From: an uncultured Verrucomicrobiota bacterium
GTDB taxonomy: Bacteria > Verrucomicrobiota > Verrucomicrobiia > Limisphaerales > AAA164-E04
Direction: 5' to 3'
Assembly (NCBI GenBank): GCA_964415055.1
Contig: CAYPZD010000008.1
Coordinates: forward strand, 12,838 to 76,837
DNA length: 64,000 bases
Part shown: positions 1 to 64,000 of the stretch, piece after piece
Layout of the letters: each line of letters opens with the position of its first letter
How positions within the stretch are numbered: position 1 is the stretch's first letter
The notes under the pieces: generated by a model
Databases searched by the model: none
The model's input: only the letters and a program-made list of their open reading frames with translations
Told to the model about the DNA's origin: nothing
Made by a program: the position numbers and the translations under genes

Positions 1-711
1 TCCAAGGGCCGAATGGGCGAAGCATTAATACGTTGCGCCAAGGAACATTCGGATTTAAACGTCGTCGGCGGGATTGATATGGGAGATGAATTGACGCCCT
101 TGTTGGAGCAAGCCGACGCGGTCATCGATTTCAGTTTTCACGAAGTAACACGAACATTCGCAGAACAATGCGCTGAGGCAGGCAAAGCCATTATCATCGG
201 TACAACAGGCCATACCGAGACCGATCGCGCCGCCATCCAGGAACTGGCCACACGGATTCCGATGGTATGGGCCTCGAATTACTCCACGGGTGTCAACACC
301 CTGTTCTGGTTGACACGCAAGGCAACTGAAATCCTCGGGACGGATTTTGACCTCGAGGTCATCGAAATGCATCACCGAATGAAGCGTGATGCGCCCAGCG
401 GCACCGCAGCTACTCTTGCGGAAATTCTCGCCGAGGTTCGACAGGCACAGTTAAGCGAAGTCATTCGGCACGGTCGTGAGGGCATTGTCGGTGCCCGTAC
501 CAAAGAAGAAATCGGCATGCATTCCTTGCGTGGGGGAGATGTTGTGGGGGATCATACGGTTGTATTTGCCACTCAAGGCGAACGTGTGGAATTGACCCAT
601 AAAGCATCCAGTCGGGACACCTTTGCCAATGGCGCACTCAGAGCTGCCGGTTGGGCGGTGAAACAACAACCCGGTTTATATTCCATGCAGGATGTATTAG
701 GATTAAGTTAG
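1..711 (+). CDS. dapB: 4-hydroxy-tetrahydrodipicolinate reductase (5' end outside window)
   Basis: The frame is open from nt 1 (SKGRMGEALI...) and the first listed Met is at 13. DapB core blocks are present: IIGTTGHT, NYSTGVN, IEMHHRMKRDAPSGTA, THKASSRDTFANGALRAA. Stop TAG is at 709-711. Confidence 0.9.
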   Translation, partial: SKGRMGEALIRCAKEHSDLNVVGGIDMGDELTPLLEQADAVIDFSFHEVTRTFAEQCAEAGKAIIIGTTGHTETDRAAIQELATRIPMVWASNYSTGVNTLFWLTRKATEILGTDFDLEVIEMHHRMKRDAPSGTAATLAEILAEVRQAQLSEVIRHGREGIVGARTKEEIGMHSLRGGDVVGDHTVVFATQGERVELTHKASSRDTFANGALRAAGWAVKQQPGLYSMQDVLGLS

Positions 712-712
712 C

Positions 713-1237
713 GTGGGTGATCCGCATATAAAAAACAGCGGCTCCACAATCCCTGTATTGATCGCCATTGGGGCCAACCTGGGGAATCCGGAAAAAAAGG
801 TTCGGGAAGCCATACAGAAACTGTGTGATCTGAGCCGCAACAAACCCAAGCATTCTTCTTTGTGGCAGACCGCTCCGGTCCATTGCCCGGAGGGTTCGCC
901 AAGTTACATCAATGCTGCGGTATCCATCACGGTCAAAGAAGGCACACTGCCCGAGTCATTTTTCGAACGTCTATTGGAACTTGAAGCAAGTCTCGGGAGA
1001 ACGAGATCAGGCATCATGAATGAAGCGAGAGTGATCGATCTCGACCTCATCTGCTTTGGCTCGATCATTCGTCGCGAAAAATATCTGACTCTCCCACACC
1101 CCCGGGCACATCTTAGAAGTTTTGTCTTGGCTCCTTTGACTGAAATTGAACCAGACTTCATTTTTCCTGGATTGGAAAAAACGGTGACAGAACTGTTGGA
1201 ATCCCTGCCATGCCCAACGGAATCGAGTCGGCTTTAA
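713..1237 (+). CDS. folK: 2-amino-4-hydroxy-6-hydroxymethyldihydropteridine diphosphokinase (HPPK)
   Basis: 174-aa ORF with a GTG start 1 nt after the dapB stop. HPPK blocks: VLIAIGANLG, WQTAPV, RVIDLDLI, LTLPHPRAHLRSFVLAPL. Confidence 0.85.
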   Translation: MGDPHIKNSGSTIPVLIAIGANLGNPEKKVREAIQKLCDLSRNKPKHSSLWQTAPVHCPEGSPSYINAAVSITVKEGTLPESFFERLLELEASLGRTRSGIMNEARVIDLDLICFGSIIRREKYLTLPHPRAHLRSFVLAPLTEIEPDFIFPGLEKTVTELLESLPCPTESSRL

Positions 1238-1299
1238 AATATCTGCGTCAATGATTCCACATGTGCGGAATTAAACCACTTGCCGAAAATCTCTGAGAT

Positions 1300-2418
1300 C
1301 TATTTCAATCCCTGAAACCGATCGTCCCTGGCAAGCAATTGCACCAATTGCTTGATCTGTTGATCGTGGGATTTGGCGGCAATCATACAGGCGTCATCCG
1401 TCTGGACCACGATACAGTCCTTGATCCCAATCAAAGCAATGGGGCTCCCCTGCTTTCTTCGAGCATCGAAGATAATGTTTCCGGAAGAATCCAATTGCAC
1501 CAGTTCGCCCCGGCAACAGTTTTGATGGCTGTCAGATTTCATATGCCGTTCCAAAGCCGTCCAGGACCCCAGATCATCCCAATCGAAACCGCCATCAGCC
1601 ATCACGACATGACTGGCCTTTTCCATGAGCGCAAAATCGATCGAGATCCGCTCGATGTTGGGGTAATCCTTCTTCAGGGCACGACTCAAAGCGGTGGGGC
1701 GTTTTGCCAGCTCGGTCCACTTTGAACAGGCATCAGCCATTTGAGGTTGATGCTCCTTCAGGGCTTTTAAAAACGTCTCAACCGACCAAACGAACATACC
1801 GGCGTTCCAACGATATTCACCCGATTTTAGAAATCGTTTGGCTTTCGTCAGGTTCGGTTTTTCAACAAATTGACGTACTTTCCAAAATGCCGTCCTGCCC
1901 TTCGCTCTCCCAAAATCCGTGCTTAGCTCCGGTCCGGTCCGGATGTAACCATACCCGGTCGCAGGTTCGGTGGGACGAATGCCGATCGTTACCAACACGT
2001 CACTGCTCGATGCCATTTGAAAGCAATCGGTCATGACACGCTGAAACTTTTTTTGATCTTGAATCAAGTGATCAGCAGGCAACACCGCCATGGTGGATTT
2101 CGGGTTTCGCTGCGCCACCAAAGCCGCTCCCAATGCAATGGCCGCACAGGTATCCCGACCACACGGCTCGGCAATGACATTCTGTGCCGGCAAGGTGGGC
2201 AGTTGTTTTTTGACTTCGGTGGTTTGAGCCTGATTGGTAATGATCAGGATGTTTTCCAACGGCACGACCTCCAGCACTCGATCGACTGTTTGCTGTAGAA
2301 AGGATTGATCCCCCAGCAAACGGATGAGTTGTTTGGGCGTTTTTTCCCGGCTGACAGGCCAGAATCGTTCCCCACGTCCCCCTGCCATGATAAGAATGTA
2401 ACGGTCACTTTTTTTCAT
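1300..2418 (-). CDS. mannose-1-phosphate guanylyltransferase-like sugar nucleotidyltransferase
   Basis: 372-aa ORF with the N-terminal nucleotidyltransferase loop MAGGRGERFWPVSR and overall GDP-mannose pyrophosphorylase-like sequence. No C-terminal isomerase/cupin domain is evident. Confidence 0.8.
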   Translation of the reverse strand: MKKSDRYILIMAGGRGERFWPVSREKTPKQLIRLLGDQSFLQQTVDRVLEVVPLENILIITNQAQTTEVKKQLPTLPAQNVIAEPCGRDTCAAIALGAALVAQRNPKSTMAVLPADHLIQDQKKFQRVMTDCFQMASSSDVLVTIGIRPTEPATGYGYIRTGPELSTDFGRAKGRTAFWKVRQFVEKPNLTKAKRFLKSGEYRWNAGMFVWSVETFLKALKEHQPQMADACSKWTELAKRPTALSRALKKDYPNIERISIDFALMEKASHVVMADGGFDWDDLGSWTALERHMKSDSHQNCCRGELVQLDSSGNIIFDARRKQGSPIALIGIKDCIVVQTDDACMIAAKSHDQQIKQLVQLLARDDRFQGLK

Positions 2419-2438
2419 GTTTCACCCAAGTCGGCTAA

Positions 2439-3233
2439 TCACTTGATGGCTTTGGATAAGGATTCAACAAATCCAGCGACGTGAGGAACAAGTGAATCGG
2501 ACTTGCCCTGTTCGGCGATCTTATTCACAACAGCGCTACCAACAACGATCGCGTCCCCATAAGTCGCCACCTGCTGTGCCTGCTCCGGATTGGAAATCCC
2601 AAACCCAATCGCAATGGGAAGATCTGTGCGTTTGCGAATGCTGCCTGTCATATCTGAAATGGTCGAAGAGATGCTGGACTGCATCCCGGTCACACCTTCT
2701 CGTGACACATAGTAGATAAACCCTTTGCCGTGCTCGACAATGGATTGAATTCTTTCATCGGGAGTGGTCGGAGCGATTAAAAAGACCGGACACAACCCGG
2801 CATCCTGCATGAGTTGGCTGTAGTCCTCCGATTCTTCGGGTGGTAGATCAAGAATCAGAATCCCATCCGCTCCGGCATCCGCACTGTCCTTGATAAATCG
2901 CTCAAGTCCATATCGGTGGAGCAAATTATAGTAAACAAAAAAGACGATGGGAATTTGGGAATCCTTTCGGATGGATCTAACCGTATCCAAAAGGCCCGCT
3001 GGTGTTGTTCCGGAATCCAATCCACGCTGCGCGGCCAATTGATTGACCAGCCCATCGGCCAGAGGATCACTGAAGGGGATCCCCAGTTCCAGCACATCCG
3101 CCCCGGCCTTGTCGAAGGCGAGAGCCAGTTCGCGGGTTGCCTCCAAATCCGGATCCCCGGCGCCAATGTAGACCACCAGCCCCTTCTTCTCCTGGCGCTT
3201 CAGATCGGCAAAACGTTCCTCAATACGATTCAT
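2439..3233 (-). CDS. trpA: tryptophan synthase alpha chain
   Basis: 264-aa ORF with TrpA blocks: LELGIPFSDPLADG, FFVYYN, GFIYYVSREGVTG, GFGIS. Confidence 0.9.
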   Translation of the reverse strand: MNRIEERFADLKRQEKKGLVVYIGAGDPDLEATRELALAFDKAGADVLELGIPFSDPLADGLVNQLAAQRGLDSGTTPAGLLDTVRSIRKDSQIPIVFFVYYNLLHRYGLERFIKDSADAGADGILILDLPPEESEDYSQLMQDAGLCPVFLIAPTTPDERIQSIVEHGKGFIYYVSREGVTGMQSSISSTISDMTGSIRKRTDLPIAIGFGISNPEQAQQVATYGDAIVVGSAVVNKIAEQGKSDSLVPHVAGFVESLSKAIK

Positions 3234-3358
3234 GGTTCAAATAGTTGGGTTTCCCCCAAAAGGTTTCAAGTGTTAATCAAAAACACGGGGAAGAGAAAAA
3301 CAATCCAACTTCCCATATCCAGCCGACAAACGGCCCATTTTTTCTGGATATACATCAA

Positions 3359-3389
3359 GAAAGCGGTTCCAATTGAAGGAACCGCTTTC
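3359..3389 (-). terminator. candidate intrinsic terminator downstream of the Gfo/Idh/MocA gene
   Basis: Perfect 12-bp stem GAAAGCGGTTCC / GGAACCGCTTTC with a 7-nt loop, 27 nt past the stop at 3416. On the minus strand it is followed by a T-containing tail (TTGATGTAT), not a clean U-tract. Confidence 0.4.
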
Positions 3390-3415
3390 CAATCACGAAT
3401 TCATCGCTAAAAAGC

Positions 3416-4579
3416 CTACACCTTGACCCACTGACGGGATTCGGCTGATTCTTCGACGGCTTCCATGACGCGTTGATTGCGCATGCCGTCTTCGAATGTC
3501 GGTTGAACTGCGTTACCATCAACAACCGCATTGACAAAATCTGCCAATGTGTGAACGAAGGTATGTTCGTATCCCAGGATGTGCCCCGGAGGCCACCACT
3601 GACCGACAAAAGGATGGTCTCCGCCTGGTTGAGTGACAAGTATGTCACTGAAACCCTGACGATCGCTGGAAACAGTGTTATCAAACCATTTGAGTCGGTT
3701 CATATCTTCGAAATCGAAGTAGAGGGATCCTTTGGAACCGTTGATTTCAATAACAATGTTGTTTTTGCGTCCCAAAGCAAAACGGGTGGCTTCCAAGTTG
3801 GCCACCGCACCATTCTGGAATTTGCCGATGAACAGTGCTGCGTCATCCACGGTGACTTCGCCCATGGTTTTGCCGCCGGCACCGCCCAAGCCATCGCCTT
3901 TGCCGGAGGAGTCTTCGATAGGGCGTTGTTTGATGAATGTGTTCATCATGCCGCAAACCTCATCAAATTCACCCACCAGGTAGCGTCCAAGATCAATAAT
4001 GTGCGCGTTGATGTCACCGTGAGCACCGCTGCCACTGATGCCCTTCTGCAGGCGCCAGACCAGCGGGAATTCCGGATCAACGATCCAGTCCTGAGCATAC
4101 CTTGCGCGGTAATGGTAAATATCACCGATGGCGCCCTCTTCAATCATTTTCTTGGCGTGCGCAATGGCCGGGATACGACGGTAATTGTGACAGACCATGT
4201 GGACGATGCCAGCCTCTTTGGCTGCATCCACCATTTCCTGACACTGGGCAACGGTCATTCCAAGGGGTTTTTCGCACAGCACATGCTTGCCGGCTTTGGC
4301 GGCGGCAATGGAAATTTCAGCGTGGGAATCGTTGGGGGTATTGATGTCAATAATGTCGATCTCAGGGTTGTTAATCACTTCCTCCCAACTGGTTGAAATA
4401 TTGTTCCAACCAAGCTCTTTAGCCGATGCCTCCAGAGCTTCTTTGTTGCGACCACAGATGGTGTGCATTTCAATGTCGGCTTTCAACGGAAAGAAATGAG
4501 GTGCCTGTCTCCAACCATTGGAGTGAGCTTTCCCCATGAACCGGTAGCCGATCATGCCAACTTTAAGTGTTTTGGACAT
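3416..4579 (-). CDS. Gfo/Idh/MocA family NAD(P)-dependent oxidoreductase
   Basis: 387-aa ORF with the N-terminal Rossmann motif KVGMIGYRFMGKAHS and the EKP motif (VLCEKPL) typical of this family. Confidence 0.8.
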   Translation of the reverse strand: MSKTLKVGMIGYRFMGKAHSNGWRQAPHFFPLKADIEMHTICGRNKEALEASAKELGWNNISTSWEEVINNPEIDIIDINTPNDSHAEISIAAAKAGKHVLCEKPLGMTVAQCQEMVDAAKEAGIVHMVCHNYRRIPAIAHAKKMIEEGAIGDIYHYRARYAQDWIVDPEFPLVWRLQKGISGSGAHGDINAHIIDLGRYLVGEFDEVCGMMNTFIKQRPIEDSSGKGDGLGGAGGKTMGEVTVDDAALFIGKFQNGAVANLEATRFALGRKNNIVIEINGSKGSLYFDFEDMNRLKWFDNTVSSDRQGFSDILVTQPGGDHPFVGQWWPPGHILGYEHTFVHTLADFVNAVVDGNAVQPTFEDGMRNQRVMEAVEESAESRQWVKV

Positions 4580-4676
4580 AATTCCTTGCTTACGCTTCTA
4601 AAGTTTAAATGTTGATTCGGTCAATCCGTGCTTTATAAAGACCTCGCGGAAGCAAGTCAACGCGTGACTTGAAGTT

Positions 4677-5051
4677 ATGTGGATACAGATCTTAAAATCG
4701 AAATTACACCTTGCCACGGTGACCGAGGCATGTGTGGACTACGAAGGCAGCATGACCATCTCACAGGACCTCATGGATCTGTGCGGCATACTCCCGTATG
4801 AAAAAGTGTTGTGCGGTAACATGGCGAATGGCAGCCGTTTTGAAACGTATGCCATTCCGGGTGAGTCAGGAAAAGGGGAAATCATCCTCAACGGCGCCAC
4901 CGCGCATTTGGGAAACGTCGGGGACCGGCTCACCATCATGACTTTTGCCAACATGGCCCAGGAGGAAGCCAGGATTTGGACACCAAAAGTCCTGGTGCTG
5001 AACACAACAAATCAAATCATCAAGCGACGCGGAATCAACGAACCGGATTAA
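4677..5051 (+). CDS. panD: aspartate 1-decarboxylase
   Basis: 124-aa ORF colinear with PanD. It has the self-processing YEGS site (Gly-Ser cleavage to pyruvoyl) and the blocks [10 protein letters not shown] and NGATAH. Confidence 0.92.
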
Positions 5052-5130
5052 CCTGTTTGAAAGTGTCCGCATCCGGGGTTTCGTAAAATACGATCCCATT
5101 CAGAAGAGGCAAACCACAAGCAACCAAACC

Positions 5131-6141
5131 ATGCCAACACACAACACACAACAAATCGCGGACCACGTAGGCGGTGTTTTATCAGGCAATCCAGATATTG
5201 AAATCGTCGGAATTGCTCCGGCAGACACAGCGCAGGAAGGATTTTTAACATTCGCCGAAAACGAGCGATACCTGGAAGCGGCCCTGAACAGCAAGGCCTC
5301 CGCCATACTGATTCCAAAAGGAGAAGTCAAAACGGACAAAACTGTTATCCAGATTGACAACGTCCGTGTTGGTTTCGCCAAAGTATTGACCTTGCTGTAT
5401 CCCGACAATAAGCCCAAACCGGGCATTCACCCGACAGCAGTGGTCTCTTCATCCGCGACAGTTGCAGAATCCGCCCACATCGGCCCCAACTGCATCATTG
5501 AAGCCGGTGCAGTCATTGGCGAAGGTGCCGTTCTGAGCGGACACGTTTATGTTGGCACACACGCCAGCATTGGGGATGAATCCGCTATTTTCCCCCAGGT
5601 AACCCTTTATCCCTCCACCAAAATAGGCAAGCGTGTCCGGATTCACGCCGGAGCTGTGATCGGTTCGGACGGATATGGATATGTCCTGGACCAGGGTTTT
5701 CATCGAAAAATACCCCAAATAGGTAATGTCGTGATAGAAGACGATGTGGAAATCGGAGCCAACACGACCATTGACTGCGGAGCATTAGGATCAACTCGAA
5801 TCGGGAAAGGTACCAAAATCGATAACCTCGTCCAGCTCGGCCACAATGTTCAAGTGGGGGAACATTCCATCATCATTGCCCAAACAGGGATTGCCGGCAG
5901 TTCCAAGGTAGGCAACTATGTCATCTTGGCTGGACAAACAGGGATTGCCGGGCACATCAGTATTGGAGACAAAGTCGTCGTTGCGGCTCAGTCGGGCGTG
6001 ATGCATTCTATTCCAGAAGGCGAAAAATGGATGGGCTCCCCTGCTCAACCGGACAAACAGGCAAAACGTCAGTTGATCTCTATCCAGCAGCTCCCGAATT
6101 TTCTGAGACGTATTAAGAAATTCCTGAAAATGAACGAATAG
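5131..6141 (+). CDS. lpxD: UDP-3-O-acylglucosamine N-acyltransferase
   Basis: 336-aa ORF with an LpxD-type N-terminal domain followed by long left-handed beta-helix hexapeptide repeats (IGxxxxI/V pattern through residues 100-290). Confidence 0.9.
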
Positions 6142-6153
6142 CCATCAACTTCC

Positions 6154-6624
6154 ATGGTTAAAAAAATCGATACGACTCTTATCGACAGTTGCCTGAAAGA
6201 TGCAAGGCGGTCTCCAAGAAGGCGAAGTCACTTCAACCTTCATGAAACCCTGGAAGCTCCTGTCCAACGCCTCTGTATTGCCCTGACGGAAGGCACCTAT
6301 GTCCGTCCCCATCGACACCCTCAACCAAACAAATGGGAGCTTTTGATTGCTGTAAGTGGAACCAGCTGTCTGGTAACGTTTGATGACGAAGGCAATGTGA
6401 AGGACCATTTCACAATCGATCCATCCGGCCCCCTCACAGCGGTTGAGCTGCCCCCAAACACATGGCATACCTTGTTTCCAAAGAAACAGGAAAGTGTCGT
6501 CCTCGAAATCAAGGAAGGCCCCTATACCCCCAACAAACCGGAGTATTTTGCGGATTGGGCTCCTGAAGAAGGATCCGAACAAGCCAACACCTACCTCCAG
6601 GACCTACAAAAACGTTTACCTTAA
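6154..6624 (+). CDS. WbuC-like cupin-fold metalloprotein
   Basis: 156-aa ORF. The blocks RRSPRRRSHFNLHE and YVRPHRHP...WHT match the WbuC cupin family from memory. It lies 12 nt after lpxD. Confidence 0.6.
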   Translation: MVKKIDTTLIDSCLKDARRSPRRRSHFNLHETLEAPVQRLCIALTEGTYVRPHRHPQPNKWELLIAVSGTSCLVTFDDEGNVKDHFTIDPSGPLTAVELPPNTWHTLFPKKQESVVLEIKEGPYTPNKPEYFADWAPEEGSEQANTYLQDLQKRLP

Positions 6625-6860
6625 GCCTAAAAGAAGTGGGCAACCCTGTTAGTGACGCAAGCAGGTAATGCGCGCCTGCATCCCCAAGATTCTTTCGAGC
6701 CCGGATTTGACACACCCATGGTCTGCTGGTAACAAATTTGGGGTCTTGATTGTGAGCTCTTATCCCATGCGGAAATTCGAGCAACACGGGCAAGGACGGA
6801 ATCATTGACAGTCGAATGATGAGAACCATCCAAGGAAGGAACACCGGGGAAACAGAACCC

Positions 6861-7358
6861 ATGTATGCGGACACCGATACATTGTGGTTTGTTGCGCATA
6901 CGCGCCCCCGATGTGAGAAAAAACTGCAACACTATTTGGACCGGGAGTCCTTGCAGCATGTTCTTCCGACCATCAAGACCGTCCACAAATACAAAGGCAA
7001 AACGGTTTCATTCGATAAACCTTTGTTCCCGGGATACATATTCCTGAACATCCACCCGCTCAAGCGGCAAAAAGTTTACCAAAGCGACTATGTAGCCAAC
7101 CTGTTGGACGTGCCCGATCAGGAAGAGTTTTACCAACAACTCGGGGATATTCTGGAAGCCGTTGAATCAGGCTACGATATCCAGCTGGCCCCGGAAATTG
7201 GCATTGGCAAAAGGGTAATGATTCGTTCCGGCCCCATGCGAGGCATCGAAGGATGGGTGGAAAACCGCTATGGAGTCAGCACCGTCCTTCTCAGGCTGGA
7301 TTTCATCGGGCAAGCTGCGGCCATGAAAATGGATGCGGACATTCTCGAGCTGGTTTGA
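6861..7358 (+). CDS. NusG-family transcription antiterminator paralog (RfaH/UpxY-like)
   Basis: NGN domain start WFVAHTRPRCEKK, PLFPGYIFL, and a C-terminal KOW-like block GKRVMIRSGPMRGIEGWV. The start is placed at ATG 6861 (MYADTDTLWF); the listed ORF begins at 6816. Confidence 0.7.
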   Translation: MYADTDTLWFVAHTRPRCEKKLQHYLDRESLQHVLPTIKTVHKYKGKTVSFDKPLFPGYIFLNIHPLKRQKVYQSDYVANLLDVPDQEEFYQQLGDILEAVESGYDIQLAPEIGIGKRVMIRSGPMRGIEGWVENRYGVSTVLLRLDFIGQAAAMKMDADILELV

Positions 7359-7372
7359 GTTCCTTGCCCACC

Positions 7373-7879
7373 ATGCAGATTTCCACATTGATCTATTGTT
7401 TCGATCCCGACGATCGAGTCCTGCTGATCCAACGCAACAAATCGCCCAACCAGGGCCTTTGGAGTCCCCCCGGGGGCAAACTCATCCAAAACAAAGGTGA
7501 GTCCCCACACCAATGCGCCGCTCGCGAGTCCAGGGAAGAACTCGGACTGGAAGCTCAACCTGAAGACTTCCACCTCACCGGGGTGGTCAGTGAAACGGCT
7601 TATGAAGGCAAGGACCATTGGCTGATGTTTCTATTCGAGTATCGACATCCCATGTCCTATTGCCCTCCGCCACATCCGGAAGGTTCTTTTGAATTTTACT
7701 CAAGACCGGCTTTGGAGCATCTCGACTTGCCTGCTACCGACAAGGCATTCATCTGGCCCATGTTCTGGAAATACCGAAACCAATTTTTCACCATCCACTG
7801 CCATTGCAGCTCCTCGGGCGCATTTGACTGGCAATTGCTCCAGGGTGGATCATTCAATACGAAAGAATCCCATGATTGA
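7373..7879 (+). CDS. NUDIX hydrolase
   Basis: Nudix box GGKLIQNKGESPHQCAARESREELGL. ATG 7373 lies 15 nt after the NusG-paralog stop. The 7253-7372 part of the listed ORF overlaps the preceding gene and is discounted. Confidence 0.8.
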   Translation: MQISTLIYCFDPDDRVLLIQRNKSPNQGLWSPPGGKLIQNKGESPHQCAARESREELGLEAQPEDFHLTGVVSETAYEGKDHWLMFLFEYRHPMSYCPPPHPEGSFEFYSRPALEHLDLPATDKAFIWPMFWKYRNQFFTIHCHCSSSGAFDWQLLQGGSFNTKESHD

Positions 7880-8348
7880 CCGACAAAGTGACGACTTTTT
7901 CATGAATGAAGCTCTCCGGCTGGCCCGACGTGCTTATACTGCTGATGAGGTGCCCGTGGGAGCCATCATCGTCCATGAAGGAACCATTATCGCACGAGCC
8001 TTTAATCAGGTTGAGCTACTCAAGGACGCGACTGCCCACGCGGAAATGCTGGCGTTGACCCAGGCACAAGCTGCCATAGGGGATTGGCGTTTGAACGGTT
8101 GTTCTCTGTTTGTCACCAAGGAACCCTGCCCTATGTGCGCGGGCGCGATCGTACACACACGCATCAAACGCGTCATATTCGGTCTGGCGGACCCCAAAGC
8201 CGGAGGAGCTGGATCCGCTTTAAACATCCTGCAATTCCCAACCCTGAATCATCATTGCAATATCAGCAGCGGAGTCATGGAACAGGAATGCCGATCATTG
8301 ATTCAAACATTCTTCGCCCAAAAACGTGCTTCAAAGCAAAACAACTGA
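7872..8348 (+). CDS. tadA: tRNA adenosine(34) deaminase
   Basis: Deaminase zinc motifs HAEMLAL and PCPMCAGAI. ATG 7872 overlaps the NUDIX stop by 8 nt (ATGATTGA). Confidence 0.9.
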   Translation: MIDRQSDDFFMNEALRLARRAYTADEVPVGAIIVHEGTIIARAFNQVELLKDATAHAEMLALTQAQAAIGDWRLNGCSLFVTKEPCPMCAGAIVHTRIKRVIFGLADPKAGGAGSALNILQFPTLNHHCNISSGVMEQECRSLIQTFFAQKRASKQNN

Positions 8349-8513
8349 ACCCGATCTGCGCAATGGATCGACAGACTTGTTTTCAAAGGTTGGCAAGAGC
8401 TTATGCAGCACGTGAAGTAGACATAATGTTCAGATTGTCTGCTTAAGACTGAGAACTCACCCCGTCCCTGCTTTACCAAACGTCAAATCGTTCGTTTACG
8501 CATCTGTCATCCG

Positions 8514-8822
8514 TCAGCTCACCATCAACAAGGAGACGCGGATATTTTCCTCAGTCCGTGTGACACCGTTTGCCTGCGGATCCAGAACGGGCTCACCGTC
8601 CACCAGGAACAGATAACGATGCTGACCTGATGTCAAGGGGAGTTGAAGGTACCAGGCGCCATCAGGCATTCGCTGCATGGGATGATCGGCTCCATCCCAA
8701 TGGTTGAAATCTCCAATCACCTGGACAGATTTGGCCTTGGGCGCGAAGTAAGAAAAGTTGATCGGCACAACGGTGCGTTTTGCCGAGTAACGATGCACGG
8801 ATTCTGGTGAATGTTCTCTCAT
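8514..8822 (-). CDS. stand-alone CBM48 / early-set glycogen-binding domain protein
   Basis: Residues PINFSYFAPKAKSVQVIGDFNHWDG...GQHRYLFLVDGEPVLDP match the AMPK-beta/isoamylase N-terminal fold. The start is placed at ATG 8822 (MREHS); the longer listed ORF (to 9128) would run over the divergent aminotransferase start. Confidence 0.6.
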   Translation of the reverse strand: MREHSPESVHRYSAKRTVVPINFSYFAPKAKSVQVIGDFNHWDGADHPMQRMPDGAWYLQLPLTSGQHRYLFLVDGEPVLDPQANGVTRTEENIRVSLLMVS

Positions 8823-8996
8823 AAAATCAATATTCCTTCTTTTGTTCCCTGTACAAGAGGAATCAACCCACGCCCGCATTCCCTGCGAACGGGACAAACG
8901 CCGAAAAAGAAAGCAGATGTCGTACCCGGCATCAAGGATCTTCCGAAGTTTTTTTACAACATTGCCAATCCAGCCGTTTCCCCTTAGAAAAGCGGC

Positions 8997-10115
8997 ATGC
9001 AAGCATTCGATACATTCAATCCGCCAACACGTCTTTTGATGGGCCCCGGCCCAAGCAATGCCGCTCCCACTGTGCTCACCGCCATGGCCAATCCCCTGCT
9101 CGGTCATCTGGATCCATCCTTCATACAAATGATGGAAGAGATCAAATCCATGCTGCGATCAGTGTTTCAAACAAAAAATGAAATGACTTTTCCAGTCAGT
9201 GGCACTGGTAGTGCGGGGATGGAATTTTGTTTTGTCAACCTGATCGAGCCTGGCGACGAAGTGGTTATTTGCATCAACGGCGTTTTCGGCATGCGCATGG
9301 CAGACCTTGCCGAACGATGCGGCGCAAAGGTCATCAAAGTGGAAGCGCCCTGGGGAGAAATCATTCGCCCGGAGCAAGTGAAGGAAGCCGTTGCAGGATG
9401 TTCTCCCAAACTGGTTGCACTGGTGCATGCAGAAACATCCACAGGCGCTCTGACACCCGTGGAAACCATTTCGCAAATCGCCCATGAAGCCGGTGCACTG
9501 ATGCTTCTGGACACGGTTACTTCCCTGGGAGGATGTGAGGTGAACATTGACGGTTGGAATATCGACGCTGTGTATTCAGGCACTCAAAAGTGCCTGAGCT
9601 GCCCTCCGGGATTGGCCCCTGTTTCACTCAGTCCCAAGGCCCTTGAGACGGCTCAGAACAGAAAAACAAAAGTTCAGAGCTGGTATCTGGATGTCAATAT
9701 GCTGTCCGGGTACTGGGGCAGCGAACGCGTCTACCATCACACCGCCCCCATATCCATGAACTACGCCCTGCACGAAGCACTCCGCCTGATCCTGGAAGAA
9801 GGTCTTCAAGCCCGATGGGAACGACACCATCAAAACCACCTGCGACTGGTGGAAGGCCTGAAGTCTCTTGATCTGGGCATTGCCTCGCAAGAAGGCCACC
9901 AGCTCTGGCAGTTGAATGCCGTAACAGTTCCCGAAGGTGTCGATGAGGCCACCGTCCGACAGCGTCTTCTTGCGGACTACCAAATTGAAGTCGGCGCTGG
10001 ACTGGGCCCCATGAAAGGAAAGATCTGGCGAGTCGGCTTGATGGGTGAATCATCACAGGCCAAATATGTGGATCGTTTCCTCGAGGCCATGACCACGATC
10101 CTTAAGGGATCTTGA
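8997..10115 (+). CDS. class V aminotransferase (alanine-glyoxylate / serine-pyruvate type)
   Basis: 372-aa ORF with LLMGPGPSN at the N-terminus and the PLP-lysine block YSGTQKCLSCPPGLAP. Confidence 0.8.
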   Translation: MQAFDTFNPPTRLLMGPGPSNAAPTVLTAMANPLLGHLDPSFIQMMEEIKSMLRSVFQTKNEMTFPVSGTGSAGMEFCFVNLIEPGDEVVICINGVFGMRMADLAERCGAKVIKVEAPWGEIIRPEQVKEAVAGCSPKLVALVHAETSTGALTPVETISQIAHEAGALMLLDTVTSLGGCEVNIDGWNIDAVYSGTQKCLSCPPGLAPVSLSPKALETAQNRKTKVQSWYLDVNMLSGYWGSERVYHHTAPISMNYALHEALRLILEEGLQARWERHHQNHLRLVEGLKSLDLGIASQEGHQLWQLNAVTVPEGVDEATVRQRLLADYQIEVGAGLGPMKGKIWRVGLMGESSQAKYVDRFLEAMTTILKGS

Positions 10116-10130
10116 TTGATGTGAGGCGTT

Positions 10131-11012
10131 ATGAGTTTTGGGCGGAATCCAAACCCAATATCCAAGGGCGTCTCAAAAAAATCCAATCGCGTGTGGTGGA
10201 TTGCCAAATTACTTTGTGCGCTGGGACTGCTCTACTTTGGCTTGCGTTGGTTTGAATGGAAGCAAACCTATCAGCCAAGTCGGCGTCTGGTTTCTTCCAT
10301 CGATGAGATCTCACCGGATGGAGTGGATTTCCAGGTCTTGTCCGGCGGGCGATACCTCCTGCAGACATGGTTTCTTCCGGCCATTCCTGAAGCAGCATAC
10401 AAGGATTGGTTGCTGATCCTTGCGCATGGAAATGCCGGTAATATCAGTCACCGCCAATCACTTTACCAGACCTGGCTTCATTTGGGATTCAATGTCCTGA
10501 CCTTCGATTACCGGGGCTATGGGGAAAGTGAGGGAAGACCATCCGAAGCCGGAACCTATGAAGATTTGAGAGCGGTCGTTGCCTGGGCATTAAAAAACGG
10601 CTATTCGAGCGACCGTATTCTTCTACTCGGAAAATCCCTGGGAGGTGGAGTGGCCTCCGAGGTCGCCAAAGATGGAAACACTGCCGGTTTGATCCTTCAT
10701 TCGACCTTTACCAGCATCCCCGATGTGGGGGCTGAATTATTCCCATTCCTACCAGTTCGCCTGGTTTCCACCATTCAGCATGACACCCATTCCAAATTAC
10801 GAGAACTGCATCAGCCCGTAATGATCCTTCACAGCCCTGAAGATTCCCTGATTCAATTCCACCATGCCGAACGCAATTATGAAGCAGCCCGATCACCGAA
10901 ATGGCTGTGTGAAATATCGGGCGACCACAACGACGCGGAGTGGGAACGCGTGAGATCGCTCGAACCCGCCATCAAAACATTCATGGAACACCTGAAATCA
11001 CCCCAACCATAG
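10131..11012 (+). CDS. membrane-anchored alpha/beta hydrolase
   Basis: N-terminal TM (WWIAKLLCALGLLYFGL), HGNAGN oxyanion block, nucleophile elbow GKSLGG, and a C-terminal GDHND His block. Confidence 0.75.
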   Translation: MSFGRNPNPISKGVSKKSNRVWWIAKLLCALGLLYFGLRWFEWKQTYQPSRRLVSSIDEISPDGVDFQVLSGGRYLLQTWFLPAIPEAAYKDWLLILAHGNAGNISHRQSLYQTWLHLGFNVLTFDYRGYGESEGRPSEAGTYEDLRAVVAWALKNGYSSDRILLLGKSLGGGVASEVAKDGNTAGLILHSTFTSIPDVGAELFPFLPVRLVSTIQHDTHSKLRELHQPVMILHSPEDSLIQFHHAERNYEAARSPKWLCEISGDHNDAEWERVRSLEPAIKTFMEHLKSPQP

Positions 11013-11076
11013 TGACTTTGTTCAATACATCCGTATTAAACTGGACTCCAGCCCATCACTTGCCTATCCCTTCCCT

Positions 11077-12378
11077 ATGACGAAGATCGCCGCTGCCGGA
11101 AAACAAAGTATCGACCATCTGTCTGAATTGGCCCAGCGCATCGAAGCGCCGCCCATTTCATGGTTGATGGATCAGAAGCTGAAATACCCGGATTTGATTT
11201 CCCTTGCTGCGGGATTTACCGATGGGCCTTCGCTGCCAGCAGCCGAAGTGCAGAAGATTTTCAAGACCATCACGCGCACCAAGAAACGCAGCATGGAGAT
11301 ACTCCAATATGGAGTCGGAGCCGGACGTGACATTTTGAGAAAACTGACGGCATCCAATACCGCATTGTTGGATGGTCAAGATGAACACCATCCTGCTTAC
11401 CGGTCAGATCGTGTCCTCATCACCCATGGGAGCCAGCAGTTTCTCTACCTCCTCAGTGAAGCACTTTTCGATAAAGAAGATATCGTGCTCCTGGAGGCAC
11501 CCACTTACTTCGTTTACCTCGGTATGTTGCAGAGTTTTGGTGTTCAGAGCAGAAGCATTCCGATGGAACCGGATGGATTGAACATCAAGCTCCTCAAGGA
11601 AACTCTCGAAACATTGAAACGAACAGGCCAACTGTCTCGAGTCAAATTGCTTTACCTTGTATCGTATTTCCAGAACCCGACGGGTTACTCCACATCGCAC
11701 GCAAAAAAGAAAGCGATTCTTAAACTGGTGCGATCCTACGAAAAAGATGCGGGGCACCCCATCTACATCCTTGAAGATGCAGCGTATCGGGAACTCAAAT
11801 TTCCAAATACTCCTGAACAGCCTTCCATGCTGACCCTGCCGCGCGCACGCGATCGGGTGATCTATTCAGGCACCTACAGCAAACCGTTTGCCACGGGGAT
11901 TCGAGTCGGCTATGGCTTTTTACCGGAACCCCTTCGAACCATCCTTCTCCGTATCAAGGGAAACCATGATTTCGGCACGGCCAATCTTTTGCAGGCGGTT
12001 GTTGAAGAAGCGCTTATTTCAGGACTTTACGCCAGCCACCTGAAGCAGCTCCAAGCCCAATACCACAAGAAAGCAGAGTGGATGTGTCAAAGTATTGAAA
12101 AATATTTTTCCGACAGCATAACCTGGAACCGACCCTCCGGAGGGCTCTACGTCTGGGCCAATGCACCTGATCATGTTTCCACGGGCCCTGGCAGCAAATT
12201 GTTCAAAGCATGCCTGAAGGAACGGGTCATGTATGTGCCTGGGAGTTACACTTACGGGGAAGATCTTCAGCCCAACAAACCCGATCACGCCATGCGGATC
12301 AGCTATGGCAACGCAACCCTGAGTGAAATTCAACAGGGCATCAAACGCCTGGGAACAGCCTTGCGTGCTTCTGAATAG
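11077..12378 (+). CDS. class I/II PLP-dependent aminotransferase
   Basis: 433-aa ORF with the blocks LISLAAGFTD, YFQNPTG and the PLP-lysine block SGTYSKPFATGIRVGY. Confidence 0.75.
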   Translation: MTKIAAAGKQSIDHLSELAQRIEAPPISWLMDQKLKYPDLISLAAGFTDGPSLPAAEVQKIFKTITRTKKRSMEILQYGVGAGRDILRKLTASNTALLDGQDEHHPAYRSDRVLITHGSQQFLYLLSEALFDKEDIVLLEAPTYFVYLGMLQSFGVQSRSIPMEPDGLNIKLLKETLETLKRTGQLSRVKLLYLVSYFQNPTGYSTSHAKKKAILKLVRSYEKDAGHPIYILEDAAYRELKFPNTPEQPSMLTLPRARDRVIYSGTYSKPFATGIRVGYGFLPEPLRTILLRIKGNHDFGTANLLQAVVEEALISGLYASHLKQLQAQYHKKAEWMCQSIEKYFSDSITWNRPSGGLYVWANAPDHVSTGPGSKLFKACLKERVMYVPGSYTYGEDLQPNKPDHAMRISYGNATLSEIQQGIKRLGTALRASE

Positions 12379-12414
12379 CATCAGGAGCTCACAACCGGAT
12401 TCCATGTCAGGCTC

Positions 12415-13104
12415 TTACCAGCCAAAGGATTTTGGTTGTGCTTTGATCACCTGTGCGGCGTTGCCTTTGTGAACAACAAGAGGTTCGCCTGTTTCGGCGT
12501 CCTTGATCACCACCGCGAGGATTTTACCGTTCTCAAACTGGGCGATGACGTCCGAACTTCGTCCCAGCAAGCGGAAATCCGGTAGTAGCAACGCAAAGGA
12601 AGTGGGATCGGATTCCTTCCAAATGGTCTGTTTTTGAATCCCCTTCGGTAAACCAATCAAACTCACCACAACCTGGTGATCGGAATGAGCTTCAGCCAGA
12701 CTTTGAAACGATGCCGCTTCCACGATAAAACTCAGCGGGGTTTTGGATCTCGGCGGAATGAAGACCGAATTGGGATCATTCAGGTAGTCATCGCTGAGTT
12801 CAGGATAAACCTTGCTCACCTTGGCCGTCTCCCCAAGCCCCGCCAGGAGTCCTTCATGCCCCATGGTATCATGATCCTGAATCTTGTCGCTTGCATCAGG
12901 ACGCTGCACGAATGGATTCCCCATCAGAAGGACATTGATCCCCGGCTTTTCCTGCTGGATGTAATCCCCCAGAAGGCGCATGGACTCAAAGCGAGTATCC
13001 AAATGTATGGAATAGGAGCTGGTGGGGCGCCACAAAATGAGTAAGACGATGCCTGCCACCGCGATCGCTCCGATCGCAATGGCATTCGACTTGGATAATT
13101 TCAC
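12415..13104 (-). CDS. hypothetical membrane-anchored periplasmic protein
   Basis: 229-aa ORF with a single N-terminal TM ([18 protein letters not shown]). Its start overlaps the pseudopilin stop by 4 nt. I recognised no family. Confidence 0.5.
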
Positions 13105-13829
13105 GGGAAGTAGCTTTCCTCATCGTCTTCCCCGAACAAGGCTTCGTAACCGAGTTCCTCAAGACGAGAACGATTCATCGCTTCTGTGTGACCATCGAAA
13201 AACCAACCATTGGCCGCATTGTTGTGGCGGGCGTGAATTTCGGTGGCTGTTGCCTGGGTGAAGGTGTGAAACTGCTCGGCTCCGATTCCAAGACGTCCAC
13301 GGCTGCTGGTATCCGCAATATGAACGTAATCGGATGGTTGACGAATGTTGTCAACTTTCAGAAAATTCTTGAACTCACCGGTGGTGAATTCCTCTGGAGG
13401 ATCAATTCGGATACCATATGTCCGAAACCAGTTCGTAAAGAATCTTGGTTTGTACGATGGACAAAGGAACAATTCTTCTGTTCCCAGGTTTTGATTGGAA
13501 AACAGGATGGATCCCCAGGTAAAACTGGGGTTCAGGGGATCATGCAACTGGATCTTACCGTCGTTGTCTTCGGCATACATGATGGTCGCCAGCCCCAGCT
13601 GCCTGAGATTGTTCAGGCACTTGATTTGTCGAGCCTTTTCCTTGGCCTTTGAAAGTGCCGGCAACAGCATGCCCGCCAGAATGGCAATGATGGCGATGAC
13701 CACCAACAGTTCGATCAGGGTAAACGCAAACGCGCGGCGCTGTTTTACCCTGTCACTAAGCCTTCTCATCATGGTTGAAGCAGTCAACATTTGATGTGGA
13801 AAGATGAATGCGAGGGCATTCTGTGTCAA
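13101..13829 (-). CDS. prepilin-type N-terminal cleavage/methylation domain protein (H-X9-DG pseudopilin family)
   Basis: Class III signal [24 protein letters not shown] and a C-terminal H-X9-DG block ([13 protein letters not shown]). The true start may be the internal MMRRL at about 13772. Confidence 0.8.
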
Positions 13830-13979
13830 TAAGATTCTGGAACACGATGCCGTCCAACATGTTTAACATTGGCATGTTCATTTACGACTGACTTGGACCT
13901 GAAAATCAGACTCCGTTGAACAAGTAAGCACAGCCTCGGCTTGACGAATGGCTCAAAACTGGGAAATCTCCCTGTCTCA

Positions 13980-15368
13980 ATGTTTTTTAATTCCGAGACA
14001 TTTCTATGGTTCCTGCTGGCTTTCACACTGCTGTACTATTTGGTGAGAAAAAACCTGTCGCAGCGCAACCTGTTGATCCTTGGTGCGAGCTATCTGTTTT
14101 ATGGTTGGTGGGACTGGCGGTTTCTCTTCCTGCTGCTTGGTTCCAGCCTGGTGGATTATTATATCGGACTGCGCGTCAAGGAGACAAAAGATCCCGGATC
14201 TCGAAAGAAGCTGGTGGCGATCAGTTTACTCGTCAATTTGGGGGCACTCGGAATTTTCAAATACCTGGACTTCTTCATAGGCTCCTTTCAAACCGTTCTC
14301 CAGACGGTTGGAGTCCAGACAAATCTTCCACTGCTTGAGGTCATATTGCCCGTCGGCATCTCCTTCTATACTTTCCAGAGCCTAAGCTACACCTTGGACG
14401 TCTATCGCAACAAAGTGGAACCCACCAAGGATATCGTCGCCTTCCTGGCCTATGTTTCCTTTTTCCCTCAGTTGGTCGCGGGTCCCATTGAACGTGCCAG
14501 CAACTTGCTTCCCCAGTTCTTGTCGGAACGTAAGGTCACTAAAATGGGTTTCGAATCCGGTCTCTGGCTGGTGATTTGGGGGATGTTCAAGAAGGTTGTG
14601 TTGGCAGATAATTTTGGTCTGTTGTCGGATATGATCTACGGTCCGCATGCTGTCGATGGAGCCATCGTCGTTTTGGCAACCATCGCATTCGGGATGCAGA
14701 TCTACTGTGACTTTTCCGGTTACTCGGATATCGCCCGCGGACTGGCCTCCATGATGGGATTCCACCTCATGGTCAACTTCAACCTCCCCTACTTTGCCAC
14801 TTCTCCCAGTGATTTCTGGCGTCGCTGGCATATCAGTCTGTCCACCTGGTTCAGAGATTATTTATACATTCCGCTGGGAGGCAACCGTGGGAAGGCGGGC
14901 AGCATCATGCGAAACCTGCTGATCACCATGCTGGTCGCAGGCCTGTGGCATGGGGCCGGATGGAATTTTGTTCTGTGGGGGCTTTGGCACGGTGTCATGT
15001 TATGCCTGTTTCAGGCGACTGCTTTGGACAAGAAAATCCCCTCATTTGTGGGGTGGTTTCTGACCATGGTGGTGGTCTTTTATGGTTGGTTGATGTTCAG
15101 GGCACAGTCTCTAGACCACATATTCCAACTCACCTCCAATATCTTTGTTCTCAACTTTCCGGTCTGGATCGGTAGTTATGTCTTGAACCTTGCGGTTTTC
15201 ACGTTGCCGTTGCTGGCCATGCAGATCTGGCAATATCGCACGCAAACCATTTATCCCATGCTCCCTCACCGCACATGGCTGAAGGCAGGATTGATGTCGG
15301 TTTGCATTTTTCTCATTACGGTATTTTGGAATCCGGCAGGAAGTCCGTTCATTTATTTCCAATTCTAA
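13980..15368 (+). CDS. MBOAT family O-acyltransferase (AlgI/DltB/PatA-like)
   Basis: Multi-TM protein starting MFFNSETFLWF, with the MBOAT His block LVAGLWHGAGWNFVLWGLWHG and FWRRWHISLSTWFRDYLYIPLGG. Confidence 0.85.
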   Translation: MFFNSETFLWFLLAFTLLYYLVRKNLSQRNLLILGASYLFYGWWDWRFLFLLLGSSLVDYYIGLRVKETKDPGSRKKLVAISLLVNLGALGIFKYLDFFIGSFQTVLQTVGVQTNLPLLEVILPVGISFYTFQSLSYTLDVYRNKVEPTKDIVAFLAYVSFFPQLVAGPIERASNLLPQFLSERKVTKMGFESGLWLVIWGMFKKVVLADNFGLLSDMIYGPHAVDGAIVVLATIAFGMQIYCDFSGYSDIARGLASMMGFHLMVNFNLPYFATSPSDFWRRWHISLSTWFRDYLYIPLGGNRGKAGSIMRNLLITMLVAGLWHGAGWNFVLWGLWHGVMLCLFQATALDKKIPSFVGWFLTMVVVFYGWLMFRAQSLDHIFQLTSNIFVLNFPVWIGSYVLNLAVFTLPLLAMQIWQYRTQTIYPMLPHRTWLKAGLMSVCIFLITVFWNPAGSPFIYFQF

Positions 15369-15382
15369 AACACGATTACCCC

Positions 15383-16354
15383 ATGAACAGTCACCTATAC
15401 GAATTCGATGCAAAATGGATCATCAGGCAGTTCGGCGCTCTGGTCTTGTTCCTGGCGGCCGGAGCCCTTTTGCTGAGAATGTCTGCGTCCATCCTCCCGT
15501 CATCCCGAAACACCTGGGATATGGACCGCACGATCATGGCACATCAAGCGGATGCTTCCGTGGCGGGAAACAACGCAGACGTCCTGCTGATTGGCGATTC
15601 ATCCTGCCTGATGAATATCGATGCTTCGATTGTTTCAGAACAACTGGGAGTTAAAGTCTTGAATCTGGGCACAGTCAGTTTTTTGAACATCGATACGTTT
15701 GGCCAATTGCTTCAACGATATTTCGAATCCTCTTCCAAACGCCCTTCAGCTGTCGTTCTGGTCACACATCCGGATTTCTTGAGACGGTCATCCCCTTCCA
15801 GATCCCATGTGGCCTGGATGGAACACTACCTGGCCGGAAGGGACGATCTTTCACGAAAGCGCACATGGAAGTCTATCGACCAATGGCTGGGGGCGCATAT
15901 CTTTCAGGGAAGAATACTCAAATTTTTACCTCGCCCCTTATCGGTCGAGTTCGGCCATCAATTTGGATTTACCCGAAATCTGGAAACCTACATGCACGAA
16001 CATGGTGGATCGGCGCTCGACCCTAGGACCTTGGACCCCGATAAGTTAACCGGAAGCCGTGAATACCGCATATCCAGCCCAAACAAGAAGGCTGCATCCG
16101 CATTTTCACAATCCATTCCGCAAGACGTGAAACTGTATGTGGCATTTTCACCGCTTCCCGACGGTTTCATGAATCCCAACCTTGCCGAAGATTTGAATCA
16201 AATAAGGACCGAATGGACGTCTGTGTTGAAAGCCGAAAGAGCACTCGACACACTGCCCTTGTCCATGCCCAACGAGCATTTTGCCTCCAAAACCCACCTG
16301 GCCCCTTCGGCTGTAAAATCTTATTCCTCAAAATTTGCGGAATCCCTGAGATAA
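15383..16354 (+). CDS. SGNH/GDSL-like periplasmic partner of the MBOAT acyltransferase (putative)
   Basis: ATG 15383 lies 15 nt after the MBOAT stop. It has an N-terminal TM, a block-I-like LLIGDSSC, and a C-terminal His block (ASKTHL). The family assignment is tentative. Confidence 0.55.
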   Translation: MNSHLYEFDAKWIIRQFGALVLFLAAGALLLRMSASILPSSRNTWDMDRTIMAHQADASVAGNNADVLLIGDSSCLMNIDASIVSEQLGVKVLNLGTVSFLNIDTFGQLLQRYFESSSKRPSAVVLVTHPDFLRRSSPSRSHVAWMEHYLAGRDDLSRKRTWKSIDQWLGAHIFQGRILKFLPRPLSVEFGHQFGFTRNLETYMHEHGGSALDPRTLDPDKLTGSREYRISSPNKKAASAFSQSIPQDVKLYVAFSPLPDGFMNPNLAEDLNQIRTEWTSVLKAERALDTLPLSMPNEHFASKTHLAPSAVKSYSSKFAESLR

Positions 16355-16995
16355 CCTGACTAAGAGCAGGTCCGGTATCCTTGATTATCTCTTGCCAACA
16401 TGCGCTAATACGTACTAAGTTCCTTAGGTAACCTGAATAAGACTAAACGAACGGAAGTGGCCCAAAAGGAGGATTTTGTGGAACCTTTATGGTCTTTAAG
16501 AATTTTAGAGAGCGCTAATGCAATGCGCATGCTGTTGAGCTACCGGCATTTTCAAAATCCATCATTTTGGAAACGTGCTATCCGCAGGCTCGACCGTTTT
16601 ATCGTACCATCCTAAGGATGGGCGAAACACGTGTTGAAGCGGAATTGAACCTGCTACATGATCTGGCATCAGCAGAATCCTTGGAAAATCTGGAAGGGAT
16701 GATCAATGGCGTCTACTTCGCCACCTACCTGAGAACCCTCGGAGTTTTCCGTAAAAAACTAAAACTGCGTCTTTCGGGAACAAGAATCGTTAAAGCGGCT
16801 CGATCTGTTTTTGAGTCCTGACATGACACAGCTTCCGGATCATTGCCGCTCCGGTTCCCTAATAAGCAGCATACCGACTTGTTCAAGGGCACAGGAACAT
16901 GCTTGATCAAAGCCACTTTACCCTTCACGATAAACCAAATATCCATCATGGCGTTGATTGAAAAGAAAGCTCCATGATGAAATGTGCTTTTGATC

Positions 16996-19900
16996 ATGAA
17001 TACCACGCATGTCCTTTTCAAACAGGGTTCGGGTCTGCAGACGATAACCGCCATTTGCGGCATATCCCTGGCGTGCCTTGTTTCCCTGTCTACACAAGCC
17101 GAACAGACAGGTGACGCAATTTCGTTCGCCCGCCAGATCAGGCCCATTTTATCGGACGCATGTTTTCATTGCCATGGCCCCGATGCAAACAAGCGCAAGG
17201 CCGACCTGAGGTTGGACCAAGAATCCTTCGCAAAAAAACAAAGTGATGGAAACTGGATCATCAAGGAAGGCGCCCCTCATGAAAGTGATTTCATCAATCG
17301 GATCTTTGCGACTGATGAAGATGAAATCATGCCTCCCCCAAAGTCAGGAAAATCATTATCCCCTGACGACAAAGCCCTGTTGAAAACCTGGGTGGAACAA
17401 GGAGCTCCCTGGGAAATGCATTGGTCATTTGAACCACTTCACCGTCCGGAGGTGCCGACAGTCAAGGATTCCGACTGGCCGGTCAATCCCATCGATTTCT
17501 TCATCTTATCAAAACTCGAACGGGAAGGCATTCAACCTTCAACCCCGGCAAATCCCAGAACCTTGTCGCGCAGACTCCACCTGGACCTCACCGGTCTCCC
17601 CCCATCTGTGGAGGCATCCAGACGCTTTGCAGAATCCGAAGATCCGTTGGATTTCGAACGGATGGTGGACTCTTTGCTGGCTGACAAAGCTTATGGCGAG
17701 AAACTCAGCACACATTGGCTGGATCTGGTCCGTTATGCGGACACGGTGGGCTACCATGGCGATCAACCCTATTCCGTCTGGCCGTATCGGGATTATGTCA
17801 TTAATGCCTTCAATTCCAACATGCCCTTCGATCGTTTCACGCGGGAACAAATTGCGGGTGATTTATTGCCAAATGCAACGCGCAATCAAAAGGTGGCCTC
17901 AGGATTCAATCGCCTCCACATGATCACCGCCGAGGGTGGTGCTCAGGACAAGGAGTATTTGGCAAAATATGCCGCCGACCGGGTCAGGACGACTGCAGGC
18001 GTCTGGTTGGGAGCCACCATGGGCTGTGCGGAATGCCACAACCACAAATACGACCCCTACACCATGAAGGATTTTTACAGCCTGGCAGCCTTCTTTGGTG
18101 ATTTGAAAGAAAAAGGATTTTACGGCGGATCTGTATGGGAACCCGAAATGCCCCTTCCCTCAAAACCTCAGGAGCAGGAACAGGAACAACTCGCGAGCAT
18201 GGTCGATACACTCGAGAAACAATTGGTCACGTGCACCGATGAACTAGCGCAAGCCCAATCAACTTGGGAAGCTTCACTGAATACTTTGGAATCACAAGGC
18301 CGACTTACCTGGAACCCGATTCAGCCCGACCACATCGAAAGCGAAAACGGAACGGAATGGATTCAACAGGCGGATCTCTCCATTCTGACACGCGGGCCCA
18401 ATCCAGAAAAAGAAGTCTTCACCGTCCAATGGAAACCTGCTCCGGAGCAAACCATCACAGGCATCCGATTGGAAGCCCTGACGCATCCGTCCATGGACAA
18501 AGGTTCGCTTTCACGAGGCGGAGGCAATTTCGTCTTAAGCGAAGCCACTCTTTCGGTCCTGCGGGAGGGGGAGGAAGTCCCGATCAAGATTAAAAATGCC
18601 ACCGCAGACTTTGCTCAAAACAGTTTCGACGCCCGACGCGTTCTTGACGGAAATGAGGAAACCGGATGGGCAGTCGATGGAGCCAGTAAAAAGGAGAACA
18701 GGCGACTGCTGCTAACACTGGATGAGGTCTATCATCCACAATCCTCGGACGCCTTGATCGTTCGCCTGAAACATACATCGAAGCATGAACGACATCTCAT
18801 CGGAAGGTTTCGTCTGACTTCCACGTCGGTCCCCGATCCGACGTTGAGTGAAACAGGACTTCCTGCCGACATTTACCGGATTGTCACCAAATCCATCGAA
18901 GACAGAGCCAAGGAAGAGACCGAGCAACTCACTCAACATTTCCTAAAGCGCACTCCACTGCTGGATGATGCGCGCACTCAGTTGGCTTCCGCGAAAAAAC
19001 GCCTGGAGGCGCTCAAGAATGAAATACCAACCATGCTGGTCTCCATGTCGGTCAAACCTCGCACCATGCGCATCCTTCCCCGGGGAAACTGGATGGATGA
19101 CTCGGGTGATATTGTTCAACCTGCGATTCCTGATTTCCTTGATTCCGAAGGGTTGAACACGAAAGGAAGCCAACTGTCCCGTGTTGATTTGGCAAACTGG
19201 CTTGTCTCTGAAAAAAATCCGCTCACCGCAAGACACTTTGTAAATCACCTGTGGAAACAATATTTCGGATATGGCTTGGCGCGGATCATGGAGGACACCG
19301 GCTCGCAGGGCACGCCTCCCACCCACCCTGAGTTGATCGATTGGTTGGCTTCCGAATTTATCCAAAGCGGTTGGGACATCAAGCACATCGTCCGTCTGAT
19401 GGTCACTTCGCAAACCTACCGTCAGGCATCAACACCCAGCGACTGGCTCATGGAGCGTGATCCCTACAATCGACTCTACGCCAGACAATCCAGATTTCGT
19501 CTGGATGCTGAAATTATCAGAGATCAGGCGCTGGATGTCTGTGGGCTTTTGATGGACCAGATCGGCGGGCCAAGTGTCAGGCCCTACCAACCCGCTGGCT
19601 ACTATTCTCAACTCAATTTCCCAAAACGCACGTACAAGCATGATACCGGTTCTGCCCAATATAGAAGAGGTTTATACACCCACTGGCAACGAACCTTCCT
19701 GCATCCCATGCTGAAAGCATTCGATGCCCCTACCCGTGAGGAGTGCACCGCCCAACGCCCGCGTTCCAACACCCCACTGCAGTCCCTGAGCCTCCTGAAT
19801 GATCCTTCCTTTGTGGAAGCGGCCCGAACTTATGCCGCAGAAATACTGATACAAGGCCAAGGATCGGATCGGGAACGGATTCGCGAGGCATTTGAAAAAG

Positions 19901-20118
19901 TGACATTGAGGACGCCTTCACACAAGGAACTCCAGATTTTGGAAGATCTCCTTAATGATATGAGAGACGGCTATCGTACGGATCCGGACCGAGGAAAAGA
20001 GCTGATACAGGTTGGATTGAACACAGCAGGAGTGCAATGTCCTCCTGATGAATTGGGCGCGTGGACCGCTGTGACCCGGGCGCTTTTCAATCTTCACGAA
20101 ACCATCACACGGTATTGA
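16996..20118 (+). CDS. PSCyt/PSD protein (planctomycete cytochrome c domain + DUF1549 + DUF1553)
   Basis: About 1040 aa. It has a signal peptide, the heme motif CFHCHGPD (17161-17175), DUF1549-like WLDLVRYADTVGYHGD, CAECHNHKYDP, a central discoidin-like insert (LDGNEETGWAVDG), and DUF1553-like C-terminal blocks. ATG 16996 is preferred over the listed GTG 16984. Confidence 0.85.
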   Translation: MNTTHVLFKQGSGLQTITAICGISLACLVSLSTQAEQTGDAISFARQIRPILSDACFHCHGPDANKRKADLRLDQESFAKKQSDGNWIIKEGAPHESDFINRIFATDEDEIMPPPKSGKSLSPDDKALLKTWVEQGAPWEMHWSFEPLHRPEVPTVKDSDWPVNPIDFFILSKLEREGIQPSTPANPRTLSRRLHLDLTGLPPSVEASRRFAESEDPLDFERMVDSLLADKAYGEKLSTHWLDLVRYADTVGYHGDQPYSVWPYRDYVINAFNSNMPFDRFTREQIAGDLLPNATRNQKVASGFNRLHMITAEGGAQDKEYLAKYAADRVRTTAGVWLGATMGCAECHNHKYDPYTMKDFYSLAAFFGDLKEKGFYGGSVWEPEMPLPSKPQEQEQEQLASMVDTLEKQLVTCTDELAQAQSTWEASLNTLESQGRLTWNPIQPDHIESENGTEWIQQADLSILTRGPNPEKEVFTVQWKPAPEQTITGIRLEALTHPSMDKGSLSRGGGNFVLSEATLSVLREGEEVPIKIKNATADFAQNSFDARRVLDGNEETGWAVDGASKKENRRLLLTLDEVYHPQSSDALIVRLKHTSKHERHLIGRFRLTSTSVPDPTLSETGLPADIYRIVTKSIEDRAKEETEQLTQHFLKRTPLLDDARTQLASAKKRLEALKNEIPTMLVSMSVKPRTMRILPRGNWMDDSGDIVQPAIPDFLDSEGLNTKGSQLSRVDLANWLVSEKNPLTARHFVNHLWKQYFGYGLARIMEDTGSQGTPPTHPELIDWLASEFIQSGWDIKHIVRLMVTSQTYRQASTPSDWLMERDPYNRLYARQSRFRLDAEIIRDQALDVCGLLMDQIGGPSVRPYQPAGYYSQLNFPKRTYKHDTGSAQYRRGLYTHWQRTFLHPMLKAFDAPTREECTAQRPRSNTPLQSLSLLNDPSFVEAARTYAAEILIQGQGSDRERIREAFEKVTLRTPSHKELQILEDLLNDMRDGYRTDPDRGKELIQVGLNTAGVQCPPDELGAWTAVTRALFNLHETITRY

Positions 20119-20149
20119 TTCAATAATTTCCCATTCACTTACAAAACCT

Positions 20150-21580
20150 ATGAATCCAATGAACGCCGCCATTCAACGCCGTAGTTTCCTCAATCGCTCA
20201 ACTGTCGGCATTGGTTCTCTTGCCTTGAGCCAATACCTCCAACCTTGGCAAACCGTTGGTCAAAACGCGGAAATAGGGGCCAAGCCCTGGGCAGGCATCA
20301 TTCATCCGATGCATTTGCAGCAGAAAGCCAAACGAGTGATCTACCTTTGTATGGCAGGAGGCCCGAGTCACTTGGAAACACTCGACTACAAGCCCAAGCT
20401 GGCTGAAATGGACGGCAAACCCATGCCGGAATCCATCACCCAAGGTCAACCGATTGCACAATTGCAGGGCCGAAAGCTCAACTGCCTTGGACCTCAGCAC
20501 CCATTCGAAACCTACGGACAGTCAAAACAGCAGATATGTTCCCTTTTCCCAAAGATAGGTGGTGTGGCCGATGACTTGTGCATCATCCGATCATTCCATA
20601 CCGAGCAAATCAACCACGATCCAGCCCACACTTTTATCAACACCGGTTCATCCGTATCCGGACGCCCCAGCATGGGTTCGTGGCTGCTCTACGGTTTGGG
20701 AAGCGAGACAGAAAACTTGCCCGGTTTTGTGGTTTTGACCTCGGTCGGAAAAGGTGGGCAGGCTCAACCCATCTCTTCCCGGCAATGGCACAGCGGATTT
20801 CTTCCGAGTAATTTCCAGGGAGTTCAGTTCAATGCAAATGGTGATCCGGTTCATTATGTGTCCTCGCCTCCCGGAGTCAAAAACAGCGAACAACGACGTC
20901 TTGTGGACGCCATTAATGCCCTGAATCGTGAAAAGGACAATCTGGTATCCGACCCGGAAATTGCCACTCGAATCAGCCAATACGAAATGGCTTTTCGCAT
21001 GCAGACCAGCGTTCCCGAATTGATGGAACTCAAAGATGAACCCAAACACATTCTGGACATGTATGGAGCCGAAGCAGGAGACGGCTCCTTCGCATCCAAC
21101 TGCCTTCTGGCCAGACGCCTGGCTGAACGCGGCACCCGGTTTATCCACCTCTATCACCGTGGCTGGGATCATCACGGCAATGTGAAGGGCAACATGGTCA
21201 CCACCGCCAATGAAGTGGATCAACCTACGGCAGCCCTCATTACCGACCTCAAACAAAGGGGTATGCTGGACGATACACTGGTTATTTGGGGAGGAGAATT
21301 CGGCCGCACACCCATGGCTCAAGGAAGTGGTCGCGACCATCATATCCGTGGCTTTTCCCTATTTATGGCCGGCGGAGGTATTCAAGGTGGGATGTCTTAC
21401 GGCAATACGGATGATCTGGGTTACAAAGCAGTGGACCGTCCTTTTCATGTGCATGATTTGCACGCCACAATGCTCCACCTGTTTGGTATCGACCACTTGC
21501 GGCTCACTTACCGGTTCCAGGGACGCGATTACCGCCTGACGGATATTGCCGGCAATGTCATTCACGATATCCTGGCATAA
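20150..21580 (+). CDS. DUF1501 domain protein (sulfatase-fold, Tat-exported)
   Basis: Twin-arginine signal QRRSFLNRSTVGIGSLAL, then CMAGGPSHLETLDYKP and a C-terminal GGEFGRTP...GRDHH block. This is the usual partner of PSCyt/PSD genes. Confidence 0.85.
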   Translation: MNPMNAAIQRRSFLNRSTVGIGSLALSQYLQPWQTVGQNAEIGAKPWAGIIHPMHLQQKAKRVIYLCMAGGPSHLETLDYKPKLAEMDGKPMPESITQGQPIAQLQGRKLNCLGPQHPFETYGQSKQQICSLFPKIGGVADDLCIIRSFHTEQINHDPAHTFINTGSSVSGRPSMGSWLLYGLGSETENLPGFVVLTSVGKGGQAQPISSRQWHSGFLPSNFQGVQFNANGDPVHYVSSPPGVKNSEQRRLVDAINALNREKDNLVSDPEIATRISQYEMAFRMQTSVPELMELKDEPKHILDMYGAEAGDGSFASNCLLARRLAERGTRFIHLYHRGWDHHGNVKGNMVTTANEVDQPTAALITDLKQRGMLDDTLVIWGGEFGRTPMAQGSGRDHHIRGFSLFMAGGGIQGGMSYGNTDDLGYKAVDRPFHVHDLHATMLHLFGIDHLRLTYRFQGRDYRLTDIAGNVIHDILA

Positions 21581-21616
21581 GGCCAGATCTATCCTTACAA
21601 AACTGAAAACATCATC

Positions 21617-22822
21617 ATGCGTACCTACTGGGATTTTCATTCAGCGGGAAAACTGTTGTTTGGCAACGGTGTCTTGAAACAGCTTCCCTCTGAACTAAAG
21701 CGAAACGGATACACCCGCCCCTTGATCATCACCGACCATAACCTGGTCGAGGCGGGGCTCGTGGAAAAAGTGACCCAAGCCATTGGGGATTCCGTTAAAC
21801 ACATTGAGTTGTTTGATGAGGGAGAAGCTGAACCATCACTGAATGCCGCACAACTTGCTCGTGAAACCGCAAATAACGTGACTCCCGATGTCATCATCGG
21901 ACTCGGTGGTGGCAGCAATCTGGACTTGGCCAAAATAACGGCTATCCTTCATAGTCATGAGGGTGAACCTTCCGATTATTTTGGGTTTGATCGCATACCG
22001 GGCCCGGTTACGCCGTTGATCTGCATCCCCACGACGGCCGGAACCGGCAGCGAAGTTTCACATGCTGCGGTTTTGACGGATTCCGAATCCGGGTTGAAAG
22101 TCAGCACCTTGAGCCCGTTTCTGCGCCCCAAACTGGCATTGGTGGATCCCCTGCTCACCTTAACCTGCCCCGCTAAAGTCACGGCGGAAAGTGGCATGGA
22201 TGCCTTGACTCATGCCATTGAAGCCTTCACCTGCAGGTTACCGGAGGAAATGAAGGAAGATGACGAAGCGGCCATGCCTTATCCCGGCAAGAATCCGGTT
22301 GCTGATGCATTTGCTGAAAAAGCCATTCGACTTGTGTCCAGCCACCTGGTCAATGCCGTGCGACAACCGACCGATGTGAAAGCCCGGGAAGGCATGGCAT
22401 TAGCTGCAACAATGGCGGGCCTGGCTTTTTCCAATGGAGCGGTAGCCGTTGTACATGCATTGGAGTATCCCATAGGTGTTGCCCTTCACTGTTCACACGG
22501 GCAAGGAAACGGCCTGCTGTTACCCTACGTGATGGAATTCAATAAACCGGCAAGAACCGAGGCATTTGCTTCGATAGCAAGATTTCTGGGATGTGAGCTT
22601 GAAAATGTTCCTGTTGAAGAGGCAGCGGATATGGGGATTCAAGCTGTCGTATCCCTCAAAGAAAGTGTTGGGATACCGAAAGGCATTCGGGATATAGGAG
22701 GTGCAGAGTCACAATTGGAAGGATTTGCTGACAAAGCACACCAAATAACACGTTTAATGAACATCAATCCCGTTCAACCTTCGAAAGAAGATCTCATGTC
22801 AATTCTAAGGGCTGCCTACTAA
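21617..22822 (+). CDS. iron-containing (group III) alcohol dehydrogenase
   Basis: 401-aa ORF with GLGGGSNLDLAK, IPTTAGTGSEVS and the metal-binding His blocks (DALTHAIEA, HALEYPIG...HGQGN). Confidence 0.85.
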   Translation: MRTYWDFHSAGKLLFGNGVLKQLPSELKRNGYTRPLIITDHNLVEAGLVEKVTQAIGDSVKHIELFDEGEAEPSLNAAQLARETANNVTPDVIIGLGGGSNLDLAKITAILHSHEGEPSDYFGFDRIPGPVTPLICIPTTAGTGSEVSHAAVLTDSESGLKVSTLSPFLRPKLALVDPLLTLTCPAKVTAESGMDALTHAIEAFTCRLPEEMKEDDEAAMPYPGKNPVADAFAEKAIRLVSSHLVNAVRQPTDVKAREGMALAATMAGLAFSNGAVAVVHALEYPIGVALHCSHGQGNGLLLPYVMEFNKPARTEAFASIARFLGCELENVPVEEAADMGIQAVVSLKESVGIPKGIRDIGGAESQLEGFADKAHQITRLMNINPVQPSKEDLMSILRAAY

Positions 22823-22873
22823 TCAACAAAATGCAGGAACTCCCTCATTATTAGCTAAAGAGAACCCAGATAT

Positions 22874-22889
22874 TGGCATTGATATTGCT
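22874..22889 (+). promoter_or_regulatory. candidate sigma-54 (-24/-12) promoter
   Basis: TGGCAT-TGATA-TTGCT. GG (22875-76) and GC (22887-88) have the canonical spacing, and the only mismatch to TGGCAC-N5-TTGC is one base. It sits in the spacer upstream of the VTC gene. The predicted TSS is near 22900. Confidence 0.55.
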
Positions 22890-22970
22890 TATTTTCATCG
22901 CGTTCATTATGCCGATCATAAGTTAAGAGCGGTTCGGGCAATGCCTTGCAGGGGAGATGACCGGCAACGT

Positions 22971-23000
22971 CCACCCGGATCCTGGCGTGGTTTTTCTTAT
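22971..23000 (+). terminator. terminator-like hairpin plus T-tract inside the leader of the VTC operon (possible attenuator)
   Basis: CCACCCGGATCCTGGCGTGG folds into about 7 pairs with one bulge and is followed directly by TTTTTCTTAT. It lies about 70-100 nt downstream of the predicted sigma-54 start and about 100 nt upstream of ATG 23097. Confidence 0.35.
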
Positions 23001-23096
23001 TGAAATGTGTTACAGTTGAGTGACAATGTTTTGAGGGAGCGGACGCCACAAGAGCGTCTGCCCGGAGGAAGCGTAGGGATTATCGCCAACAAGAAA

Positions 23097-23987
23097 ATGG
23101 GACAAAGGAAACTACAACAGCAAAGACACGAACTCAAATACGTAATACCTGAGCGGCATGCTCTGGCGATACGGGATTTCGTACGCTGTTATCTGGACCT
23201 GGATCCCAACGGAGCCGACGAGCCTGATTTAGCCTACCCGGTGCACAGTCTTTACATGGACTCCCCCGACATGGCTCTCTACCGCAGTACCATCAATGGC
23301 GATAAAAACCGTTTTAAATTGCGTGTTCGCTTCTATAACGAGAGTGAAGATACGCCTGTTTTTCTCGAGATTAAGCGACGGATGAATAACATTATCAGCA
23401 AAAAACGAGTAGGAATACCTCGCTCCAGCATGCCTACGGTATTAACGGGCCAGATACCTGACGTTAGCTACCTTTACAATCAATCCCCGAATTTGAATGG
23501 ATCCTCCCTGGCTGATGCCGGCATAGCAAGCAAAGAACAGGCTCTCATAGAATATGTCGACATGGTCAATCGTTTGGAAGCACAACCAGTCTCCCACGTT
23601 GCATACAGAAGGGAAGCATGGGTGCAACCCGACAGCAACAAAGTAAGGGTCACCATGGACAGGCAGGTCCGATGCGAAACAGATCCGGACGGCCGATTGA
23701 TGACTGCCATGCAAAACCCCACCTATGTATTTGGTGATTGGGTGATTCTTGAGTTGAAATTTACCGATCGTTTCCCGAACTGGTTCAGAGAGTTGGTGGA
23801 AGTGTTTAACCTGACTCAATGCGGAGCCGCAAAATATGTCGATGGGGTGACCCTAATGGGGGAAGACCAGACATCGGAGCTTGTTACCGCACACTTGGAG
23901 GCTCATCAAACCACACAATCAGCTTCCGACAATGGAAAACGAGACCACTTAAAGCGTCGAGAACAGGCTATAGCCGCCACTTTCTAA
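23097..23987 (+). CDS. VTC-domain (polyphosphate polymerase-type, triphosphate-tunnel) protein
   Basis: MGQRKLQQQRHELKYVIPE..., YPVHSLYMDSPD, RFKLRVRFY and VFLEIKRR match the bacterial VTC-domain family as I remember it. The listed ORF starts at GTG 23007; ATG 23097 is preferred. Confidence 0.75.
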   Translation: MGQRKLQQQRHELKYVIPERHALAIRDFVRCYLDLDPNGADEPDLAYPVHSLYMDSPDMALYRSTINGDKNRFKLRVRFYNESEDTPVFLEIKRRMNNIISKKRVGIPRSSMPTVLTGQIPDVSYLYNQSPNLNGSSLADAGIASKEQALIEYVDMVNRLEAQPVSHVAYRREAWVQPDSNKVRVTMDRQVRCETDPDGRLMTAMQNPTYVFGDWVILELKFTDRFPNWFRELVEVFNLTQCGAAKYVDGVTLMGEDQTSELVTAHLEAHQTTQSASDNGKRDHLKRREQAIAATF

Positions 23988-23992
23988 CACAC

Positions 23993-24676
23993 ATGGATTG
24001 GTTTCTTAACGCGGATTTCTCCACGGCACCAACGCCGTTGCATCTTACCCTTCTGGGGCTTTTGCTATCGTTCTTGTGCGGCCATGTCATTGCCTGGGTT
24101 TACATGCTGACGCACACCGGGTTATCTTACTCCCGCACATTTGTCCAGTCACTGATGATCATGCCGGTCATTGTGGCTTTGGTGATGATGGTACTTTCCA
24201 ATAATATCGTCTATGCTTTCGGACTGATGGCAGTGTTTGCCATTGTTCGATTCCGCAACATTCTCAGGGACACGCTCGACACGACTTATATTCTGGGAGT
24301 GATCGTCATCGGAATGGCCTGCGGGACCTACAAATTCCTCACGGGAACCATTGGCTGTCTGCTGATCGCCGCCATTTTAATGTATGTCTGGCTAACCGGA
24401 TTCGGCAGCCGGCAGCGTTATGACATGATTTTAAACCTGCATTGGGCGCGGGATTTGAACCATTTGGCAGAATTGGAAATCATCCTCCGCAATCACGCCC
24501 TGCGGTCTGTTTGTGCCAGCCAACGTTCACATCAGAATCTTTCCGGAACAGATCTCTCCTATCGATTGCTCTTGCGAAATCCATCTAAAATGCAGGTATT
24601 GCTGGAGGAGATAAAATCTCTGGAAGGAGTCTCTCGCGTCACCGGATTAAGAGCTGAGGAGGAATCCGAAATATGA
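23993..24676 (+). CDS. DUF4956 family integral membrane protein
   Basis: ATG 23993 lies 6 nt after the VTC stop. It has 4-5 TM segments and the family-typical block FAIVRFRNILRDTLDTTYILGVIVIGMACG, followed by a soluble C-terminal domain. Confidence 0.7.
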   Translation: MDWFLNADFSTAPTPLHLTLLGLLLSFLCGHVIAWVYMLTHTGLSYSRTFVQSLMIMPVIVALVMMVLSNNIVYAFGLMAVFAIVRFRNILRDTLDTTYILGVIVIGMACGTYKFLTGTIGCLLIAAILMYVWLTGFGSRQRYDMILNLHWARDLNHLAELEIILRNHALRSVCASQRSHQNLSGTDLSYRLLLRNPSKMQVLLEEIKSLEGVSRVTGLRAEEESEI

Positions 24677-25809
24677 GTCAAAACAACCTCAAACCTATCG
24701 CCGTTCCTGCCTGGAAACGGTGGCTGGAGTTTCGGCATCGCGTTTTGCCATCCATCATGTTTGTAGTGGTTTTGTTTTTGGTGGGGATTCTTTGGAAATC
24801 ACATCTGTCCAGTCCGTCGCTCATAGGTCAGGTGCAAGTCATGCGTTTGGACATTCGAACTCCTTCCTCTGGCACCATCACCAACCTGTCCGTGGAACTG
24901 TTTCAAAAGGTTCGTAAAGGAGACACGATCGCAAAACTGGATCCAGGAGATCCCCTCACAGCCCTCGGCTCTCAAGCACAATTACTGTTGGCAAAGAAAG
25001 AGCTGCTCCAGTTGATGAACCTTACCACTGCGGCCAATGCATTCGATATTCAACGCAATGTACTGGACAAGGAACGGTTAAGAACCGAGTTACTCCAGCA
25101 AAAAGTCAATCTCGCTTCCGCTGAAATCACACTGCAGAACCTCGAAAACGAATGGAACCGCGCCAAGGGCTTGTTTGAAGAGAAACTGCTCTCGGAAAGC
25201 GCATACGATCAGGCTGAAAAATCCTTCCTTGCAGCCAAAGCGGAAGTAAATGCCCGCAACAACTTGATCGAAGATTTGGGAAAAACCATTCAAGGCATTG
25301 AATCACTGATCGAAGGTAGCCGTGAAATTGAAGAAGCGAAATTGGAAATCGACCGTACGACGCTTCAAAGATCCATCGCCAAATTGGAACAGGAATGGAT
25401 CATCCGGGCCCCCAAGGATGGCGTCATTACTTCCATCCAAAAACGAGCGGGCGAAATGGTCGGATCATCCGACTCCATTGCAACCCTCACCCAATCCGGA
25501 ACTCGAACCATCATCGCCTATCTGCCTCAAGGTTCTGAAATCCCAATTTCAGAGGGACAAGAGGTTGAGATCAAAACACGCTCCCAGTTTGTGCGATACT
25601 GCACGGCGAAAGTGAGCAAAGTAGGCGAGAGCTATGAGTCCATGCCGGATCAACTTTCTCAATTGCAACTTTTCAAAGTGGGCGGCTTCGGTATCCCTAT
25701 CTTGATTGATCTCCCGGATGAGTTTAAATGTCTGCCAGGCGAGCTCGTCAACATCACGTTCAATAGTCAACCAGGACATTCTGAAACTGGAGCCTTGGCA
25801 GAACGCTGA
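24673..25809 (+). CDS. HlyD-family membrane fusion (periplasmic adaptor) protein
   Basis: ATGA overlap with the DUF4956 stop. It has an N-terminal TM, a lipoyl-like half (SGTITNLSVELFQKVRKGDTIAKLD), a long coiled-coil hairpin, a second lipoyl half (IIRAPKDGVITSI) and a beta-barrel tail. Confidence 0.75.
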   Translation: MSQNNLKPIAVPAWKRWLEFRHRVLPSIMFVVVLFLVGILWKSHLSSPSLIGQVQVMRLDIRTPSSGTITNLSVELFQKVRKGDTIAKLDPGDPLTALGSQAQLLLAKKELLQLMNLTTAANAFDIQRNVLDKERLRTELLQQKVNLASAEITLQNLENEWNRAKGLFEEKLLSESAYDQAEKSFLAAKAEVNARNNLIEDLGKTIQGIESLIEGSREIEEAKLEIDRTTLQRSIAKLEQEWIIRAPKDGVITSIQKRAGEMVGSSDSIATLTQSGTRTIIAYLPQGSEIPISEGQEVEIKTRSQFVRYCTAKVSKVGESYESMPDQLSQLQLFKVGGFGIPILIDLPDEFKCLPGELVNITFNSQPGHSETGALAER

Positions 25810-25830
25810 GATCCACGGCATTATCCAGGC

Positions 25831-26445
25831 ATGGCACGCATCAAAGCGCTACCAACCGAGCATTCATCCCGTTATTATCCGGGCAACTACTTCGCACCCA
25901 TGGACTGGGAACAGGTATTTGATAACACGGCCCCGGTGGAAATCGAACTCGGAGCTGGCGATGGATCTTTCCTGCTAAATTATGCCGAACAATACCCAAA
26001 ATTGAATCTTCTCGGCATCGAACGTCTTTTGGGGCGCATTCGAAAGATTGACCGAAATGCTTTCAAGGCAAACATCACAAACCTGCGCCTCCTCAGAATT
26101 GAAGCCGGTTACTTTTTGGAATACCTCCCGGTCAACCATTCGGTGCAAGCCATCCATGTTTACTTTCCGGACCCCTGGCCGAAGAAGCGCCACCACAAAA
26201 ACAGGCTGATCAATTCAACATTCGTAGACCAATGCAAACGTGTTTTGACACCTTCAGGTCACGTATACCTCAGAACGGATCATGTGGAATATTTTGAGCA
26301 AATAGTGTCTGTCTTTGGCGATTCTTCTGATTTCGAACACCTCGAAACCCCTGAACAGCTCAAATCCATCAAAACGGATTTCGAAGCTGAATTCAATCAG
26401 CAGGGAATCCAGACTCAATATGCGACTTTTCGGGTGACAGCCTAA
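25831..26445 (+). CDS. trmB: tRNA (guanine46-N7)-methyltransferase
   Basis: Blocks VEIELGAGDGSFLL, GIERL and YFPDPWPKKRHHKNRL. Confidence 0.9.
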   Translation: MARIKALPTEHSSRYYPGNYFAPMDWEQVFDNTAPVEIELGAGDGSFLLNYAEQYPKLNLLGIERLLGRIRKIDRNAFKANITNLRLLRIEAGYFLEYLPVNHSVQAIHVYFPDPWPKKRHHKNRLINSTFVDQCKRVLTPSGHVYLRTDHVEYFEQIVSVFGDSSDFEHLETPEQLKSIKTDFEAEFNQQGIQTQYATFRVTA

Positions 26446-26641
26446 TAAATACCAAGGTTCAGATACGGTTATTAACAGCCATCGCACTTACTCCAACCTG
26501 CATAACACAAAAATAGTCTTCGTAGCTACAAAGGATCGTTCCGGAAATGAGGATCCTAATCATCCATTCATTCACCAAGACTTCGTACAACATGGCGTCC
26601 ACTGGTTGAGATTCGGTTTTTTTCCAGTATATTAACGGTCT

Positions 26642-27898
26642 ATGCCCAAATCCGGATTCCAAACAACATGTTTGATTGCTTTGCTGCTGAGTTGTGGCCC
26701 CATACTGAATGCAGGGGTTGAACTGGGGAGCGACATGTTGGAACTGCTTCGATTCGAACCCTTGAAAAACAAACGCGTGGGGCTGTTGACCAATCCCAGC
26801 GGGATCAATCGAAAAGGAGTCACCACCATTGACCTGTTCCATCAGGCTCCTGAAGTGAATCTGGTCGCTCTCTTCGGAGCGGAACACGGTTTGGATGGAA
26901 AAGCCCCTGCCGGAAAAGAGGTCAGGGATGGGACCGATCCAAAGACCGGATTACCCGTCTTCTCGCTCTATGGCCCCGGACCTATCCGTAAACCCACGGA
27001 GAAAATGCTCGGGCATATTGATATCCTGGTTTACGACCTGCAGGATACAGGGGCGAGATCCTATACGTTCATCAGTTCCATGGGCATGGCCATGGATGCA
27101 TGCGGCAAAGCGGGAGTGGAATTTATGGTGCTGGACCGACCGAATCCATTGGGAGGCCTACGCGTGGAAGGTCCTCTTTTCAATCCACGGTTCCGTTCCA
27201 TGGTGGGCCAATGGCCTATTCCGTATGTTTACGGCATGACCTGCGGGGAATTGGCCAGAATGATCAATGGGATGGACATGATCGAACACCCCTGCGTGCT
27301 CTACATCGTTCCCATGAGAGGGTGGAAACGCGACATGGTTTGGAGGGATACCGGCTTGAAGTGGCGACCGACGTCCCCGCTCGTCCCGCATGCACACTCC
27401 CCTCTCTTTCAGGTTGCCATGGGCATGGTGGGAGAAATTGGAGGTCTCGATTTGGGATTCGGAACTCAGACGCCCTTCGAACTATTCGCCTCTTCGTGGT
27501 TGGATGCCCCGGCAGTCAGTAGGCACCTGAACCAATTATCACTGAATGGAACCCGATTCGAATCCACCCAAACAACCGTTGCCCGCGGGCGATACAAAGG
27601 CAAAACCATCCCCGCCGTCAAAGTACATTTCAATGACCCGGTCAATGCGCCGCTTACCCCCGTTAATCTTTATGTGATCGAAGCACTCAGACTGGTGCAA
27701 GGTAAGGATATGGTTCAAATCAAGAATGATGAAGGCAAACGATGGGGATTATTCGATAAAGTAAATGGCACCGATGCCACCCGACGCGATCTTGAAGTAG
27801 GTCGATCGGTCAAAAACATCGTCCAATCGTGGCAACAAGGACTGGATACATTTCGGGAACAGCGAAAACCCTACCTGATTTACCCTGCATCCAAGTAA
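26642..27898 (+). CDS. DUF1343 family protein (exo-beta-N-acetylmuramidase NamZ-like), probable lipoprotein
   Basis: Lipobox-like LLLSCG. Blocks KRVGLLTNPSGI, LFGAEHG and VYDLQDTGARSYTFISSM are typical of DUF1343. Confidence 0.75.
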   Translation: MPKSGFQTTCLIALLLSCGPILNAGVELGSDMLELLRFEPLKNKRVGLLTNPSGINRKGVTTIDLFHQAPEVNLVALFGAEHGLDGKAPAGKEVRDGTDPKTGLPVFSLYGPGPIRKPTEKMLGHIDILVYDLQDTGARSYTFISSMGMAMDACGKAGVEFMVLDRPNPLGGLRVEGPLFNPRFRSMVGQWPIPYVYGMTCGELARMINGMDMIEHPCVLYIVPMRGWKRDMVWRDTGLKWRPTSPLVPHAHSPLFQVAMGMVGEIGGLDLGFGTQTPFELFASSWLDAPAVSRHLNQLSLNGTRFESTQTTVARGRYKGKTIPAVKVHFNDPVNAPLTPVNLYVIEALRLVQGKDMVQIKNDEGKRWGLFDKVNGTDATRRDLEVGRSVKNIVQSWQQGLDTFREQRKPYLIYPASK

Positions 27899-28146
27899 TA
27901 ACCGAATGCTCACGCACACATAACACTGAGGTGAAAAATCAGCGGCACCTGCAACCTGAGACATCTTGGCAAATTCTTGTAAAACACCTCACACATCATT
28001 TACGGCCATTTTTCTGCGTCAATCCACCCAAATTTGCGGATGACCAAGAGCCTGGTCTTCCTTAAACAGCGGCCGAGAATTAATACGAACGAATCGTTGC
28101 ATCGAACGGTCTGATTTTGCATGCTTGTCCCCGAAGATATTTTCCC

Positions 28147-29670
28147 ATGGAATACGAATTGGTCACCCAGGAAGACGTATTTCACTCGATGGAATCCGCC
28201 AAATCGATCGGTCGCAAGGCCTATGACGAACTCGTCACGCATCTGAGGGCGGATCTCCTCGAGGCCCAACGTGCACTGGAAGAGACTTCTCAATCGGTGA
28301 TCATCACCATCGGTGGAGTGGATGGAGCGGGTAAAGGTGAAGTCATCCAAATCCTCAACGAATGGTTGGATCCCCGAGGCCTTGATACGCACAGTTTTTG
28401 GGACATGGCCGCCAACGCCACCGATCGCCCTTACCAGTGGCGATATTGGCAAGCTCTCCCCAGACGAGGCCGCATTTGTATTTGGTTCGGAGGGATGTAT
28501 ACGGATCCCATCGACAAATACGTCCATGAACGGCGCCAGCCGGAATGGGCCGAAGAAATCAGCCGGGAGATTCGGTCCTTTGAGAATATGCTGCGCCAGG
28601 ATGGGACGGTCCAGATTAAGATATGGCTGCACCTGACCAAAGGCGCTCAGCACCGCCGTCTGAAAGATCTTTACGAAAATCCCCAGGAACATTGGCGGGC
28701 CATGCATGATGACTGGAAGCATCATAACCTTTATGAGCACTTTTCAGAAGCCGCCGAACAATTGATACTGCGCACCAATTGCAAGGAATCTCCCTGGCAT
28801 GTCATTGATGCGTCGATCAAGGAATGGAGAAATGTCACAGTCGGAAGACTCCTGCATGAATCCATGTTGAAAGCCATCAAACTCCAGAAACAATCATCAA
28901 ACAAAAAGAAACCCGCGGTAAAACACACCAAAGTCGAGCACGATTATCTCGCTGAAGTGGATCTGAGCCAGCGGCTGGATCCAGAAGTCTATGAGCAGGC
29001 ATTAGTCACCTGGCAAGGACGGTTGCACCGACTCTTCTGGGAAGCCTACGATCGCAACATCTCCACCGTACTCACCTTCGAAGGCTGGGATGCGGCCGGC
29101 AAAGGAAGCGCCATCAAACGCGTCACGGCTGCCATCGATGCCCGACTTTACCGCATCGTTTGTGTCGGCGCACCCACACAAGAAGAAAACCGTTATCATT
29201 ATTTGTGGCGGTTCTGGGATCCGCTGCCTCGAGCGGGACGCATCACCATATTCGACCGCTCCTGGTATGGCCGGGTGCTCGTTGAACGCGTGGAGAAGTT
29301 TGCCAAGGAACATGAATGGGCGCGCGCTTATGAGGAAATCAATGAGTTCGAACAACTCATGACAAGCCATGGTACCGTCATTTGCAAATTCTGGCTGCAT
29401 ATCAGCAAGGAAAAGCAGATGGACCGCTTCAAGAAACGCCTGAAAGTCCCCTACAAACGACACAAAATAACGGACGAAGACTGGCGTAACCGGGAAAAAT
29501 GGTCCCAATATGAAACGGCTGTCAACGATATGATCGGGTTAACAAACACGCCTCATGCTCCCTGGACCATTGTTGCCGGGAATAGCAAAAAATTTGCACG
29601 TATTCAAATTCTACAATCAATTTGCAAACAATTGGAACAAGCACTAGGGAATTCAGGTGATCAAACCTGA
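28147..29670 (+). CDS. two-domain PPK2 family enzyme (polyphosphate:AMP phosphotransferase-like)
   Basis: Two tandem PPK2 modules, each with a Walker-A-like loop (GGVDGAGKGEV and EGWDAAGKGSAI) and a lid block (YQWRYW / YLWRFW). ATG 28147 (MEYELV) is preferred over 28117. Confidence 0.85.
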   Translation: MEYELVTQEDVFHSMESAKSIGRKAYDELVTHLRADLLEAQRALEETSQSVIITIGGVDGAGKGEVIQILNEWLDPRGLDTHSFWDMAANATDRPYQWRYWQALPRRGRICIWFGGMYTDPIDKYVHERRQPEWAEEISREIRSFENMLRQDGTVQIKIWLHLTKGAQHRRLKDLYENPQEHWRAMHDDWKHHNLYEHFSEAAEQLILRTNCKESPWHVIDASIKEWRNVTVGRLLHESMLKAIKLQKQSSNKKKPAVKHTKVEHDYLAEVDLSQRLDPEVYEQALVTWQGRLHRLFWEAYDRNISTVLTFEGWDAAGKGSAIKRVTAAIDARLYRIVCVGAPTQEENRYHYLWRFWDPLPRAGRITIFDRSWYGRVLVERVEKFAKEHEWARAYEEINEFEQLMTSHGTVICKFWLHISKEKQMDRFKKRLKVPYKRHKITDEDWRNREKWSQYETAVNDMIGLTNTPHAPWTIVAGNSKKFARIQILQSICKQLEQALGNSGDQT

Positions 29671-29721
29671 TTTTGTCGCAATCCCATTGCGAAGGCTCAG
29701 GTTCTCGTTCATAATCACTCC

Positions 29722-30918
29722 GTGAGTTTCGCTAAGACCTTTCATCATTTCCCGGCAGCCGATTGGCTGGAACGATGCATGACATCGCCGGCTTTCCGTG
29801 CCCAACACGCTCTGGAGACATCCTCCGGAGATGTCCTGACACGTTTCGCGGCTTTGATCGCTCCTTCCGCAGAGGCTCACCTGGAGGAAATCTGTCAAAT
29901 TTCCAAGTCCGTCACTCAGCAACGTTTTGGAAAAGTCATTCGCCTTTTCGCGCCACTCTATCTTTCAAACGAATGCATTAACAACTGCTCTTATTGCGGC
30001 TTTTCCCGTGACAACCCCATTCTCAGGGTGACTTTGTCTGATGAAGATATCCTTCGAGAAGCACGCGAACTTACCCGTCAGGGTTTCCGCAACATTTTGC
30101 TGGTTGCCGGAGAGCATCCCAAATTTGTGTCCTCCGGGTATCTGGAAACAAGCCTTCGAACATTGCGTGAGTTCGTGCCTGGATTATCACTCGAAGTCGG
30201 CCCCATGGAAACGGATGAGTATCGAACCATGGTTCAGGCGGGAGCGGAAGGTCTGGTGGTTTACCAGGAGACCTATGACCGGGACATGTATACAAAAATG
30301 CACACCGCCGGTCCCAAGAAGCATTTTGACTGGCGTTTGGAAACACCTGAACGAGCCTACGAAGCAGGCTTTCGCCGTTTGGGCATTGGAGCGCTGTTCG
30401 GATTGGCCGATTGGCGAGCAGAAGCACTGGCTCTGGCCGCGCACACTCTTTACCTGCTCAAGCATTGCTGGAAAGCACAATTGACACTCTCTTTTCCGAG
30501 GTTGCGCCCCTGCGCCGGATCCTTTAAACCCCTGACCCATCTGTCCGATAAACATCTGGTTCAATTGATTTCCGCTTTCCGGATTTGTTTCCCCGATGTC
30601 GGGCTCGTACTGTCCACCCGGGAACCTGCCCCTCTGAGAAATGGCCTGATTCCACTTGGTATCACTCTCATGAGCGCAGGAAGTCACACAGAACCGGGGG
30701 GATATACCGGGGCAGGAAAGGAAAATCTCCACCAAACAGAGAAAGGACGCGCTGTTCCGATTACTGAAGGAAGCAGCGAATGGGCGGATGGCAATGCGAG
30801 CGCCACCGGACAATTCGATATTGCCGACGAACGATCCCCCGCAGAAATGGCCGATCAAATACGTCACCTTGGATATGAACCCGTCTGGAAAGACTGGGAT
30901 GCCGGTATTCTGGCGTGA
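29722..30918 (+). CDS. thiH: 2-iminoacetate synthase (radical SAM, thiazole biosynthesis)
   Basis: Colinear with ThiH. The radical SAM cluster motif is LYLSNECINNCSYCGFS (CX3CX2C). A GTG start is inferred from alignment of FAKTF...DW with the ThiH N-terminus. Confidence 0.85.
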   Translation: MSFAKTFHHFPAADWLERCMTSPAFRAQHALETSSGDVLTRFAALIAPSAEAHLEEICQISKSVTQQRFGKVIRLFAPLYLSNECINNCSYCGFSRDNPILRVTLSDEDILREARELTRQGFRNILLVAGEHPKFVSSGYLETSLRTLREFVPGLSLEVGPMETDEYRTMVQAGAEGLVVYQETYDRDMYTKMHTAGPKKHFDWRLETPERAYEAGFRRLGIGALFGLADWRAEALALAAHTLYLLKHCWKAQLTLSFPRLRPCAGSFKPLTHLSDKHLVQLISAFRICFPDVGLVLSTREPAPLRNGLIPLGITLMSAGSHTEPGGYTGAGKENLHQTEKGRAVPITEGSSEWADGNASATGQFDIADERSPAEMADQIRHLGYEPVWKDWDAGILA

Positions 30919-30949
30919 CTTGGCCCGCACTTTAAAACACTGACATACC

Positions 30950-31156
30950 ATGCCCGTTGTCACAGCAAATGGAAAAAAACTGGAATCTGAAAGGATTCCC
31001 TGCTCGGTCGAGCAATTCCTGACCGAACAAGGATTATTGCCAAAATCAGTCGTCGTGGAACTCAACGGCAATGCCATCCCTCCTTCGGAATTCACGAACC
31101 ACCAGGTCAAGGAAGGCGATCATTTGGAAATAGTGAAAATCGTTGCAGGCGGTTGA
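30950..31156 (+). CDS. thiS: sulfur carrier protein ThiS
   Basis: 68-aa ubiquitin-like ORF ending in GG (EIVKIVAGG), 31 nt after thiH. Confidence 0.8.
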   Translation: MPVVTANGKKLESERIPCSVEQFLTEQGLLPKSVVVELNGNAIPPSEFTNHQVKEGDHLEIVKIVAGG

Positions 31157-31176
31157 GCCATCTCATTCCTGAAGCC

Positions 31177-32961
31177 TCATTTTAAAGGCCAAAGCAAAGG
31201 GATAACAATGGATGCCACCACCCATATCAACAGATTCAGAGGCAATCCTACCCGGATAAAATCCCTGAACTGATACCCCCCCGCACCGTAAACCAACGCG
31301 TTGGTTTGATATCCAATAGGGGACGCAAAACAAGCGGAAGCCCCGATCGCAACCGCGATCAAAAAAGGTTTGGTTGCCAGGTCCAGATGATGGGCCATCT
31401 CCAATACAATCGGAGTCATGATCACTGCAACTGCGTTGTTAGACAGAAAAGTGGTCAGCAACGAGGTCAGCAAAATGATTCCCGACAATAAAACCACTGG
31501 GTGACTTCCCCCCATAGCTGAAATCAGATGACTTGCCAGCCAATCGATGCCGGAGGTCTTTTCCAATGCTGTTCCCAAACCAAGCATCCCGAAAATCAAA
31601 AACAAAATACGCCAATCCACAGCTCGATAGGCTTCGTCCATCTCCAAACAACCGGTCACCACCATCACCAATGCTGCCCCCATCCCCAAGGCCGCAATGG
31701 GCATTGAAGTCAACGTGGCCGCAATCACCATGGCTATGATGACACCCGCGGCAATCCATTGTTTACTTTTACGTGGAACGGTCCTGGGGGCATCAGAGAG
31801 CACAATCACATCACGGGAATCTCTAAGTCGACGCATGGAGTTCTCCGTTCCCTCCAATAGAAGCGTATCACCATATTGCAGGATCGTGGATTCAAATTGA
31901 TTGCGTAGATTGACCCCGTGCCGATGAACGGCCAGCACCAACACGCCGAACAATCTTCGTAAATCACCCTGGCGTATAGATTTCCCTATCAACGACGATC
32001 GGGGGCTGATCACACACTCAACGACAGCCGCTTTCTGTGTCCCCACCCATTCGAGTCCCATCTGGCCTTCTCCTTTGAGAATTTCCAAACCGGACAGGTT
32101 TTTCAACTCCATCACCGAAGAAAAAACAGTGCTCAATCTCACTCGATCGCCCGCTTGAAACTCCACTTGATCCAATGGAACCCCAATCAACTCGTCGCCC
32201 CGTATGACCTCCAGAATACGGGCCTTGGGAATGGACTTGAGCGATGTTTCCACCAGTTTCTTACCAACCAGAGGAGAATCCGGAACAATAATGGCTTCAG
32301 TAAAGAATTGTTTACTCTCGGTCGTTTGAAGGATGGTGGACAAAGTCTCGCGGTCGGGGAGCAATTTCCGTCCGATGGTCCACAGATATCCCAATCCAAT
32401 CACCGTTAAGATGAGAGCCACTCCGGTCAAATCAAACATCCCGAGAGCTTTTTCCCCCAGACTATGACCTGTCGAACTTACCAGGATGTTGGTCGAGGTT
32501 CCTATCAAGGTACAGCAACCACCCAGTATGGAAGCAAAGGACAGAGGTATTAACAGTTTCGATGGTTTGATTCCGCGTCGCGAAACGATACCAATCACCA
32601 TGGGCATAAACACCAGAACAACGGGCGTATTATTAATAAAGGCAGATAGAAACGCTACCATGGGAAGCAAAGTCAAACTGACAGAAAGCTCCGATTTTCC
32701 CACGATTTTGTTCATCCAGCCCCCTACCCGGTCGATGGCGCCAGTGCGCTCGAGTGCGGAGCTCAGTACGAACATCGAAGCAACCGCAATGACCGCTTCG
32801 TTGCTGAACACCTTGAATAATTCTTCGGGCGTCAACAAACCGGCAAACACCAGCAGCACCATAGCCGCCACTGAAATGACATCGGAACGCCACCGCTCCC
32901 AAACCATGGCCACGAAAACAACACCCACCAGGGTGAATACGATGATCATGTCAGTTGTCAT
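31177..32961 (-). CDS. SLC13/DASS-type anion permease with two central TrkA-C domains
   Basis: 594 aa. Multi-TM N- and C-terminal halves flank two soluble repeats (PDSPLVGKKLVETSL... and SPRSSLIGKSIRQGDL...). Confidence 0.8.
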   Translation of the reverse strand: MTTDMIIVFTLVGVVFVAMVWERWRSDVISVAAMVLLVFAGLLTPEELFKVFSNEAVIAVASMFVLSSALERTGAIDRVGGWMNKIVGKSELSVSLTLLPMVAFLSAFINNTPVVLVFMPMVIGIVSRRGIKPSKLLIPLSFASILGGCCTLIGTSTNILVSSTGHSLGEKALGMFDLTGVALILTVIGLGYLWTIGRKLLPDRETLSTILQTTESKQFFTEAIIVPDSPLVGKKLVETSLKSIPKARILEVIRGDELIGVPLDQVEFQAGDRVRLSTVFSSVMELKNLSGLEILKGEGQMGLEWVGTQKAAVVECVISPRSSLIGKSIRQGDLRRLFGVLVLAVHRHGVNLRNQFESTILQYGDTLLLEGTENSMRRLRDSRDVIVLSDAPRTVPRKSKQWIAAGVIIAMVIAATLTSMPIAALGMGAALVMVVTGCLEMDEAYRAVDWRILFLIFGMLGLGTALEKTSGIDWLASHLISAMGGSHPVVLLSGIILLTSLLTTFLSNNAVAVIMTPIVLEMAHHLDLATKPFLIAVAIGASACFASPIGYQTNALVYGAGGYQFRDFIRVGLPLNLLIWVVASIVIPLLWPLK

Positions 32962-33023
32962 TGCTCACCTTTCATTCAGTGATTCATCAGCATTTTCAGA
33001 TCGCCGACCGGGTCGGTAAAATA

Positions 33024-34421
33024 TCAGGAATGAATTGTCCGGTCATCCACCGACAATGCCGCTTCCTTCACCGCTTCGGAAAAAGTGGGATGCGCGTGGC
33101 AGATTCGAGCCAGATCCTGACTTGTGGATTGGTGGTGCATCGCAACGGCCGCTTCGTGAATCAGCTCACCCGCATTTTCACCAAGAATATGGACTCCCAA
33201 AACACGATCCGTCTCCTCATCGGCCAACATCTTCACCCAACCATCCACATCACCCGTGGCCCTGGCGCGTCCATTGGCCCTGAAGTGAAACATCCCTTTG
33301 CGGTAGGCAATCCCTTTGGACTGCAAAGCCTCCTCAGTGGCGCCGATCATGGCCAGTTCCGGATGGGTGTAGACAACGGCGGGTATCAAGTCATAGTCGA
33401 CATTTGCTTCGTTACCGCACAACTGTTCAGCAAAGGCAACGGCTTCTTCTTCCGCCTTGTGGGCCAGCATGGGACCAGGGATAACATCCCCTAAGGCGTA
33501 AACCCCAGGCACATTCGTCTCAAACCGTTCATTCACCTGAATACATCCACGCTCATCAGCCTGTACTCCCAGCTCTTCCAGACCTAGACTGCCCGTGAAA
33601 GGTTTTCGCCCAACAGCCACCAACACATGACTGCATTCAATGACCTCGCCACCATCCAATTCGATGCGACAACCATCCCCTTGTCGTCCGGCAGACAAAA
33701 CTTTCTTGCCAAACTGGAATACCAATCCCTGGCGATTCAAAATACGTTGAGCTTCCTGGGCGGCTTCACCATCCATGCCGGGAAATATCTGTGGTAACAT
33801 CTCCAAAACAGTGACTTTGGCCCCCAATCGACTCCAGACGGAACCTAGCTCCAATCCAATGTAACCACCACCGATCACCACCAGATGCTCGGGAACCGAT
33901 TCAAATGACAAGGCCTCCTGACTGCTCACAATGCGTTCCCCGTCGAAAGGAACTTGTGGCAACGCGGCGGACTGACTGCCGGTGGCGATGAGGATGTTTT
34001 TCGACTGGATTGTGGAATCGCTTCCATCCTCAGCCAAAACCCGCACTTGTCCCGGGGCGGTGATGCACGCCTGCCCTTTGATGGAAGTGATCTTGTTCTT
34101 CTTGAACAAGGTTTCCACGCCCTTGCCCAGCATGTTCACGGTCTGCTGCTTGCGTTTCATCATGCGCCCAAGATCCAGCCGGGGGGCATCCACCATGACC
34201 CCATGCTGTGCCAGCTGCTTGTTCGCAAACACAAAGTGGGCACTCGATTCCAACAAGACTTTACTGGGAATACAGCCGACGCGGAGACAAGTGCCCCCGA
34301 GGGATGGCGCCTTATCCACGCAGGCTACTTTGAGCCCGAGTTGGGCCGCACGTATGGAAGCAACATAGCCGCCCGGGCCGCTCCCAATCACCGTCAAATC
34401 AAATTCGCTATTCTCCGTCAT
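33024..34421 (-). CDS. lpdA: dihydrolipoyl dehydrogenase
   Basis: FAD motif VIGSGPGGY, redox-active disulfide GGTCLRVGCIPSK, NAD motif VIGGGYIGLE, and the C-terminal HAHPTFSE. ATG 34421 (MTENSEFDL) is preferred over the listed 34508. Confidence 0.9.
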   Translation of the reverse strand: MTENSEFDLTVIGSGPGGYVASIRAAQLGLKVACVDKAPSLGGTCLRVGCIPSKVLLESSAHFVFANKQLAQHGVMVDAPRLDLGRMMKRKQQTVNMLGKGVETLFKKNKITSIKGQACITAPGQVRVLAEDGSDSTIQSKNILIATGSQSAALPQVPFDGERIVSSQEALSFESVPEHLVVIGGGYIGLELGSVWSRLGAKVTVLEMLPQIFPGMDGEAAQEAQRILNRQGLVFQFGKKVLSAGRQGDGCRIELDGGEVIECSHVLVAVGRKPFTGSLGLEELGVQADERGCIQVNERFETNVPGVYALGDVIPGPMLAHKAEEEAVAFAEQLCGNEANVDYDLIPAVVYTHPELAMIGATEEALQSKGIAYRKGMFHFRANGRARATGDVDGWVKMLADEETDRVLGVHILGENAGELIHEAAVAMHHQSTSQDLARICHAHPTFSEAVKEAALSVDDRTIHS

Positions 34422-34517
34422 TTCGTTACGTTGGAAAACCATAGGTCGTTCGTCACGAACATGGGAGAAAAAACGGTGCTTTTGTTCGAAACTATTTTGG
34501 ATCGCCAATGCTAGGGA

Positions 34518-36389
34518 TCACTCTGAAATATCTCCTGATTTACCCAGGTGCTTGACTGGCTGGACAATGATCTGATTCGATTTCATTTGAATCAATTCTT
34601 CCGAGGTATTGTTGTATCGCACAGGCGGAATGCCTTTTTCTGACAGGAAAAGCAAGTTGGATTCCACCCGATTTGTCGAGGCCCGGTGAAAGCGCAACGG
34701 AGATCGATCGATATTGGAAATAGCATTCCCCTGAATCGTAAATCCGGTCGTTCCTTCATCCAAAAACATTCCATTGCTTTCCGCCCGCCCAAGGTTCAGG
34801 GGCACATCATGAATCACGTTCCCCTTAATCAGGCTGTTGGGTTGACGTCCGAGCGTGTAGATGCCTCCTCCATCCGACAGGACCTGCATCACGTGATGGA
34901 TGGTGTTTTGTTGAATAAGGTTCTCTCCGGCGGGAGTCGGAGTGGGACTCCACATCCAGCCCAATGAAATGCCAGTGTAAGGCAGGTTTCGAATCGTATT
35001 ACATTCCAATCGCGTTTCGCGCGTGAATCCCGACCAAACACCAACCGCACCAAAGAATTGAGTGCCGCACTCTTCCACAATGTTCGAGGTGAGTGTGTTC
35101 CTTGCTGCCACCTGATCAGGTGCCGACTGCCACCAGGTTTTCCCATCAACCTTACGGGAGGAATCTTCGCCAATCATGATCCCATTGCCGGACACATGAT
35201 GAACATGGTTGAAGTTGACCTGATTATTCACCGCCCAGGATCCGACATGTAACCCGGTAGTTCCCAGGTTGCGCAGTTCATTACCTTCGAATGTGCAGTT
35301 CTGGACAAACTGCATTTCAACAGCTGCCGGGATAAGTTCCCGCAAGGCGCCCCCTTCCCCGAAGCGTCGTTCGTGATAGGTGGCCTGCCCTGCCGCATAT
35401 CCGTGGTCGGGAATGGGCCAGAACGTGTGCTCTAAAACCAATCCTTTGATATGCACATTCTGAACCGGTCGGTCAGGAGCTCCAATCAATCGAACCAATT
35501 GGGAAGCCAAAGGAAGAACCGCCTCGAGATTTTCAGGTTGTTCACCATCCCGGGGCATGTAGAGAAGTTCTTTTGATGACCGATCCAGATACCATTCTCC
35601 GGGGCGATTGAGAAAACTCCTGGAATGTTCCAGGTAGTAACGGGGATGCTTTTCGAAGTTGTCGATGGCGAAATGGGGAGCATTGGGGCCGATTGGATCT
35701 TTTACCGTCAGGATACGCCGGGCAAAATCAATATCCCTGATCCCAACTCGTGACGTGGACCAATCATGAAAAAACACAAGCTCACATTGATCCATATCCG
35801 GAATGATCTTCAGATCACCCTCATAAAATGAAAAACTGGTCCGACGGTCTCTGCCAGCTGATTCAATGCGCAGGAAATCATCATCCGGAAAGCGCGCCCG
35901 AGTGGCGCGCTCATCTCCCACGTATAATTCTCTGACTCCTGACAAATCTCCCGGATAATCAGCAACCGACGCTTTAAACAAACCGTCATCCTCCTTCACC
36001 CAACCTTTGACCGGCCAGCCCCCCGATAAGACTGCACGTTCACCCGCAAACGGCCGGATCGTCAGGGAGGTCAAAATAACTGGCCATTTTTGTGCATTAA
36101 GCTCCCAGGCTTCACTCAGACGATAGATGCCGCCTCTCAAAACAATCGTCACCTCAGGAGGGGTGCCACCACTATTGGAGAACAGGAAGGATCTGGCCTT
36201 TTCACCGGCTTTGCCCAAGGTGAGCAGTGGGGATTCGAAGCTTCCCCTGTTTTCATCATCCCCATCGGGGCTAACAAAAATTATTTGGGGCGCATCCGAT
36301 GTGGGTTGAGCTAATGCAATACCACTTGTATCAACAAAGAGTGCGACGAGAACGCACAGAATCCTGAAGGAAATCATCGGCGATTTCAT
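34518..36389 (-). CDS. secreted right-handed parallel beta-helix repeat protein
   Basis: 623 aa with a signal peptide. Repeated NxxxxN/G-rich beta-helix turns occur in the C-terminal half (NCTFEGNELRN, NFNHVHHVSGNG, NTIHHV, GNVIHDV, GNAISN). The catalytic class is unknown. Confidence 0.6.
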   Translation of the reverse strand: MKSPMISFRILCVLVALFVDTSGIALAQPTSDAPQIIFVSPDGDDENRGSFESPLLTLGKAGEKARSFLFSNSGGTPPEVTIVLRGGIYRLSEAWELNAQKWPVILTSLTIRPFAGERAVLSGGWPVKGWVKEDDGLFKASVADYPGDLSGVRELYVGDERATRARFPDDDFLRIESAGRDRRTSFSFYEGDLKIIPDMDQCELVFFHDWSTSRVGIRDIDFARRILTVKDPIGPNAPHFAIDNFEKHPRYYLEHSRSFLNRPGEWYLDRSSKELLYMPRDGEQPENLEAVLPLASQLVRLIGAPDRPVQNVHIKGLVLEHTFWPIPDHGYAAGQATYHERRFGEGGALRELIPAAVEMQFVQNCTFEGNELRNLGTTGLHVGSWAVNNQVNFNHVHHVSGNGIMIGEDSSRKVDGKTWWQSAPDQVAARNTLTSNIVEECGTQFFGAVGVWSGFTRETRLECNTIRNLPYTGISLGWMWSPTPTPAGENLIQQNTIHHVMQVLSDGGGIYTLGRQPNSLIKGNVIHDVPLNLGRAESNGMFLDEGTTGFTIQGNAISNIDRSPLRFHRASTNRVESNLLFLSEKGIPPVRYNNTSEELIQMKSNQIIVQPVKHLGKSGDISE

Positions 36390-36457
36390 GGCTCAGATTA
36401 TATTAAGAAATCCGCATTGAGGTCCACATCGAATACAGCTTTATCAATGATAAAAGT

Positions 36458-38410
36458 TTAATCAAAATCCTGCCATTCAGCGGCCCCGCAATTGATCAGG
36501 GCAGATTCAAGAGCCCATCCAGTGAAGGAGGCATAGTTAAAATCCCTGTATCGCCTTCTGGTATCCGTTCCTTCCAATCCCTTGCGAACAGTCTCCATGC
36601 GCTGAACCAGTGGTTTTGCCAGCACACCCAAATCATGCAACGTTCGAGCTGCCTGCAACGCCACCCACGAATAATCGCTGGCAATATATTGACCCAATGC
36701 CTCCAATCCGATCTTTGTTTCGTTATTCCGGCATAAGACTTCGGCACAGGCAATGGCAACCGAAGGAGATTTGTCTTTAAGCCCTGCTTTTAAAAGTCCA
36801 AGACTCCGTTGATCAGGCCTTATTTGACGTGCAACATATCCGGTAGCGCCCCAGAAACGTATCCCACTGTCCGGGGACTCCAAAAAGGAAGCCAATTGCT
36901 TCTCATTGGCGGATGATGTAGCCACCCAGGAAGCTTGCAGAATGGAAGGCAGATCGTATGAGGAACGGTCGTTCGCCATATCGAAAACCGTTGTTTCATT
37001 ATTCAAAGCGCGCAGTTGATATTCGGCTTCATGCAGCATTCCGGTGTCGTGATGTTCCAGCATCCAGTTCATCATGATTTCCCGCATGGATTCGATCTTT
37101 TGAGCGTAGGCCGGATCCTCGATGCGGTTGTTGATTTCAAACGGATCGGATTCAAGATCGTAAAACTCTTCCACCGGTTTTCGATTTGACCACATCAAGG
37201 AAGATACGGCATTGAGCTCGCCAGCACCCTTTGCACGTCGCAGTTCGACCAACGACTCTTTTTGATTCCCAAAAATGCGCCCACCTTGCACGTAGGGTAA
37301 ATGTGGCAGAAAATGTCGAATATAAATGTGTCTTCCATCATGTACGGTCCTTGAAATTTCAAACATATCATCGGCCCGATCCCTGGCGGCAAAAACGTAA
37401 TCACGCCGCCGCGATCGGTCTTCACCAAGAAAACGATTCCCCTGCATCACCGGCGGCACATCAACCCCGGCCAGGGCCAACGTGGTCGGTGCAAAATCAA
37501 CAAAACTGACCAGTTCATTTGTTTCAGATCCCGGCATTTGCCCGGCGGCCAGGTGTTGATATTGCTTTGGAATGCGAACCATGAACGGCACCCGGATCCC
37601 GGAATCCAACAACCAACGTTTGTGACGCGGCAATCCATGACCATGATCACTGAAGAACCAGACAATCGTATTTTCCCACAATCCATCGTCCTTCAACCCT
37701 TGGATCACCTGGCCCACTTCTTCGTCCATCGCCGATACCAAGTCATAATAGCGCGCCCACAACTCACGCATTTTGGGAGTATCCGGAAAATAGGGCGGGA
37801 CTTTGGCGTGATTCGGATCATGCCGCTTGCTGTCAGGCAGACTCGCCGTGGCTTGATCGTATCGCTCTTTGAAATTCGCCGGGCCTTCATGCGTGGTTCC
37901 GAACACAAAAAAACTGAAGAAGGGCTTGCCACCTTTCCTCTGACGCCAGGGAGCCATGTCCTTTTTCCAGTAATCATAAATACCGTCCGGAGAAAAGTTA
38001 TAGTCCGTCTTTGCATAATTGGTCACAAAATAGCCGGCCTCCTTCAGGTAAAGTGGAAAGGGACGAATCGACTCTGGTAAGTCGACTTCACATCGCAAAT
38101 GCTGCGCTCCAAACGAGGTGGGATACAGTCCGGAAATCAAACACGCCCTGGCTGGCGCACATATCGGTGCATTGGCAAAGGCGTTTCGATAGAGAATGGA
38201 GTCCTCCGCCAAGGCATCCAGATGGGGTGTGATAGCGAATGCATCATCATAGCAACCCAGTGTCTCATCCAAATCTTCACAGTTGATCCAAACGATATTG
38301 GGCGGTTCCAGGACTTGGGCATGTAAATGCGATCCCAATAGCAACGCAAAGATTCCCCAAACGGCGTTCCATCGGCAAGTGCAGCACAAAAAGCAGACAA
38401 TCGGATTCAT
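36458..38410 (-). CDS. formylglycine-type sulfatase with C-terminal HEAT-like repeat extension
   Basis: Signal peptide, NIVWINCEDL, and the sulfatase signature CAPARACLISG (C-x-P-x-R). The last approximately 165 aa (36461-36958) show HEAT-like repeats (SPDSGIRFWGATGY, DKSPSVAIACAEVL, WVALQAARTLHDLG). Confidence 0.85.
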   Translation of the reverse strand: MNPIVCFLCCTCRWNAVWGIFALLLGSHLHAQVLEPPNIVWINCEDLDETLGCYDDAFAITPHLDALAEDSILYRNAFANAPICAPARACLISGLYPTSFGAQHLRCEVDLPESIRPFPLYLKEAGYFVTNYAKTDYNFSPDGIYDYWKKDMAPWRQRKGGKPFFSFFVFGTTHEGPANFKERYDQATASLPDSKRHDPNHAKVPPYFPDTPKMRELWARYYDLVSAMDEEVGQVIQGLKDDGLWENTIVWFFSDHGHGLPRHKRWLLDSGIRVPFMVRIPKQYQHLAAGQMPGSETNELVSFVDFAPTTLALAGVDVPPVMQGNRFLGEDRSRRRDYVFAARDRADDMFEISRTVHDGRHIYIRHFLPHLPYVQGGRIFGNQKESLVELRRAKGAGELNAVSSLMWSNRKPVEEFYDLESDPFEINNRIEDPAYAQKIESMREIMMNWMLEHHDTGMLHEAEYQLRALNNETTVFDMANDRSSYDLPSILQASWVATSSANEKQLASFLESPDSGIRFWGATGYVARQIRPDQRSLGLLKAGLKDKSPSVAIACAEVLCRNNETKIGLEALGQYIASDYSWVALQAARTLHDLGVLAKPLVQRMETVRKGLEGTDTRRRYRDFNYASFTGWALESALINCGAAEWQDFD

Positions 38411-38537
38411 AACGGGTCAAATACTAGCGTTTTTTGATGCCGTTTCCAAATGGATATCGGTTCCATAGAAAAAAACCATGATTTCTCAATGAATTTCGCT
38501 TGACCGGGTGTGGAGGCTTTGAGCGGAATGGTGTCCA

Positions 38538-41500
38538 ATGACAGGCAAACCAAATCAAAGAGCCGGGAAGCGCCCATCCAAGGTGAAGCAGTTCAAGAAA
38601 ATCATGGCTGCAAACCGATCGGAAATTGCAATCCGCGTGTTTCGCGCCGCCACGGAACTTCGCAAACGCACGGTAGCGGTCTACGCTCAAGAAGATCGTT
38701 ACTGCATGCACCGCTTCAAAGCCGACGAAGCCTATCAAGTCGGGCGTGGTAAAGGACCGGTGGCTGCTTATTTGGACATCGACAGCATCATTGAAATCGC
38801 AGTCGCCAGAGGCGTGGACGCCATTCATCCGGGCTACGGGTTTTTGAGCGAAAATCCAGACTTCGCCCGCGCCTGCGACAAGGCCGGCATTACCTTCATC
38901 GGACCACGCCCTGAGTTGTTGGACATGATGGGCGACAAAACGGCAGCAAGAGCCGTTGCTCAACGCATAGGCATCCCAACACTGCCTGGAACGGATGATC
39001 CCGTCACCGAACGTAAAGAAGCGATCAAATTGGCCAAGAAAATCGGTTTCCCTCTAATCATTAAAGCCGCATTCGGCGGTGGTGGTCGCGGCATGCGCAT
39101 CGTTCGATCCGAATCGGAGTTACCATCCCTGCTCGACGAAGCCCAAGCTGAAGCAGAACGCGCTTTCGGCAATGCCGCCGTCTTCCTGGAAAAATTCATC
39201 CCCCACGCCAAACACATCGAAGTGCAGATTCTGGGCGACAAACACGGCAATGTCATCCACCTCCACGAACGCGATTGCTCCATCCAGCGCCGTCATCAAA
39301 AAGTAATAGAGGTCGCGCCGAGTTTCGGGCTGCCCGATGAACTTGTGGAACAGATGTGCGCCGACGCTGTGCGCTTGGCAAAGGAGATTCGCTACGAGAA
39401 CGCCGGAACGATCGAGTTTCTTTACGATCAGGATGGTCAACAGGGTTACTTCATTGAGATGAACCCTCGTATTCAGGTGGAACATACGGTAACAGAGGAG
39501 ATCACCGGCGTCGACCTGGTGCGTAGTCAGATCCTGATTGCACAGAACCACCCATTGACATCTCCGGAACTGGGAATCCCGGCACAGGATGAAATCCCTC
39601 GGAATGGCTATGCCATCCAAGCCCGTGTCACCACCGAAGATCCAGCCAACCAATTCATGCCTGACTATGGTAAATTGCTGGCGTACCGTTCTCCGGGCGG
39701 TCTGGGGATTCGCCTTGACGGTGGAATGAGTTACTCCGGCGCGGTCATCACGCCCTTCTACGATTCCATGCTGGTCAAATTGATCACTCACGGAGGTTCC
39801 TATGAAATGGCCATGGATCGCATGCATCGTGCCTTGAGTGAATTCCGTATTCGCGGGGTAAAAACCAATATCCCATTCATCGAAAACGTGATTGCTCACT
39901 CTGAATTCCGCTCGGGTCAGGCAACGACACGTCTCATTGACCAGTCACCTGAGCTGTTCGAGTTCCACCCCCGACGCGACCGCGCTTCCAGACTGCTCAA
40001 ATACTTGGGTAACGTCACGGTCAACGGGAACCCACATATCAAAGCAGCCATTCCCGAACATCAAGTCATGGCCCCGAGTGCCATGCCTTATCATCCCGAC
40101 ACCCCTTGTCCTAAGGGAACGCGCGACTTGTTGCTCGAATTGGGCCCCGGGAAGTTTGCGGAATGGGTCATGAAACAAAAGCGGCTGCTGATCACCGACA
40201 CCACCTTCAGAGATGCTCACCAATCACTGATGGCCACCCGTATGCGCACCTACGACATGCTGGGGTGCGCCGATTTCATCGCCCGTGAATTGGGTGGTGA
40301 AAAGGACGGGCTCTTCTCGATGGAAATGTGGGGTGGAGCAACATTCGACACCACCATGCGATTCCTGAGCGAGGATCCCTGGCAACGACTGCGCATCCTT
40401 CGAAAACACATCCCGAACATCTGTTTTCAAATGCTGTTTCGCGGAAGCAATGCCGTAGGTTATTCGAACTATCCAGACAACGTGGTCGCTGGTTTTGTGA
40501 AACACGCTGCCGAAGCGGGCATGGATATTTTCCGGATTTTTGACAGTTTGAATTACCTTCCAAACCTGAAAGTCGCCATGGAATCCGTCCAGGATACACA
40601 TGCGGTTTGCGAAGCGGCGATTTGCTACACTGGAAATATACTGGACTCGAAACGCGACAAGTTCTCGCTGAAATACTACGTCAAAATCGCCAAGGAACTC
40701 GAAAAGATGGGGGCGCATATGCTCGCGATCAAGGACATGGCAGGACTTTGTCGTCCGCTGGCCGCGCGGAAACTCGTCAAAACCTTGAAGCAGGAAGTGG
40801 GCATTCCCATCCACTTCCATACACACGAAACCGCCGGCGTACAGACAGCGACCATCCTTGAATCAACTCAGGTGGGTGTGGACATCGCCGATCTTGCCAT
40901 CGCCTCCATGTCGGGAAGCACCTCTCAACCCAACATGAATTCCCTGGCGGTTGCGCTCGAAGATTCTCCGCGCAAGACAAAGCTCAACATCGATGCACTC
41001 AACCGACTGAGTGACTACTGGGATCAGGTCCGCGAGGTATATCAACCCTTTGATACGGCTCCCAAAACAGGTAGTGCGGATGTTTACCTGCACGAGATGC
41101 CGGGTGGACAATACACCAATCTCAAGGCCCAGGCCGCCAGCATGGGTGTGGCTCATCGCTGGAACGAAATCGCCAGAACCTATGCCGACGTCAACACCCT
41201 GTTCGGCGACATCGTCAAGGTCACCCCTTCCAGCAAGGTTGTGGGAGATATGGCACTGTTTCTGTTCAGCCATGGAATCAAACCCGAAGACGTCGTCAAT
41301 CTCGAACCCGGCGAACAAACCTGGCCGGAATCGGTCATCGACATGTTCAAGGGCGGACTGGGTTGGCCGGATGGGGGTTGGCCTGAAGCTGCCTGGAAAG
41401 TCATTCTTTCTCCCGAGGATTACAAAAAAGCACGTAAGAGATATCGTGCAGACGTCAAACGCGGCCGCCCGAAGGCCTCCCCGTCTTTGGACTTGGAGCA

Positions 41501-42071
41501 AACTCGGAAAGATCTGTCTCATAAGATCAAGCGGAAGGTCAATGACGACGATCTATATGCCTATCTCATGTATCCTAAAGTGTTCCTGGATTATGAACAT
41601 CATCACAAGGAACATGGAAACGTCAGCGCGCTACCAACTCCAAGCTTCCTCTACGGACTGCATCCCAATGAAGAAATTGCGGTCAGTATTGAAGAAGGCA
41701 AAGATTTGTTCATTCGCCTGATCAATGTGGGGCAACCGGATGAAAACGGTCAGTGTGCCGTCACTTACGAACTGAACGGAATCGCCCGGGATACCATGAT
41801 CACCAACGAAACCATTGCTCCCAAGGGCGTTCAAAGAGTTAAGGCCGATGATGCCGATCCCAAGCAGGTCGGGGCTCCGATTCCCGGTCTGATTGCCGAG
41901 GTGCTTGTTTCCGTAGGACACAAAGTGACCAAGGGAGAACGAATGATCATGATGGAGGCCATGAAAATGCAAACCTCCATCAACGCCCCCTGCGACGGGC
42001 ACGTTGCGGAGTTGTTGGTGGAATTTGGAGAAAATGTCGAAATCAAGGATTTGTTGGTTCGTCTGAAGTAA
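38538..42071 (+). CDS. pyc: pyruvate carboxylase (single-chain)
   Basis: 1177 aa. The biotin carboxylase N-terminus is ANRSEIAIRVFRA, followed by the carboxyltransferase TIM barrel (DTTFRDAHQSL) and the C-terminal biotinyl motif EAMKMQ. Confidence 0.95.
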   Translation: MTGKPNQRAGKRPSKVKQFKKIMAANRSEIAIRVFRAATELRKRTVAVYAQEDRYCMHRFKADEAYQVGRGKGPVAAYLDIDSIIEIAVARGVDAIHPGYGFLSENPDFARACDKAGITFIGPRPELLDMMGDKTAARAVAQRIGIPTLPGTDDPVTERKEAIKLAKKIGFPLIIKAAFGGGGRGMRIVRSESELPSLLDEAQAEAERAFGNAAVFLEKFIPHAKHIEVQILGDKHGNVIHLHERDCSIQRRHQKVIEVAPSFGLPDELVEQMCADAVRLAKEIRYENAGTIEFLYDQDGQQGYFIEMNPRIQVEHTVTEEITGVDLVRSQILIAQNHPLTSPELGIPAQDEIPRNGYAIQARVTTEDPANQFMPDYGKLLAYRSPGGLGIRLDGGMSYSGAVITPFYDSMLVKLITHGGSYEMAMDRMHRALSEFRIRGVKTNIPFIENVIAHSEFRSGQATTRLIDQSPELFEFHPRRDRASRLLKYLGNVTVNGNPHIKAAIPEHQVMAPSAMPYHPDTPCPKGTRDLLLELGPGKFAEWVMKQKRLLITDTTFRDAHQSLMATRMRTYDMLGCADFIARELGGEKDGLFSMEMWGGATFDTTMRFLSEDPWQRLRILRKHIPNICFQMLFRGSNAVGYSNYPDNVVAGFVKHAAEAGMDIFRIFDSLNYLPNLKVAMESVQDTHAVCEAAICYTGNILDSKRDKFSLKYYVKIAKELEKMGAHMLAIKDMAGLCRPLAARKLVKTLKQEVGIPIHFHTHETAGVQTATILESTQVGVDIADLAIASMSGSTSQPNMNSLAVALEDSPRKTKLNIDALNRLSDYWDQVREVYQPFDTAPKTGSADVYLHEMPGGQYTNLKAQAASMGVAHRWNEIARTYADVNTLFGDIVKVTPSSKVVGDMALFLFSHGIKPEDVVNLEPGEQTWPESVIDMFKGGLGWPDGGWPEAAWKVILSPEDYKKARKRYRADVKRGRPKASPSLDLEQTRKDLSHKIKRKVNDDDLYAYLMYPKVFLDYEHHHKEHGNVSALPTPSFLYGLHPNEEIAVSIEEGKDLFIRLINVGQPDENGQCAVTYELNGIARDTMITNETIAPKGVQRVKADDADPKQVGAPIPGLIAEVLVSVGHKVTKGERMIMMEAMKMQTSINAPCDGHVAELLVEFGENVEIKDLLVRLK

Positions 42072-42196
42072 GCCGGGTTATTGGGAAGGTGGGCTTGTTC
42101 TTGTGCGTTTCCGTTCGTTTTTGGTTGCGTTCCGGGTAATCTATGTAAAAGTTTACACCGCAACACCAAAAGGAGAACACAACACCACTCGAGCAT

Positions 42197-42448
42197 ATGG
42201 CGGACAATCGCTCATCCGATGATTCACCCAAGCAGGGTCATGGTTCGTCTCATTCAGACCACCATCACCACCATCGACGCAGACGAAAACGACGCCGGTC
42301 AAGGAACCATGGCGGCTCCGTCAAATCGGTGAAAGACGGGCTGATGTTGTTTGCGGTCATTCTGGCTTTTGTCGTCGCCCTGGGATTTTGCCTCTGGATG
42401 ATCGTCCCTCCTCTGCTTCAATACCTCAGTCAATCGACCAACTGGTAA
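42197..42448 (+). CDS. small His/Arg-rich single-pass membrane protein (hypothetical)
   Basis: 83-aa ORF with HGSSHSDHHHHHRRRRKRRRSRNHGG followed by one TM (LMLFAVILAFVVALGFCLWMIV). Coding status is not verified. Confidence 0.4.
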   Translation: MADNRSSDDSPKQGHGSSHSDHHHHHRRRRKRRRSRNHGGSVKSVKDGLMLFAVILAFVVALGFCLWMIVPPLLQYLSQSTNW

Positions 42449-42526
42449 TTTTTTGCCACTAAAAAAGATTCAACACTGTCTAATCCAATGCTTGTGTCAT
42501 GGCCTCGCACCGGATTAGATTGCGGC

Positions 42527-43831
42527 ATGCCAATTCACAAAACTCGTTCACTCATGCAGTCAATCACTGGAGCATTGCTGATCACAGTTTTATTGCTGAC
42601 AGATGCAGCGCTAGGCCAAGGCTCTGAGTCACTGGCTATTCCGGCGACTGATGAAGGTTTGCCGGGAACCGGTCCGATCCGCCGTTATGACTGGTTTCAA
42701 AACCTCTGGCTGCGCAAAAGAACAGCCTGGAGTGAACGTGTTCAAGAAGATCAGAAAACCCTGGTCTTTTTGGGAGACTCCATCACGCAGGGATGGACGG
42801 ATGCCTTCCACGGCCATTTTGCGGATCTTGAAAAATCCAACCGAGGCATCAGTGGAGATACAACACGCGGGGTTTTGATTCGCATGGACAAAGATGTCCT
42901 TTCCCTGAACCCAACCGGCATTGTTCTTTTGATCGGCACCAATGATCTCGAAGAAGGAGCCTCACCAAAAACCATCGCCGGAAATCTAAAATTGATCCTC
43001 GACAAACTGCAGGCCCACAAGGCCGACATGCCGATCATCCTGTGCCAGGTCTTTCCAAGTGATGCCTCCAAAAAGCGCCCTGCAGATGCGATCAAGCAAA
43101 TCAACAAACTCTATGGTGACCTGGCTCAGAACTATCCGCAAGTCACCGTGCTCGACACTTGGACACTCTTTGCAGATGAAAACGGAAATGCCAGGGAACC
43201 TGAATTCCCGGATCTCCTTCACCCGAATGAAGTGGGATACGCTAAATGGGCCAAAGCCCTTCAACCTTTGCTGGCCACCACCGGATTCCTGGAAACAAAA
43301 CGCGAACCTTTCAAACCCGAAGAAGGTTTTGTTTCGCTGTTCAATGGACGCGATCTGACTGGATGGGGTTTTCGCGACATGAAATCCATGATTCAGAAAT
43401 CGGATTTCTCCGGACAGAAACAATCAAATGACGGACGCTACCAGGCGATCAATGGACGCATTGTCGTCACCACCCCACCGGAAGGACGCCGTATCCAACA
43501 AATGTGGACCACCAAGAATTTCCCGGAAAATTTCATCCTGAAACTCGAATTCAGAGCCACCCCCAACGCCGATTCAGGCGTATTCATTCGACGCCCACAA
43601 CTCCAGTGCCGCGACTACCCCTTGGCGGGCCCGTATAAGGACTTGAAACATTACCGCCCCCAGGAATGGAATGAATTGATCATCGAGGTGCGCGATAGCG
43701 TGGCACACTGCACCTGCAACGGAGAAATCCTTGAAGAGGCACTCAAACTTCCCGTGACTGGCCCTATCGGGCTGGAAGGAGATCGCGGTCAAATGGAATA
43801 CCGCCGGATCCGGTTGAAACGTTTGCAGTGA
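42527..43831 (+). CDS. secreted SGNH/GDSL esterase fused to a DUF1080 (3-keto-disaccharide hydrolase-like) domain
   Basis: SGNH blocks FLGDSITQGW, LIGTNDL and DLLHPN. The C-terminal DUF1080 blocks are FVSLFNGRDLTGW, DSGVFIR and GPIGLEGDRGQMEYRRIRL. The start is chosen at MPIHK (42527); 42554 is also possible. Confidence 0.75.
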   Translation: MPIHKTRSLMQSITGALLITVLLLTDAALGQGSESLAIPATDEGLPGTGPIRRYDWFQNLWLRKRTAWSERVQEDQKTLVFLGDSITQGWTDAFHGHFADLEKSNRGISGDTTRGVLIRMDKDVLSLNPTGIVLLIGTNDLEEGASPKTIAGNLKLILDKLQAHKADMPIILCQVFPSDASKKRPADAIKQINKLYGDLAQNYPQVTVLDTWTLFADENGNAREPEFPDLLHPNEVGYAKWAKALQPLLATTGFLETKREPFKPEEGFVSLFNGRDLTGWGFRDMKSMIQKSDFSGQKQSNDGRYQAINGRIVVTTPPEGRRIQQMWTTKNFPENFILKLEFRATPNADSGVFIRRPQLQCRDYPLAGPYKDLKHYRPQEWNELIIEVRDSVAHCTCNGEILEEALKLPVTGPIGLEGDRGQMEYRRIRLKRLQ

Positions 43832-43986
43832 GCGTAGAGCCACTGTCGATTTGGGAATAAATTTAATTGCTAACAAACGGCATTTTCCCGAGCAAGCGGC
43901 ACGGGGGTGCAATTTAAAAACTCCAACGGATTCGATTACGCAAACACTTTTGGCAAACGCTGTAACGTTTCCCTAAGGAATCCAAA

Positions 43987-44004
43987 GCTGTGTCGAGCCA
44001 CAGC
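43987..44004 (-). terminator. weak hairpin downstream of the sulfatase gene
   Basis: GCTGTG-TCGAGC-CACAGC, followed on the minus strand by TTTGGATT. It lies 70 nt beyond the stop at 44075. The stem is only 6 bp. Confidence 0.3.
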
Positions 44005-44074
44005 ACTCCAAAAAGCGACAACCTTATCCTAACACGCATGCTTTAGGCGGTGGTGAGGATGAAAAAACAAATCC

Positions 44075-45715
44075 TCAACGACTCTCTGAAATGCGAGCAC
44101 TCGGATCGTAATTTGGATTTACCGGCATCATCCGGACATTTGTTTCATTCCGCCAGTCCCTCAACTGCGAAAGCAATCGCTTAACCACATCAGGTCTTTG
44201 CGTTGCCAAGTCATTTTGTTCGCCGGGATCATTATGAAGATCGAACAACTGAACCGATCCGTTTTCAAAGTATTCCAATAATTTGAATGCGCCTTTTCGA
44301 ATAGCCCCTCCCGGGCTTTGCATGCCATGGTTGCTGTAATGAGGGAAATGCCAATAAAGAGCATCCCGATCCACAGTGGTTTTTCCGGCAAGATATGGAA
44401 CCAGACTGATTCCATCCAGGAAGTGATTCCCATTTTTGGAAAGGCCCAGCATATCCAAAATGGTGGGATAAAAATCCACTCCAATGACCGGCTCATGACA
44501 CTTATACTCTGTGAAAGGAACGTGCCCCGGCCACTTGATGATGAGCGGCACCCGGATCCCACCTTCATACAACCAACCTTTGGCGCCCCTCAGCGGATGA
44601 TTGGATGTGGCATACGCTCCATCCAACCGATCCGGCGAAACCACCCGATTGGGACGACCAAAATTGGCGGCTGCCATTCCCCCGTTGTCTGAGGTGAAGA
44701 AGAGGATCGTGTCATCTGTCAATCCAAGCTCCTCAAGCTTTGCCATCACACGCCCCAAACTCTCATCCATACTTTCCACCATGGCTGCAAACTGGGGATT
44801 ATCCTGTCTCTGCTTGATCTTGACGGTCTGATCCGGCAGCACTCGATATTGTGATTTGTAAGGTTCTTGAAGCATGAATTGATCCAGGTGACTTCTTTCA
44901 AATGCGAGTTCCGCATCGGGATTTCCCTCCAAAATAAAGGGTTCAGGATCGGCCGGCAGCCTTGATCTTTTAGTTTCGTATTTCTCGACCAGATCGCTTG
45001 GGCCTTGAATGGGGTCATGAACAGCAAAGTGTGACAGATACAAAAAGAACGGCTGTTCTTCGCTGGATTCAATGAACTTCAACGCCTCATCCGTCAGTAC
45101 GTCCGTTAGGTAAGCTCCATCTTCATCCTCCAGACCAGTCATATTGAACGGTGAATGGTATCCCGACCTTGGCCACCCTTTGTTCCAGTCGGTAGGAACA
45201 CGCACATCGAACCCCTGCGCCAGTGGCCCATAGGGTTCTTCGCCCAGATGCCACTTCCCAAAATGTCCGGTACGATATCCATTTTCTTTGAGTGTTTCGG
45301 CCAAAGTAATTTCTTCCAAAGGCAAAGCCTGCTTAATGGCTGCATTGCTCAGCTTTTGAAATGGAAACTCACGCCTTCCGGGCAACCAATCGGTGAGCTG
45401 CAATCGGGCGGGATATTTTCCCGTCAAAATACTGGCCCGCGATGGGGAACAAACATGACAAGTCGCATAGGCATCCGTGAAATGTACCCCTTCTCTGGCC
45501 AATCGATCTACGTTGGGCGTGTCATAAAAAGGACTGCCGTAACACTTCAGATCATTCCATCCAAGATCATCGACCAGAAAGAAAACGATATTCGGCTTGG
45601 CATTTCCTCCCAGCATAGACAGGTCTCCATGCATGGCTGCCAGCAAGATCATTAGAAGAAAACTGCGGATCAAACCGGCAAAATGACTCCACAGTAGCTC
45701 AAGATTCGTTCTCAT
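44075..45715 (-). CDS. arylsulfatase A-family sulfatase
   Basis: NIVFFLVDDLGWND and the signature CSPSRASILTG, with overall sulfatase colinearity and a signal/anchor at the N-terminus. Confidence 0.9.
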   Translation of the reverse strand: MRTNLELLWSHFAGLIRSFLLMILLAAMHGDLSMLGGNAKPNIVFFLVDDLGWNDLKCYGSPFYDTPNVDRLAREGVHFTDAYATCHVCSPSRASILTGKYPARLQLTDWLPGRREFPFQKLSNAAIKQALPLEEITLAETLKENGYRTGHFGKWHLGEEPYGPLAQGFDVRVPTDWNKGWPRSGYHSPFNMTGLEDEDGAYLTDVLTDEALKFIESSEEQPFFLYLSHFAVHDPIQGPSDLVEKYETKRSRLPADPEPFILEGNPDAELAFERSHLDQFMLQEPYKSQYRVLPDQTVKIKQRQDNPQFAAMVESMDESLGRVMAKLEELGLTDDTILFFTSDNGGMAAANFGRPNRVVSPDRLDGAYATSNHPLRGAKGWLYEGGIRVPLIIKWPGHVPFTEYKCHEPVIGVDFYPTILDMLGLSKNGNHFLDGISLVPYLAGKTTVDRDALYWHFPHYSNHGMQSPGGAIRKGAFKLLEYFENGSVQLFDLHNDPGEQNDLATQRPDVVKRLLSQLRDWRNETNVRMMPVNPNYDPSARISESR

Positions 45716-45724
45716 TGCGTAGCT

Positions 45725-48157
45725 CTAATAGTATTTGAATTGCACGGAGACAATCGCTTCTTTATCGCACCGGGCCCTCACCCAATAGGCGCTGTATCCC
45801 TGCAGGAAACGGTGGTGTAAATTCTTGCCACCCGTGGTTTGGAAGGTTTCATAGGGCAACCACACTCCTGTCCCATCCACGTCCACTTCCAGGCTGACGT
45901 TCGCATCGCGGTCTGACCAGATTTTGAGTTGTTTATGGTCATACCCGGTCATCAGATAAGGATCGGACGGTTCACCGGGCTTGACCTCAGTTTCCATCCA
46001 CGGTCCACCCTGACCACGTGGTTTTCCCAATCGCCACAAATCATCCACCACGCCCGCCCAAACAGCAGCTTTCCCATCCTCACTGCGAAATATACGGTCG
46101 CTTTCGGTGGAATCATCCATGCCGGTGAAAAACAGCAAACCGTTGTGCGAGCAAAAATCATGGATACGCAGCTGATGAGTGGCGATGGGACGCATCTTCG
46201 CCAGCCCCTGGGCATTGCGCGCAGGAAGTTCGTAGAACGTTCCGTGAATATTCAACAAATCCCGTTCAGTGGCTACCTCACGACAAACTCGAGCCAGGGA
46301 AAATCCGCTTTTATTCGATGCATCTCCATAAGCATCCATCCTTGGCAGTCGATATCGCTTTCCATCTTCTTCGATCACGATGGAAGCGTTATCGACAGAG
46401 TATGCTTTCGCGGGCTGGCTCACGTCGGAGACCAGTTGATGCATGGCAGCCGGATCGTCGACGGGTTTCAACTCCATACTCGATGTCAGAGCGTAAAAAC
46501 CGGCATCATCACCCGAAGCATTGGACGAAGCCACAACCCCCAATCGATCATGCGCAAGACTTCGCATCAAACCGTAGCTCTTGGCTTGAACTTCGCCAGA
46601 AGCCACGCCATCAAATATCGCGTCATTCCTGGTGCGACGGGTGTCTTTGTTTCGATACTGAAAGTGGGCAGTGACATCCTTGGCATCCGACAGGGTTCTT
46701 ACTCGAATCCATGTCCCGGCTTCATCGGCACTAAAAAGATAAGAATGGTTTCCCTTGGGCCCAATGGTCCATGTATGAATCCTGGTCCATTGGTCATTCC
46801 CTTTCTGATCTGCTTCCAACTCCACCGTGATCTCTTCGTCAGACTGATGTTGCAGATGGATCTGCCGATAATCGTATCCTGAAAACAGATACGGATCGCT
46901 CACCTGCCCTGCCTTCACATCATCACGCAACCAAACCGAACCCCGGCCAATTGCCGGTCCCAAATGATCCAATCTTTCGGGCTCGACACACCATAGATTG
47001 GAATTGGATTGCTTGGGTGATCCATGAGCAGCCTTGAACGAGCGTTTGTTCAGGAATTCGGCACGTGCCGAATCATCGCAACCCATCACCACACGATCGC
47101 CCCACCGACAAAAATCACCCACCACTTTCAGGTAATTGGATCTCGGGGCAATTCCCGAAGATTGATGCCTGGAGAATGCTTTTGGAAACTTCCAGAACGT
47201 TCCATGCATCGTAGCCAGCAAATCTTCCTCGCCAATTTCCCGAATCCTTGGCCATTCGGTATTCCACCCGTGCGAACCATCGTAACTATGGCTTCCTTTC
47301 GGCAGGCGATAAAAGGTCCACTCCTGATCTTCCAGCAATCCCAATATCAGCGAGCGGGCATCCCACCCAAAAGTCCAAATCGGATCTTTATCGGGGTGTT
47401 GGTTTCCATGAATACCACCCGGCCCAGTCACTTCACAAAATTGATTGCGCCGAATCATCTGCCAATCCCCTCCCCCTGTCCAGCGAGCCAGGGATCCGGA
47501 TGCGATGGTCGGATCACGACCGACGTCCGGATGACGTTCTCCGTTATTGGCATAAATCAACTGCCCCTGACCGGAATACATCCCTTTGCCATGGTATCCG
47601 GGCAATTTCGAGACCAAGCCCACAGCCGGCGCTCCGGAATTGCCGTCCCGAATGAAACAGCTTACATCCAAGGTTCTCAAATCCACTTCATATAATCCCT
47701 CCTCCATGGTTGCATAATACACCTTGTGCTCGGGATCGCTCAGATGACGTGCGTTGGCGGTCAATCGACCGAACATTTTATCCGGGGAAATGACACGAAT
47801 TTCACCCTGCGCGTTGATGACATAAGGACCGATCAGCAAGTGTTGGGATTCAGAATGAATCATTCGGTTCGCCGGGGTTCCTCCGACACTGCCCTTGAAA
47901 ATGATTTGGTCCAGGTCAGGCGTTATTTCGTAAAGTTTATCCGTCGAGCCACCCGGCTGATGCGGAGCATATGTAACGGCCCATAACCTGCCTTGCCAGG
48001 GTACCACTGCGCCTGTCCCGCACTCATTCTCATCGTTCCACATGGTCAGATGAGGGTAAATACCTGAAATTTGAATGGGATGCGGATCAGCTCCATACAA
48101 GTTCACCAGATAAAACTGAGAACAGATCAACCAGATACAGAACACACGAAAATTCAT
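45725..48157 (-). CDS. secreted 810-aa protein of unknown family with an internal duplication
   Basis: It has a signal peptide and its stop is 9 nt upstream of the sulfatase start. Two approximately 175-aa units can be aligned by eye (aa 318-501 and 638-810). I recognised no family. Confidence 0.8.
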   Translation of the reverse strand: MNFRVFCIWLICSQFYLVNLYGADPHPIQISGIYPHLTMWNDENECGTGAVVPWQGRLWAVTYAPHQPGGSTDKLYEITPDLDQIIFKGSVGGTPANRMIHSESQHLLIGPYVINAQGEIRVISPDKMFGRLTANARHLSDPEHKVYYATMEEGLYEVDLRTLDVSCFIRDGNSGAPAVGLVSKLPGYHGKGMYSGQGQLIYANNGERHPDVGRDPTIASGSLARWTGGGDWQMIRRNQFCEVTGPGGIHGNQHPDKDPIWTFGWDARSLILGLLEDQEWTFYRLPKGSHSYDGSHGWNTEWPRIREIGEEDLLATMHGTFWKFPKAFSRHQSSGIAPRSNYLKVVGDFCRWGDRVVMGCDDSARAEFLNKRSFKAAHGSPKQSNSNLWCVEPERLDHLGPAIGRGSVWLRDDVKAGQVSDPYLFSGYDYRQIHLQHQSDEEITVELEADQKGNDQWTRIHTWTIGPKGNHSYLFSADEAGTWIRVRTLSDAKDVTAHFQYRNKDTRRTRNDAIFDGVASGEVQAKSYGLMRSLAHDRLGVVASSNASGDDAGFYALTSSMELKPVDDPAAMHQLVSDVSQPAKAYSVDNASIVIEEDGKRYRLPRMDAYGDASNKSGFSLARVCREVATERDLLNIHGTFYELPARNAQGLAKMRPIATHQLRIHDFCSHNGLLFFTGMDDSTESDRIFRSEDGKAAVWAGVVDDLWRLGKPRGQGGPWMETEVKPGEPSDPYLMTGYDHKQLKIWSDRDANVSLEVDVDGTGVWLPYETFQTTGGKNLHHRFLQGYSAYWVRARCDKEAIVSVQFKYY

Positions 48158-48181
48158 ACCCGTATCATGTGCGACGAACCA

Positions 48182-48700
48182 TCAATTGGCAACCAGTTTG
48201 GCCAGAAGCTTTGCGCTGATAAGCAGGCGGTATGGGTTTCCTGGAAGTTCTTCGAAATCGAATGATTGGTAAAACGCTTTGGCTTGATCATCCAGGCAAT
48301 CAATAACCACCCCTACAAATGCAAAGGTCTTGCCTGCCTCATGACAGTCACACAACGCTTGTGTCAGCAGTCTTTGACCATGCCCTTTGCCTTGACATGA
48401 AATGTCAATACCAAGCCAGGCCAGCAAAGCCACTGGCACCCCTCTATTAGGAAGCCGTTTTCCTATTTGAACAGGCAAATCAGAGACATCAACTTGAGCG
48501 GTGGCAATCGTATAAAATCCAATCAAATGTTGATCATCATCTACCAGGACTCGAGTGACAGATAAGCGCTTACGCTGGTGTTGCAACGCCTTTGTTGCTA
48601 TCCAATCATCCACTTTTGCTTTACCGCTACGAAACGAGCCACGTCGATGGTGTTTTTCCAAATTCTCAATTCGAAAACCTGCAGGAAATCGGACCATCAC
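48182..48700 (-). CDS. GNAT-family acetyltransferase toxin (TacT/KacT-like)
   Basis: 172 aa. The N-terminal block is HHRRGSFRSGKAKVDDWI (compare the FDCG...L..WL block of this toxin family) and the acetyl-CoA loop is CQGKGHGQRLL. It lies 10 nt downstream of a DUF1778 gene. Confidence 0.8.
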   Translation of the reverse strand: MMVRFPAGFRIENLEKHHRRGSFRSGKAKVDDWIATKALQHQRKRLSVTRVLVDDDQHLIGFYTIATAQVDVSDLPVQIGKRLPNRGVPVALLAWLGIDISCQGKGHGQRLLTQALCDCHEAGKTFAFVGVVIDCLDDQAKAFYQSFDFEELPGNPYRLLISAKLLAKLVAN

Positions 48701-48710
48701 TCAATCCCCT

Positions 48711-49004
48711 TCAATGTTTTCCATGAGCGATCGCTCGCAGTTTCTTCTGAGATTTGGTCAATTTGGGGGCCTCATTCAAGGCATGCCAAAATTGCTCCTG
48801 CTCCTCGGGTGTCAACGCAATGATGTTTTTTCCGGATTCCTCTACCTCGCGTTTTGCTTGCAACACGGTCACTTGTCGCACGTAATCACTCACACTTATT
48901 TTTCGTATTTCCGCCGCCTTGCTTAAATAGTCTTTACTGGAAGCATCAAGCCTTATCAGCACTTGATCGGTTAGTCCCTTGGCTTTCTTAATCATAAGCC
49001 ACAT
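48711..49004 (-). CDS. DUF1778 (RHH) antitoxin (TacA-like)
   Basis: 97 aa. IRLDASSKDYLSKAAEIRKISVSDYVRQ is the RHH part, and LTPEEQEQFWHALNEAPKLT is the typical C-terminal toxin-binding region. Confidence 0.8.
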   Translation of the reverse strand: MWLMIKKAKGLTDQVLIRLDASSKDYLSKAAEIRKISVSDYVRQVTVLQAKREVEESGKNIIALTPEEQEQFWHALNEAPKLTKSQKKLRAIAHGKH

Positions 49005-49005
49005 G

Positions 49006-49027
49006 TATATCTATTTGATATACAAAT
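49006..49027. promoter_or_regulatory. overlapping inverted repeats immediately upstream of the antitoxin start (candidate TA operator)
   Basis: TATATC-TATTT-GATATA (49006-49022) and ATTTG-ATATA-CAAAT (49013-49027), both within 25 nt of ATG 49004. Confidence 0.3.
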
Positions 49028-49094
49028 CAAGCAAAACAAACGATCTTCCCAAAAACGGGTTTAAATTGTAATCGCAAAAGTGAGCGTTGGAGGT

Positions 49095-49850
49095 ATGCTG
49101 AATCCAAGGATATTTCAAATCACTATGTGCGCTGCTGAAAAAAAACGACGGGGCTGTTTCTTCTATGGCTGTATCACTTCCATCATTCTGGGGCTGATCC
49201 TTTTTGTTGGCATTCCTCTGACCCTCTTTTTTGGGTTTAATTACGCGGTCAAAACAGTGGTCAACAACTACGCCGACCAACAACCCATGGAACTGCCGGT
49301 GGTTGAAATGCCACAGGCAGAAGTCAATTCACTGCGGCAACGTGTCGACCAGTTCCAACAGGCAATCGCTGAAAACACACCGACTTCTCCCTTGGAACTC
49401 AGCTCCGACGAACTCAATGCACTGATCTTCCACGATCCTCAACTGGCCAAACTCAAGGGCAAAGCGTTTCTGGATTTCGTAGACAATAAGGTCAAAGGGC
49501 AGCTGAGCATTCCGCTCTCAGACCTGAACATCGGAACAGGCGAATCCCTTTACTTGAATGGAACAGGCATTTTTGAGGTATCCATCCAAAACGGCACCCT
49601 CTCAGCCAAACTGGATTCCCTGGAGATAAAGGGCAAGCCACTCCCCGCCAAGTTCAGCGGATGGTTCAAAGGGAAAAACCTCTTCGAAAATGCCCAGATG
49701 GATCCCGAAGCTCAAAAATTCATCAATCGAATCAGTCGTCTTGAAATCAAGGATGGCAAACTGATTCTGGAAAAGGATGCAACCCCGCCCCAAGCGGAAG
49801 TGGAGGACTCCGGTGCCTTTCAACAACTCGAAACCGGCACAACACCCTGA
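49095..49850 (+). CDS. hypothetical membrane-anchored protein
   Basis: About 250-aa ORF with one N-terminal TM (ITSIILGLILFVGIPLTLFFGF) and an extracytoplasmic domain of no recognised family. The start is uncertain (49080 GTG, 49095 or 49125 ATG). Confidence 0.5.
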   Translation: MLNPRIFQITMCAAEKKRRGCFFYGCITSIILGLILFVGIPLTLFFGFNYAVKTVVNNYADQQPMELPVVEMPQAEVNSLRQRVDQFQQAIAENTPTSPLELSSDELNALIFHDPQLAKLKGKAFLDFVDNKVKGQLSIPLSDLNIGTGESLYLNGTGIFEVSIQNGTLSAKLDSLEIKGKPLPAKFSGWFKGKNLFENAQMDPEAQKFINRISRLEIKDGKLILEKDATPPQAEVEDSGAFQQLETGTTP

Positions 49851-49960
49851 TAGATACACTACGCCAGCAGAAATCCATTAATAAACTCCGCGCCTCTGTC
49901 CCTCAATCACGCACCATGCGGAAGGGGGTGAAAAATTTACTTGGCCAGGCAACGGCATCC

Positions 49961-51676
49961 TCAGCGGACCAACCAGAGAAAACCTCCGATCATTGCAGCA
50001 ACCGCAACCCAGGAGAGCAGGAACCCAATCACAGAAATGCGCGAAGGAACGGGTAATTCAAAATCACTACCTGCAAACCAACACCGACGTGTCGCGGGCA
50101 GGGTCCCCTCCGGCAATTGACAACTCTCGGTGATCACTTCTCCGGAGCGAACCGGGGTTCGGATCAAGTCATGGAAACGATTCAGTAAATCACTGTCTCT
50201 GCGAGGTGTAATCAAACTCGCCAGGACACCCGCCACAATCGCTGCAGACAGGTAAAAAACAATCTGCCAGGGTTCGGAGATGCTGGATTTCGTCGCGCTA
50301 TGCACCACCAGGTTCCATGTTTTGGACACTGGAAGAGATTGAACCCATTCAACCATTCGCGGCTGCAGGGTCAACCACCACACAACAAATCCCGTCAGAG
50401 TGCTGGCCCAGGCTCCAAACCCATTGAATCGTTTCCAAATAAGCCCGATCCAAAATGCAATCCCTAGCATCGGGGCTATTTTCAACCAGGTCTTGAGTCC
50501 GGAAACCACATTAGGCATCCAGAACGCACAAGCCACTCCCCCCAAGACAATCAACAACGACACCACCCGTCCTACGGCAAGGTAATGTTGAGGCGTGCGT
50601 TCTCGAACAATCGGTTTATAGAGGTTTTCGGTGAACAGTCCGGACGCGGCAATCATCATGGAATCACACGAACTCATGACTCCTGCAAGCAACGAAGCCA
50701 GGAATAACCCCAACATTCCAGGCATCGCCTTGGGAAGAAATTCAGCCGCCATCTGCCCGTAGACCTGGTCCGGTTGCACCTCCGCCAAATCAGTGCCCTG
50801 TTGCATATACCACGCCAATGCCGCAATCCCGGTGACCGCCCAGGCAGCCGTGCAAATACGTTTAATCAGATTACCCACCACAAATCCAAAGCGACCATCC
50901 ATCTCGGTGCGACCTGCCGCACAAACACCCATGATGAAGGGTTGAGCCACAATCCCGACCAATGAAAGGATGGCAAAGGTTCCAATAAAAAAGGGAGTGA
51001 TACCCGCCGGAGCAACCATGGAAAGCATGCCGGGATCCTGAATCGTTTCACGCACGCCCTGCAATCCACCCACCGCGGACAGCACCCAGGGAAGGAGCAT
51101 CACCGAAAACAGGACCGTCAGAATGCCTTGGATATAATCCGTCACAATGGCGGCCCCCAAACCGCCGGCCATTCCGTAAACCACGAACAAGACGGCCACC
51201 ACGGGCATTGCAACGGAAGTGGAAATAGCGCCTTGCGTGCCCGATTCTATGAGAGCTCCCGCGCCTTTAAGCAACAGGCCAATTTTAACCGAAAGCCCGA
51301 TCATACCCACCAGAGCAAACAGCACCGCCACACTGGATCCAAAACGCAGTGCATACACATCAGCTGTGGTGGTGGCTCGAAATCGTCGAAAAATCGGTGC
51401 CAGCAGCCAGTAAAACGGAGTATTAAATAACCACAACCACTGATACCAGATGCCGGACAAACCCTGACGAAACGTCCCTGAGGCAACCACCACCGCCTGA
51501 TCCGATGCAGTCCCCGTGCCGAAGGCATGCATCATCATCATGCCCTTGCCAAACTTACGTGGCATGAAAAATTCCGACTGCTTTTGGATCCCCTTCCCAA
51601 GACGAATCCCAAGCCAGGTGATCCCAAGCAAATACCCCACGATGACCGCCCAATCCACCATTGGCATATTACCCAT
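49961..51676 (-). CDS. sodium:solute symporter (SSF) family transporter
   Basis: 571 aa with about 13 TM segments and SSF-like N-terminal blocks (VDWAVIVGYLLGITWLG, FFMPRKFG). Confidence 0.85.
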   Translation of the reverse strand: MGNMPMVDWAVIVGYLLGITWLGIRLGKGIQKQSEFFMPRKFGKGMMMMHAFGTGTASDQAVVVASGTFRQGLSGIWYQWLWLFNTPFYWLLAPIFRRFRATTTADVYALRFGSSVAVLFALVGMIGLSVKIGLLLKGAGALIESGTQGAISTSVAMPVVAVLFVVYGMAGGLGAAIVTDYIQGILTVLFSVMLLPWVLSAVGGLQGVRETIQDPGMLSMVAPAGITPFFIGTFAILSLVGIVAQPFIMGVCAAGRTEMDGRFGFVVGNLIKRICTAAWAVTGIAALAWYMQQGTDLAEVQPDQVYGQMAAEFLPKAMPGMLGLFLASLLAGVMSSCDSMMIAASGLFTENLYKPIVRERTPQHYLAVGRVVSLLIVLGGVACAFWMPNVVSGLKTWLKIAPMLGIAFWIGLIWKRFNGFGAWASTLTGFVVWWLTLQPRMVEWVQSLPVSKTWNLVVHSATKSSISEPWQIVFYLSAAIVAGVLASLITPRRDSDLLNRFHDLIRTPVRSGEVITESCQLPEGTLPATRRCWFAGSDFELPVPSRISVIGFLLSWVAVAAMIGGFLWLVR

Positions 51677-52607
51677 GATCCGTTCCTCCCTTTGATTGAT
51701 GACGATACAGGGCAGCCACCGAGCTGTTATCCATCTGCCCCAGTCCCATTTGCTGCGCCTGCTTCAACAACTCGGCGTGCAATGAGGTTAAAGGGACATT
51801 CAATCCCTTCGATGTCGCCTCTTCCAACATGATTCTCACATCTTTGAAATGCTGTGAAAGTCGTGCCTGAGGCGGTTCAAAATTCCCTCGAACCATGCGT
51901 TCCCCTTTGGATTCCATCACCCCGGAAACGGCAGGGGTTTGCTTGAGCACTTCCAAAGTTTTCATAGGATCGATCCCCAGAACATCAGCAAACGCCAGCC
52001 CCTCGGCCAACACCATTCTGTGAAGCCCCAGGATCATGTTGTGAACTAACTTGAATCGAGAGGCAGCCCCCACTCCACCCAAATAAAACGGCTTGCTGGT
52101 CAGATCATGTATGAGTGGCTTCAGTGATTCGAAAATCACGGATTCACCTCCAAAAAACATCGCCGCTTTTCCTTCCCGCATCAGTTCACTTGAACCGGCA
52201 ACATTGGCTTCCAGGTAATGAACACCGACATCAGAGAGATTTGCCGACAACTGTTCCATTTCCTCCGGCTTACCCGTCGTCGCATCCAGGACAATTTGAC
52301 CGGAACAAAATTTGTCAAGGTTTTCCCGAATCAACTGAAGCGCTACAGAGCTGTTCGGAAGACAGAGCATGATCACATCCGCATGACCCAACAAATCATT
52401 GAGGGAAGCCATCACTTCAACGGCTTCCACCTGGAACGGGTTAAGATCAAAACCAGACACCTTCCGCCCACTCCGAACAAGCTTTTGTGCAATCGCGCTC
52501 CCCAACAAACCAACACCCACAATCCCTATCGGTTTGGCAGGGGCTAAAACAAGATCAGAGATATGCGATAACTTGGAACATTCGGTCATAACTGGAACGC
52601 GCGACAT
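51669..52607 (-). CDS. NAD(P)-dependent beta-hydroxyacid dehydrogenase family oxidoreductase
   Basis: Rossmann motif IGIVGVGLLGSAIAQKL and a 6PGDH-like NAD-binding plus all-alpha C-terminal domain. Its stop overlaps the symporter start by 8 nt. Confidence 0.8.
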   Translation of the reverse strand: MSRVPVMTECSKLSHISDLVLAPAKPIGIVGVGLLGSAIAQKLVRSGRKVSGFDLNPFQVEAVEVMASLNDLLGHADVIMLCLPNSSVALQLIRENLDKFCSGQIVLDATTGKPEEMEQLSANLSDVGVHYLEANVAGSSELMREGKAAMFFGGESVIFESLKPLIHDLTSKPFYLGGVGAASRFKLVHNMILGLHRMVLAEGLAFADVLGIDPMKTLEVLKQTPAVSGVMESKGERMVRGNFEPPQARLSQHFKDVRIMLEEATSKGLNVPLTSLHAELLKQAQQMGLGQMDNSSVAALYRHQSKGGTDHG

Positions 52608-52755
52608 ATAACAAAGGAATCAACCTGCCTGCAATCATAGTATTCCCGGGAGGTGACATATCTACGTTCATCTTCGTCCTCTCCAAGATTCCACGAATAC
52701 GGTGATGCGGTTCAAGAACGCTCCCTAAATCAATAAAAGACTTTTTTCCGCTGAC

Positions 52756-52772
52756 ACTACTACCGTAGTAGT
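52756..52772. promoter_or_regulatory. perfect 8+1+8 palindrome, candidate BlaI-family operator
   Basis: ACTACTAC-C-GTAGTAGT, 19 nt upstream of the blaI-like ATG (52791). It contains a TAC...GTA core reminiscent of BlaI/MecI/CopY boxes. Confidence 0.45.
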
Positions 52773-52790
52773 ATTAATTCGGTCGTAGCA

Positions 52791-53195
52791 ATGAAAACAA
52801 AAGCCACCACTCCTCCTCCCCGTCGATTGGGCGACCTTCAGTTGCGCATCATGAAAATACTATGGGAACAAGGTTCAGCTAGCGCAGGCGATGTGCGTAA
52901 AGCCTTGATCCCGGTAAAAGATCTCGCCTACACCACCGTGGCCACGATGCTTCGCAAGATGGAGGACAAGGGCTTGGTGACCCACACCACTCAGGATCGG
53001 ACTTATATCTACACACCACTCGTGAAAGAAGATTCTGTCTCAAAAAGCCTGGCAGGTGAACTCCTCGACAAACTGTTCGAAGGAAATCTCGCCGGCATGG
53101 TGAGTCACTTGCTCACTGCCAAGGATGTCAGTCACGAGGAACTCGAAGAACTGGAAGCATTGATCCAATCCAAAAAGAAAGAGGCCAAATCATGA
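52791..53195 (+). CDS. BlaI/MecI/CopY family transcriptional repressor
   Basis: 134 aa with the winged-helix blocks LQLRIMKILWEQGSASAGDV and AYTTVATMLRKMEDKGLV. ATGA overlap with the downstream M56 gene. Confidence 0.85.
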   Translation: MKTKATTPPPRRLGDLQLRIMKILWEQGSASAGDVRKALIPVKDLAYTTVATMLRKMEDKGLVTHTTQDRTYIYTPLVKEDSVSKSLAGELLDKLFEGNLAGMVSHLLTAKDVSHEELEELEALIQSKKKEAKS

Positions 53196-56100
53196 ACACC
53201 GATTTCCTAAGCCTGGCCCAGGAATCGGCCACTTTACTCGGTATCCATATTACCTGGATACTTTTGTTGACTTTGGGAGCATCCCGCTGGATCCACCACA
53301 TCATCCTCCAACGCACCCTCTGGCGCAGTACGTTCCTTGCAATATTGCTACTTTTGGGAAGCACATTCTCGGGCCTCTACCAATGGAACTGGATGTCCGG
53401 GGCCTCATTACATACCGTAGACCAGGCTTCCCAGTGGAAACCGATGCAACTGGTCTCGGATTCTATCGCGACAACTTCCATTCAACCAGAAGCACCTGTC
53501 ATCCAAATCCGAGATGCCAAAGCTCCTTCCGCTACGGCAACTACGACAACGGTATTTTTGCTGCAGATTTGGTTCCTCGGGATGGCAATCACTTCCGGTT
53601 TAATGATATTCAATGCCATGATCTGGCGCATTCGAATATTCCGCAAGGCATCACCCGCATCCTCCAATCTCCGATATCTTTTCAAGCAAGCGGCCAAATC
53701 ACTGAACTACCGTCGCATTCCACAATTGATCGAATCGCCCAGTATCAGGAGTCCTTTGGTGATGGGATGTTTCAGACCGGTGATCGCATTTCCAGTTGAT
53801 CATGCAAACCTTTACAACGCGGACGAGCAACACCTGATCATGTCGCATGAAATCGCACACCTGCGTGAAAAGGATGGATGGTGGCAATGCCTGGCCAATT
53901 TGGCCTGCATGGCGGCCTGGTGGCATCCCTTGGTATGGATCGCACGTCAACGTCTGCGTCAATGCGCAGAAGAAACTGCCGACAACCTCAGCACACACAA
54001 CACAACACACCGCGAACAACTGGCCTCCTGTCTGGTGCGCATCGGTCGAGAACTCAACGCCACGCGCTGCCCCGGTGCCCCATCGATTTTTGGAGCAGGT
54101 TTCCGCTCTCAACTTGGTAAACGCGTTGAACGGCTGATCCAACACGATCCTTCTTGGAACGAAAGACCGAAAGGAGTCCTCTGGATATCCCTTCGTCTTG
54201 CAGCGCCCCTTCTTCTCATCGGAGCGATGTTTTCTACCGCATCCTGGTTTGGGACTTATTCCGGATCTAACGCATCTGATTCAATTCGACACTCCGTTGT
54301 TGGGCTGATGCTGATGGCAGAAGAGGAAGGACCTCCTTATGAGTTTCCTGGTAAAGTAGAGGAAAGCTTAGCATCCGAGATTGAAGCAAGATTGAAAAAA
54401 ACGGTCATCCCAACATTTAAATACGATGAAGAAAACACTTATGAGAATTTAAAAAAACTGCGCAAAGCCATTTTGAGTGTCGAACCAACTTGGGAAAACT
54501 TGACCATTAACCTCAGATCTCCTTCGTTGGTGGGTTCTGTTGACACAAGCAAATCAGAAGACAAATCAAGTGATCCTGAAGGGATTAAAGCTGAACTAAG
54601 CACTCATATCATAGGCTACATTCAATTTGGCCCGGCTAAGGAAATTCCAAATCATATCCCTCCATATCAGCGATTGATAAAAGAATCAGATTTTCTAGGA
54701 ACGTCAAAAAGTAAAAATATAGAAAAGCCCCATACCCCAAAGATTACGGAACTAGCAAACGAAACTGCCTATGATTTGCTATTCAAAATCATGCAGCCCT
54801 ATCAAATAACAAACCATCATTACTTTGCAAAGGACATGGTGATATTTGATGTAGGTAAAATGATAACAGCGGGATACTACTCCAGCCAGGAAAATGAATC
54901 CCAAACATCTCCAACAACCTCACCCCAGTTTGAGGGACCTCCCGCACCAATCACAGCATCACCGTTAAACGCTGCTAAAGCAGAGGTGCCAGAATTCTAC
55001 ACAAGGGTCTACAAAACGAATCCACCATCTTTTCTGCAACGCATCATGGCCTTGTCTGGTTCATTAAACACGTCACAAAGTCCTGGTGACTCTGATATTC
55101 AAAAAACAGTTCACAAATTCATCTCCAATCTCGGCATAAAGAACATATCAGAAACTGCAGTTTCAAGTTCCGTAGGACCGGCGCACAACGATGCGTCCGC
55201 TTTGAGAACAATACAGGACGCCAAAGCCATTTTTTATAACGATCGAAACGGTAAACTCTTTACGCGACTCACACTCGAAGACCATGACAAACTCGAAGCA
55301 GCACTCGCTCTTCTTCAGGACCCTGCCGAACGGAATACCAAGATCGCTATGAACATGCATGTGGTGCAACTGAATGAAGCCGGCATCAAGACTTTGAAAG
55401 AGTTTGGATTTGATACCACCACTCAGGATTCCGGTCAGTTTGAACACACCATCGATACCCCCACTTTGGAACGATTACTGTTGCGAATGAACCTTGCGCC
55501 AGGTGTCGACATTCTCCAGTCCCCTCGAATCACCGCATTAAACGGGCGACAGTCCGAACTGAAAGCCCAGGAACTGAGACGCATCGTCACAACCAACGAA
55601 ACCGGCAACATTCAGACGGAGGAAATCGCAACCGGTCCGTCATTGAGTGTGATTCCAAAAATCCAGGCGGATGGCAAATTGCAGATAACAGCACACTTTG
55701 AGTTGCTGGAATTTCTTGGCTACGACGATCCAGGTTCCTTTCGCATCGTTACACAAAACAGTCATCAACAAAACAATGCTGACCTACCCAACAAGAAACC
55801 GTCATTCACCGGCAACTACCAGGAAATGTTGAAAGAAATGGACTTGGCCCCCAAACGCGAAATTCCAAATGTCATTCTGAAGTATATGCCCAGTCAACTG
55901 AAACTAAAGCAACTCAGCAACGAACTGGAAACCGCTCAACAAACCAAGGCTCAACTTGAAGCAAAGGTATCAAAGAACGCCAAAGACACCATCAACACTC
56001 AAAGAAACCTTGCCGCAGTAAAAGCCTTGATCCCGGCATTTCAAAAACAACTTGATCAAGAAGTCGCCAGCATCAGGCGCCATATCCTTGCACAAATGGA

Positions 56101-56416
56101 CAGTCAAAATTTTAACGGGAAAAGTGTTAACCCAACCGAATCAGGCATCATCACTGCGTCAACAAACGAGTCAGCAGAAAACACTCCTGTTCCGTTACCT
56201 AGATTCAATCGACTCAAATTGAACACCAATACATCCCTCCAATCAGGTCAAACACTGATCATGGGCGGCCTCAAATCAACCGAAACCGTCCAATGGAAAG
56301 ACAATGTACTCGTCATGAGTAAAATCCCACTCCTCGGAGGCATGTTTCGACGAGAAGGCACCAGCACCACGGAACAATACATCTACATCCTGATCACGCC
56401 AACAATCCTGGAGTAG
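53192..56416 (+). CDS. M56 (BlaR1-like) zinc-metalloprotease sensor fused to secretin N-like domains and a secretin C-terminal domain
   Basis: aa 1-355 have four TMs and the cytoplasmic HEXXH (SHEIAHLREKDGW, 53846-53860). aa 600-720 have FYTRVYK...AIFYNDRNGKLFTRLT, which is secretin-N-like. aa 760-840 and 1000-1074 carry the secretin signature (DILQSPRITALNGRQSE..., LPRFNRLKLNTNTSLQSGQTLIMGGL, SKIPLLGGMFRR...YILITPTILE). Confidence 0.8.
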   Translation: MNTDFLSLAQESATLLGIHITWILLLTLGASRWIHHIILQRTLWRSTFLAILLLLGSTFSGLYQWNWMSGASLHTVDQASQWKPMQLVSDSIATTSIQPEAPVIQIRDAKAPSATATTTTVFLLQIWFLGMAITSGLMIFNAMIWRIRIFRKASPASSNLRYLFKQAAKSLNYRRIPQLIESPSIRSPLVMGCFRPVIAFPVDHANLYNADEQHLIMSHEIAHLREKDGWWQCLANLACMAAWWHPLVWIARQRLRQCAEETADNLSTHNTTHREQLASCLVRIGRELNATRCPGAPSIFGAGFRSQLGKRVERLIQHDPSWNERPKGVLWISLRLAAPLLLIGAMFSTASWFGTYSGSNASDSIRHSVVGLMLMAEEEGPPYEFPGKVEESLASEIEARLKKTVIPTFKYDEENTYENLKKLRKAILSVEPTWENLTINLRSPSLVGSVDTSKSEDKSSDPEGIKAELSTHIIGYIQFGPAKEIPNHIPPYQRLIKESDFLGTSKSKNIEKPHTPKITELANETAYDLLFKIMQPYQITNHHYFAKDMVIFDVGKMITAGYYSSQENESQTSPTTSPQFEGPPAPITASPLNAAKAEVPEFYTRVYKTNPPSFLQRIMALSGSLNTSQSPGDSDIQKTVHKFISNLGIKNISETAVSSSVGPAHNDASALRTIQDAKAIFYNDRNGKLFTRLTLEDHDKLEAALALLQDPAERNTKIAMNMHVVQLNEAGIKTLKEFGFDTTTQDSGQFEHTIDTPTLERLLLRMNLAPGVDILQSPRITALNGRQSELKAQELRRIVTTNETGNIQTEEIATGPSLSVIPKIQADGKLQITAHFELLEFLGYDDPGSFRIVTQNSHQQNNADLPNKKPSFTGNYQEMLKEMDLAPKREIPNVILKYMPSQLKLKQLSNELETAQQTKAQLEAKVSKNAKDTINTQRNLAAVKALIPAFQKQLDQEVASIRRHILAQMDSQNFNGKSVNPTESGIITASTNESAENTPVPLPRFNRLKLNTNTSLQSGQTLIMGGLKSTETVQWKDNVLVMSKIPLLGGMFRREGTSTTEQYIYILITPTILE

Positions 56417-56449
56417 CCGCATTCGTCAGAATGTGCCCCCCCGAACAAA

Positions 56450-56473
56450 CCACGCGTAGGCAAGCGCAGCCAC
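56450..56473. repeat. 24-nt motif copy A (CCACGCGTAGGCAAGCGCAGCCAC)
   Basis: Identical at 20 of 24 positions to copy B, which lies 86 nt downstream in the same convergent spacer. Confidence 0.5.
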
Positions 56474-56535
56474 AACAGTAGCTGCCTTCGCCAAAAGGTG
56501 GCCCGCACACCCCAAGGCATCCCTTCCCCACAACT

Positions 56536-56559
56536 CCACGCTTTGGCAAGCGCCGCTAC
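56536..56559. repeat. 24-nt motif copy B (CCACGCTTTGGCAAGCGCCGCTAC)
   Basis: Direct repeat of copy A. A related TTTGGCAA-R-CGC core also occurs at 43935-43956 in another convergent spacer. Confidence 0.5.
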
Positions 56560-56574
56560 GGTGTTCTCCCGCTA

Positions 56575-58197
56575 TCAATCCTGATGCATTCGCTGGCGTT
56601 TAGGCGTTTGATTTTTTGAGCCAGCTTGGGACTTTTGCTTCTGAGCAACTGATTCCAAATACGGCCGCAGGCATATCGGCTGATCACTGCGCCCTGTTCG
56701 TTGATAGTCCACCCAAAGTGTTTCGGCAACGGTTTGCGGTTCCAAATTGATTTGTTCGGTCAGGTAATGAAACACATAGGCGACCAGCTTGGTCAGGGCA
56801 ATCCCGTGACGGTTTCCCGTGCTCCCATATAACCAATCACTAAACGCCATAAAGGAGTCAAAAGGGTTTTGCGTCTTGCTCCAAATCAACGAAACAGTGC
56901 CGATGAAGTTCCCACTGTTGCCGACAAGATCCCAATATCGTGCAAATCGTTTGATGCGCTGCAAGTCCTCAAAGCATAGGTGCTGGTTCTTTATAATCTC
57001 ATACGGCGGCTCCTCATCATAGACCATGTTGTATGTTTGATCGTGACGCACGATCGGCGTGCCCCTTAGCCGCTTCAGGATTCCAATCTGGATTTCATGG
57101 GGGTTCAACTCAATGAGCTGATTGAACCCCTGTCCAAAGGATACAAAGTCTTCACCAGGCAGTCCCGCGATCAAATCCACATGCAGATGAACCCCTGTTT
57201 CCTGCCGCAGAAACCGAATGTTGTCTCTAGTTTTCTCAAGGTTCTGTCGTCGACTGATGTTGTTGGCCACCTCATCGTTGAATGTTTGAATACCAATCTC
57301 AAATTGAACCGATCCTTTGGGGAATTGCTGAATCAACCCGCGAAGCGCTTCCGGCAATCGGTCGGGTATCATTTCGAAATGCAGGAAGAGCCCCGGTTCA
57401 TAGAGATCCAGAAAACTTTGCAGGATAGTGGTTCCGGTCTTGATATTCAGATTGAAGGTGCGATCGACAAATTTGAAATGCCTGACGCCCCGATCGAACA
57501 GTTTCTTCATGGCCTCCATGAAGGATTCAAGCTCGAAAGCACGCACTGGGACATCCAGAGAAGACAGACAGAATTCACAGGTGAACGGACAACCCCTCGA
57601 AGCTTCCACGTAAATGATCCGATTTTTGATATCATCGTCGGTATAAGTGTGGTAAGGAAGTTGGATTTCACTCAAAGCAGGCGTGGGAGAATGAACGATC
57701 TTCGGATGGACCTCAGGCTCCTTATGTGATTCTGAAATCAAATTCCGGCATAACTGATAGAAAGTCACATCCGCTTCCCCCGTCACGACATAATCGACAC
57801 CTTTGAGCCAGTCCTGGGTATTTGTTTCGTAACTGACTTCAGGTCCGCCCAACACAATCTTCAGCGTCGGCCGAATTTTCTTCAGGAGCTGAACCAGGTA
57901 TTTGATTTGGGAAACATTCCAGATATAAACTCCCAAACCGATGATTTCCGGTTGGCGACTGAGAATGCGTTCGGCGACATCAACCATACGTTGGTTGATA
58001 TCAAACTCAACGATACCCGCCTGGTCCTGCAGTTCTCCCAAATTGGTATAGAGATACCGCAGTCCAAAAGATGCATGGATGTATTTCGCATTGATTCCGA
58101 CCAAAAGAATCCTGTTGGAGCATGAGGTTTGATCATGCGCTCCGTTTGCCTGTGATTCCAATGGCATATCAGTACCCGAGAGGCGCGTTGGATGCAT
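56575..58197 (-). CDS. B12-binding-domain radical SAM protein (DUF4080-type C-terminus)
   Basis: 540 aa with an N-terminal cobalamin-binding-like Rossmann domain (ILLVGINAKYIH), the radical SAM motif ASRGCPFTCEFCLS (CX3CX2C), and a long C-terminal extension. Confidence 0.8.
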   Translation of the reverse strand: MHPTRLSGTDMPLESQANGAHDQTSCSNRILLVGINAKYIHASFGLRYLYTNLGELQDQAGIVEFDINQRMVDVAERILSRQPEIIGLGVYIWNVSQIKYLVQLLKKIRPTLKIVLGGPEVSYETNTQDWLKGVDYVVTGEADVTFYQLCRNLISESHKEPEVHPKIVHSPTPALSEIQLPYHTYTDDDIKNRIIYVEASRGCPFTCEFCLSSLDVPVRAFELESFMEAMKKLFDRGVRHFKFVDRTFNLNIKTGTTILQSFLDLYEPGLFLHFEMIPDRLPEALRGLIQQFPKGSVQFEIGIQTFNDEVANNISRRQNLEKTRDNIRFLRQETGVHLHVDLIAGLPGEDFVSFGQGFNQLIELNPHEIQIGILKRLRGTPIVRHDQTYNMVYDEEPPYEIIKNQHLCFEDLQRIKRFARYWDLVGNSGNFIGTVSLIWSKTQNPFDSFMAFSDWLYGSTGNRHGIALTKLVAYVFHYLTEQINLEPQTVAETLWVDYQRTGRSDQPICLRPYLESVAQKQKSQAGSKNQTPKRQRMHQD

Positions 58198-58238
58198 CCC
58201 TTTTTAAGCCTGGCAATATTAACAAAAGCCGTATCGAC

Positions 58239-59735
58239 TCACACTTTCCCCTGCTTTCTCCAGCGATACAAGGTCGTTGGGTGAATCCCCAACTGCGCGG
58301 CAACCCATCCCAGATTGTTATCAGATTGGACCAGCAGGTCACGGGCAAGAGCCATTTTCTGTTTGGGAGAGAGAGCGGGTGTCGAGGGCCAACCGGTCAT
58401 TTGTTGATTGGGATACCCACCGGCTGCCTGCATGGGAGCTCCGCCAGCAGGCTGAGGAGCGTAGCCACCCGGTTGCCCCGGCATGGGCTGGAATCCTCTT
58501 TGTCCAGCGTCCCCTCCCGGCACATAATTTTCCTGCAGTTGTTGTCCGGGTATGCCACCGTTCATCGCTGCGGAAGCGTTCTGCGAACCTCCCTGCTCCG
58601 ATGCGGAAATAGGTTTTTCCCACCACGCAGCCCGCAAGACCGGGCCATCATGCAAGACCACCATGCGGTCGATCTGACTTTTCAGTTCACGCACATTACC
58701 AGGCCAATGATAAGCCTGAAATGCCTGCACCAGCTCAGGTTCAATCCCGTCGAAATGTTTCCCGAATCGCTCACTTGCCATGTCCAGGAAGAGTTTCACG
58801 AATTGCGGAACATCATCATTGTGCATGCGCAGAGGGGGAATCCTCAGTGTGATTTCGGAAAGACGGAAATAAAGGTCGGTACGAAAATTATGGCGTTCGG
58901 TTTCGTTGTCCAGATTTCGATTCGTCGCTGAGATCACGCGAACATCAATGGGATAATCTTCCGTCCCTCCGATTCGGCGCGCTTTTCGTGTTTCCAGAAA
59001 GCGCAGCAACTTGGGTTGGAGTCCCATGTCAAGCTCCCCGATCTCATCCAGAAACAAGGTTCCACCGTTGGCTTGCTCGACCAGACCTTTCCTGGCTTTC
59101 ACCGCGCCTGTGTAGGACCCCTTTTCGGCACCGAACAATTCGGCTTCGATCAAGTCTTTGGGAATGGCGGCACAATTGACCGCGACAAAAGGTTCACGTC
59201 CGCTGGATGCATGCAATGCCTGCGCAACGCGTTCCTTACCAACACCCGATTCACCCAGAATGAGAACGGTGGCATCGGTGGGGCCAAGCCGCTCGATACC
59301 TTGGCGCAGGTTCTGCATGGCGTAGGATTCACCTACCAATATGTCCTTGGATTCCAGCGTCTTTCCTCCGTATAGCTGAATCCACAGGTGTTGCGAATCG
59401 CATGCCTTTTGCAGAGCTTCCTTCCATCGTGCAACATCGTCTTCGAGATCCAGCACATCATAGGCACCGTCCCTCATGGAGTTGACTGTTTCCTGAGTGC
59501 CCATGTTGGAGCCAAACGCAATGTAGCAACGACTTGTCTGACTCAAACGCACACGAATGTGTGCCCATCGATCGTCTTGGGTACATTGGACAGGAATCAT
59601 GTACACGCTGTCATGCGTGTTATGGCTTAGTTCTTTGATCTGATCAGGTTCAAAAAACTGGCATCGATACCCCATGGAGGTGACCCAGGCTTCTGCCTTG
59701 CGGGACTCCGGGTGATTCAGGAGTTGAATAATCAT
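58239..59735 (-). CDS. sigma-54-dependent transcriptional activator (bEBP) with degenerate receiver domain
   Basis: AAA+ core with Walker A GESGVGKE, sigma-54 contact loop GSYTGA (GAFTGA variant), Walker B LFLDEIGE, and WPGNVREL. The C-terminal Fis-type HTH is AAQLGIHPTTLYRWRK. Confidence 0.85.
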   Translation of the reverse strand: MIIQLLNHPESRKAEAWVTSMGYRCQFFEPDQIKELSHNTHDSVYMIPVQCTQDDRWAHIRVRLSQTSRCYIAFGSNMGTQETVNSMRDGAYDVLDLEDDVARWKEALQKACDSQHLWIQLYGGKTLESKDILVGESYAMQNLRQGIERLGPTDATVLILGESGVGKERVAQALHASSGREPFVAVNCAAIPKDLIEAELFGAEKGSYTGAVKARKGLVEQANGGTLFLDEIGELDMGLQPKLLRFLETRKARRIGGTEDYPIDVRVISATNRNLDNETERHNFRTDLYFRLSEITLRIPPLRMHNDDVPQFVKLFLDMASERFGKHFDGIEPELVQAFQAYHWPGNVRELKSQIDRMVVLHDGPVLRAAWWEKPISASEQGGSQNASAAMNGGIPGQQLQENYVPGGDAGQRGFQPMPGQPGGYAPQPAGGAPMQAAGGYPNQQMTGWPSTPALSPKQKMALARDLLVQSDNNLGWVAAQLGIHPTTLYRWRKQGKV

Positions 59736-59743
59736 GTTTAGTT

Positions 59744-59759
59744 GTTGGTTGGTTGGTTG
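59744..59759. repeat. (GTTG)x4 microsatellite = (CAAC)x4 in the 5' leader of the bEBP gene
   Basis: Direct reading: GTTGGTTGGTTGGTTG, 9-24 nt upstream of ATG 59735 on the minus strand. Confidence 0.9.
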
Positions 59760-59771
59760 TTAGCATAGATC

Positions 59772-59787
59772 ACCAAAACACATGCCA
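59772..59787 (-). promoter_or_regulatory. weak sigma-54-like promoter upstream of the bEBP gene
   Basis: The minus strand reads TGGCAT-GTGTT-TTGGT. Spacing is correct, but the -12 element is GG instead of GC. It lies 37-52 nt upstream of the ATG. A palindrome CATTGCAATG (59793-59802) and the half-site CATTGCAA (59808-59815) lie just upstream. Confidence 0.3.
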
Positions 59788-59964
59788 GCGATCATTGCAA
59801 TGAAAAACATTGCAAACGCGAAACTGCAGCTGCGATTTTGCGACTTTTGCAGATGGAAGGTGCTCAACTGACTGCTCCACGGTTCCTGATTTATCGGCAT
59901 ATTTCAGTCTCCCCTCCAATAATTGCTTTCTCTAAAATGGCATATTTGATTCAATGCGCCCCTC

Positions 59965-61257
59965 ATGAAGATACTGGTGATTGGATCTGGAGGTAGAGAG
60001 CATGCATTGGTCTGGAAACTCGCTCAATCGAGCAACGTTTCAGCCATGTGGTGCGCGCCTGGTAACGGCGGGATTGCATTGGAAAAGCTTTCCAATAGTG
60101 GCGAACCCGTACAGTGCGTGAACATTGGCGCGGAAGATCTTGAAAAACTCCTGGACCTGGCAGACCAGATCAAACCCGACCTGACCGTTGTCGGCCCTGA
60201 CAATCCACTGTCGATGGGCATCGTGGACCAATTCCAAAAAGCCGGATTCACCATCTGGGGTCCAAATGCCCAGGCGGCCCAATTCGAGGCCTCGAAAGCT
60301 TTTTCACAGGAGTTCATGCAGCGCCACGATATTCCGACTGCCCGGTCAGGAATTTTCACAACGCCAACGGAAGCATTGGATTTCGCAAAATCACTCAATG
60401 GAAAATGCGCCGTCAAAGCAGATGGTCTTGCGCTCGGCAAGGGAGTGCTGATCACGGATACAATCCAGGAAGCAGAAGCTGCCATCCAACAAGTCATGGT
60501 CGACAAATCATTTGGCACCGCCGGCAATCAGGTCGTCATCCAGGAAAAACTCGAAGGTCTTGAGATATCCATGCACGCCCTCTGCGATGGCAAGCACTAC
60601 CTGCTTTTCGATACATCACAGGATCACAAACGTGCTCTCGACGGTGACGGTGGATTGAACACCGGAGGGATGGGCACCTACTCACCTGCACCTTTTCTTA
60701 ATCCGGAACAACTTCAGAACATCAGAGAAACAGTTCTCGACAGGTGGATGAGCGGCTGTCTCAAGGAGGGAATTGACTTCAGAGGCATGCTTTATCCGGG
60801 ACTGATGTTGACCCAGGATGGACCGAAAGTTCTTGAATTCAACGCTCGTTTCGGTGACCCGGAGACTCAGGTCTACCTCATGCGATTGAAAAACGATTTA
60901 CCGGAACTACTGCTGGCCAGCGCCGAAGGTCGACTCGAAGGAATGCAACTGGAATGGTCAGACCAAGCCTCGACGTGCGTGGTCATGGCATCGGGCGGGT
61001 ATCCCGAGGCCTACGCAAAGGGCAAGGTCATCGAAGGAATCGACCGTGCGGAGACAGATCCATCGATTAAAGTGTTTCACGCAGGGACAAAGTTAAACGA
61101 TGAAGGCCAATTACTCACAGCGGGCGGACGAGTGCTGGGAGTGACAGCTCTGGGGAGCGATTTAAGTGAAGCCACTCAAAAAGCGTACAAGGCTGTAGAG
61201 GAAATTCATTTCGAGGCTTGTCATTTTCGTCGTGACATTGCCGCCAAGGCTCTGTAA
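59965..61257 (+). CDS. purD: phosphoribosylamine-glycine ligase
   Basis: 430 aa. It starts MKILVIGSGGREHAL, has ATP-grasp blocks, and LEFNARFGDPE. Confidence 0.95.
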   Translation: MKILVIGSGGREHALVWKLAQSSNVSAMWCAPGNGGIALEKLSNSGEPVQCVNIGAEDLEKLLDLADQIKPDLTVVGPDNPLSMGIVDQFQKAGFTIWGPNAQAAQFEASKAFSQEFMQRHDIPTARSGIFTTPTEALDFAKSLNGKCAVKADGLALGKGVLITDTIQEAEAAIQQVMVDKSFGTAGNQVVIQEKLEGLEISMHALCDGKHYLLFDTSQDHKRALDGDGGLNTGGMGTYSPAPFLNPEQLQNIRETVLDRWMSGCLKEGIDFRGMLYPGLMLTQDGPKVLEFNARFGDPETQVYLMRLKNDLPELLLASAEGRLEGMQLEWSDQASTCVVMASGGYPEAYAKGKVIEGIDRAETDPSIKVFHAGTKLNDEGQLLTAGGRVLGVTALGSDLSEATQKAYKAVEEIHFEACHFRRDIAAKAL

Positions 61258-61375
61258 TGAGTTGGGCAAGGTGCCGATAGATCCTGGATCAGGCATCACT
61301 AAGCCGTTCCGTTCAAACTTCCCGACCGTGGTGAGTCAGTTATATTCCACACCGGGTTTCACGACCATTGATCAC

Positions 61376-62434
61376 ATGCGAATATTAACAGCATTTTGTT
61401 TAGCTCTTTTGCTGCAAGCAGACCTGACACTACAAATCTGGTCAGCTGAGTCGAACGAACCTGCCGACACAGCGGTGGCTGCCACGACTGGACTGCCAAA
61501 ATATGATGAAATCGTTCAGACCATCGAATCCCGTCTGGGCGATATCAGCAAAGAAGACCTTGAACATGCTGCGCTTCAGGGAATTCTCACGGAATTTCAG
61601 ACACGGGTGGAATTGAAAACACCAACCCCAAACGATGCACATCAAACCCTGCCACCATCTCTGGCAAAAAAGGAAGTCATCGGAAAGAGCATCGGCTACA
61701 TTCGAATCGCTGAAATCCGCCCATCAACTGCGAAGGAAACATTGGAAGCGGTCGAGTCACTACGGGTTAAAACGCCTCTTGGAGGAGTGGTCCTGGATCT
61801 GCGTTATGTGGGGGGATCGGATTTTGATTCAGCATTGAGTTTGGCAGCGGTTTTTATCGACGAATCAACCCCGCTTCTGGACTGGGGTAATGGCATGCGA
61901 CCTGTTCCACCAGGCACCACAAAAATCGACCTTCCCACTGTCATTCTGGTCAATGAAGCGACAACAGGTGCCGCCGAGGCTCTCGCTGCCGGGCTCCAAC
62001 AGGCAAACGCAGGACCGTTGGTCGGTCGTCAAACGTCGGGAAATGTTCAATCGAGAGAAAACATCCCGCTATCAAGCGGTCATTTCCTGGTCATTTCATC
62101 CGGATCAATCTCTCTTGCCGACGGCACCAAACTTACAGGAAAAGGTATTGAACCGGACATCGCGGTGGATGTGTCCGCAGCGGAACAAGCTGCTTTGTTT
62201 GATGATCCTTATGGGCAGATCAATCAATCACAAGTTGACGCCGGTGAACGCATGAATGAAGCGGAACTCATGCGGCGCCAGAAAGAAAATGGAGGAGCAG
62301 CCATCGATATCAACGTTCCCCCAGTGGGATCCGAAGAAACCTCCCCCAAGCCAAAAGCCATCAAGGACCCCATCCTGGCCCGGGGCGTGGACGTCTTGAC
62401 CGGGTGGCACATTTTCAGCAACTTGAAGAAGTAA
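61376..62434 (+). CDS. secreted S41 (C-terminal processing peptidase)-like protein, apparently catalytically dead and PDZ-less
   Basis: Signal peptide MRILTAFCLALLL, with S41 core colinearity (IGYIRIAEI, VVLDLRYVGGS, TVILVNEATTGAAEALA, LVGRQTSGN, GKGIEPDI). ATG 61376 is preferred; the listed ORF start 61232 overlaps purD. Confidence 0.65.
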   Translation: MRILTAFCLALLLQADLTLQIWSAESNEPADTAVAATTGLPKYDEIVQTIESRLGDISKEDLEHAALQGILTEFQTRVELKTPTPNDAHQTLPPSLAKKEVIGKSIGYIRIAEIRPSTAKETLEAVESLRVKTPLGGVVLDLRYVGGSDFDSALSLAAVFIDESTPLLDWGNGMRPVPPGTTKIDLPTVILVNEATTGAAEALAAGLQQANAGPLVGRQTSGNVQSRENIPLSSGHFLVISSGSISLADGTKLTGKGIEPDIAVDVSAAEQAALFDDPYGQINQSQVDAGERMNEAELMRRQKENGGAAIDINVPPVGSEETSPKPKAIKDPILARGVDVLTGWHIFSNLKK

Positions 62435-62488
62435 GGAAAGAAGACTTCTTTTAAGTTGAAACCAGATTAAATTGACGAAACGTTCGGA

Positions 62489-62956
62489 ATGCCAACTATG
62501 ACAAAAATCTTGTTCATTTGCACAGGAAACATCTGCCGAAGCCCTATGGCCGAAGGCTACCTTCGTCACTGGGCGAACAAAGCGGATCGTAAGGACATCG
62601 TAGTGGCCTCGGCTGGAGTGGGTGCCATGTCCGGGCAGGCTCCAAGCCAAAACTCCGTGCAAGCTCTCAATGAATGGGGAATCGACATCACGGCACAACG
62701 AAGCCAGATGGTTTCCGAGGAACTCATTCAACAGTCAGATTGGATTTTCGGAATGACGCAAGGCCATGTGGACGCCATCCGCGCCATCTTCCCGGACGCT
62801 TCCGAAAAAGTTTTATTACTTCGCCATTTCAACGAGGAACTACAGGGCTATGACAAGGAGATATCAGACCCCATTGGAGGAAGTCTGGAGATTTACAAAA
62901 CATGTCGAGATGAGATTAAACAAGGTATCGACCGTATGATTGAAGCCCTGCTTGAG
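62489..62956 (+). other. domain: low-molecular-weight protein phosphatase (YwlE/LMW-PTP family)
   Basis: The P-loop is [18 protein letters not shown] (C-X5-R-S) and the acid loop is ISDPIGGS. It is followed by the linker NTSSGSDQ. Confidence 0.85.
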
Positions 62957-64000
62957 AACACCTCATCCGGTTCGGACCAAACACTCACGATAGCCATTGG
63001 CTCCGATCACGCAGGATTTACAGCAAAAGAAGCCCTGAAAACCCATTTGGAATCAGCGACGAAACAAGTGGTCGACATGGGAACTCACAACGAGAATTCC
63101 ACCGATTACCCGGATTACGCCCAGGCGGTGGCGCAAAGCGTGGCTCAAGGGCAAAGTGATATTGGAGTGCTGGTTTGCTCGACCGGAGTCGGCATGTCCA
63201 TTGCAGCCAACAAAGTATCGGGTGTCCGTGCGGCCCTCGTACATGATGCCGAGACCGCCCGATTGGCCAGGGAACACAACCACGCAAACATTCTCTGCCT
63301 CGGTGCCAAAGGAAAAACCGAAGACGATTTATGGGCCAGTCTCCAGGCCTTTCTTGAAACAGAATGTGGAGGCGACCGACACCAGCGTCGTGTCCGAAAA
63401 ATTATAGCCATGGAACAAAAACAAAACCACTCGGTTGCAGCCGTGGATCCGGCCATCGCACAAATCATCGAAAAAGAACGCCAGCGTCAGCAGGAAAACA
63501 TTGAGCTGATCGCCAGTGAAAACTTCACCAGCCCCGCCGTTATGGAAGCCCAGGGTTCGGTTCTGACCAACAAATACGCGGAAGGATATCCCGGCAAACG
63601 CTGGTATGGCGGATGCGAATATGTCGACGAAGCCGAGCAACTGGCCATCGACCGTGCAAAACAGCTTTTTGGAGCCGAACATGCCAACGTCCAGCCACAC
63701 TCTGGTTCGGGCGCCAACATGGCGGTCTATTTTTCCACTCTCAAACCGGGTGACAAAATTCTCACCATGGATCTCAGCCACGGAGGCCACTTGACCCATG
63801 GCAACAAGGCCAATTTCTCCGGAAAGTTCTTCGAAGTCGTGCACTACGGCGTCCGAAAGGAAGATGAACGGATTGATTACGATCAATTGGAACAAATGGC
63901 CAAAGAACACCGGCCCAAAATGATCACTGTCGGGGCAAGCGCCTATCCCCGGATCATCGATTTCGAGCGCATGGCTGCCATCGCCAAAGAAGTGGAAGCT
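62489..64000 (+). CDS. continuous ORF: LMW phosphatase domain + ribose-5-phosphate isomerase B + serine hydroxymethyltransferase (3' end outside window)
   Basis: This ORF is not in the supplied track because it has no stop inside the window. I translated frame 2 by hand from ATG 62489 (or 62498) to nt 64000 and found no stop. The upstream in-frame stop is TAA 62468-62470. Domain boundaries are given in the three entries below. Confidence 0.85.
62981..63409 (+). other. rpiB: domain: ribose-5-phosphate isomerase B
   Basis: Blocks [50 protein letters not shown] and [12 protein letters not shown]. There is no stop codon before the next Met. Confidence 0.85.
63410..64000 (+). other. glyA: domain: serine hydroxymethyltransferase (N-terminal ~197 aa in window)
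   Basis: Blocks [55 protein letters not shown] and [10 protein letters not shown]. Confidence 0.9.

Follow-up and report, generated by a model that had tools for sequence, protein, structure and literature searches.

Three adjacent genes, encoding a VTC-domain protein, a DUF4956 membrane protein and a HlyD/EmrA-like periplasmic adaptor, form a compact triad that is broadly conserved in Verrucomicrobia. Our preferred, though still tentative, reading is that the operon specifies a machine that spans the envelope and handles inorganic polyphosphate (polyP): the polymer would be made at the membrane, passed through DUF4956 and ducted out by the adaptor. The data show the gene layout, the domain identities, the conservation of residues and motifs, and the linkage of the genes across phyla; the polymerase activity, the channel function of DUF4956 and the export of polyP are what we infer.

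The three genes lie on the same strand of the window, by which we mean the whole 64,000-nt stretch of DNA that was analysed (Table 1). The VTC stop codon TAA (23985-23987) is separated by a 5-nt gap from the DUF4956 ATG at 23993, and the adaptor ATG (24673) overlaps the DUF4956 stop (24676), forming ATGA. The VTC-containing ORF spans 23007-23987 and opens with GTG, but the ATG at 23097 is favoured as the VTC start because 296-aa homologues start with MGQ. The ORF coordinates thus bear out the spacing given in the preliminary description, and its identification of VTC, DUF4956 and HlyD proteins was confirmed by Pfam scores above the cut-offs for all three. The Pfam scan covered 28 longer ORFs, beside about 17 shorter or unscanned ones in the window, and yielded no ABC, RND, MFS or OEP domain; within this set the statement that no pump lies near the adaptor holds. 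The closest transporter in the window is a CitMHS/TrkA-C permease (31177-32961), and no CotH gene was found near the window triad.

Table 1. Genes, motifs and presumed regulatory sequences of the triad, with their positions in the window.
Feature	Position	Strand	Description
Sigma-54-type -24/-12 promoter element TGGCATTGATATTGCT	22874-22889	+	TGGCAT-N5-TTGCT; motif match
Presumed 5' leader	22890-23096	+	207 nt; between promoter element and VTC ATG
VTC gene	23097-23987	+	296 aa; Pfam VTC PF09359
N-terminal R-x-E-x-K-Y motif (R10, E12, K14)	23124-23141	+	Translation RHELKY
DUF4956 gene	23993-24676	+	227 aa; Pfam DUF4956 PF16316
Invariant block FGLMAVFAIVRFRNILRDTLDT, TM3/TM4 cytoplasmic turn	24218-24283	+	Translation; invariant in 24 homologues
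HlyD/EmrA-like adaptor gene	24673-25809	+	378 aa; Pfam HlyD_3, HlyD_D23
RLS motif RxxxLxxxxxxS (R163, L167, S174), hairpin tip	25159-25194	+	Translation RAKGLFEEKLLS

The first protein matched the Pfam VTC profile with an E-value of 6e-41 (141 bits, cut-off 23), its residues 9-254 spanning profile positions 1-234 of 235. VTC was the single domain found in it by Pfam, with neither SPX nor a TM domain. A profile of the protein matched Vtc4 structures at 1e-7, and in the HMMER alignment to these structures Vtc4 R264, R266, K281, Y359, R361, E426 and K458 corresponded to R76, R78, K93, Y170, R172, E219 and K246. These seven residues and K14 were invariant or nearly so in homologues down to 22-27% identity, and R10, E12 and K14 of the N-terminal motif were invariant in both VTC homologue alignments, including the distant one (22-27% identity). 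K14 is presumed to be the counterpart of Vtc4 K200 by the Pfam profile register only, the segment around it having been left unaligned to Vtc4 chains by HMMER. In Vtc4, these seven residues bind triphosphate and Mn, and mutating them lowers polyP; K458 is replaced by Ile or Leu in the inactive Vtc2/Vtc3 (bioRxiv 10.1101/2023.01.27.525886). The tunnel residues of Vtc4 are thus kept at the seven aligned positions; the single deviation is at S457, which is Ala245 in the window protein and Ala in its clade. Ser occupies this position in eight more distant VTC homologues, and the yeast Vtc4 mutant with S457 changed to Ala has lowered polyP (bioRxiv 10.1101/2023.01.27.525886). We regard the protein as a putative Vtc4-like triphosphate-tunnel polyP polymerase; the literature found contains no report of a bacterial VTC-domain protein making polyP.

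DUF4956 is a large family, with 4829 cluster representatives matched over their full length throughout, and the window member scored 45.1 bits against a cut-off of 30.6 (E 1.2e-11). Its AF2 model (pLDDT 78) has five TM helices, followed on the cytoplasmic side by an ACT-like domain of beta-alpha-beta-beta-alpha-beta topology. In Foldseek searches the C-terminal domain alone gave matches, to ACT/NikR-C folds, and no PDB relative of the TM part was found. The monomer model had no obvious charged pore. The block FGLMAVFAIVRFRNILRDTLDT includes the family-wide I-[IV]-R-F-R motif, of which I, R, F and R were invariant in members at 23-30% identity. We propose that DUF4956 acts as an inner-membrane translocon; fusions of it with either VTC or the adaptor were not seen.

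The third protein matched HlyD_3 (E 3e-13, 50.9 bits, cut-off 22.2) and HlyD_D23 (30.8 bits, cut-off 30), with Biotin_lipoyl halves at residues 61-90 and 243-272. It scored far below the NCBIfam cut-offs for RND_mfp, MdtN and EmrA, the equivalog scores being 66.7 vs 390.8 for EmrA and 72.4 vs 376 for MdtN. From its N-terminal cytoplasmic tail, the chain runs through one TM anchor, a lipoyl domain, an alpha-hairpin of ~100 Å and a beta-barrel. The AF2 model of the hairpin (residues 100-240, pLDDT about 90) consisted of helices 100-169 and 175-240, of 70 and 66 residues, and the best Foldseek matches, at E 4e-10, were EmrA of EmrAB-TolC (8zal, 8zar, 4tko) and MacA. At the hairpin tip, the residues of the RLS motif were conserved at 94% (R163), 96% (L167) and 86% (S174) among 71 triad adaptors. 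In MacA, AcrA and HlyD this motif is the TolC-binding interface (PMC3391258). By these likenesses, the protein is a periplasmic adaptor of the EmrA/HlyD type, with a conserved tip motif of the TolC-binding kind.

The sigma-54-type element lies 207 nt 5' of the VTC ATG and has GG at -24, GC at -12 and the spacing of TGGCAC-N5-TTGCW. Nowhere else in the window is TGGCAYN5TTGCW matched exactly; since at least one exact match also occurred in 27/100 shuffled sequences, the lone match is not significant. When the 450 nt preceding the VTC N-terminal motif were searched for at least 9/11 consensus bases, a sigma-54-like element was found 5' of VTC in 30/75 related loci vs 1/75 in the reverse-complement control. 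An activator gene is present in the window at 58239-59735. Judged by the motif, sigma-54 control of the operon is plausible. The 207-nt leader had no noteworthy Rfam match, and no conserved structure was detected across 16 orthologous leaders (fold z-score -0.1).

The triad was surveyed in 80 species-representative genomes, of which 69 carried it complete. Two further loci were cut by a contig end, one had only an adaptor stub, two were without the adaptor, one had VTC only and five were not assessable. The adaptor gene followed DUF4956 in 71/75 assessable species-level genomes; it was lost in four lineages (L004, L042, L075 and L084) that retained VTC-DUF4956. The median junctions were 5.5 and 2 nt, with 90-93% within -10 to +25 nt. 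No other gene family recurred in more than 15 of the 80 loci, and the flanking genes changed between clades while the triad stayed whole. The recurrence of 69 complete triads indicates that the adjacency is not due to chance; the counts are inflated by shared ancestry, as most loci come from one phylum. With these variable flanks, the co-conservation of the adaptor with VTC and DUF4956 was upheld, and neither of the two computable refuting results named in the preliminary description was obtained. No ABC, RND, MFS or PET-type transporter partner recurred in the 80 related loci; as the window ORFs that were scanned did not contain a pump either, DUF4956 is the sole conserved membrane partner of the adaptor.

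Linkage of the three families extends beyond this phylum. A Bacteroidota-type contig (L093) carries the order adaptor-VTC-DUF4956-GH3-CotH, in which the CotH protein has a T9SS tail and the adaptor, VTC and DUF4956 genes are spaced 1 nt apart; the adaptor of this contig aligned with the family of the window adaptor at an hhalign probability of 95% (E 4e-8), the RLS motif included. This triad is an independent arrangement, its gene order differing from that of the window. The plasmid NZ_CP095062 of Hymenobacter volaticus encodes an adaptor-like protein, DUF4956 and a TolC-family protein (OEP 5e-41) in succession. On this and on a Chondrinema plasmid, DUF4956 and the adaptor occur with no VTC on the same plasmid; because such DUF4956-adaptor(-TolC) sets exist without VTC on the replicon, obligate coupling of a synthase to a translocase is not established. 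The conduit for polyP proposed in the preliminary description is only partly supported: it is not refuted by the tunnel residues or the co-conservation, and it is strengthened by the RLS tip, the Bacteroidota-type triad, the adjacent TolC gene and the lack of an adaptor in two Bacillota plasmid loci. In two Bacillota plasmid loci, VTC, DUF4956 and CotH genes occur together without the adaptor, and published gene lists of clusters from Streptococcus, Clostridia and Bifidobacteria also lack it (bioRxiv 10.1101/768473, 10.1101/2024.04.20.589940). In the only published genetic test of the VTC/DUF4956/CotH cassette, S. intermedius deleted for it showed no phenotype in the conditions used (bioRxiv 10.1101/2024.04.20.589940). 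CotH-domain proteins with LTD, PKD, PATR or T9SS-tail domains adjoined 12/80 triads, and in a broader sample CotH was found in 16/28 of the DUF4956 loci that had 3 kb or more of flanking sequence to each side.

In the machine that we tentatively favour, the soluble Vtc4-like domain, with its conserved catalytic residues, would use ATP to polymerise polyP on the cytoplasmic side of the inner membrane. An oligomer of DUF4956 would provide the passage through this membrane, and, where TM3 ends on the cytoplasmic side, the invariant Arg-rich turn I-V-R-F-R-x3-R may form a positive mouth that receives the chain. As its architecture and tip motif suggest, the membrane-anchored EmrA-like adaptor would encircle the exit, its ~100 Å hairpin crossing the periplasm and its RLS tip docking a TolC-family outer-membrane channel encoded elsewhere. 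More speculatively, polyP would arrive at the cell surface or in the medium. The interior of the TolC duct is electronegative and would therefore be awkward for a polyanion, unless counter-ions travel along. Many relatives encode a giant secreted kinase of the CotH family beside the triad. A bolder reading, which we consider doubtful, is that of a new bacterial secretion system for an inorganic polymer, in which a Vtc4-like polymerase feeds DUF4956 as a new class of inner-membrane translocon, diderms have added to it an adaptor like EmrA and a channel of the TolC type, and the exported polyP serves the co-encoded secreted CotH kinases or the matrix, for instance by donating phosphoryl groups outside the cell or by forming an anionic scaffold.

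It is unlikely, in our judgement, that DUF4956 and the adaptor constitute a tripartite efflux system of a new kind that exports not polyP but, for instance, an ion, phosphate or a small molecule, with the VTC protein as a regulatory or energising module that binds or hydrolyses NTP or triphosphate. Such a system would fit the Hymenobacter and Chondrinema plasmids, the occurrence of plain triphosphatases among triphosphate-tunnel enzymes, the Ala at the S457 position in the window clade, and the ACT-like domain, which suggests control by a small ligand. It fits less well with the position of VTC immediately 5' of DUF4956 in essentially all Verrucomicrobial loci and in 58/63 loci that could be assessed in a broad metagenomic sample, with the invariance of K458, by which active Vtc4 is told apart from the inactive Vtc2/3, and with DUF4956 itself, in which no transporter-family signature was detectable.

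That polyP crosses DUF4956 but stays in the periplasm or envelope, the adaptor serving as a sheath or scaffold with no outer-membrane channel involved, seems quite unlikely. Adaptor-like co-polymerases that scaffold the passage of a polymer are known, Alg44 being one, and a low-sensitivity search of the 10 kb around each Verrucomicrobial triad found no TolC-family gene; however, tolC is normally unlinked from the genes of EmrAB, AcrAB and MacAB. The conserved RLS tip is specifically a TolC-contact surface, a TolC-family gene does adjoin DUF4956 in Hymenobacter, and the co-encoded CotH proteins are located at the surface or secreted, as they carry PATR or LTD domains or T9SS tails, all of which argues against such a deposition.

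We consider it very unlikely that the polyP is destined for cytoplasmic use, with DUF4956 as a membrane anchor or regulator of the MgtC kind that senses a metabolite through its ACT domain, and with an adaptor that is unrelated or merely stabilising. The authors of the S. intermedius study assigned the TM domain of DUF4956 to MgtC via CDD and guessed that polyP would be cytoplasmic, other VTC subunits being missing (bioRxiv 10.1101/2024.04.20.589940). The combination of TM helices with an ACT-like domain matches MgtC, known members of which are regulators and not channels, and the Pfam MgtC matches of DUF4956 were faint and not significant (8/24 members, best E 1.6). This use would leave unexplained the adaptor with an OMF-binding-type tip that is translationally coupled to DUF4956 in 71/75 genomes, the recurrence of the triad in another phylum with another gene order, and the neighbouring TolC gene and secreted CotH kinases. 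Finally, it is scarcely credible that the triad reflects inherited synteny only, or a hitch-hiking adaptor gene, with no functional unit behind it: the loci are mostly from one phylum, but the flanks differ between clades around an intact triad, the genes keep junctions of 0-6 nt or overlaps of 4 nt, and Bacteroidota-type contigs link the same three families in another order.

Surface or secreted polyP is reported for several bacteria. The literature searched attributes bacterial polyP synthesis to PPK1 and PPK2, lists Vtc4 as eukaryotic even in a 2026 paper, and contains no description of a bacterial route for polyP export. The VTC-DUF4956 pair is widespread, and the one group that looked at it assumed a cytoplasmic product. 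Diderm lineages add an adaptor with an OMF-binding-type tip and, once, a TolC gene, whereas the two Bacillota plasmid loci do not. The comparative evidence thus turns the vague label of a polyphosphate polymerase domain protein into a specific and cheaply testable hypothesis, and the triad into a testable route for polyP secretion by two-membrane bacteria. If true, the model would give bacteria a third polyP synthase and tripartite systems a new kind of inner-membrane partner, and would offer a rationale for extracellular CotH kinases.

Among known systems, the MgtC family resembles DUF4956 in size and in its architecture of a TM domain followed by a C-terminal ACT-like domain, but the Pfam match between them is not significant, and MgtC proteins are not known to pair with VTC, adaptors or TolC. 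The VTC-DUF4956-CotH cassette of Gram-positive pel/exopolysaccharide loci consists of the same families in adjacent same-strand genes (bioRxiv 10.1101/768473, 10.1101/2024.04.20.589940). It shares the CotH link with the 12/80 triad loci, but the loci that we read have no adaptor, whereas the window has the adaptor and no CotH gene was found nearby. As in EmrAB-TolC and MacAB-TolC, the window adaptor is TM-anchored, carries the RLS motif at the tip of a long hairpin and is without a membrane-proximal domain, and its OMF is probably unlinked, as is E. coli tolC; the partner there is an MFS or ABC protein, and here it is a 227-aa protein without a transporter signature. The proposed machine shares its logic with synthase-dependent exopolysaccharide secretion, such as that of alginate by Alg8-Alg44-AlgK/E, with a polymerase at the cytoplasmic face, an inner-membrane passage, a periplasmic adaptor-like protein and an outer-membrane pore, although the polymer in the case of the window would be inorganic, and neither a glycosyltransferase nor a PilZ domain nor a TPR/beta-barrel porin is present.

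The eukaryotic VTC complex (Vtc4/Vtc3 or Vtc2/Vtc1) and the triad have in common a triphosphate-tunnel VTC domain with the seven aligned Vtc4 residues, and a dedicated membrane partner, which in the window is DUF4956. Lys and Arg rings line the cytoplasmic vestibule of the yeast VTC channel (bioRxiv 10.1101/2023.01.27.525886), and the positive motif of DUF4956 at the cytoplasmic membrane face is comparable to them. In contrast to the eukaryotic complex, the catalytic domain of the window is a separate soluble protein without SPX, with Ala at the S457 position; the 3-TM Vtc1-type subunit is replaced by DUF4956 with its five TM helices and ACT-like domain, and a periplasmic adaptor is added. The destination of polyP differs accordingly, being the vacuole lumen in the eukaryotic complex and, as we propose, the cell exterior in the case of the triad.

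The preliminary description had presented a VTC-domain gene, a DUF4956 membrane-protein gene and an HlyD-like adaptor gene as one tightly coupled unit with no pump nearby. The ORF coordinates and Pfam domains bear out the three-gene unit, with its 5-nt gap, ATGA overlap and named domains, and a Pfam scan of the 28 larger window ORFs revealed no ABC, RND, MFS or OEP (TolC-type outer-membrane factor) domain. Since layout, domains and the pump-free scan agree, the observation is confirmed as written. The VTC ORF opens at GTG 23007; we took ATG 23097 as the start because the 296-aa homologues begin with MGQ, which is encoded from there. The nearest NCBIfam models to the adaptor were RND_mfp, MdtN and EmrA, far under all curated cut-offs. 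No natural VTC-DUF4956 or DUF4956-adaptor fusion occurred among the listed homologues, and the outliers of 595 aa and 342 aa contain DUF4956 alone, with or without an SPFH fragment.

Positions of the triad, its promoter element and further genes of interest in the window
Feature	Position	Strand	Remarks
Sigma-54-type element	22874-22889	+	TGGCATTGATATTGCT; only exact consensus match in the window
VTC gene	23097-23987	+	ATG 23097, stop 23985-23987; Pfam VTC E 6e-41
DUF4956 gene	23993-24676	+	ATG 23993, 5-nt gap after VTC; Pfam E 1.2e-11, above cut-off
Adaptor gene	24673-25809	+	ATG 24673 overlaps DUF4956 end (ATGA); HlyD_3 and HlyD_D23 above cut-offs
TrmB gene	25831-26445	+	tRNA (m7G) methyltransferase; starts 21 nt past adaptor stop
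PPK2 gene	28117-29670	+	Two-domain; Pfam 2.8e-123 in two stretches
810-aa ORF	45725-48157	-	Beside two sulfatase genes; no Pfam match at E ≤ 1e-4
1074-aa ORF	53192-56416	+	N-terminal BlaR1-type M56 peptidase/sensor, C-terminal secretin domain
Sigma-54 activator gene	58239-59735	-	Sigma54_activat 8e-64; adjoins B12-binding radical-SAM/DUF4080 gene
Single-frame region	62489-64000	+	Low-molecular-weight phosphotyrosine phosphatase, RpiB, serine hydroxymethyltransferase start; runs off window

The triad is flanked upstream by genes for a PSCyt/DUF1553 protein, a DUF1501 protein and an iron alcohol dehydrogenase, and downstream by those for TrmB, NamZ, PPK2 and a ThiH-like radical-SAM protein. The PPK2 gene lies 2.3 kb downstream, past TrmB and NamZ; therefore, the organism also encodes a conventional kinase that uses polyP close to the operon. 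In the loci read, only the closest genome repeats the order triad-TrmB-NamZ-PPK2. No intrinsic terminator was found 3' of the adaptor gene, nor any terminator-like site between it and TrmB. TrmB is probably a passenger transcribed along with the triad; of the 80 genome loci, 20 have it downstream of the triad, either next to it or a few kb further on (22 of 86 when all loci and the window are counted). Elsewhere in the window, the 1074-aa ORF shows an unusual domain pairing, and the single-frame region at its end is either a three-domain fusion or a set of very tightly packed genes.

The exact sigma-54 match upstream of the VTC gene is on its own not significant. Of 75 related loci, 30 have an element that matches 9 or more of the 11 consensus bases within the 450 nt preceding the VTC N-terminal motif; on the opposite strand, 1 of the 75 has one. 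The only enhancer-binding protein among the 28 ORFs scanned is encoded 35 kb from the operon, and nothing points to its serving the triad. A riboswitch or structured leader was rejected: the 207-nt 5' leader has no Rfam match and no conserved structure by alifold, and its folding energy is ordinary (z = -0.1).

A profile of 16 homologues of the VTC protein matched structures of the yeast subunit Vtc4 (E 1e-7), and residues were mapped by HMMER alignments with numbering checked against the 5iiq chain. In cryo-EM of the yeast complex, the triphosphate ligands are K200, R264, R266, K281, R361, K458, S457 and Y359, and E426 is a Mn ligand; all of them are required for normal polyP content, and in the inactive subunits Vtc2 and Vtc3, K458 alone is replaced, by Ile or Leu (bioRxiv 10.1101/2023.01.27.525886). 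The window counterparts are R76 and R78 (R264 and R266), K93 (K281), K102 (Vtc4 K294), Y170 (Y359), R172 (R361), R184 (Vtc4 R373), E219 (E426) and K246 (K458). In an alignment that takes in homologues of only 22-27% identity, R10, E12, K14, R76, R78, E91, K102, Y170, R172, R184, E219, K221 and K246 are invariant and K93 nearly so. Thus, the Vtc4-type tunnel proposed for this domain keeps its R264, R266, K281, Y359, R361, E426 and K458 counterparts, but not S457, whose position is Ala in the window clade and Ser in eight more distant homologues aligned. K14 would correspond to K200 according to the Pfam register, on which we relied because the N-terminal strand (a 95-aa fragment, a 53-column profile) gave no usable HMMER match to the K200 region in either form. 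The C-terminal tail motif HLKRRE of VTC was rejected as a marker of adaptor presence, since the adaptor does not follow the type of tail.

The AF2 model of the DUF4956 protein (pLDDT 78) has five TM helices (16-40, 48-67, 70-91, 94-111 and 115-135) followed by a beta-alpha-beta-beta-alpha-beta domain. With Foldseek, the C-terminal domain alone found matches, to ACT/NikR-C/S6-type folds, and the TM part had no counterpart in the PDB; a sequence search of the PDB gave only insignificant ND1 matches. The positive-inside rule applied to the modelled helices suggests an N-out, C-in topology. Across 24 homologues the block FGLMAVFAIVRFRNILRDTLDT does not vary, and its likely position, from the model and charge distribution, is the cytoplasmic TM3/TM4 turn; I-[IV]-R-F-R is invariant even in members of 23-30% identity. 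The family comprises 4829 cluster representatives (E ≤ 1e-3), and, of the 150 listed, most of the complete ones are about 225-235 aa long. A Streptococcus intermedius homologue was described as a TM protein that includes an ACT domain and that CDD assigns to the MgtC family (bioRxiv 10.1101/2024.04.20.589940); this relationship was unsupported at the Pfam level (MgtC E 1.6 at best).

The AF2 model of the adaptor (mean pLDDT 63) is poor in the globular domains and confident, about 90, in the hairpin. Helices 100-169 and 175-240 form its two arms, each of about 66-70 residues and roughly 100 Å long, and the TM anchor lies within helix 13-45. Residues 163-174, RAKGLFEEKLLS, span the hairpin turn and fit the RxxxLxxxxxxS (RLS) motif exactly. 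This motif is the TolC-contact surface in MacA, AcrA and MexA, and an RLT variant fills the same role in HlyD (PMC3391258). The 71 triad adaptors show little conservation overall, but R163, L167 and S174 are retained in 94%, 96% and 86% of them. P-I-A-x-P, a short motif in the cytoplasmic N-terminal part, is strongly conserved as well. The best structural matches by Foldseek were EmrA within EmrAB-TolC, and MacA. A long hairpin without a membrane-proximal domain is the adaptor form found where the partner in the inner membrane lacks a bulky periplasmic portion, which fits DUF4956 as the partner. A word-index search was uninformative on adaptor origin, with relatives at 59% identity or more and the next at 24%. 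Lineages that have lost the adaptor carry an ORF of 95-102 aa directly after DUF4956 (L004 9541-9849, L005 3024-3332 and L084 6644-6931, in the coordinates of these related loci). These ORFs match only the adaptor N-terminal tail and TM segment, and are either what is left of a decaying adaptor gene or a small membrane partner that has been kept.

A one-genome-per-species scan yielded 252 confirmed VTC relatives, and we read the best 80 loci, which are mostly from several orders of Verrucomicrobiota and also from Balneolales, Omnitrophota and Methylomirabilota bins. After correction of one N-masked locus, a complete triad was present in 69 of the 80, with median intergenic distances of 5.5 nt and 2 nt. 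The triad was cut by a contig end in two loci, the adaptor was reduced to a 95-aa stub in one and absent in two, one locus had VTC only, and five were not assessable. No other gene family at the triad loci occurred in more than 15 of those read, and the recurring neighbours (TrmB, Fe-ADH, DUF1501, PSCyt, CLC channel, FIST) follow clades; the adaptor is co-conserved with VTC and DUF4956, as a coupled unit would have it. In 12 marine-clade loci (L024-L039 and their relatives), a gene for a CBS-domain CLC chloride channel runs convergently towards the end of the adaptor gene, about 1.8 kb past the VTC stop. In 8 others, a same-strand gene for a FIST sensor-domain protein usually comes after the adaptor. 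Both neighbours look clade-specific. No TolC gene was found near the triads by jackhmmer seeded with a single Hymenobacter TolC, a search of low sensitivity.

Outside Verrucomicrobiota, two Bacillota plasmids (PLSDB) carry CotH-VTC-DUF4956 or VTC-DUF4956-CotH in glycosyltransferase-rich loci with no adaptor, and the published gene lists of the Gram-positive pel-locus accessory cassette also lack one (bioRxiv 10.1101/768473; 10.1101/2024.04.20.589940). The Hymenobacter volaticus plasmid NZ_CP095062 (L086 5763-10744) encodes an adaptor-like protein (359 aa, triad-adaptor HMM E 2e-10), DUF4956, a TolC-family protein beside it (OEP 5e-41) and a T9SS-sorted protein. In the Chondrinema litorale plasmid NZ_CP111047 (L087 6905-9845), DUF4956 is followed after 2 nt by an HlyD adaptor and then by a 416-aa signal-peptide protein for which no family assignment was found. 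Neither plasmid has a VTC gene anywhere. A metagenome scan seeded with a three-sequence DUF4956 alignment gave 80 further loci, with VTC directly upstream of DUF4956 in 58 of 63 assessable ones and CotH in 16 of the 28 that have 3 kb or more of flanking sequence on each side. The Hymenobacter protein's three closest relatives have the order adaptor-VTC-DUF4956. One metagenomic locus (L093 236-8638) is a compact run of five same-strand genes. The first three, for an adaptor, VTC and DUF4956, are separated by 1-nt gaps; next come a GH3 glycosidase gene and one for a CotH protein of 1191 aa that bears LTD domains plus a T9SS sorting tail. Its adaptor family aligns with that of the window (hhalign probability 95%, E 4e-8), RLS motif on RLS motif. 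The linkage of the same three families in a second phylum in another order speaks for selection acting on linkage as such.

No CotH gene was found in the window. Of the 80 genome loci, 12 have neighbouring CotH-domain proteins, which range from about 600 to 2400 aa. These proteins, which carry LTD, PKD, PATR, EF-hand or T9SS-tail domains, are extracytoplasmic. Since CotH recurs beside VTC-DUF4956 in Bacillota, Bacteroidota-type and Verrucomicrobial loci, this suggests that the cassette product is used outside the cytoplasm.

The most economical reading, which we advance tentatively and of which we infer every functional step, has four parts: a putative Vtc4-like polymerase would act at the membrane, DUF4956 would form the inner-membrane passage and, in two-membrane bacteria, the EmrA-like adaptor would lead the product to a TolC-type channel. 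This channel would usually be encoded elsewhere, as with the pumps of E. coli, in which tolC lies apart from the pump genes. It is unlikely that the unit exports a substrate other than polyP; the two plasmids with DUF4956 and adaptor but no VTC would favour this, and the invariant K458 counterpart speaks against it. Deposition of polyP in the periplasm is somewhat less likely than that, the adaptors retaining a TolC-contact motif. Less likely again is cytoplasmic polyP with a regulatory DUF4956; the VTC-DUF4956(-CotH) cassette was noticed in Gram-positive pel loci with no function found (bioRxiv 10.1101/768473; 10.1101/2024.04.20.589940), its polyP being taken, as an assumption, to be cytoplasmic (bioRxiv 10.1101/2024.04.20.589940), and the CotH association points outside the cytoplasm. 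That the three genes form no functional unit is highly improbable, given their linkage in two phyla.

Our literature search found no description of the adaptor-containing triad, of bacterial VTC enzyme activity or of a bacterial polyP export route. There is a realistic chance that the triad represents a new secretion system, and we class it as joining a VTC-type polymerase cassette to the adaptor logic of tripartite pumps.

Follow-up and report, generated by a model that had tools for sequence, protein, structure and literature searches.

TonB-dependent transducers that act through anti-sigma/ECF sigma pairs (FecA-FecR-FecI type) relay an outer-membrane event to the inner membrane, and regulated proteolysis alters transcription. 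Secretins usually travel through the periplasm to the outer membrane as free intermediates whose signal peptide has already been cleaved off, and we know of no precedent for a secretin that is permanently tethered to a four-TM protein. In Synechocystis, copper causes the M48/M56 membrane protease PetP to degrade PetR, a member of the BlaI/CopY family, which is a case of repressor degradation in a diderm in which no beta-lactam sensor takes part; the signal is non-antibiotic and the regulon is small and specific and includes the system's own operon (10.1101/2020.07.31.226407). Fusions of M56 to TonB C-terminal domains, exemplified by TonB1 and TonB10 of B. thetaiotaomicron, occur in Bacteroides and are uncharacterised (10.1101/2023.07.07.548152). 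Among the secretins, the N3 domain and the barrel of pIV together measure 96 Å (PMC8563730), and Amuc_1098 of Akkermansia, the secretin of a type IV pilus-like cluster, was shown to reside in the outer membrane (PMC4960237). The locus presented here comes from a Verrucomicrobia group bacterium and combines a BlaI-type repressor gene with a gene for an M56 protease fused to a secretin, for which no describing paper was found in the literature. Coordinates refer to the window, i.e. the whole stretch of 64,000 nucleotides that was analysed, and all features lie on its + strand.

Repressor gene, operator region and protease module

The first gene of the pair (52791..53195) encodes a 134-aa winged-helix repressor of the BlaI/MecI/PetR type, recognised by the Penicillinase_R profile (PF03965, 4.6e-32). 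Its score was below the cut-offs of the NCBIfam BlaI, MecI and CopY models, and its C-terminus, read directly, contains no Cys and no CopY-type cysteine motif. The ATGA overlap with the fusion gene, which had been claimed in an earlier note made from the letters of this DNA, is confirmed and couples the start codon of the fusion gene translationally to the repressor gene; an AGAGG Shine-Dalgarno sequence lies 8 nt 5′ of this ATG. A BlaI-type gene is found directly upstream, with a start/stop overlap, in 9/9 fusion loci. The genes flanking the pair differ between distant loci, and the pair of repressor and fusion gene is therefore the functional unit. A −35-like hexamer, CTGACA (52751..52756), can be read from the sequence immediately 5′ of the operator dyad; its position is conserved in 11 loci (TTGAC in eight of them), and the consensus promoter scanner made no call for it. 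The dyad OP1 (TACTAC-CGTA-GTAGTA, 52758..52773), the presumed site of the BlaI-like repressor, belongs to a perfect 17-nt palindrome (52756-52772) and occurs once in the 64-kb window (expected 0.04-0.11), in which no regulated target besides the operon itself was found. Eleven loci, with repressors that are 50-95% identical, have TACTAC-N4-GTAGTA in this position ahead of the repressor gene. The weaker dyad OP2 (TATTAA-TTCG-GTCGTA, 52772..52787), with at most three mismatches to this consensus, is shifted by 14 nt relative to OP1, ends 4 nt ahead of the ATG and keeps this spacing in most of the related loci. Judging from this arrangement, the repressor probably binds both dyads.

The fusion gene (53192..56416) is an uninterrupted open reading frame of 1074 aa plus stop, which agrees with the single frame reported earlier and is repeated in many independent assemblies. 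Its first part (53192..54256), delimited by Pfam, hydropathy, AlphaFold and Foldseek, comprises TM1-TM3, a zinc-protease domain and TM4. The Pfam Peptidase_M56 profile matches aa 20-268 (E 1.7e-31; 110 bits, cut-off 31), and HEIAH is located at aa 219-223 (nt 53846-53860), exactly where the HEXXH of a BlaR1 layout had been noted. Together with E260 and D264, which belong to the E-x-x-A-D motif, residues H219, E220 and H223 are invariant or nearly so across 53 family members. Four TM segments are indicated by hydropathy (12-30, about 40-62, 121-144 and 329-350, with TM4 at nt 54176-54241), and loop 145-330 holds 26 K+R, therefore this loop should be cytoplasmic and aa 355-1074 extracytoplasmic. 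The AlphaFold model has pLDDT values above 90 over aa 10-290, and its comparison with BlaR1 of S. aureus (8exr_A) by Foldseek gave a TM score of 0.61 and an rmsd of 2.7 Å over 171 columns. The dN/dS of the M56 part is 0.27-0.45, and the score of the fusion with the NCBIfam blaR1_generic model was 75 against a cut-off of 400. Just after TM4 the sequence S-T-A/S-W can be read; if signal peptidase cut at this possible site, the protease and secretin halves would be uncoupled.

Extracytoplasmic part

The region after TM4 includes about 135 residues predicted to be disordered (356-386, 445-476, 481-513 and 560-596), and two alpha/beta domains are present in the AlphaFold model of the N region (388-442 plus 518-553; 603-708). 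The former is encoded by an AT-rich, strain-variable cassette (54352..54950, aa about 388-587, GC 0.39-0.41), where it is split and flanked by disordered linkers; no Pfam match was obtained in the cassette. The nucleotide identity to L088 changes with sharp breakpoints from 0.90-0.97 to 0.44-0.62 and back to 0.93-0.98, and dS reaches 1.27 in the cassette versus 0.11-0.12 in the flanks. The AT-richer central third pointed out in the earlier note (GC 0.39-0.44 at 54350-55100 versus 0.48-0.56 in the flanks) is a strain-variable segment. The second domain (54992..55315, aa 601-708) has in the AlphaFold model the beta-alpha-(loop)-beta-beta-alpha order of an N3-like, divergent Secretin_N domain, carries the family-wide conserved motif LxTRxYKVDP...FxNDRxGxLxVRAT..DL..IE and has a dN/dS of 0.21-0.23. 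Pfam Secretin_N did not match the window protein; it weakly matched the orthologous segments of 14 of 23 relatives (best 2.4e-4), and a canonical Secretin_N is present in larger family members (62 bits in P0094). Secretin N-domains also ranked first in the Foldseek search with the N region, none of them significantly (best E 0.043). Of the two secretin-N-like repeats previously proposed, the second is indirectly supported as N3-like by its predicted fold and its relatives, and the first, which has no Pfam match, is not demonstrably Secretin_N.

The hallmark secretin C-domain is well supported: the Pfam Secretin profile matches in two stretches with E 3.6e-21 and 75.9 bits against a cut-off of 27.5, so the C-terminus does score as a secretin. 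The first part (55340..55723, aa 717-844; profile positions 8-76 at aa 772-833) contains the first outer-barrel strand, a short lip, a conserved helix, the Gate 1 region and an inner-barrel hairpin ending in EFLGYDDPG; it aligns to GspD 432-510 of V. cholerae, and its pLDDT in the AlphaFold model is about 90. The second part (56198..56413, aa 1003-1074; profile positions 98-168 at aa 1003-1073, 59.8 bits alone) contains the post-Gate 2 strand, outer-barrel strands, the AHL-like motif KIPLLGGMF and the last strand, and aligns to GspD 517-586 and pIV 343-411. With a dN/dS of 0.09-0.15, both halves show strong purifying selection. In the Foldseek search, 40 secretin structures ranked first (E 2e-10 to 2e-6), followed by cryo-EM structures of S. 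aureus BlaR1, and the scores with the NCBIfam secretin equivalog models were all far below the cut-offs. With its N3-like domain, gate regions, AHL-like motif and PVC-type C-terminal motifs, the module resembles a complete secretin. Its nearest relatives among stand-alone proteins, at 43-46% identity, are 194-aa 'half secretins' located in a verrucomicrobial type IV pilus-like cluster. The AHL motif is canonical in 55 of 103 family members, is found in a looser form in 84 of 103 and is absent from the relatives P0007 and P0008 and the ECF-sigma fusion P0074; therefore, the secretin domain can exist without this membrane-interacting element. The lip, from strand 717-727 to helix 756-768, has about 28 residues versus 36 in pIV and 51-80 in T2SS secretins, and neither an S-domain nor a pilotin was found for the window fusion; these features count against a tethered outer-membrane secretin.

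Between strands 830-844 and 1003-1016, the Gate 2 loop carries at its tip an insertion of about 140-160 aa that separates the two parts (55724..56197, aa 845-1002, delimited in the AlphaFold model). The insertion consists of four helices (872-885, 888-898, 903-924 and 930-973, pLDDT 87-96) with disordered linkers on both sides and gave only weak coiled-coil-type Pfam matches; the interruption noted earlier at 55715-56191 matches these AlphaFold and Pfam boundaries. The insertion maps between A510 and R517 of GspD, i.e. to the Gate 2 of pIV (D321-N335). The gap at this place is 144-169 aa long in the window clade, compared with a median of 17 aa across 103 family members, so the coiled-coil insertion alone is clade-specific. 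It sits in a loop that points into the channel lumen, which speaks against a free conduit for the window clade. The lumen would be crowded by fifteen such helical segments of 140 aa, and this counts against a protein bridging the envelope.

Proposed switch and alternative readings

The architecture originally described, a BlaR1-layout M56 protease in which a helically interrupted secretin replaces the penicillin-binding sensor, is upheld by profile, fold and comparative evidence. On balance, and with modest confidence, we read the locus as a two-gene proteolytic derepression switch of the BlaI/BlaR1 type, similar to PetR/PetP, with a tethered PVC-type secretin as its extracytoplasmic module. 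A BlaI-like dimeric repressor would occupy the two overlapping TACTAC-N4-GTAGTA dyads between the −35 and the start codon and keep its own operon off. The fusion protein is predicted to enter the inner membrane by four TM helices, with the HEXXH/E-x-x-A-D zinc protease facing the cytoplasm, and the about 250 mostly disordered, strain-variable residues after TM4, with their one small alpha/beta domain, would act as a tether. The tethered N3-like domain and secretin beta-domain would most likely oligomerise into a ring engaging or inserting into the outer membrane, and the polypeptide would therefore bridge the envelope. The 96 Å of N3 plus barrel in pIV and the about 135 disordered residues of the tether favour such a bridge. 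A changed ring state may be passed on to the M56 domains, in their conformation or their oligomerisation; it could arise from ring assembly, from engagement of the lumen or gate (which the Gate 2 insertion may plug or extend in the window clade), from partner binding to the variable cassette or from mechanical perturbation of the envelope. Repressor cleavage by the M56 domains would follow and would derepress the operon and any other promoters with the dyad. The earlier suggestion of one polypeptide that spans the envelope and reports outer-membrane events is physically plausible, and the recurrence of the design in more than 100 related families implies that such proteins may report outer-envelope events directly to gene expression.

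An open reading frame of this kind could be an artefact of assembly or of a frameshift, or else a pseudogene in decay that joins two unrelated genes, and two relatives indeed have M56-deleted versions at the orthologous locus. However, the product is exactly 1074 aa long in 14 of the 15 listed members of the 29-member 90% cluster, which come from JGI, ENA, Logan and NCBI assemblies and represent at least 14 independent assemblies with the identical length, and the fusion is kept in orthologues at 86, 71, 44, 35 and 30% identity. Moreover, both M56 and Secretin pass the Pfam cut-offs in 53/53 sampled family members, and dN/dS is well below 1 in every segment. The artefact is refuted because the fusion recurs, and its remaining chance is negligible; the split into separate M56 and secretin ORFs that the earlier note had considered was not found in these assemblies. 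The exhaustive search revealed M56, N-domain and secretin together in 101 of the 144 top 50%-identity representatives tested, and the genome loci with the fusion are all from Verrucomicrobiota (6/6). The window fusion is one clade of a large M56-secretin fusion family and not a singular oddity; more than 100 related protein families have the same design.

The same M56/repressor logic could also operate with a secretin-like module that never enters the outer membrane and acts as a ligand- or protein-binding sensor, or that co-assembles with or docks on a true type IV pilus/type II secretin ring and reports its state. The degenerate secretin domains of P0007, P0008 and P0074, the canonical AHL in just 55/103 members, the short lip without an S-domain, the Gate 2 insertion, which is hard to square with a normal gated pore, and the half secretins, which must combine with a partner, are consistent with this reading. 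However, exactly the barrel and AHL part is subject to strong purifying selection, the full secretin domain is present in 53/53 sampled members, IPLLGGMF is retained in the window fusion and, to our knowledge, monomeric, soluble secretin beta-domains are not known; we consider a purely periplasmic module unlikely, with an appreciable minority chance. It is distinctly less probable that the secretin is the functional product and that the M56 part serves its biogenesis, not signalling. TM4 would then be an internal signal-anchor or signal peptide, a stand-alone secretin would be freed by signal peptidase or M56 self-cleavage, and the repressor would merely autoregulate the secretin amount. TM4 in signal-peptide orientation, followed by S-T-A/S-W, and the autoregulation, which alone is visible, fit such a scheme. 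Furthermore, the protease part was lost by independent deletions in the two relatives, whose genes begin just before TM4 with a normal-looking signal peptide and a complete, open secretin ORF of 628 or 673 aa, therefore the secretin half may have its own function. Nevertheless, the catalytic residues are invariant or nearly so and the repressor gene is always there, and a mere anchor would need neither. The AHL motif of the truncated derivatives is also damaged (KLPLPGSMF and KIPPLRGPF versus KIPLLGGMF), one of these derivatives has a dN/dS of 0.64 in the first secretin half versus 0.09-0.15, which suggests decay, and we know of no cleavage after TM4 of BlaR1.

Comparison with known systems

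As a proposed proteolytic derepression switch with a tethered secretin, the window system shares with BlaR1/MecR1-BlaI/MecI of S. aureus the four-TM M56 gluzincin with cytoplasmic HEXXH and downstream E-x-x-A-D, the extracytoplasmic domain after TM4, the fold match to BlaR1 cryo-EM structures, and a winged-helix Penicillinase_R repressor gene in the operon with dyad operators at the promoter. It differs in that a secretin takes the extracytoplasmic place of the penicillin-binding (class D beta-lactamase-like) domain, the repressor gene precedes the protease gene and overlaps it, the organism is a diderm and the locus contains no beta-lactamase or PBP2a target gene. The diderm host, the leading repressor gene with its stop/start overlap and the four-TM protease with cytoplasmic HEXXH are features in common with PetR/PetP, and by analogy a non-antibiotic signal and a small, specific regulon including the own operon may be as well; PetP, however, has no extracytoplasmic C-terminal domain, whereas about 720 residues follow TM4 in the window fusion. 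In M56-TonB_C proteins, an inner-membrane M56 is likewise joined to a C-terminal domain that normally contacts outer-membrane machinery across the periplasm, but this is a small TonB domain binding TonB boxes and not an oligomeric, beta-barrel-forming secretin. With the secretins GspD/PulD (T2SS), PilQ (T4P), InvG (T3SS), f1 pIV and Amuc_1098 PilQ, the fusion shares an N3-like domain followed by a beta-domain, Gate 1 and Gate 2 regions and an AHL-like motif, and with verrucomicrobial pilus-cluster secretins the PVC-type motifs EFLGYDDPG and PLPRF. Unlike these secretins, it has a 4-TM protease as its N-terminus in place of a cleavable signal peptide or lipobox, no S-domain, a very short lip and the 140-160-aa helical Gate 2 insertion. 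Neither the neighbouring genes nor the window's 20 largest ORFs include any for secretion or a pilus. The proposed route from an outer-membrane event through an inner-membrane protein and proteolysis to transcription would, in principle, resemble that of the FecA-FecR-FecI type, which uses separate polypeptides and a sigma factor, whereas one polypeptide and a repressor would suffice in the window system.

An M56 protease and a secretin domain in one reading frame

The fusion gene occupies 53192..56416 on the + strand as an uninterrupted frame of 1074 codons, with a Shine-Dalgarno sequence, AGAGG, 8 nt 5' of its ATG. The stop codon of the 134-codon repressor frame upstream (52791..53195, +) overlaps this start (ATGA). 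The N-terminal part is matched by Peptidase_M56 (PF05569) over aa 20-268, at 110 bits (Pfam, gathering score 31), and carries HEXXH together with a downstream glutamate in E-x-x-A-D, as M56 gluzincins require. The zinc site HEIAH lies at aa 219-223 (nt 53846-53860); among 53 family members E220, H223, E260 and D264 never vary, and conservation of H219 is 90% or higher. Hydropathy predicts transmembrane (TM) segments at aa 12-30, ~40-62, 121-144 and 329-350, the last being TM4. The loop at aa 145-330 is rich in Lys/Arg and should therefore be cytoplasmic, with everything after aa 355 extracytoplasmic. The resulting M56 layout of three TM segments, a cytoplasmic protease domain and a fourth TM segment is a prediction only, drawn from hydropathy and the positive-inside rule, the AlphaFold helices and the fold match to BlaR1 (8exr_A). 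It agrees with the layout, including the HEXXH loop, that the earlier note had proposed, in which all coordinates were correct. Directly after TM4, at aa 349-353 (~54236-54250), S-T-A/S-W forms a possible signal peptidase I site, TM4 having the orientation of a signal peptide; if cleaved there, the secretin part would come free of the protease. A true beta-lactam sensor was considered and rejected, as blaR1_generic scored 75.1 against a cut-off of 400, matching aa 113-265 only, and the C-terminus is a secretin. The MecR1 and BlaR1 exception models scored 27 and 12 against 1200 (NCBIfam).

The secretin C-domain previously read from the sequence was borne out both by Pfam, where Secretin (PF00263) scored 75.9 bits against a cut-off of 27.5 in two stretches, and by structural comparison. 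When the pieces were scanned separately, profile positions 8-76 corresponded to aa 772-833 and positions 98-168 to aa 1003-1073; aa 356-643 and the piece between the secretin halves gave no significant Pfam family, the insertion showing only weak matches of coiled-coil type. The full-length AlphaFold2 model, built from an 85-sequence alignment, has a mean pLDDT of 75.7. In this model, the M56 module (aa 10-290) exceeds a pLDDT of 90 and TM4 is also confident, a small alpha/beta domain (aa 388-442 and 518-553) is broken by a disordered stretch, a beta-alpha-beta-beta-alpha domain spans aa 603-708, and the secretin strands (aa 717-844 and 1003-1073) have a pLDDT of ~90. In a Foldseek search of the PDB, 40 secretin chains ranked first (InvG, BfpB, PilQ, GspD, pIV and RcpA; E 2e-10 to 2e-6). 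Cryo-EM structures of S. aureus BlaR1 ranked next (E ~6e-6), with 8exr_A reaching a TM score of 0.61 and an rmsd of 2.7 Å over 171 columns. All secretin equivalogs of NCBIfam scored under their cut-offs: GspD (58.6, cut-off 250), PilQ (42.4, cut-off 750), SctC (40.9, cut-off 284) and Amuc_1098 (37.6, cut-off 238) matched, in the hit listed, only the last ~80 residues, and the best stretch for MshL (41.6, cut-off 351) was aa 894-1073.

The claim of secretin-N-like repeats held only in part. The domain at aa 603-708 corresponds to a family-wide motif, LxTRxYKVDP...FxNDRxGxLxVRAT..DL..IE, and the orthologous segment gave weak matches to Secretin_N (PF03958) in 14 of 23 relatives, but the window fusion itself gave no match to this Pfam family. 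Canonical Secretin_N occurs in larger relatives, such as P0094 (62 bits) and P0006. A separate model of aa 385-716 retrieved mostly secretin N0/N1 domains, none of them significantly (best E 0.043, Foldseek), and a profile of the N3-like segment found no secretin among PDB sequences. The amphipathic helical loop (AHL), with the consensus V-P-x-L-G-D-I-P-x-L-G-x-L-F, is present in the window fusion in a partial form, KIPLLGGMF, with a helix at 1049-1052; 55 of 103 relatives have the canonical form.

The Gate 2 insertion and the AT-rich central third

The insertion was placed by HMMER alignment to V. cholerae GspD, in which aa 771-843 align to GspD 432-510 and aa 1004-1073 to GspD 517-586. The numbering of the GspD chain can be checked, because the entry of the G453A mutant has A at 453. 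The offset between pIV and GspD was set by the Gate 1 hinge (pIV G267 = GspD G453), and by this pIV-derived offset Gate 2 comprises GspD S505-A519. Therefore, the insertion occupies the tip of the Gate 2 loop, between A510 and R517 of GspD; the loop juts from the inner barrel into the channel. The secretin domain is indeed split, as the earlier note had described: its halves are ~158 residues apart, not joined by a short Gate 2 loop, and the intervening residues form four helices (aa 872-973, pLDDT 87-96) with a disordered linker on either side. The spacing from EFLGYDDPGSFR to PLPRF is 12-26 residues in the closest insertion-free relatives and ~150 in the window fusion. Among 103 family members the Gate 2 gap has a median of 17 aa and a 95th percentile of 30 aa, and lengths of 144-169 are found in this clade only. 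If a ring forms, twelve to fifteen helical hairpins would fill the lumen or extend out of it, and this clade is unlikely to have a channel that conducts freely.

Selection was estimated as dN/dS by the Nei-Gojobori method, with the window compared with the intact orthologues L089 and L088. The lowest values were obtained for the secretin halves (0.09-0.15), followed by the N3-like domain (0.21-0.23), M56 (0.27-0.45), the linker at aa 356-589 (0.32-0.52) and the Gate 2 insertion (0.39-0.66). The central third had been described as AT-richer than its flanks, and its GC content does drop to 0.39-0.44 at ~54350-55100. Nucleotide identity between the window and L088 is 0.90-0.97 up to 54350, falls to 0.44-0.62 with many gaps and sharp breakpoints over 54352-54950, returns to 0.93-0.98 until ~55580 and then falls again over the insertion, whereas the same stretch, 54352-54950, is ~90% identical to L089. 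The dS is 1.27 in the central piece, compared with 0.11-0.12 in the flanks. The fusion gene is thus a mosaic relative to L088, and the AT-rich central third is therefore strain-variable and probably an exchanged cassette. These patterns point to recombination or hypervariability in the predicted periplasmic tether and first alpha/beta domain. Since the variable stretch encodes that domain and the disordered tether, it is a candidate specificity determinant.

The repressor gene, its putative operator and the distribution of the fusion

The product of the upstream gene is a Penicillinase_R (PF03965) winged-helix protein (aa 13-126, 111 bits against 22.6, E 4.6e-32), which scores under every BlaI, MecI and CopY cut-off of NCBIfam. 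A CopY/TcrY copper repressor was rejected, with 75.3 bits against a cut-off of 121.95 and no cysteine in the C-terminal tail, where CxCx4CxC is absent. A BlaI-type gene, 50-95% identical to the window repressor, lies immediately upstream of the fusion in 9 of 9 loci, and start and stop overlap at every locus where this can be read. As the flanking genes differ wholly between distant loci, the repressor-fusion pair is a self-contained cassette. One upstream layout is found in 11 of 11 loci (the window, L001 at ~3165-3200, L002 at ~9555-9600, L005, L007, L008, L010, L012, L013, L015 and L016) and consists of a -35-like TTGAC(A) hexamer, the dyad TACTAC-N4-GTAGTA and a second, weaker dyad (TATTAC-N4-GTCGTA). 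In the window, the hexamer and the tandem dyads span 52751-52787. The first dyad (52758-52773) directly follows the hexamer and is part of a perfect 17-nt palindrome; the second (52772-52787) starts 14 nt on and ends just before the ATG. A promoter/terminator scan gave nothing above chance, and the conserved promoter was not called by it. TACTAC-N4-GTAGTA occurs once in the 64-kb window, at its own promoter (0.04-0.11 expected), and the dyad search revealed no further regulon members there. With its putative operator, this layout has the classical form of a BlaI-type operon that regulates itself, and the conserved tandem dyads are a ready motif for regulon searches.

The M56-secretin design is clearly not unique to the window. 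The cluster at 90% identity has 29 members, and 14 of the 15 listed, which come from JGI, ENA, Logan and NCBI assemblies, are exactly 1074 aa long, in keeping with the single stop-free frame assumed in the earlier note. Both Pfam domains are kept in orthologues at 86, 71, 44, 35 and 30% identity. With a profile built from six fusions, HMMER retrieved 1298 proteins at E <= 1e-30 when 1.84 billion representatives were searched exhaustively. Segment HMMs found M56, the N-domain and both secretin halves in 101 of the 144 top representatives, and each of these 101 has HEXXH; Pfam confirmed both M56 and Secretin in 53 of 53 sampled proteins. An assembly or frameshift artefact is excluded by this recurrence across assemblies, in the orthologues and in the Pfam sample. 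Family members range from ~650 to 2437 aa, and the tether from TM4 to the N3-like segment is 247 residues long at the median (75-831 between the 5th and 95th percentiles). In species-representative genomes, M56 and secretin shared one ORF in 6 of 80 loci, all six in Verrucomicrobiota MAGs; this survey under-samples the fusion, since it used only a generic HEXXH pattern and most of the 80 loci are ordinary M56 genes. A full-text literature search found no paper describing an M56-secretin fusion, and databases annotate the members as 'hypothetical protein' or a generic BlaR1-type transducer.

Some relatives carry further modules between M56 and secretin: Poly_export (Wza-like) in P0197 (2043 aa), canonical Secretin_N in P0094 (2437 aa) and a weak, sub-threshold TPR match in P0007. 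In P0007 and P0008 the secretin part is degenerate and has no AHL region. In P0074 (586 aa, L090 579-2339, found on just one short contig) the regulator joined to a secretin-like module is of another kind: the protein unites ECF sigma regions 2 and 4 with a TM segment, a coiled coil and a secretin-like domain of PVC type that has no AHL motif.

Among stand-alone proteins, those closest to the C-terminal half (43-46% identity) are 194 aa long and have a signal peptide. Their gene directly follows an 801-aa Amuc_1098-like gene in a verrucomicrobial PilM/Amuc_1100 pilus-like cluster; the Akkermansia homologue Amuc_1098 is localised in the outer membrane (PMC4960237). The two genes are in the same frame with one stop codon between them (L003 5571-8585; L004 3706-6720). 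Of the 600 positions of the GspD model, the 801-aa protein covers none beyond 474, and the 194-aa protein covers 465-591; therefore, the pair appears to be a pilus-cluster secretin split into two genes, nearly at the position of the insertion in the window fusion.

In two relatives the protease has been lost by independent deletions, at loci that share the symporter, dehydrogenase, radical-SAM, sigma-54 activator and purD neighbours and are thus syntenic with window 49961-61257 (L005 5269-7887; L006 2926-5544; L007 5587-8022). What is left in L005 and L006 is the repressor (95% identical), 106 codons that derive from aa 1-88 and, in another frame, a 628-codon ORF corresponding to aa 316-1074. 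In L007, 41 repressor codons remain, along with pieces of M56 from aa 224 onwards and an ORF of 673 codons. Both ORFs start just before TM4, which at this position resembles an ordinary signal peptide, and encode the complete secretin part together with the insertion. Both may be young pseudogenes, or else stand-alone secretins that arose secondarily. Their AHL has non-conservative changes (KLPLPGSMF and KIPPLRGPF, compared with KIPLLGGMF) and one of them has a dN/dS of 0.64 in the first secretin half, both of which hint at decay.

The window has the gene content typical of PVC bacteria: PSCyt1/PSCyt2/PSD1, then a DUF1501 protein, two sulfatases and a GH141-like beta-helix protein. The stretches concerned are 16984-21580, 36458-38410, 44075-45715 and 45725-48157; the last, on the - strand, is an 810-aa ORF for which Pfam gave no match of any kind. 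Around the fusion gene lie an SSF symporter, a dehydrogenase, a radical-SAM enzyme, a sigma-54 activator and purD. The idea that the secretin is part of a local cluster for secretion or pili was rejected, as no such genes are among the 20 largest ORFs of the window.

Proposed signalling and its relation to known systems

A BlaI/BlaR1-type switch, with proteolytic derepression and the tethered secretin as sensor, is the reading with the best support. Under this reading, the repressor would bind the operator and be cleaved by the M56 protease, the secretin modules would form a ring and insert in the outer membrane, and the signal would pass through TM4 to M56. It draws on the established identity of the domains, the conservation of both the catalytic residues and the operator, the predicted topology, the obligatory pairing, purifying selection and recurrence; to the proposed repressor cleavage, the 9 of 9 gene pairing lends indirect support only. 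An envelope-spanning geometry is feasible: the N3 domain and barrel of pIV measure 96 Å (PMC8563730), and ~135 residues of the tether are predicted to be disordered. The secretin module may instead remain periplasmic or dock on another secretin, a view favoured by the relatives without an AHL, by the shortness of the lip and by the insertion in Gate 2. Alternatively, the M56 part may be a biogenesis anchor from which the secretin gets released; the possible site after TM4 and the protease-less derivatives argue for such release, yet the catalytic residues are invariant and the repressor is always present.

The derepression switch may be extended to a trans-envelope signalling machine, in which each subunit of a 12-15-copy outer-membrane secretin ring is tethered to its own M56 protease by a strain-variable linker and ring events lead through repressor cleavage to transcription; this is possible, though on balance doubtful. 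If true, the ring events might be something that enters the gate or pulls on it, contact with a surface, phage or a loss of envelope integrity, and the Gate 2 insertions of this clade would be a luminal or surface-exposed plug, the sensing element. Secretins would then be signalling receptors as well as conduits, and the ECF sigma-secretin and M56-Poly_export-secretin fusions would be variations on one principle. A large, conserved and selected M56-secretin family, always accompanied by a repressor of cleavable type, implies that in Verrucomicrobiota, a phylum both abundant and little characterised, signals span the envelope or secretins are regulated in an unstudied way. As a compact two-gene cassette with a recognisable operator, the system is directly testable, and it would help to learn what is detected by M56 proteases whose sensor domain is not a PBP (TonB_C and others).

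In the textbook view, secretins are free outer-membrane channels for secretion or pilus machines and BlaR1-type proteases are antibiotic or small-molecule sensors, and the fusion is likely to surprise specialists in both fields. Its components and regulatory logic are of known kinds. A functional precedent is PetP/PetR, a non-antibiotic M56/BlaI pair in a diderm (10.1101/2020.07.31.226407), an architectural one is provided by M56-TonB_C fusions, in which M56 is joined to an outer-membrane-contacting domain (10.1101/2023.07.07.548152), and the tandem-operator layout is similar to that of staphylococcal bla/mec operators. The secretin as extracytoplasmic module of an M56 signalling protease is uncharacterised, and the helical Gate 2 insertion is a further clade-specific twist. 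Unlike the usual secretins, the fusion does not start with a cleavable signal peptide or lipobox for export as a free precursor, its N-terminus being a 355-aa protease with four TM segments, and neither its neighbours nor the 20 largest ORFs of the window place it in a T2SS, T3SS, T4P or Tad cluster.

What the first reader, a model, noticed from the sequence alone, without database searches (positions are those of the whole stretch)
62489..64000. One stop-free reading frame joins a LMW phosphatase, RpiB and serine hydroxymethyltransferase (absent from the supplied ORF track)
Hand translation from ATG 62489/62498 gives (MPT)[20 protein letters not shown]...ISDPIGGS...MIEALLE, then the linker NTSSGSDQ. 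A complete RpiB follows ([13 protein letters not shown]...[14 protein letters not shown]...[14 protein letters not shown]). Without any stop (aaa att ata gcc ATG gaa, 63398-63415; the TAG at 63405 is out of frame), the frame continues into GlyA (MEQKQ...[43 protein letters not shown]...) to the window end. The antisense ORFs listed at 63018-63910 are shadows of this gene. In Bacillus subtilis, ywlE (a phosphatase of this family), ywlF (rpiB) and glyA are neighbours (from memory). This locus therefore looks like a conserved neighbourhood collapsed into a bi- or tri-functional polypeptide of roughly 75-80 kDa if glyA is full length. The P-loop has Ile (CTGNICRS). From memory, Ile is the phosphotyrosine-type residue, whereas the arginine phosphatase YwlE has Thr. 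Internal initiation at ATG 63410 could still yield free GlyA.
Basis: seen in the sequence. Interest (0 to 1): 0.6.

Follow-up and report, generated by a model that had tools for sequence, protein, structure and literature searches.

The report
Known phosphatase-RpiB-SHMT fusion gene
One real gene in this marine Verrucomicrobia genome joins a small protein phosphatase, ribose-5-phosphate isomerase B and serine hydroxymethyltransferase into a single protein of about 720 residues; this fusion is the usual form of these genes in the phylum and was noted in print in 2008, so it is genuine but not new, and nobody has tested it biochemically.

Summary
Window 62489-64000 (+) is one stop-free frame with LMWPc, RpiB and SHMT domains. 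On the contig it runs on to a complete GlyA: 723 aa, or 720 aa from the conserved ATG at 62498.

It is not an assembly artefact. 28 of 30 relatives, covering the genus, the family and 13 families of the order, carry the same uninterrupted frame. A protein search found 3125 relatives of at least about 400 aa; all 120 listed have the three domains, most at about 720 aa, and they include Pedosphaera parvula.

Hou et al. 2008 (PMC2474590) already described this three-domain protein (Minf_1669) in Methylacidiphilum. This scan has also met it at least 8 times on other DNA.

Across the phylum the string is plastic:
- RpiB-SHMT is fused in at least 143 of 300 sampled genomes, including Akkermansia and Luteolibacter.
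- The phosphatase is fused, or separated by an in-frame stop, or fused straight to SHMT without RpiB.

Catalytic residues of all three domains are conserved. In this 88.65%-complete genome the gene holds the only RpiB and the only SHMT found, and no RpiA was found. The phosphatase is closest to YwlE arginine phosphatases but has Ile where YwlE has Thr. The genome also encodes McsA/McsB and a separate classical LMW-PTP. The internal ATG at 63410 is conserved only in the genus and its sister genus. Interest is low to moderate.

The parts
62498..64000 (+). 5' 1503 nt of the fused gene (LMWPc-RpiB-SHMT). The gene continues 657 nt plus a stop beyond the window end, giving 720 aa from this ATG.
   Evidence: The ORF is listed. 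ATG 62498 (MTKILF...) aligns with the start of all relatives examined, whereas the upstream ATG 62489 is not conserved. The 95%-identical database proteins P0001 and P0002 are 720 aa.
62489..62497 (+). Alternative upstream start (MPT), probably not used
   Evidence: In the closest relative, L003, the corresponding codon is AAG rather than ATG.
62507..62929 (+). Low-molecular-weight phosphatase domain (LMWPc), YwlE clade
   Evidence: Pfam PF01451 matches aa 7-147. The best solved-structure matches are YwlE arginine phosphatases: 4PIC at 9.5e-27 and 4KK3 at 5e-21. Wzb-type phosphatases reach only about 1e-14.
62519..62542 (+). P-loop CTGNICRS (Cys11 nucleophile, Arg17, Ser18; Ile15 at the specificity position X5)
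   Evidence: The motif is read directly from the sequence. Among 156 fusion proteins, C, R and S are each present in 151 (the other 5 rows have a gap there). Position X5 is I in 87, V in 56, S in 5 and T in 3.
62867..62881 (+). General-acid loop DPIGG (Asp127)
   Evidence: D127 and P128 are present in 156 of 156 proteins, and I129 in 151 of 156, with no aromatic residue at this position.
62957..62980 (+). Linker 1 (NTSSGSDQ) between the phosphatase and RpiB
   Evidence: Its length and sequence vary among relatives. pLDDT is below 50 at residues 154-160 of the model. In other lineages an in-frame stop occupies this position.
62990..63403 (+). Ribose-5-phosphate isomerase B domain
   Evidence: Pfam PF02502 matches aa 168-305 over the full model length. 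NCBIfam TIGR01120 (rpiB equivalog) scores 154.5 against a cut-off of 138.65. The best structure match is T. maritima RpiB 1O1X at 6.6e-37. D173, H174, C230, H263, N264, R297, H298, R300 and R301 are conserved.
63404..63436 (+). Junction 2 ([11 protein letters not shown]), which includes the internal ATG 63410-63412 (Met308)
   Evidence: Relatives with the fusion have no stop here. Met308 is present in 21 of 156 proteins, all from the own genus and genus g2. pLDDT is below 50 at residues 298-309 of the model.
63437..64000 (+). Serine hydroxymethyltransferase domain, N-terminal 188 residues (the rest lies beyond the window)
   Evidence: Pfam PF00464 scores 278.3 bits on the part inside the window. 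NCBIfam NF000586 scores 652.8 against a cut-off of 335 on the full protein. The PLP-lysine motif TTTTHKTLRGPRGG lies in the continuation.
61376..62434 (+). Upstream neighbour: S41-peptidase-like gene, part of the conserved string purD, S41-like, fusion
   Evidence: Pfam PF03572 scores 78.9 bits. A homologue lies upstream of the fusion in most loci of the order.
59965..61257 (+). purD (phosphoribosylamine-glycine ligase), two genes upstream on the same strand
   Evidence: Pfam finds GARS_N, GARS_A and GARS_C. Where the flank reaches far enough, the synteny is kept in the genus and family and in G090.

Best explanation
This is a genuine, inherited gene that encodes one polypeptide of about 720 aa (roughly 79 kDa) with three catalytic domains. 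In order they are a YwlE-clade low-molecular-weight phosphatase, ribose-5-phosphate isomerase B and serine hydroxymethyltransferase.

Shown:
- The frame is uninterrupted here and in nearly all relatives.
- All three domains keep their catalytic residues.
- This gene carries the only RpiB and the only SHMT detectable in the 88.65%-complete genome, and no RpiA was found. The fusion protein is therefore the cell's housekeeping source of both activities.
- The two linkers are short, variable and predicted to be flexible.

Inferred:
- The fusion arose by loss of stop codons within the ancient co-linear gene string (tsaC)-ywlE-rpiB-glyA. That string is still unfused in other bacteria.
- The RpiB-SHMT joint is old and phylum-wide. 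The phosphatase-RpiB joint has opened and closed several times by single stop-codon changes.
- The two metabolic domains work independently, as they do in free enzymes, probably within a dimer or larger oligomer set by the RpiB and SHMT interfaces. Fusion fixes their 1:1 co-expression. Both feed nucleotide synthesis: R5P gives PRPP, and SHMT gives glycine and one-carbon units. purD, which consumes phosphoribosylamine (made from PRPP) and glycine, lies two genes upstream.
- The phosphatase domain is most likely the cell's YwlE-type protein phosphatase, the counterpart of the McsA/McsB arginine kinase that the genome encodes. Its substrate (pArg, pTyr or SHMT itself) is undetermined because the specificity residue is Ile, not Thr.
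For: - The full 723-aa ORF is on the contig.
- 28 of 30 relatives in 13 families of the order have one open frame of 714-894 aa that covers query residues 4-723 without stops.
- A protein search found 3125 database proteins of at least about 400 aa that match the LMWPc-RpiB part. All top 120 carry PF01451, PF02502 and PF00464.
- RpiB-SHMT lies in one frame in 143 of the 149 other genomes listed by the junction probe and in Akkermansia proteins of 561-562 aa.
- Catalytic residues are conserved in 151-156 of 156 aligned fusion proteins.
- The own genome has no PF06026, a single PF02502 and a single PF00464.
- The own genome has an McsA-McsB operon, and McsB is found in 295 of 301 genomes of the phylum.
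- A second, classical LMW-PTP lies at C13. It is closest to slr0328 at 3e-49.
- The fused phosphatase domain is closest to YwlE.
- An unfused string, Sua5/TsaC-LMWPc, rpiB, glyA, is present in L108.
- G035 has an LMWPc-SHMT fusion without RpiB, and LMWPc lies next to glyA in G090, G207 and G031.
- On a tree of 46 loci, at least 3-4 switches between fused and split are needed at junction 1.
- In the AF2 model the domains are confident, the linkers have pLDDT below 50, and pTM is 0.56.
- The same protein was noted in M. infernorum in 2008.
Against:
- The genome is only 88.65% complete, so a second rpi or glyA gene could be unassembled.
- The specificity residue X5 is Ile or Val in 143 of 156 family members. 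By the published Thr/Ile rule this argues against phosphoarginine specificity.
- McsB is nearly universal in the phylum whatever the fusion state, so its presence does not discriminate.
- The nucleotide-synthesis rationale and the oligomer model are inference only.
Confidence: 0.9

Rival explanations
1. Assembly or sequencing artefact: three separate genes were joined by a missed stop or an indel in this metagenome-assembled genome.
For: The genome is a fragmented assembly (223 contigs, 88.65% complete), and the reads could not be inspected.
Against: The same uninterrupted frame occurs in 28 of 30 relatives, including single-contig genomes (G004, G011, G013-G018). It also occurs in thousands of independently assembled database proteins. 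Both junctions align codon for codon with the relatives.
Confidence: 0.01
2. Dual product: besides the full-length fusion, translation also starts at the internal ATG 63410 (Met308) and gives free GlyA of about 45 kDa in this genus.
For: Met308 sits exactly where a free GlyA would begin. It is conserved in all 8 loci of the own genus and genus g2 (L002-L009).
Against: The Met is absent from 135 of 156 family members. No Shine-Dalgarno-like motif precedes it, although none precedes the true start either. Conservation within one shallow clade may simply reflect shared ancestry.
Confidence: 0.12
3. The phosphatase domain is a dedicated regulator or partner of SHMT, dephosphorylating SHMT or RpiB or otherwise acting in one-carbon metabolism. 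It would then be neither the general YwlE-type phosphatase nor a passive passenger.
For: The phosphatase-SHMT link survives when RpiB leaves the locus. G035 has a direct LMWPc-SHMT fusion, and LMWPc lies immediately upstream of glyA in G090, G207 and G031 with rpiB elsewhere. In Porphyromonas gingivalis a BY-kinase phosphorylates GlyA, and its LMW-PTP is inhibited by the folate precursor pABA (bioRxiv 10.1101/2025.03.11.642667). The own genome has a BY-kinase. X5 = Ile or Val fits phosphotyrosine.
Against: Retained gene order can be historical, with no functional meaning. Akkermansia-type genomes have RpiB-SHMT with no phosphatase upstream. The genome already has a classical LMW-PTP to partner the BY-kinase. 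The AF2 monomer model gives no confident contact between domains (pTM 0.56).
Confidence: 0.25
4. The phosphatase domain acts on a small phosphorylated metabolite rather than on proteins.
For: The DP loop is DPIGG, with an aliphatic Ile where classical LMW-PTPs have Tyr and YwlE has Phe. The domain is embedded between two metabolic enzymes.
Against: No member of the YwlE clade is known to me to be a dedicated metabolite phosphatase (my own knowledge). The rest of the active site is a standard protein-phosphatase P-loop.
Confidence: 0.1

Closest known systems
Minf_1669 of Methylacidiphilum infernorum V4 (Hou et al. 2008, Biol Direct 3:26; PMC2474590) and the roughly 720-aa LMWPc-RpiB-SHMT proteins of Verrucomicrobiota (for example Pedosphaera parvula, P0111)
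   Same: They have the same three domains in the same order in one frame, and they are orthologous: 51-95% identity over the LMWPc-RpiB part and 56-91% over the whole protein within the order.
   Different: The RpiB domain here is fully canonical (180 bits, with the DH and RHxRR motifs). The Methylacidiphilales-like copies have weak RpiB domains (57-77 bits) that have lost those motifs. None has been characterised biochemically.
RpiB-SHMT two-domain proteins of Akkermansia, Luteolibacter, Prosthecobacter and other classes of the phylum
   Same: They share the same seamless RpiB-SHMT joint.
   Different: They lack the N-terminal phosphatase. In some lineages the phosphatase gene lies just upstream, separated by an in-frame stop. 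In Akkermansia it is not adjacent.
ywlC(tsaC)-ywlE-ywlF(rpiB)-glyA gene string of Bacillus subtilis (from memory), and the same string seen here unfused in L108
   Same: The genes are the same and stand in the same order on one strand. L108 has Sua5/TsaC-LMWPc, rpiB and glyA as consecutive genes.
   Different: The polypeptides are separate there.
YwlE / PtpB protein arginine phosphatases (PDB 4PIC, 4KK3)
   Same: These are the best structural-database matches to the N-terminal domain. The CX5R(S) P-loop and the DP general acid are present. The cognate kinase McsB and its activator McsA are encoded in the genome.
   Different: P-loop position 5 is Ile here (Ile or Val in 143 of 156 relatives). 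It is not the Thr that confers phosphoarginine preference (PMC7772506, PMC8001253).

Membership tests
LMW phosphatase superfamily (Pfam PF01451) | Profile match above the curated cut-off | tested here: met
   109.7 bits against a cut-off of 23.2, at aa 7-147
LMW phosphatase superfamily (Pfam PF01451) | CX5R(S/T) P-loop with the nucleophilic Cys, plus an Asp general acid in a DP loop | tested here: met
   C11TGNIC16R17S18 and D127-P128 are present. C11, R17 and S18 are conserved in 151 of 156 relatives, and D127-P128 in 156 of 156.
YwlE-type protein arginine phosphatase | Closer in sequence to YwlE/PtpB than to classical LMW-PTPs | tested here: met
   4PIC at 9.5e-27 and 4KK3 at 5.2e-21, against Wzb and PtpA at about 1e-14. 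The genome's other LMWPc shows the reverse pattern.
YwlE-type protein arginine phosphatase | Thr at P-loop position 5 (Thr11 of YwlE), which confers phosphoarginine preference | tested here: not met
   Ile15 here. The family has I in 87, V in 56, S in 5 and T in 3. The rule is taken from PMC7772506 and PMC8001253.
YwlE-type protein arginine phosphatase | Cognate arginine kinase McsB (with McsA) in the same genome | tested here: met
   G000:C19 carries McsA (UVR motif) followed by McsB (PF00217, 221.8 bits).
YwlE-type protein arginine phosphatase | Phosphoarginine phosphatase activity | not testable with these tools
   This needs an enzyme assay on pArg and pTyr substrates.
Ribose-5-phosphate isomerase B (RpiB/LacAB, PF02502; TIGR01120) | Equivalog-level profile match over the full length | tested here: met
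   PF02502 scores 180.2 bits over model positions 1-138 of 138. TIGR01120 scores 154.5 against a cut-off of 138.65.
Ribose-5-phosphate isomerase B (RpiB/LacAB, PF02502; TIGR01120) | Active-site residues of the Cys-type RpiB: the N-terminal Asp-His, the catalytic Cys in the xCxTG loop, the His-Asn, and the C-terminal RHxRR | tested here: met
   D173-H174, C230, H263-N264 and R297-H298-R300-R301 align with the corresponding residues of T. maritima RpiB 1O1X and are conserved in 151-154 of 156 relatives. The catalytic roles are assigned from my own knowledge of E. coli RpiB.
Serine hydroxymethyltransferase (PF00464; NF000586) | Full-length profile match above the cut-off | tested here: met
   NF000586 scores 652.8 against a cut-off of 335, at aa 320-721. 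In the own genome PF00464 scores 561.5 bits over model positions 2-399.
Serine hydroxymethyltransferase (PF00464; NF000586) | PLP-binding Lys in the T-T-H-K-T-L-R-G-P-R motif | tested here: met
   VTTTTHKTLRGPRGG is present in the continuation of the ORF. The motif is found in 118 of 120 database relatives: TTHKTLRGPR in 117 and TTHKSLRGPR in 1.
LMWPc-RpiB-SHMT fusion family (Minf_1669 type) | All three domains, in this order, in one stop-free frame, orthologous to described members | tested here: met

The most novel reading that the evidence does not exclude
The selected unit is the phosphatase-SHMT pair, not RpiB. Under this reading the YwlE-clade domain, whose specificity position has shifted from Thr to Ile or Val, has been recruited in Verrucomicrobiota as a built-in regulator or partner of serine hydroxymethyltransferase. 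It could, for example, remove an inhibitory phospho-mark from SHMT. This would give a first physiological rationale for the ywlE-glyA neighbourhood that is conserved across phyla.
Probability: 0.2. Interest if true: 0.6.

Novelty: already known. Interest (0 to 1): 0.25.

Why it matters
For annotation, this gene should be called as one trifunctional ORF. Public records name it after only one of its enzymes, either "ribose 5-phosphate isomerase B" or "glycine hydroxymethyltransferase". It should not be split or flagged as a frameshift.

For biology, it is a clean Rosetta-stone case. A gene string conserved from Firmicutes to the PVC group is welded together in several combinations: LMWPc-RpiB-SHMT, RpiB-SHMT, LMWPc-SHMT and TsaC-LMWPc. 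This argues that a YwlE-type phosphatase has some unexplored functional tie to SHMT and the pentose-phosphate pathway.

The fusion is present in cultured and intensively studied bacteria. Akkermansia has the two-domain form; Pedosphaera and Methylacidiphilum have the three-domain form. The question can therefore be tested at the bench, although this window adds nothing unique to it.

Tried and rejected
- Promoter and terminator scan of the locus: the number of hits was no more than in shuffled sequence, and no hit was informative.
- Shine-Dalgarno reasoning for the internal start: no SD-like motif precedes either the true start or ATG 63410 in the genus, so this gives no discrimination.
- McsB presence as a discriminator of phosphatase function: McsB is present in 295 of 301 genomes of the phylum whatever the fusion state, so it is uninformative as a correlate.
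- AF2 monomer model to look for fixed inter-domain packing: the domains are confident, but pTM is 0.56 and the linkers have pLDDT below 50. No arrangement can be claimed, and no multimer prediction was available.
- Literature search for biochemical work on the fusion: none was found beyond the 2008 sentence.
- Exact phylum-wide census: the tools list only the best 150 rows per search, so the counts given are lower bounds.
- MAGs labelled Planctomycetia, Planctomycetales or Omnitrophota at first looked like tri-fusions in the tblastn coverage. In all three the SHMT frame is only 420-430 aa, and listing the ORFs of one of them, L108, showed adjacent but separate genes.
Full report
**Observation.** Window 62489-64000 (+) is one stop-free frame of 504 codons that runs off the window end. 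That run-off is why it was absent from an ORF list that excludes open-ended frames. Pfam places LMWPc at aa 7-147, LacAB_rpiB at aa 168-305 (the full model) and SHMT from aa 317 to the window end. The window is G000:C8:12838-76837. On the contig the frame continues to a stop and gives 723 aa with a complete SHMT that includes the PLP-lysine motif TTTTHKTLRGPRGG. The TAG at 63405 is out of frame, and ATG 63410 is codon 308. All relatives begin at the equivalent of ATG 62498 (M-x-x-[I/V]-L-F), and the upstream ATG 62489 is not conserved. The likely product is therefore 720 aa, the same length as the 95%-identical database proteins P0001 and P0002.

**Not an artefact.** I searched 30 relatives with the full protein. 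In 28 of them, spanning the genus, the family and 13 families of the order, one open frame of 714-894 aa covers query residues 4-723 with no stop, at 56-91% identity. Several of these are single-contig genomes. The exceptions are fragmented or incomplete assemblies. A protein search restricted to the LMWPc-RpiB part, and to proteins of at least about 400 aa, returned 3125 hits. All of the best 120 carry PF01451, PF02502 and PF00464, most are about 720 aa, and they include Pedosphaera parvula. The conservation makes that check unnecessary for the main conclusion.

**Already known.** Hou et al. [quoted passage not shown] No later paper in the library mentions that locus or any biochemical work on the fusion. 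This scan has reported the same fusion on at least eight other genomes, always with the same verdict.

**Who carries it.** The nearest named records are:
- a complete Verrucomicrobiota MAG (CP170459.1, 89% identity);
- the marine single-cell genome SCGC AAA164-E04 (74%);
- "Pedosphaera sp." ocean MAGs;
- Limisphaerales MAGs.

The window therefore comes from a marine member of the Pedosphaerales/Limisphaerales group.

In 300 genomes sampled across the phylum I saw four states.
- (a) The tri-fusion without stops occurs in about 23 genomes of at least 8 further families, including Methylacidiphilales-like ones.
- (b) The same layout with one to three in-frame stops between the phosphatase and RpiB occurs in about 27 genomes.
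- (c) RpiB-SHMT as a two-domain protein of 560-650 aa occurs in very many genomes.
- (d) Unfused RpiB occurs in several families of the same class.

A 119-aa probe across the RpiB/SHMT joint matched end to end in one frame in 143 of the 149 other genomes listed. This is a lower bound, because only 150 rows are shown. Genus g20 is Akkermansia: its 561-562-aa RpiB-SHMT proteins are named "ribose 5-phosphate isomerase B [Akkermansia sp.]". Cultured Luteolibacter algae and Prosthecobacter MAGs have the two-domain form too.

**The phosphatase-SHMT link.** In class-mates whose rpiB lies elsewhere in the genome, the phosphatase gene still sits immediately upstream of glyA. This is seen in G090, G207 and G031. 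G090 has the string purD, S41-like, LMWPc, glyA. G035 has a 579-aa LMWPc-SHMT protein with no RpiB domain at all (confirmed by Pfam). A MAG labelled Planctomycetia keeps the unfused string purE, Sua5/TsaC-LMWPc (itself a fusion), rpiB, glyA. From memory this matches the Bacillus ywlC-ywlE-ywlF-glyA order. On a quick tree of the RpiB-SHMT part of 46 loci, at least 3-4 switches between fused and stop-separated states are needed at joint 1. These loci were picked by score, so they are not an unbiased sample. The simplest history is an ancient co-linear gene string, an old RpiB-SHMT weld, and a phosphatase joint that opens and closes by single stop-codon changes.

**Anatomy and function.** In an alignment of 156 tri-fusion proteins the catalytic residues of all three domains are essentially invariant.
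- Phosphatase: C11, R17 and S18 are each present in 151 of 156 (the other 5 rows have a gap there), and D127-P128 in 156 of 156.
- RpiB: D173-H174, C230, H263-N264 and R297-H298-x-R300-R301 are conserved in 149-154 of 156.
- SHMT: the PLP-lysine motif is found in 118 of 120 database relatives (TTHKTLRGPR in 117, TTHKSLRGPR in 1).

NCBIfam puts the middle domain above the rpiB equivalog cut-off (154.5 against 138.65) and the C-terminal domain far above the SHMT cut-off.

The own genome (88.65% complete) has no RpiA, one RpiB and one SHMT, and both of these lie in this gene. The fusion is therefore the housekeeping enzyme for both reactions.

An AlphaFold2 model of the 95%-identical P0001, built with 60 homologues, gives a mean pLDDT of 80.2, confident domains, pLDDT below 50 in both linkers (residues 154-160 and 298-309) and pTM of 0.56. 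As a monomer it looks like beads on a string. Low confidence in the SHMT N-terminal segments is expected for an obligate dimer (my own knowledge).

purD lies two genes upstream on the same strand, with an S41-peptidase-like gene between. This string is conserved in the genus and family. PurD joins phosphoribosylamine, which derives from R5P through PRPP, to glycine, the SHMT product. A nucleotide-supply rationale for co-expression is therefore plausible, but it is inferred.

**What the phosphatase is.** Its best solved-structure matches are YwlE arginine phosphatases (4PIC at 9.5e-27; 4KK3 at 5e-21) and 4EGS, a Thermoanaerobacter LMW phosphatase deposited under the name "RpiB". Wzb and PtpA types score only about 1e-14. 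The genome's second LMWPc (C13; CMGNICRSP ... DPYYGG) shows the opposite pattern: it is closest to Synechocystis slr0328 (3e-49) and to human LMW-PTP. The genome encodes an McsA-McsB operon and a BY-kinase. A natural division of labour would pair the classical LMW-PTP with the BY-kinase and the fused YwlE-clade domain with McsB.

Against this, P-loop position 5 is Ile here. In the family it is I in 87, V in 56, S in 5 and T in 3. Published work shows that Thr at this position confers phosphoarginine preference and that a Thr-to-Ile change shifts activity towards phosphotyrosine (PMC7772506, PMC8001253). The DP loop reads DPIGG, with an aliphatic residue where YwlE has Phe and classical enzymes have Tyr. 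McsB is present in 295 of 301 genomes of the phylum whatever the fusion state, so it does not discriminate. A P. gingivalis preprint reports that a BY-kinase phosphorylates GlyA and that its LMW-PTP responds to pABA. Together with the retained phosphatase-SHMT link, this keeps a regulatory reading alive. The substrate is undetermined.

**Internal start.** Met308 (ATG 63410) is conserved in all eight loci of the own genus and genus g2, but in only 21 of 156 family members. Elsewhere the joint has no Met. No Shine-Dalgarno-like motif precedes it or the true start. A second product cannot be excluded for this genus, but it is not a property of the family.

**Verdict.** The feature is real and conserved but already described and abundant in databases. 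It remains biochemically uncharacterised, and the most interesting open point is why a YwlE-clade phosphatase stays attached to SHMT.

Noticed in passing
G000:C19:116-1776 (locus L055), outside the window: An mcsA-mcsB operon (a zinc-finger/UVR protein of 178 aa followed by an ATP:guanido phosphotransferase of 375 aa) is present in this Verrucomicrobium. PF00217 is found in 295 of 301 sampled genomes of the phylum, so protein arginine phosphorylation machinery appears near-universal here, although it is usually discussed for Gram-positive bacteria.
   Followed up: partly
L039, L040, L046, L047 (genomes G183, G162, G141, G123; Methylacidiphilales-like): In these tri-fusions the RpiB domain is degenerate. 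Pfam scores are 57-77 bits against 180 bits here. The Asp-His motif reads GSDPNG, GSNFYG or VADRSP, and the C-terminal GGRHERRV motif is lost. The middle domain may be a pseudoenzyme spacer in that order. I did not check which gene supplies RPI activity there.
   Followed up: partly
L063 1026-2765 (-) (G035:C8): A 579-aa direct LMWPc-SHMT fusion with no RpiB domain (Pfam finds LMWPc at 7-142 and SHMT at 173-548). rpiB is elsewhere in that genome.
   Followed up: yes
L108 350-1441 (+) (CAYPYS010000003.1, a MAG labelled Planctomycetia): A 363-aa Sua5/TsaC-LMWPc fusion lies directly upstream of separate rpiB and glyA genes. This is another weld within the same conserved gene string.
   Followed up: partly
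window 61376-62434 (+): The gene between purD and the fusion matches Peptidase_S41 only moderately (78.9 bits, core only). A homologue sits upstream of the fusion across the order, and Akkermansia (L059) has an S41 peptidase with intact SASASE and GKG motifs in the same position.
   Followed up: partly
L001 4035-4601 (about 2.2 kb beyond the window end, from contig position 64934 in window numbering): Downstream of the fusion is an ORF that encodes a very highly charged, low-complexity protein (Lys/Glu/Asp/Ser/Thr-rich; at least 189 aa, open at the locus end). I did not examine it.
   Followed up: no
PDB entry 4EGS (seen): A Thermoanaerobacter LMW phosphatase structure is deposited under the molecule name "Ribose 5-phosphate isomerase RpiB". 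This probably reflects name transfer from fused or adjacent genes. The same single-enzyme naming affects the fusion proteins in public records ("ribose 5-phosphate isomerase B" or "glycine hydroxymethyltransferase").
   Followed up: no
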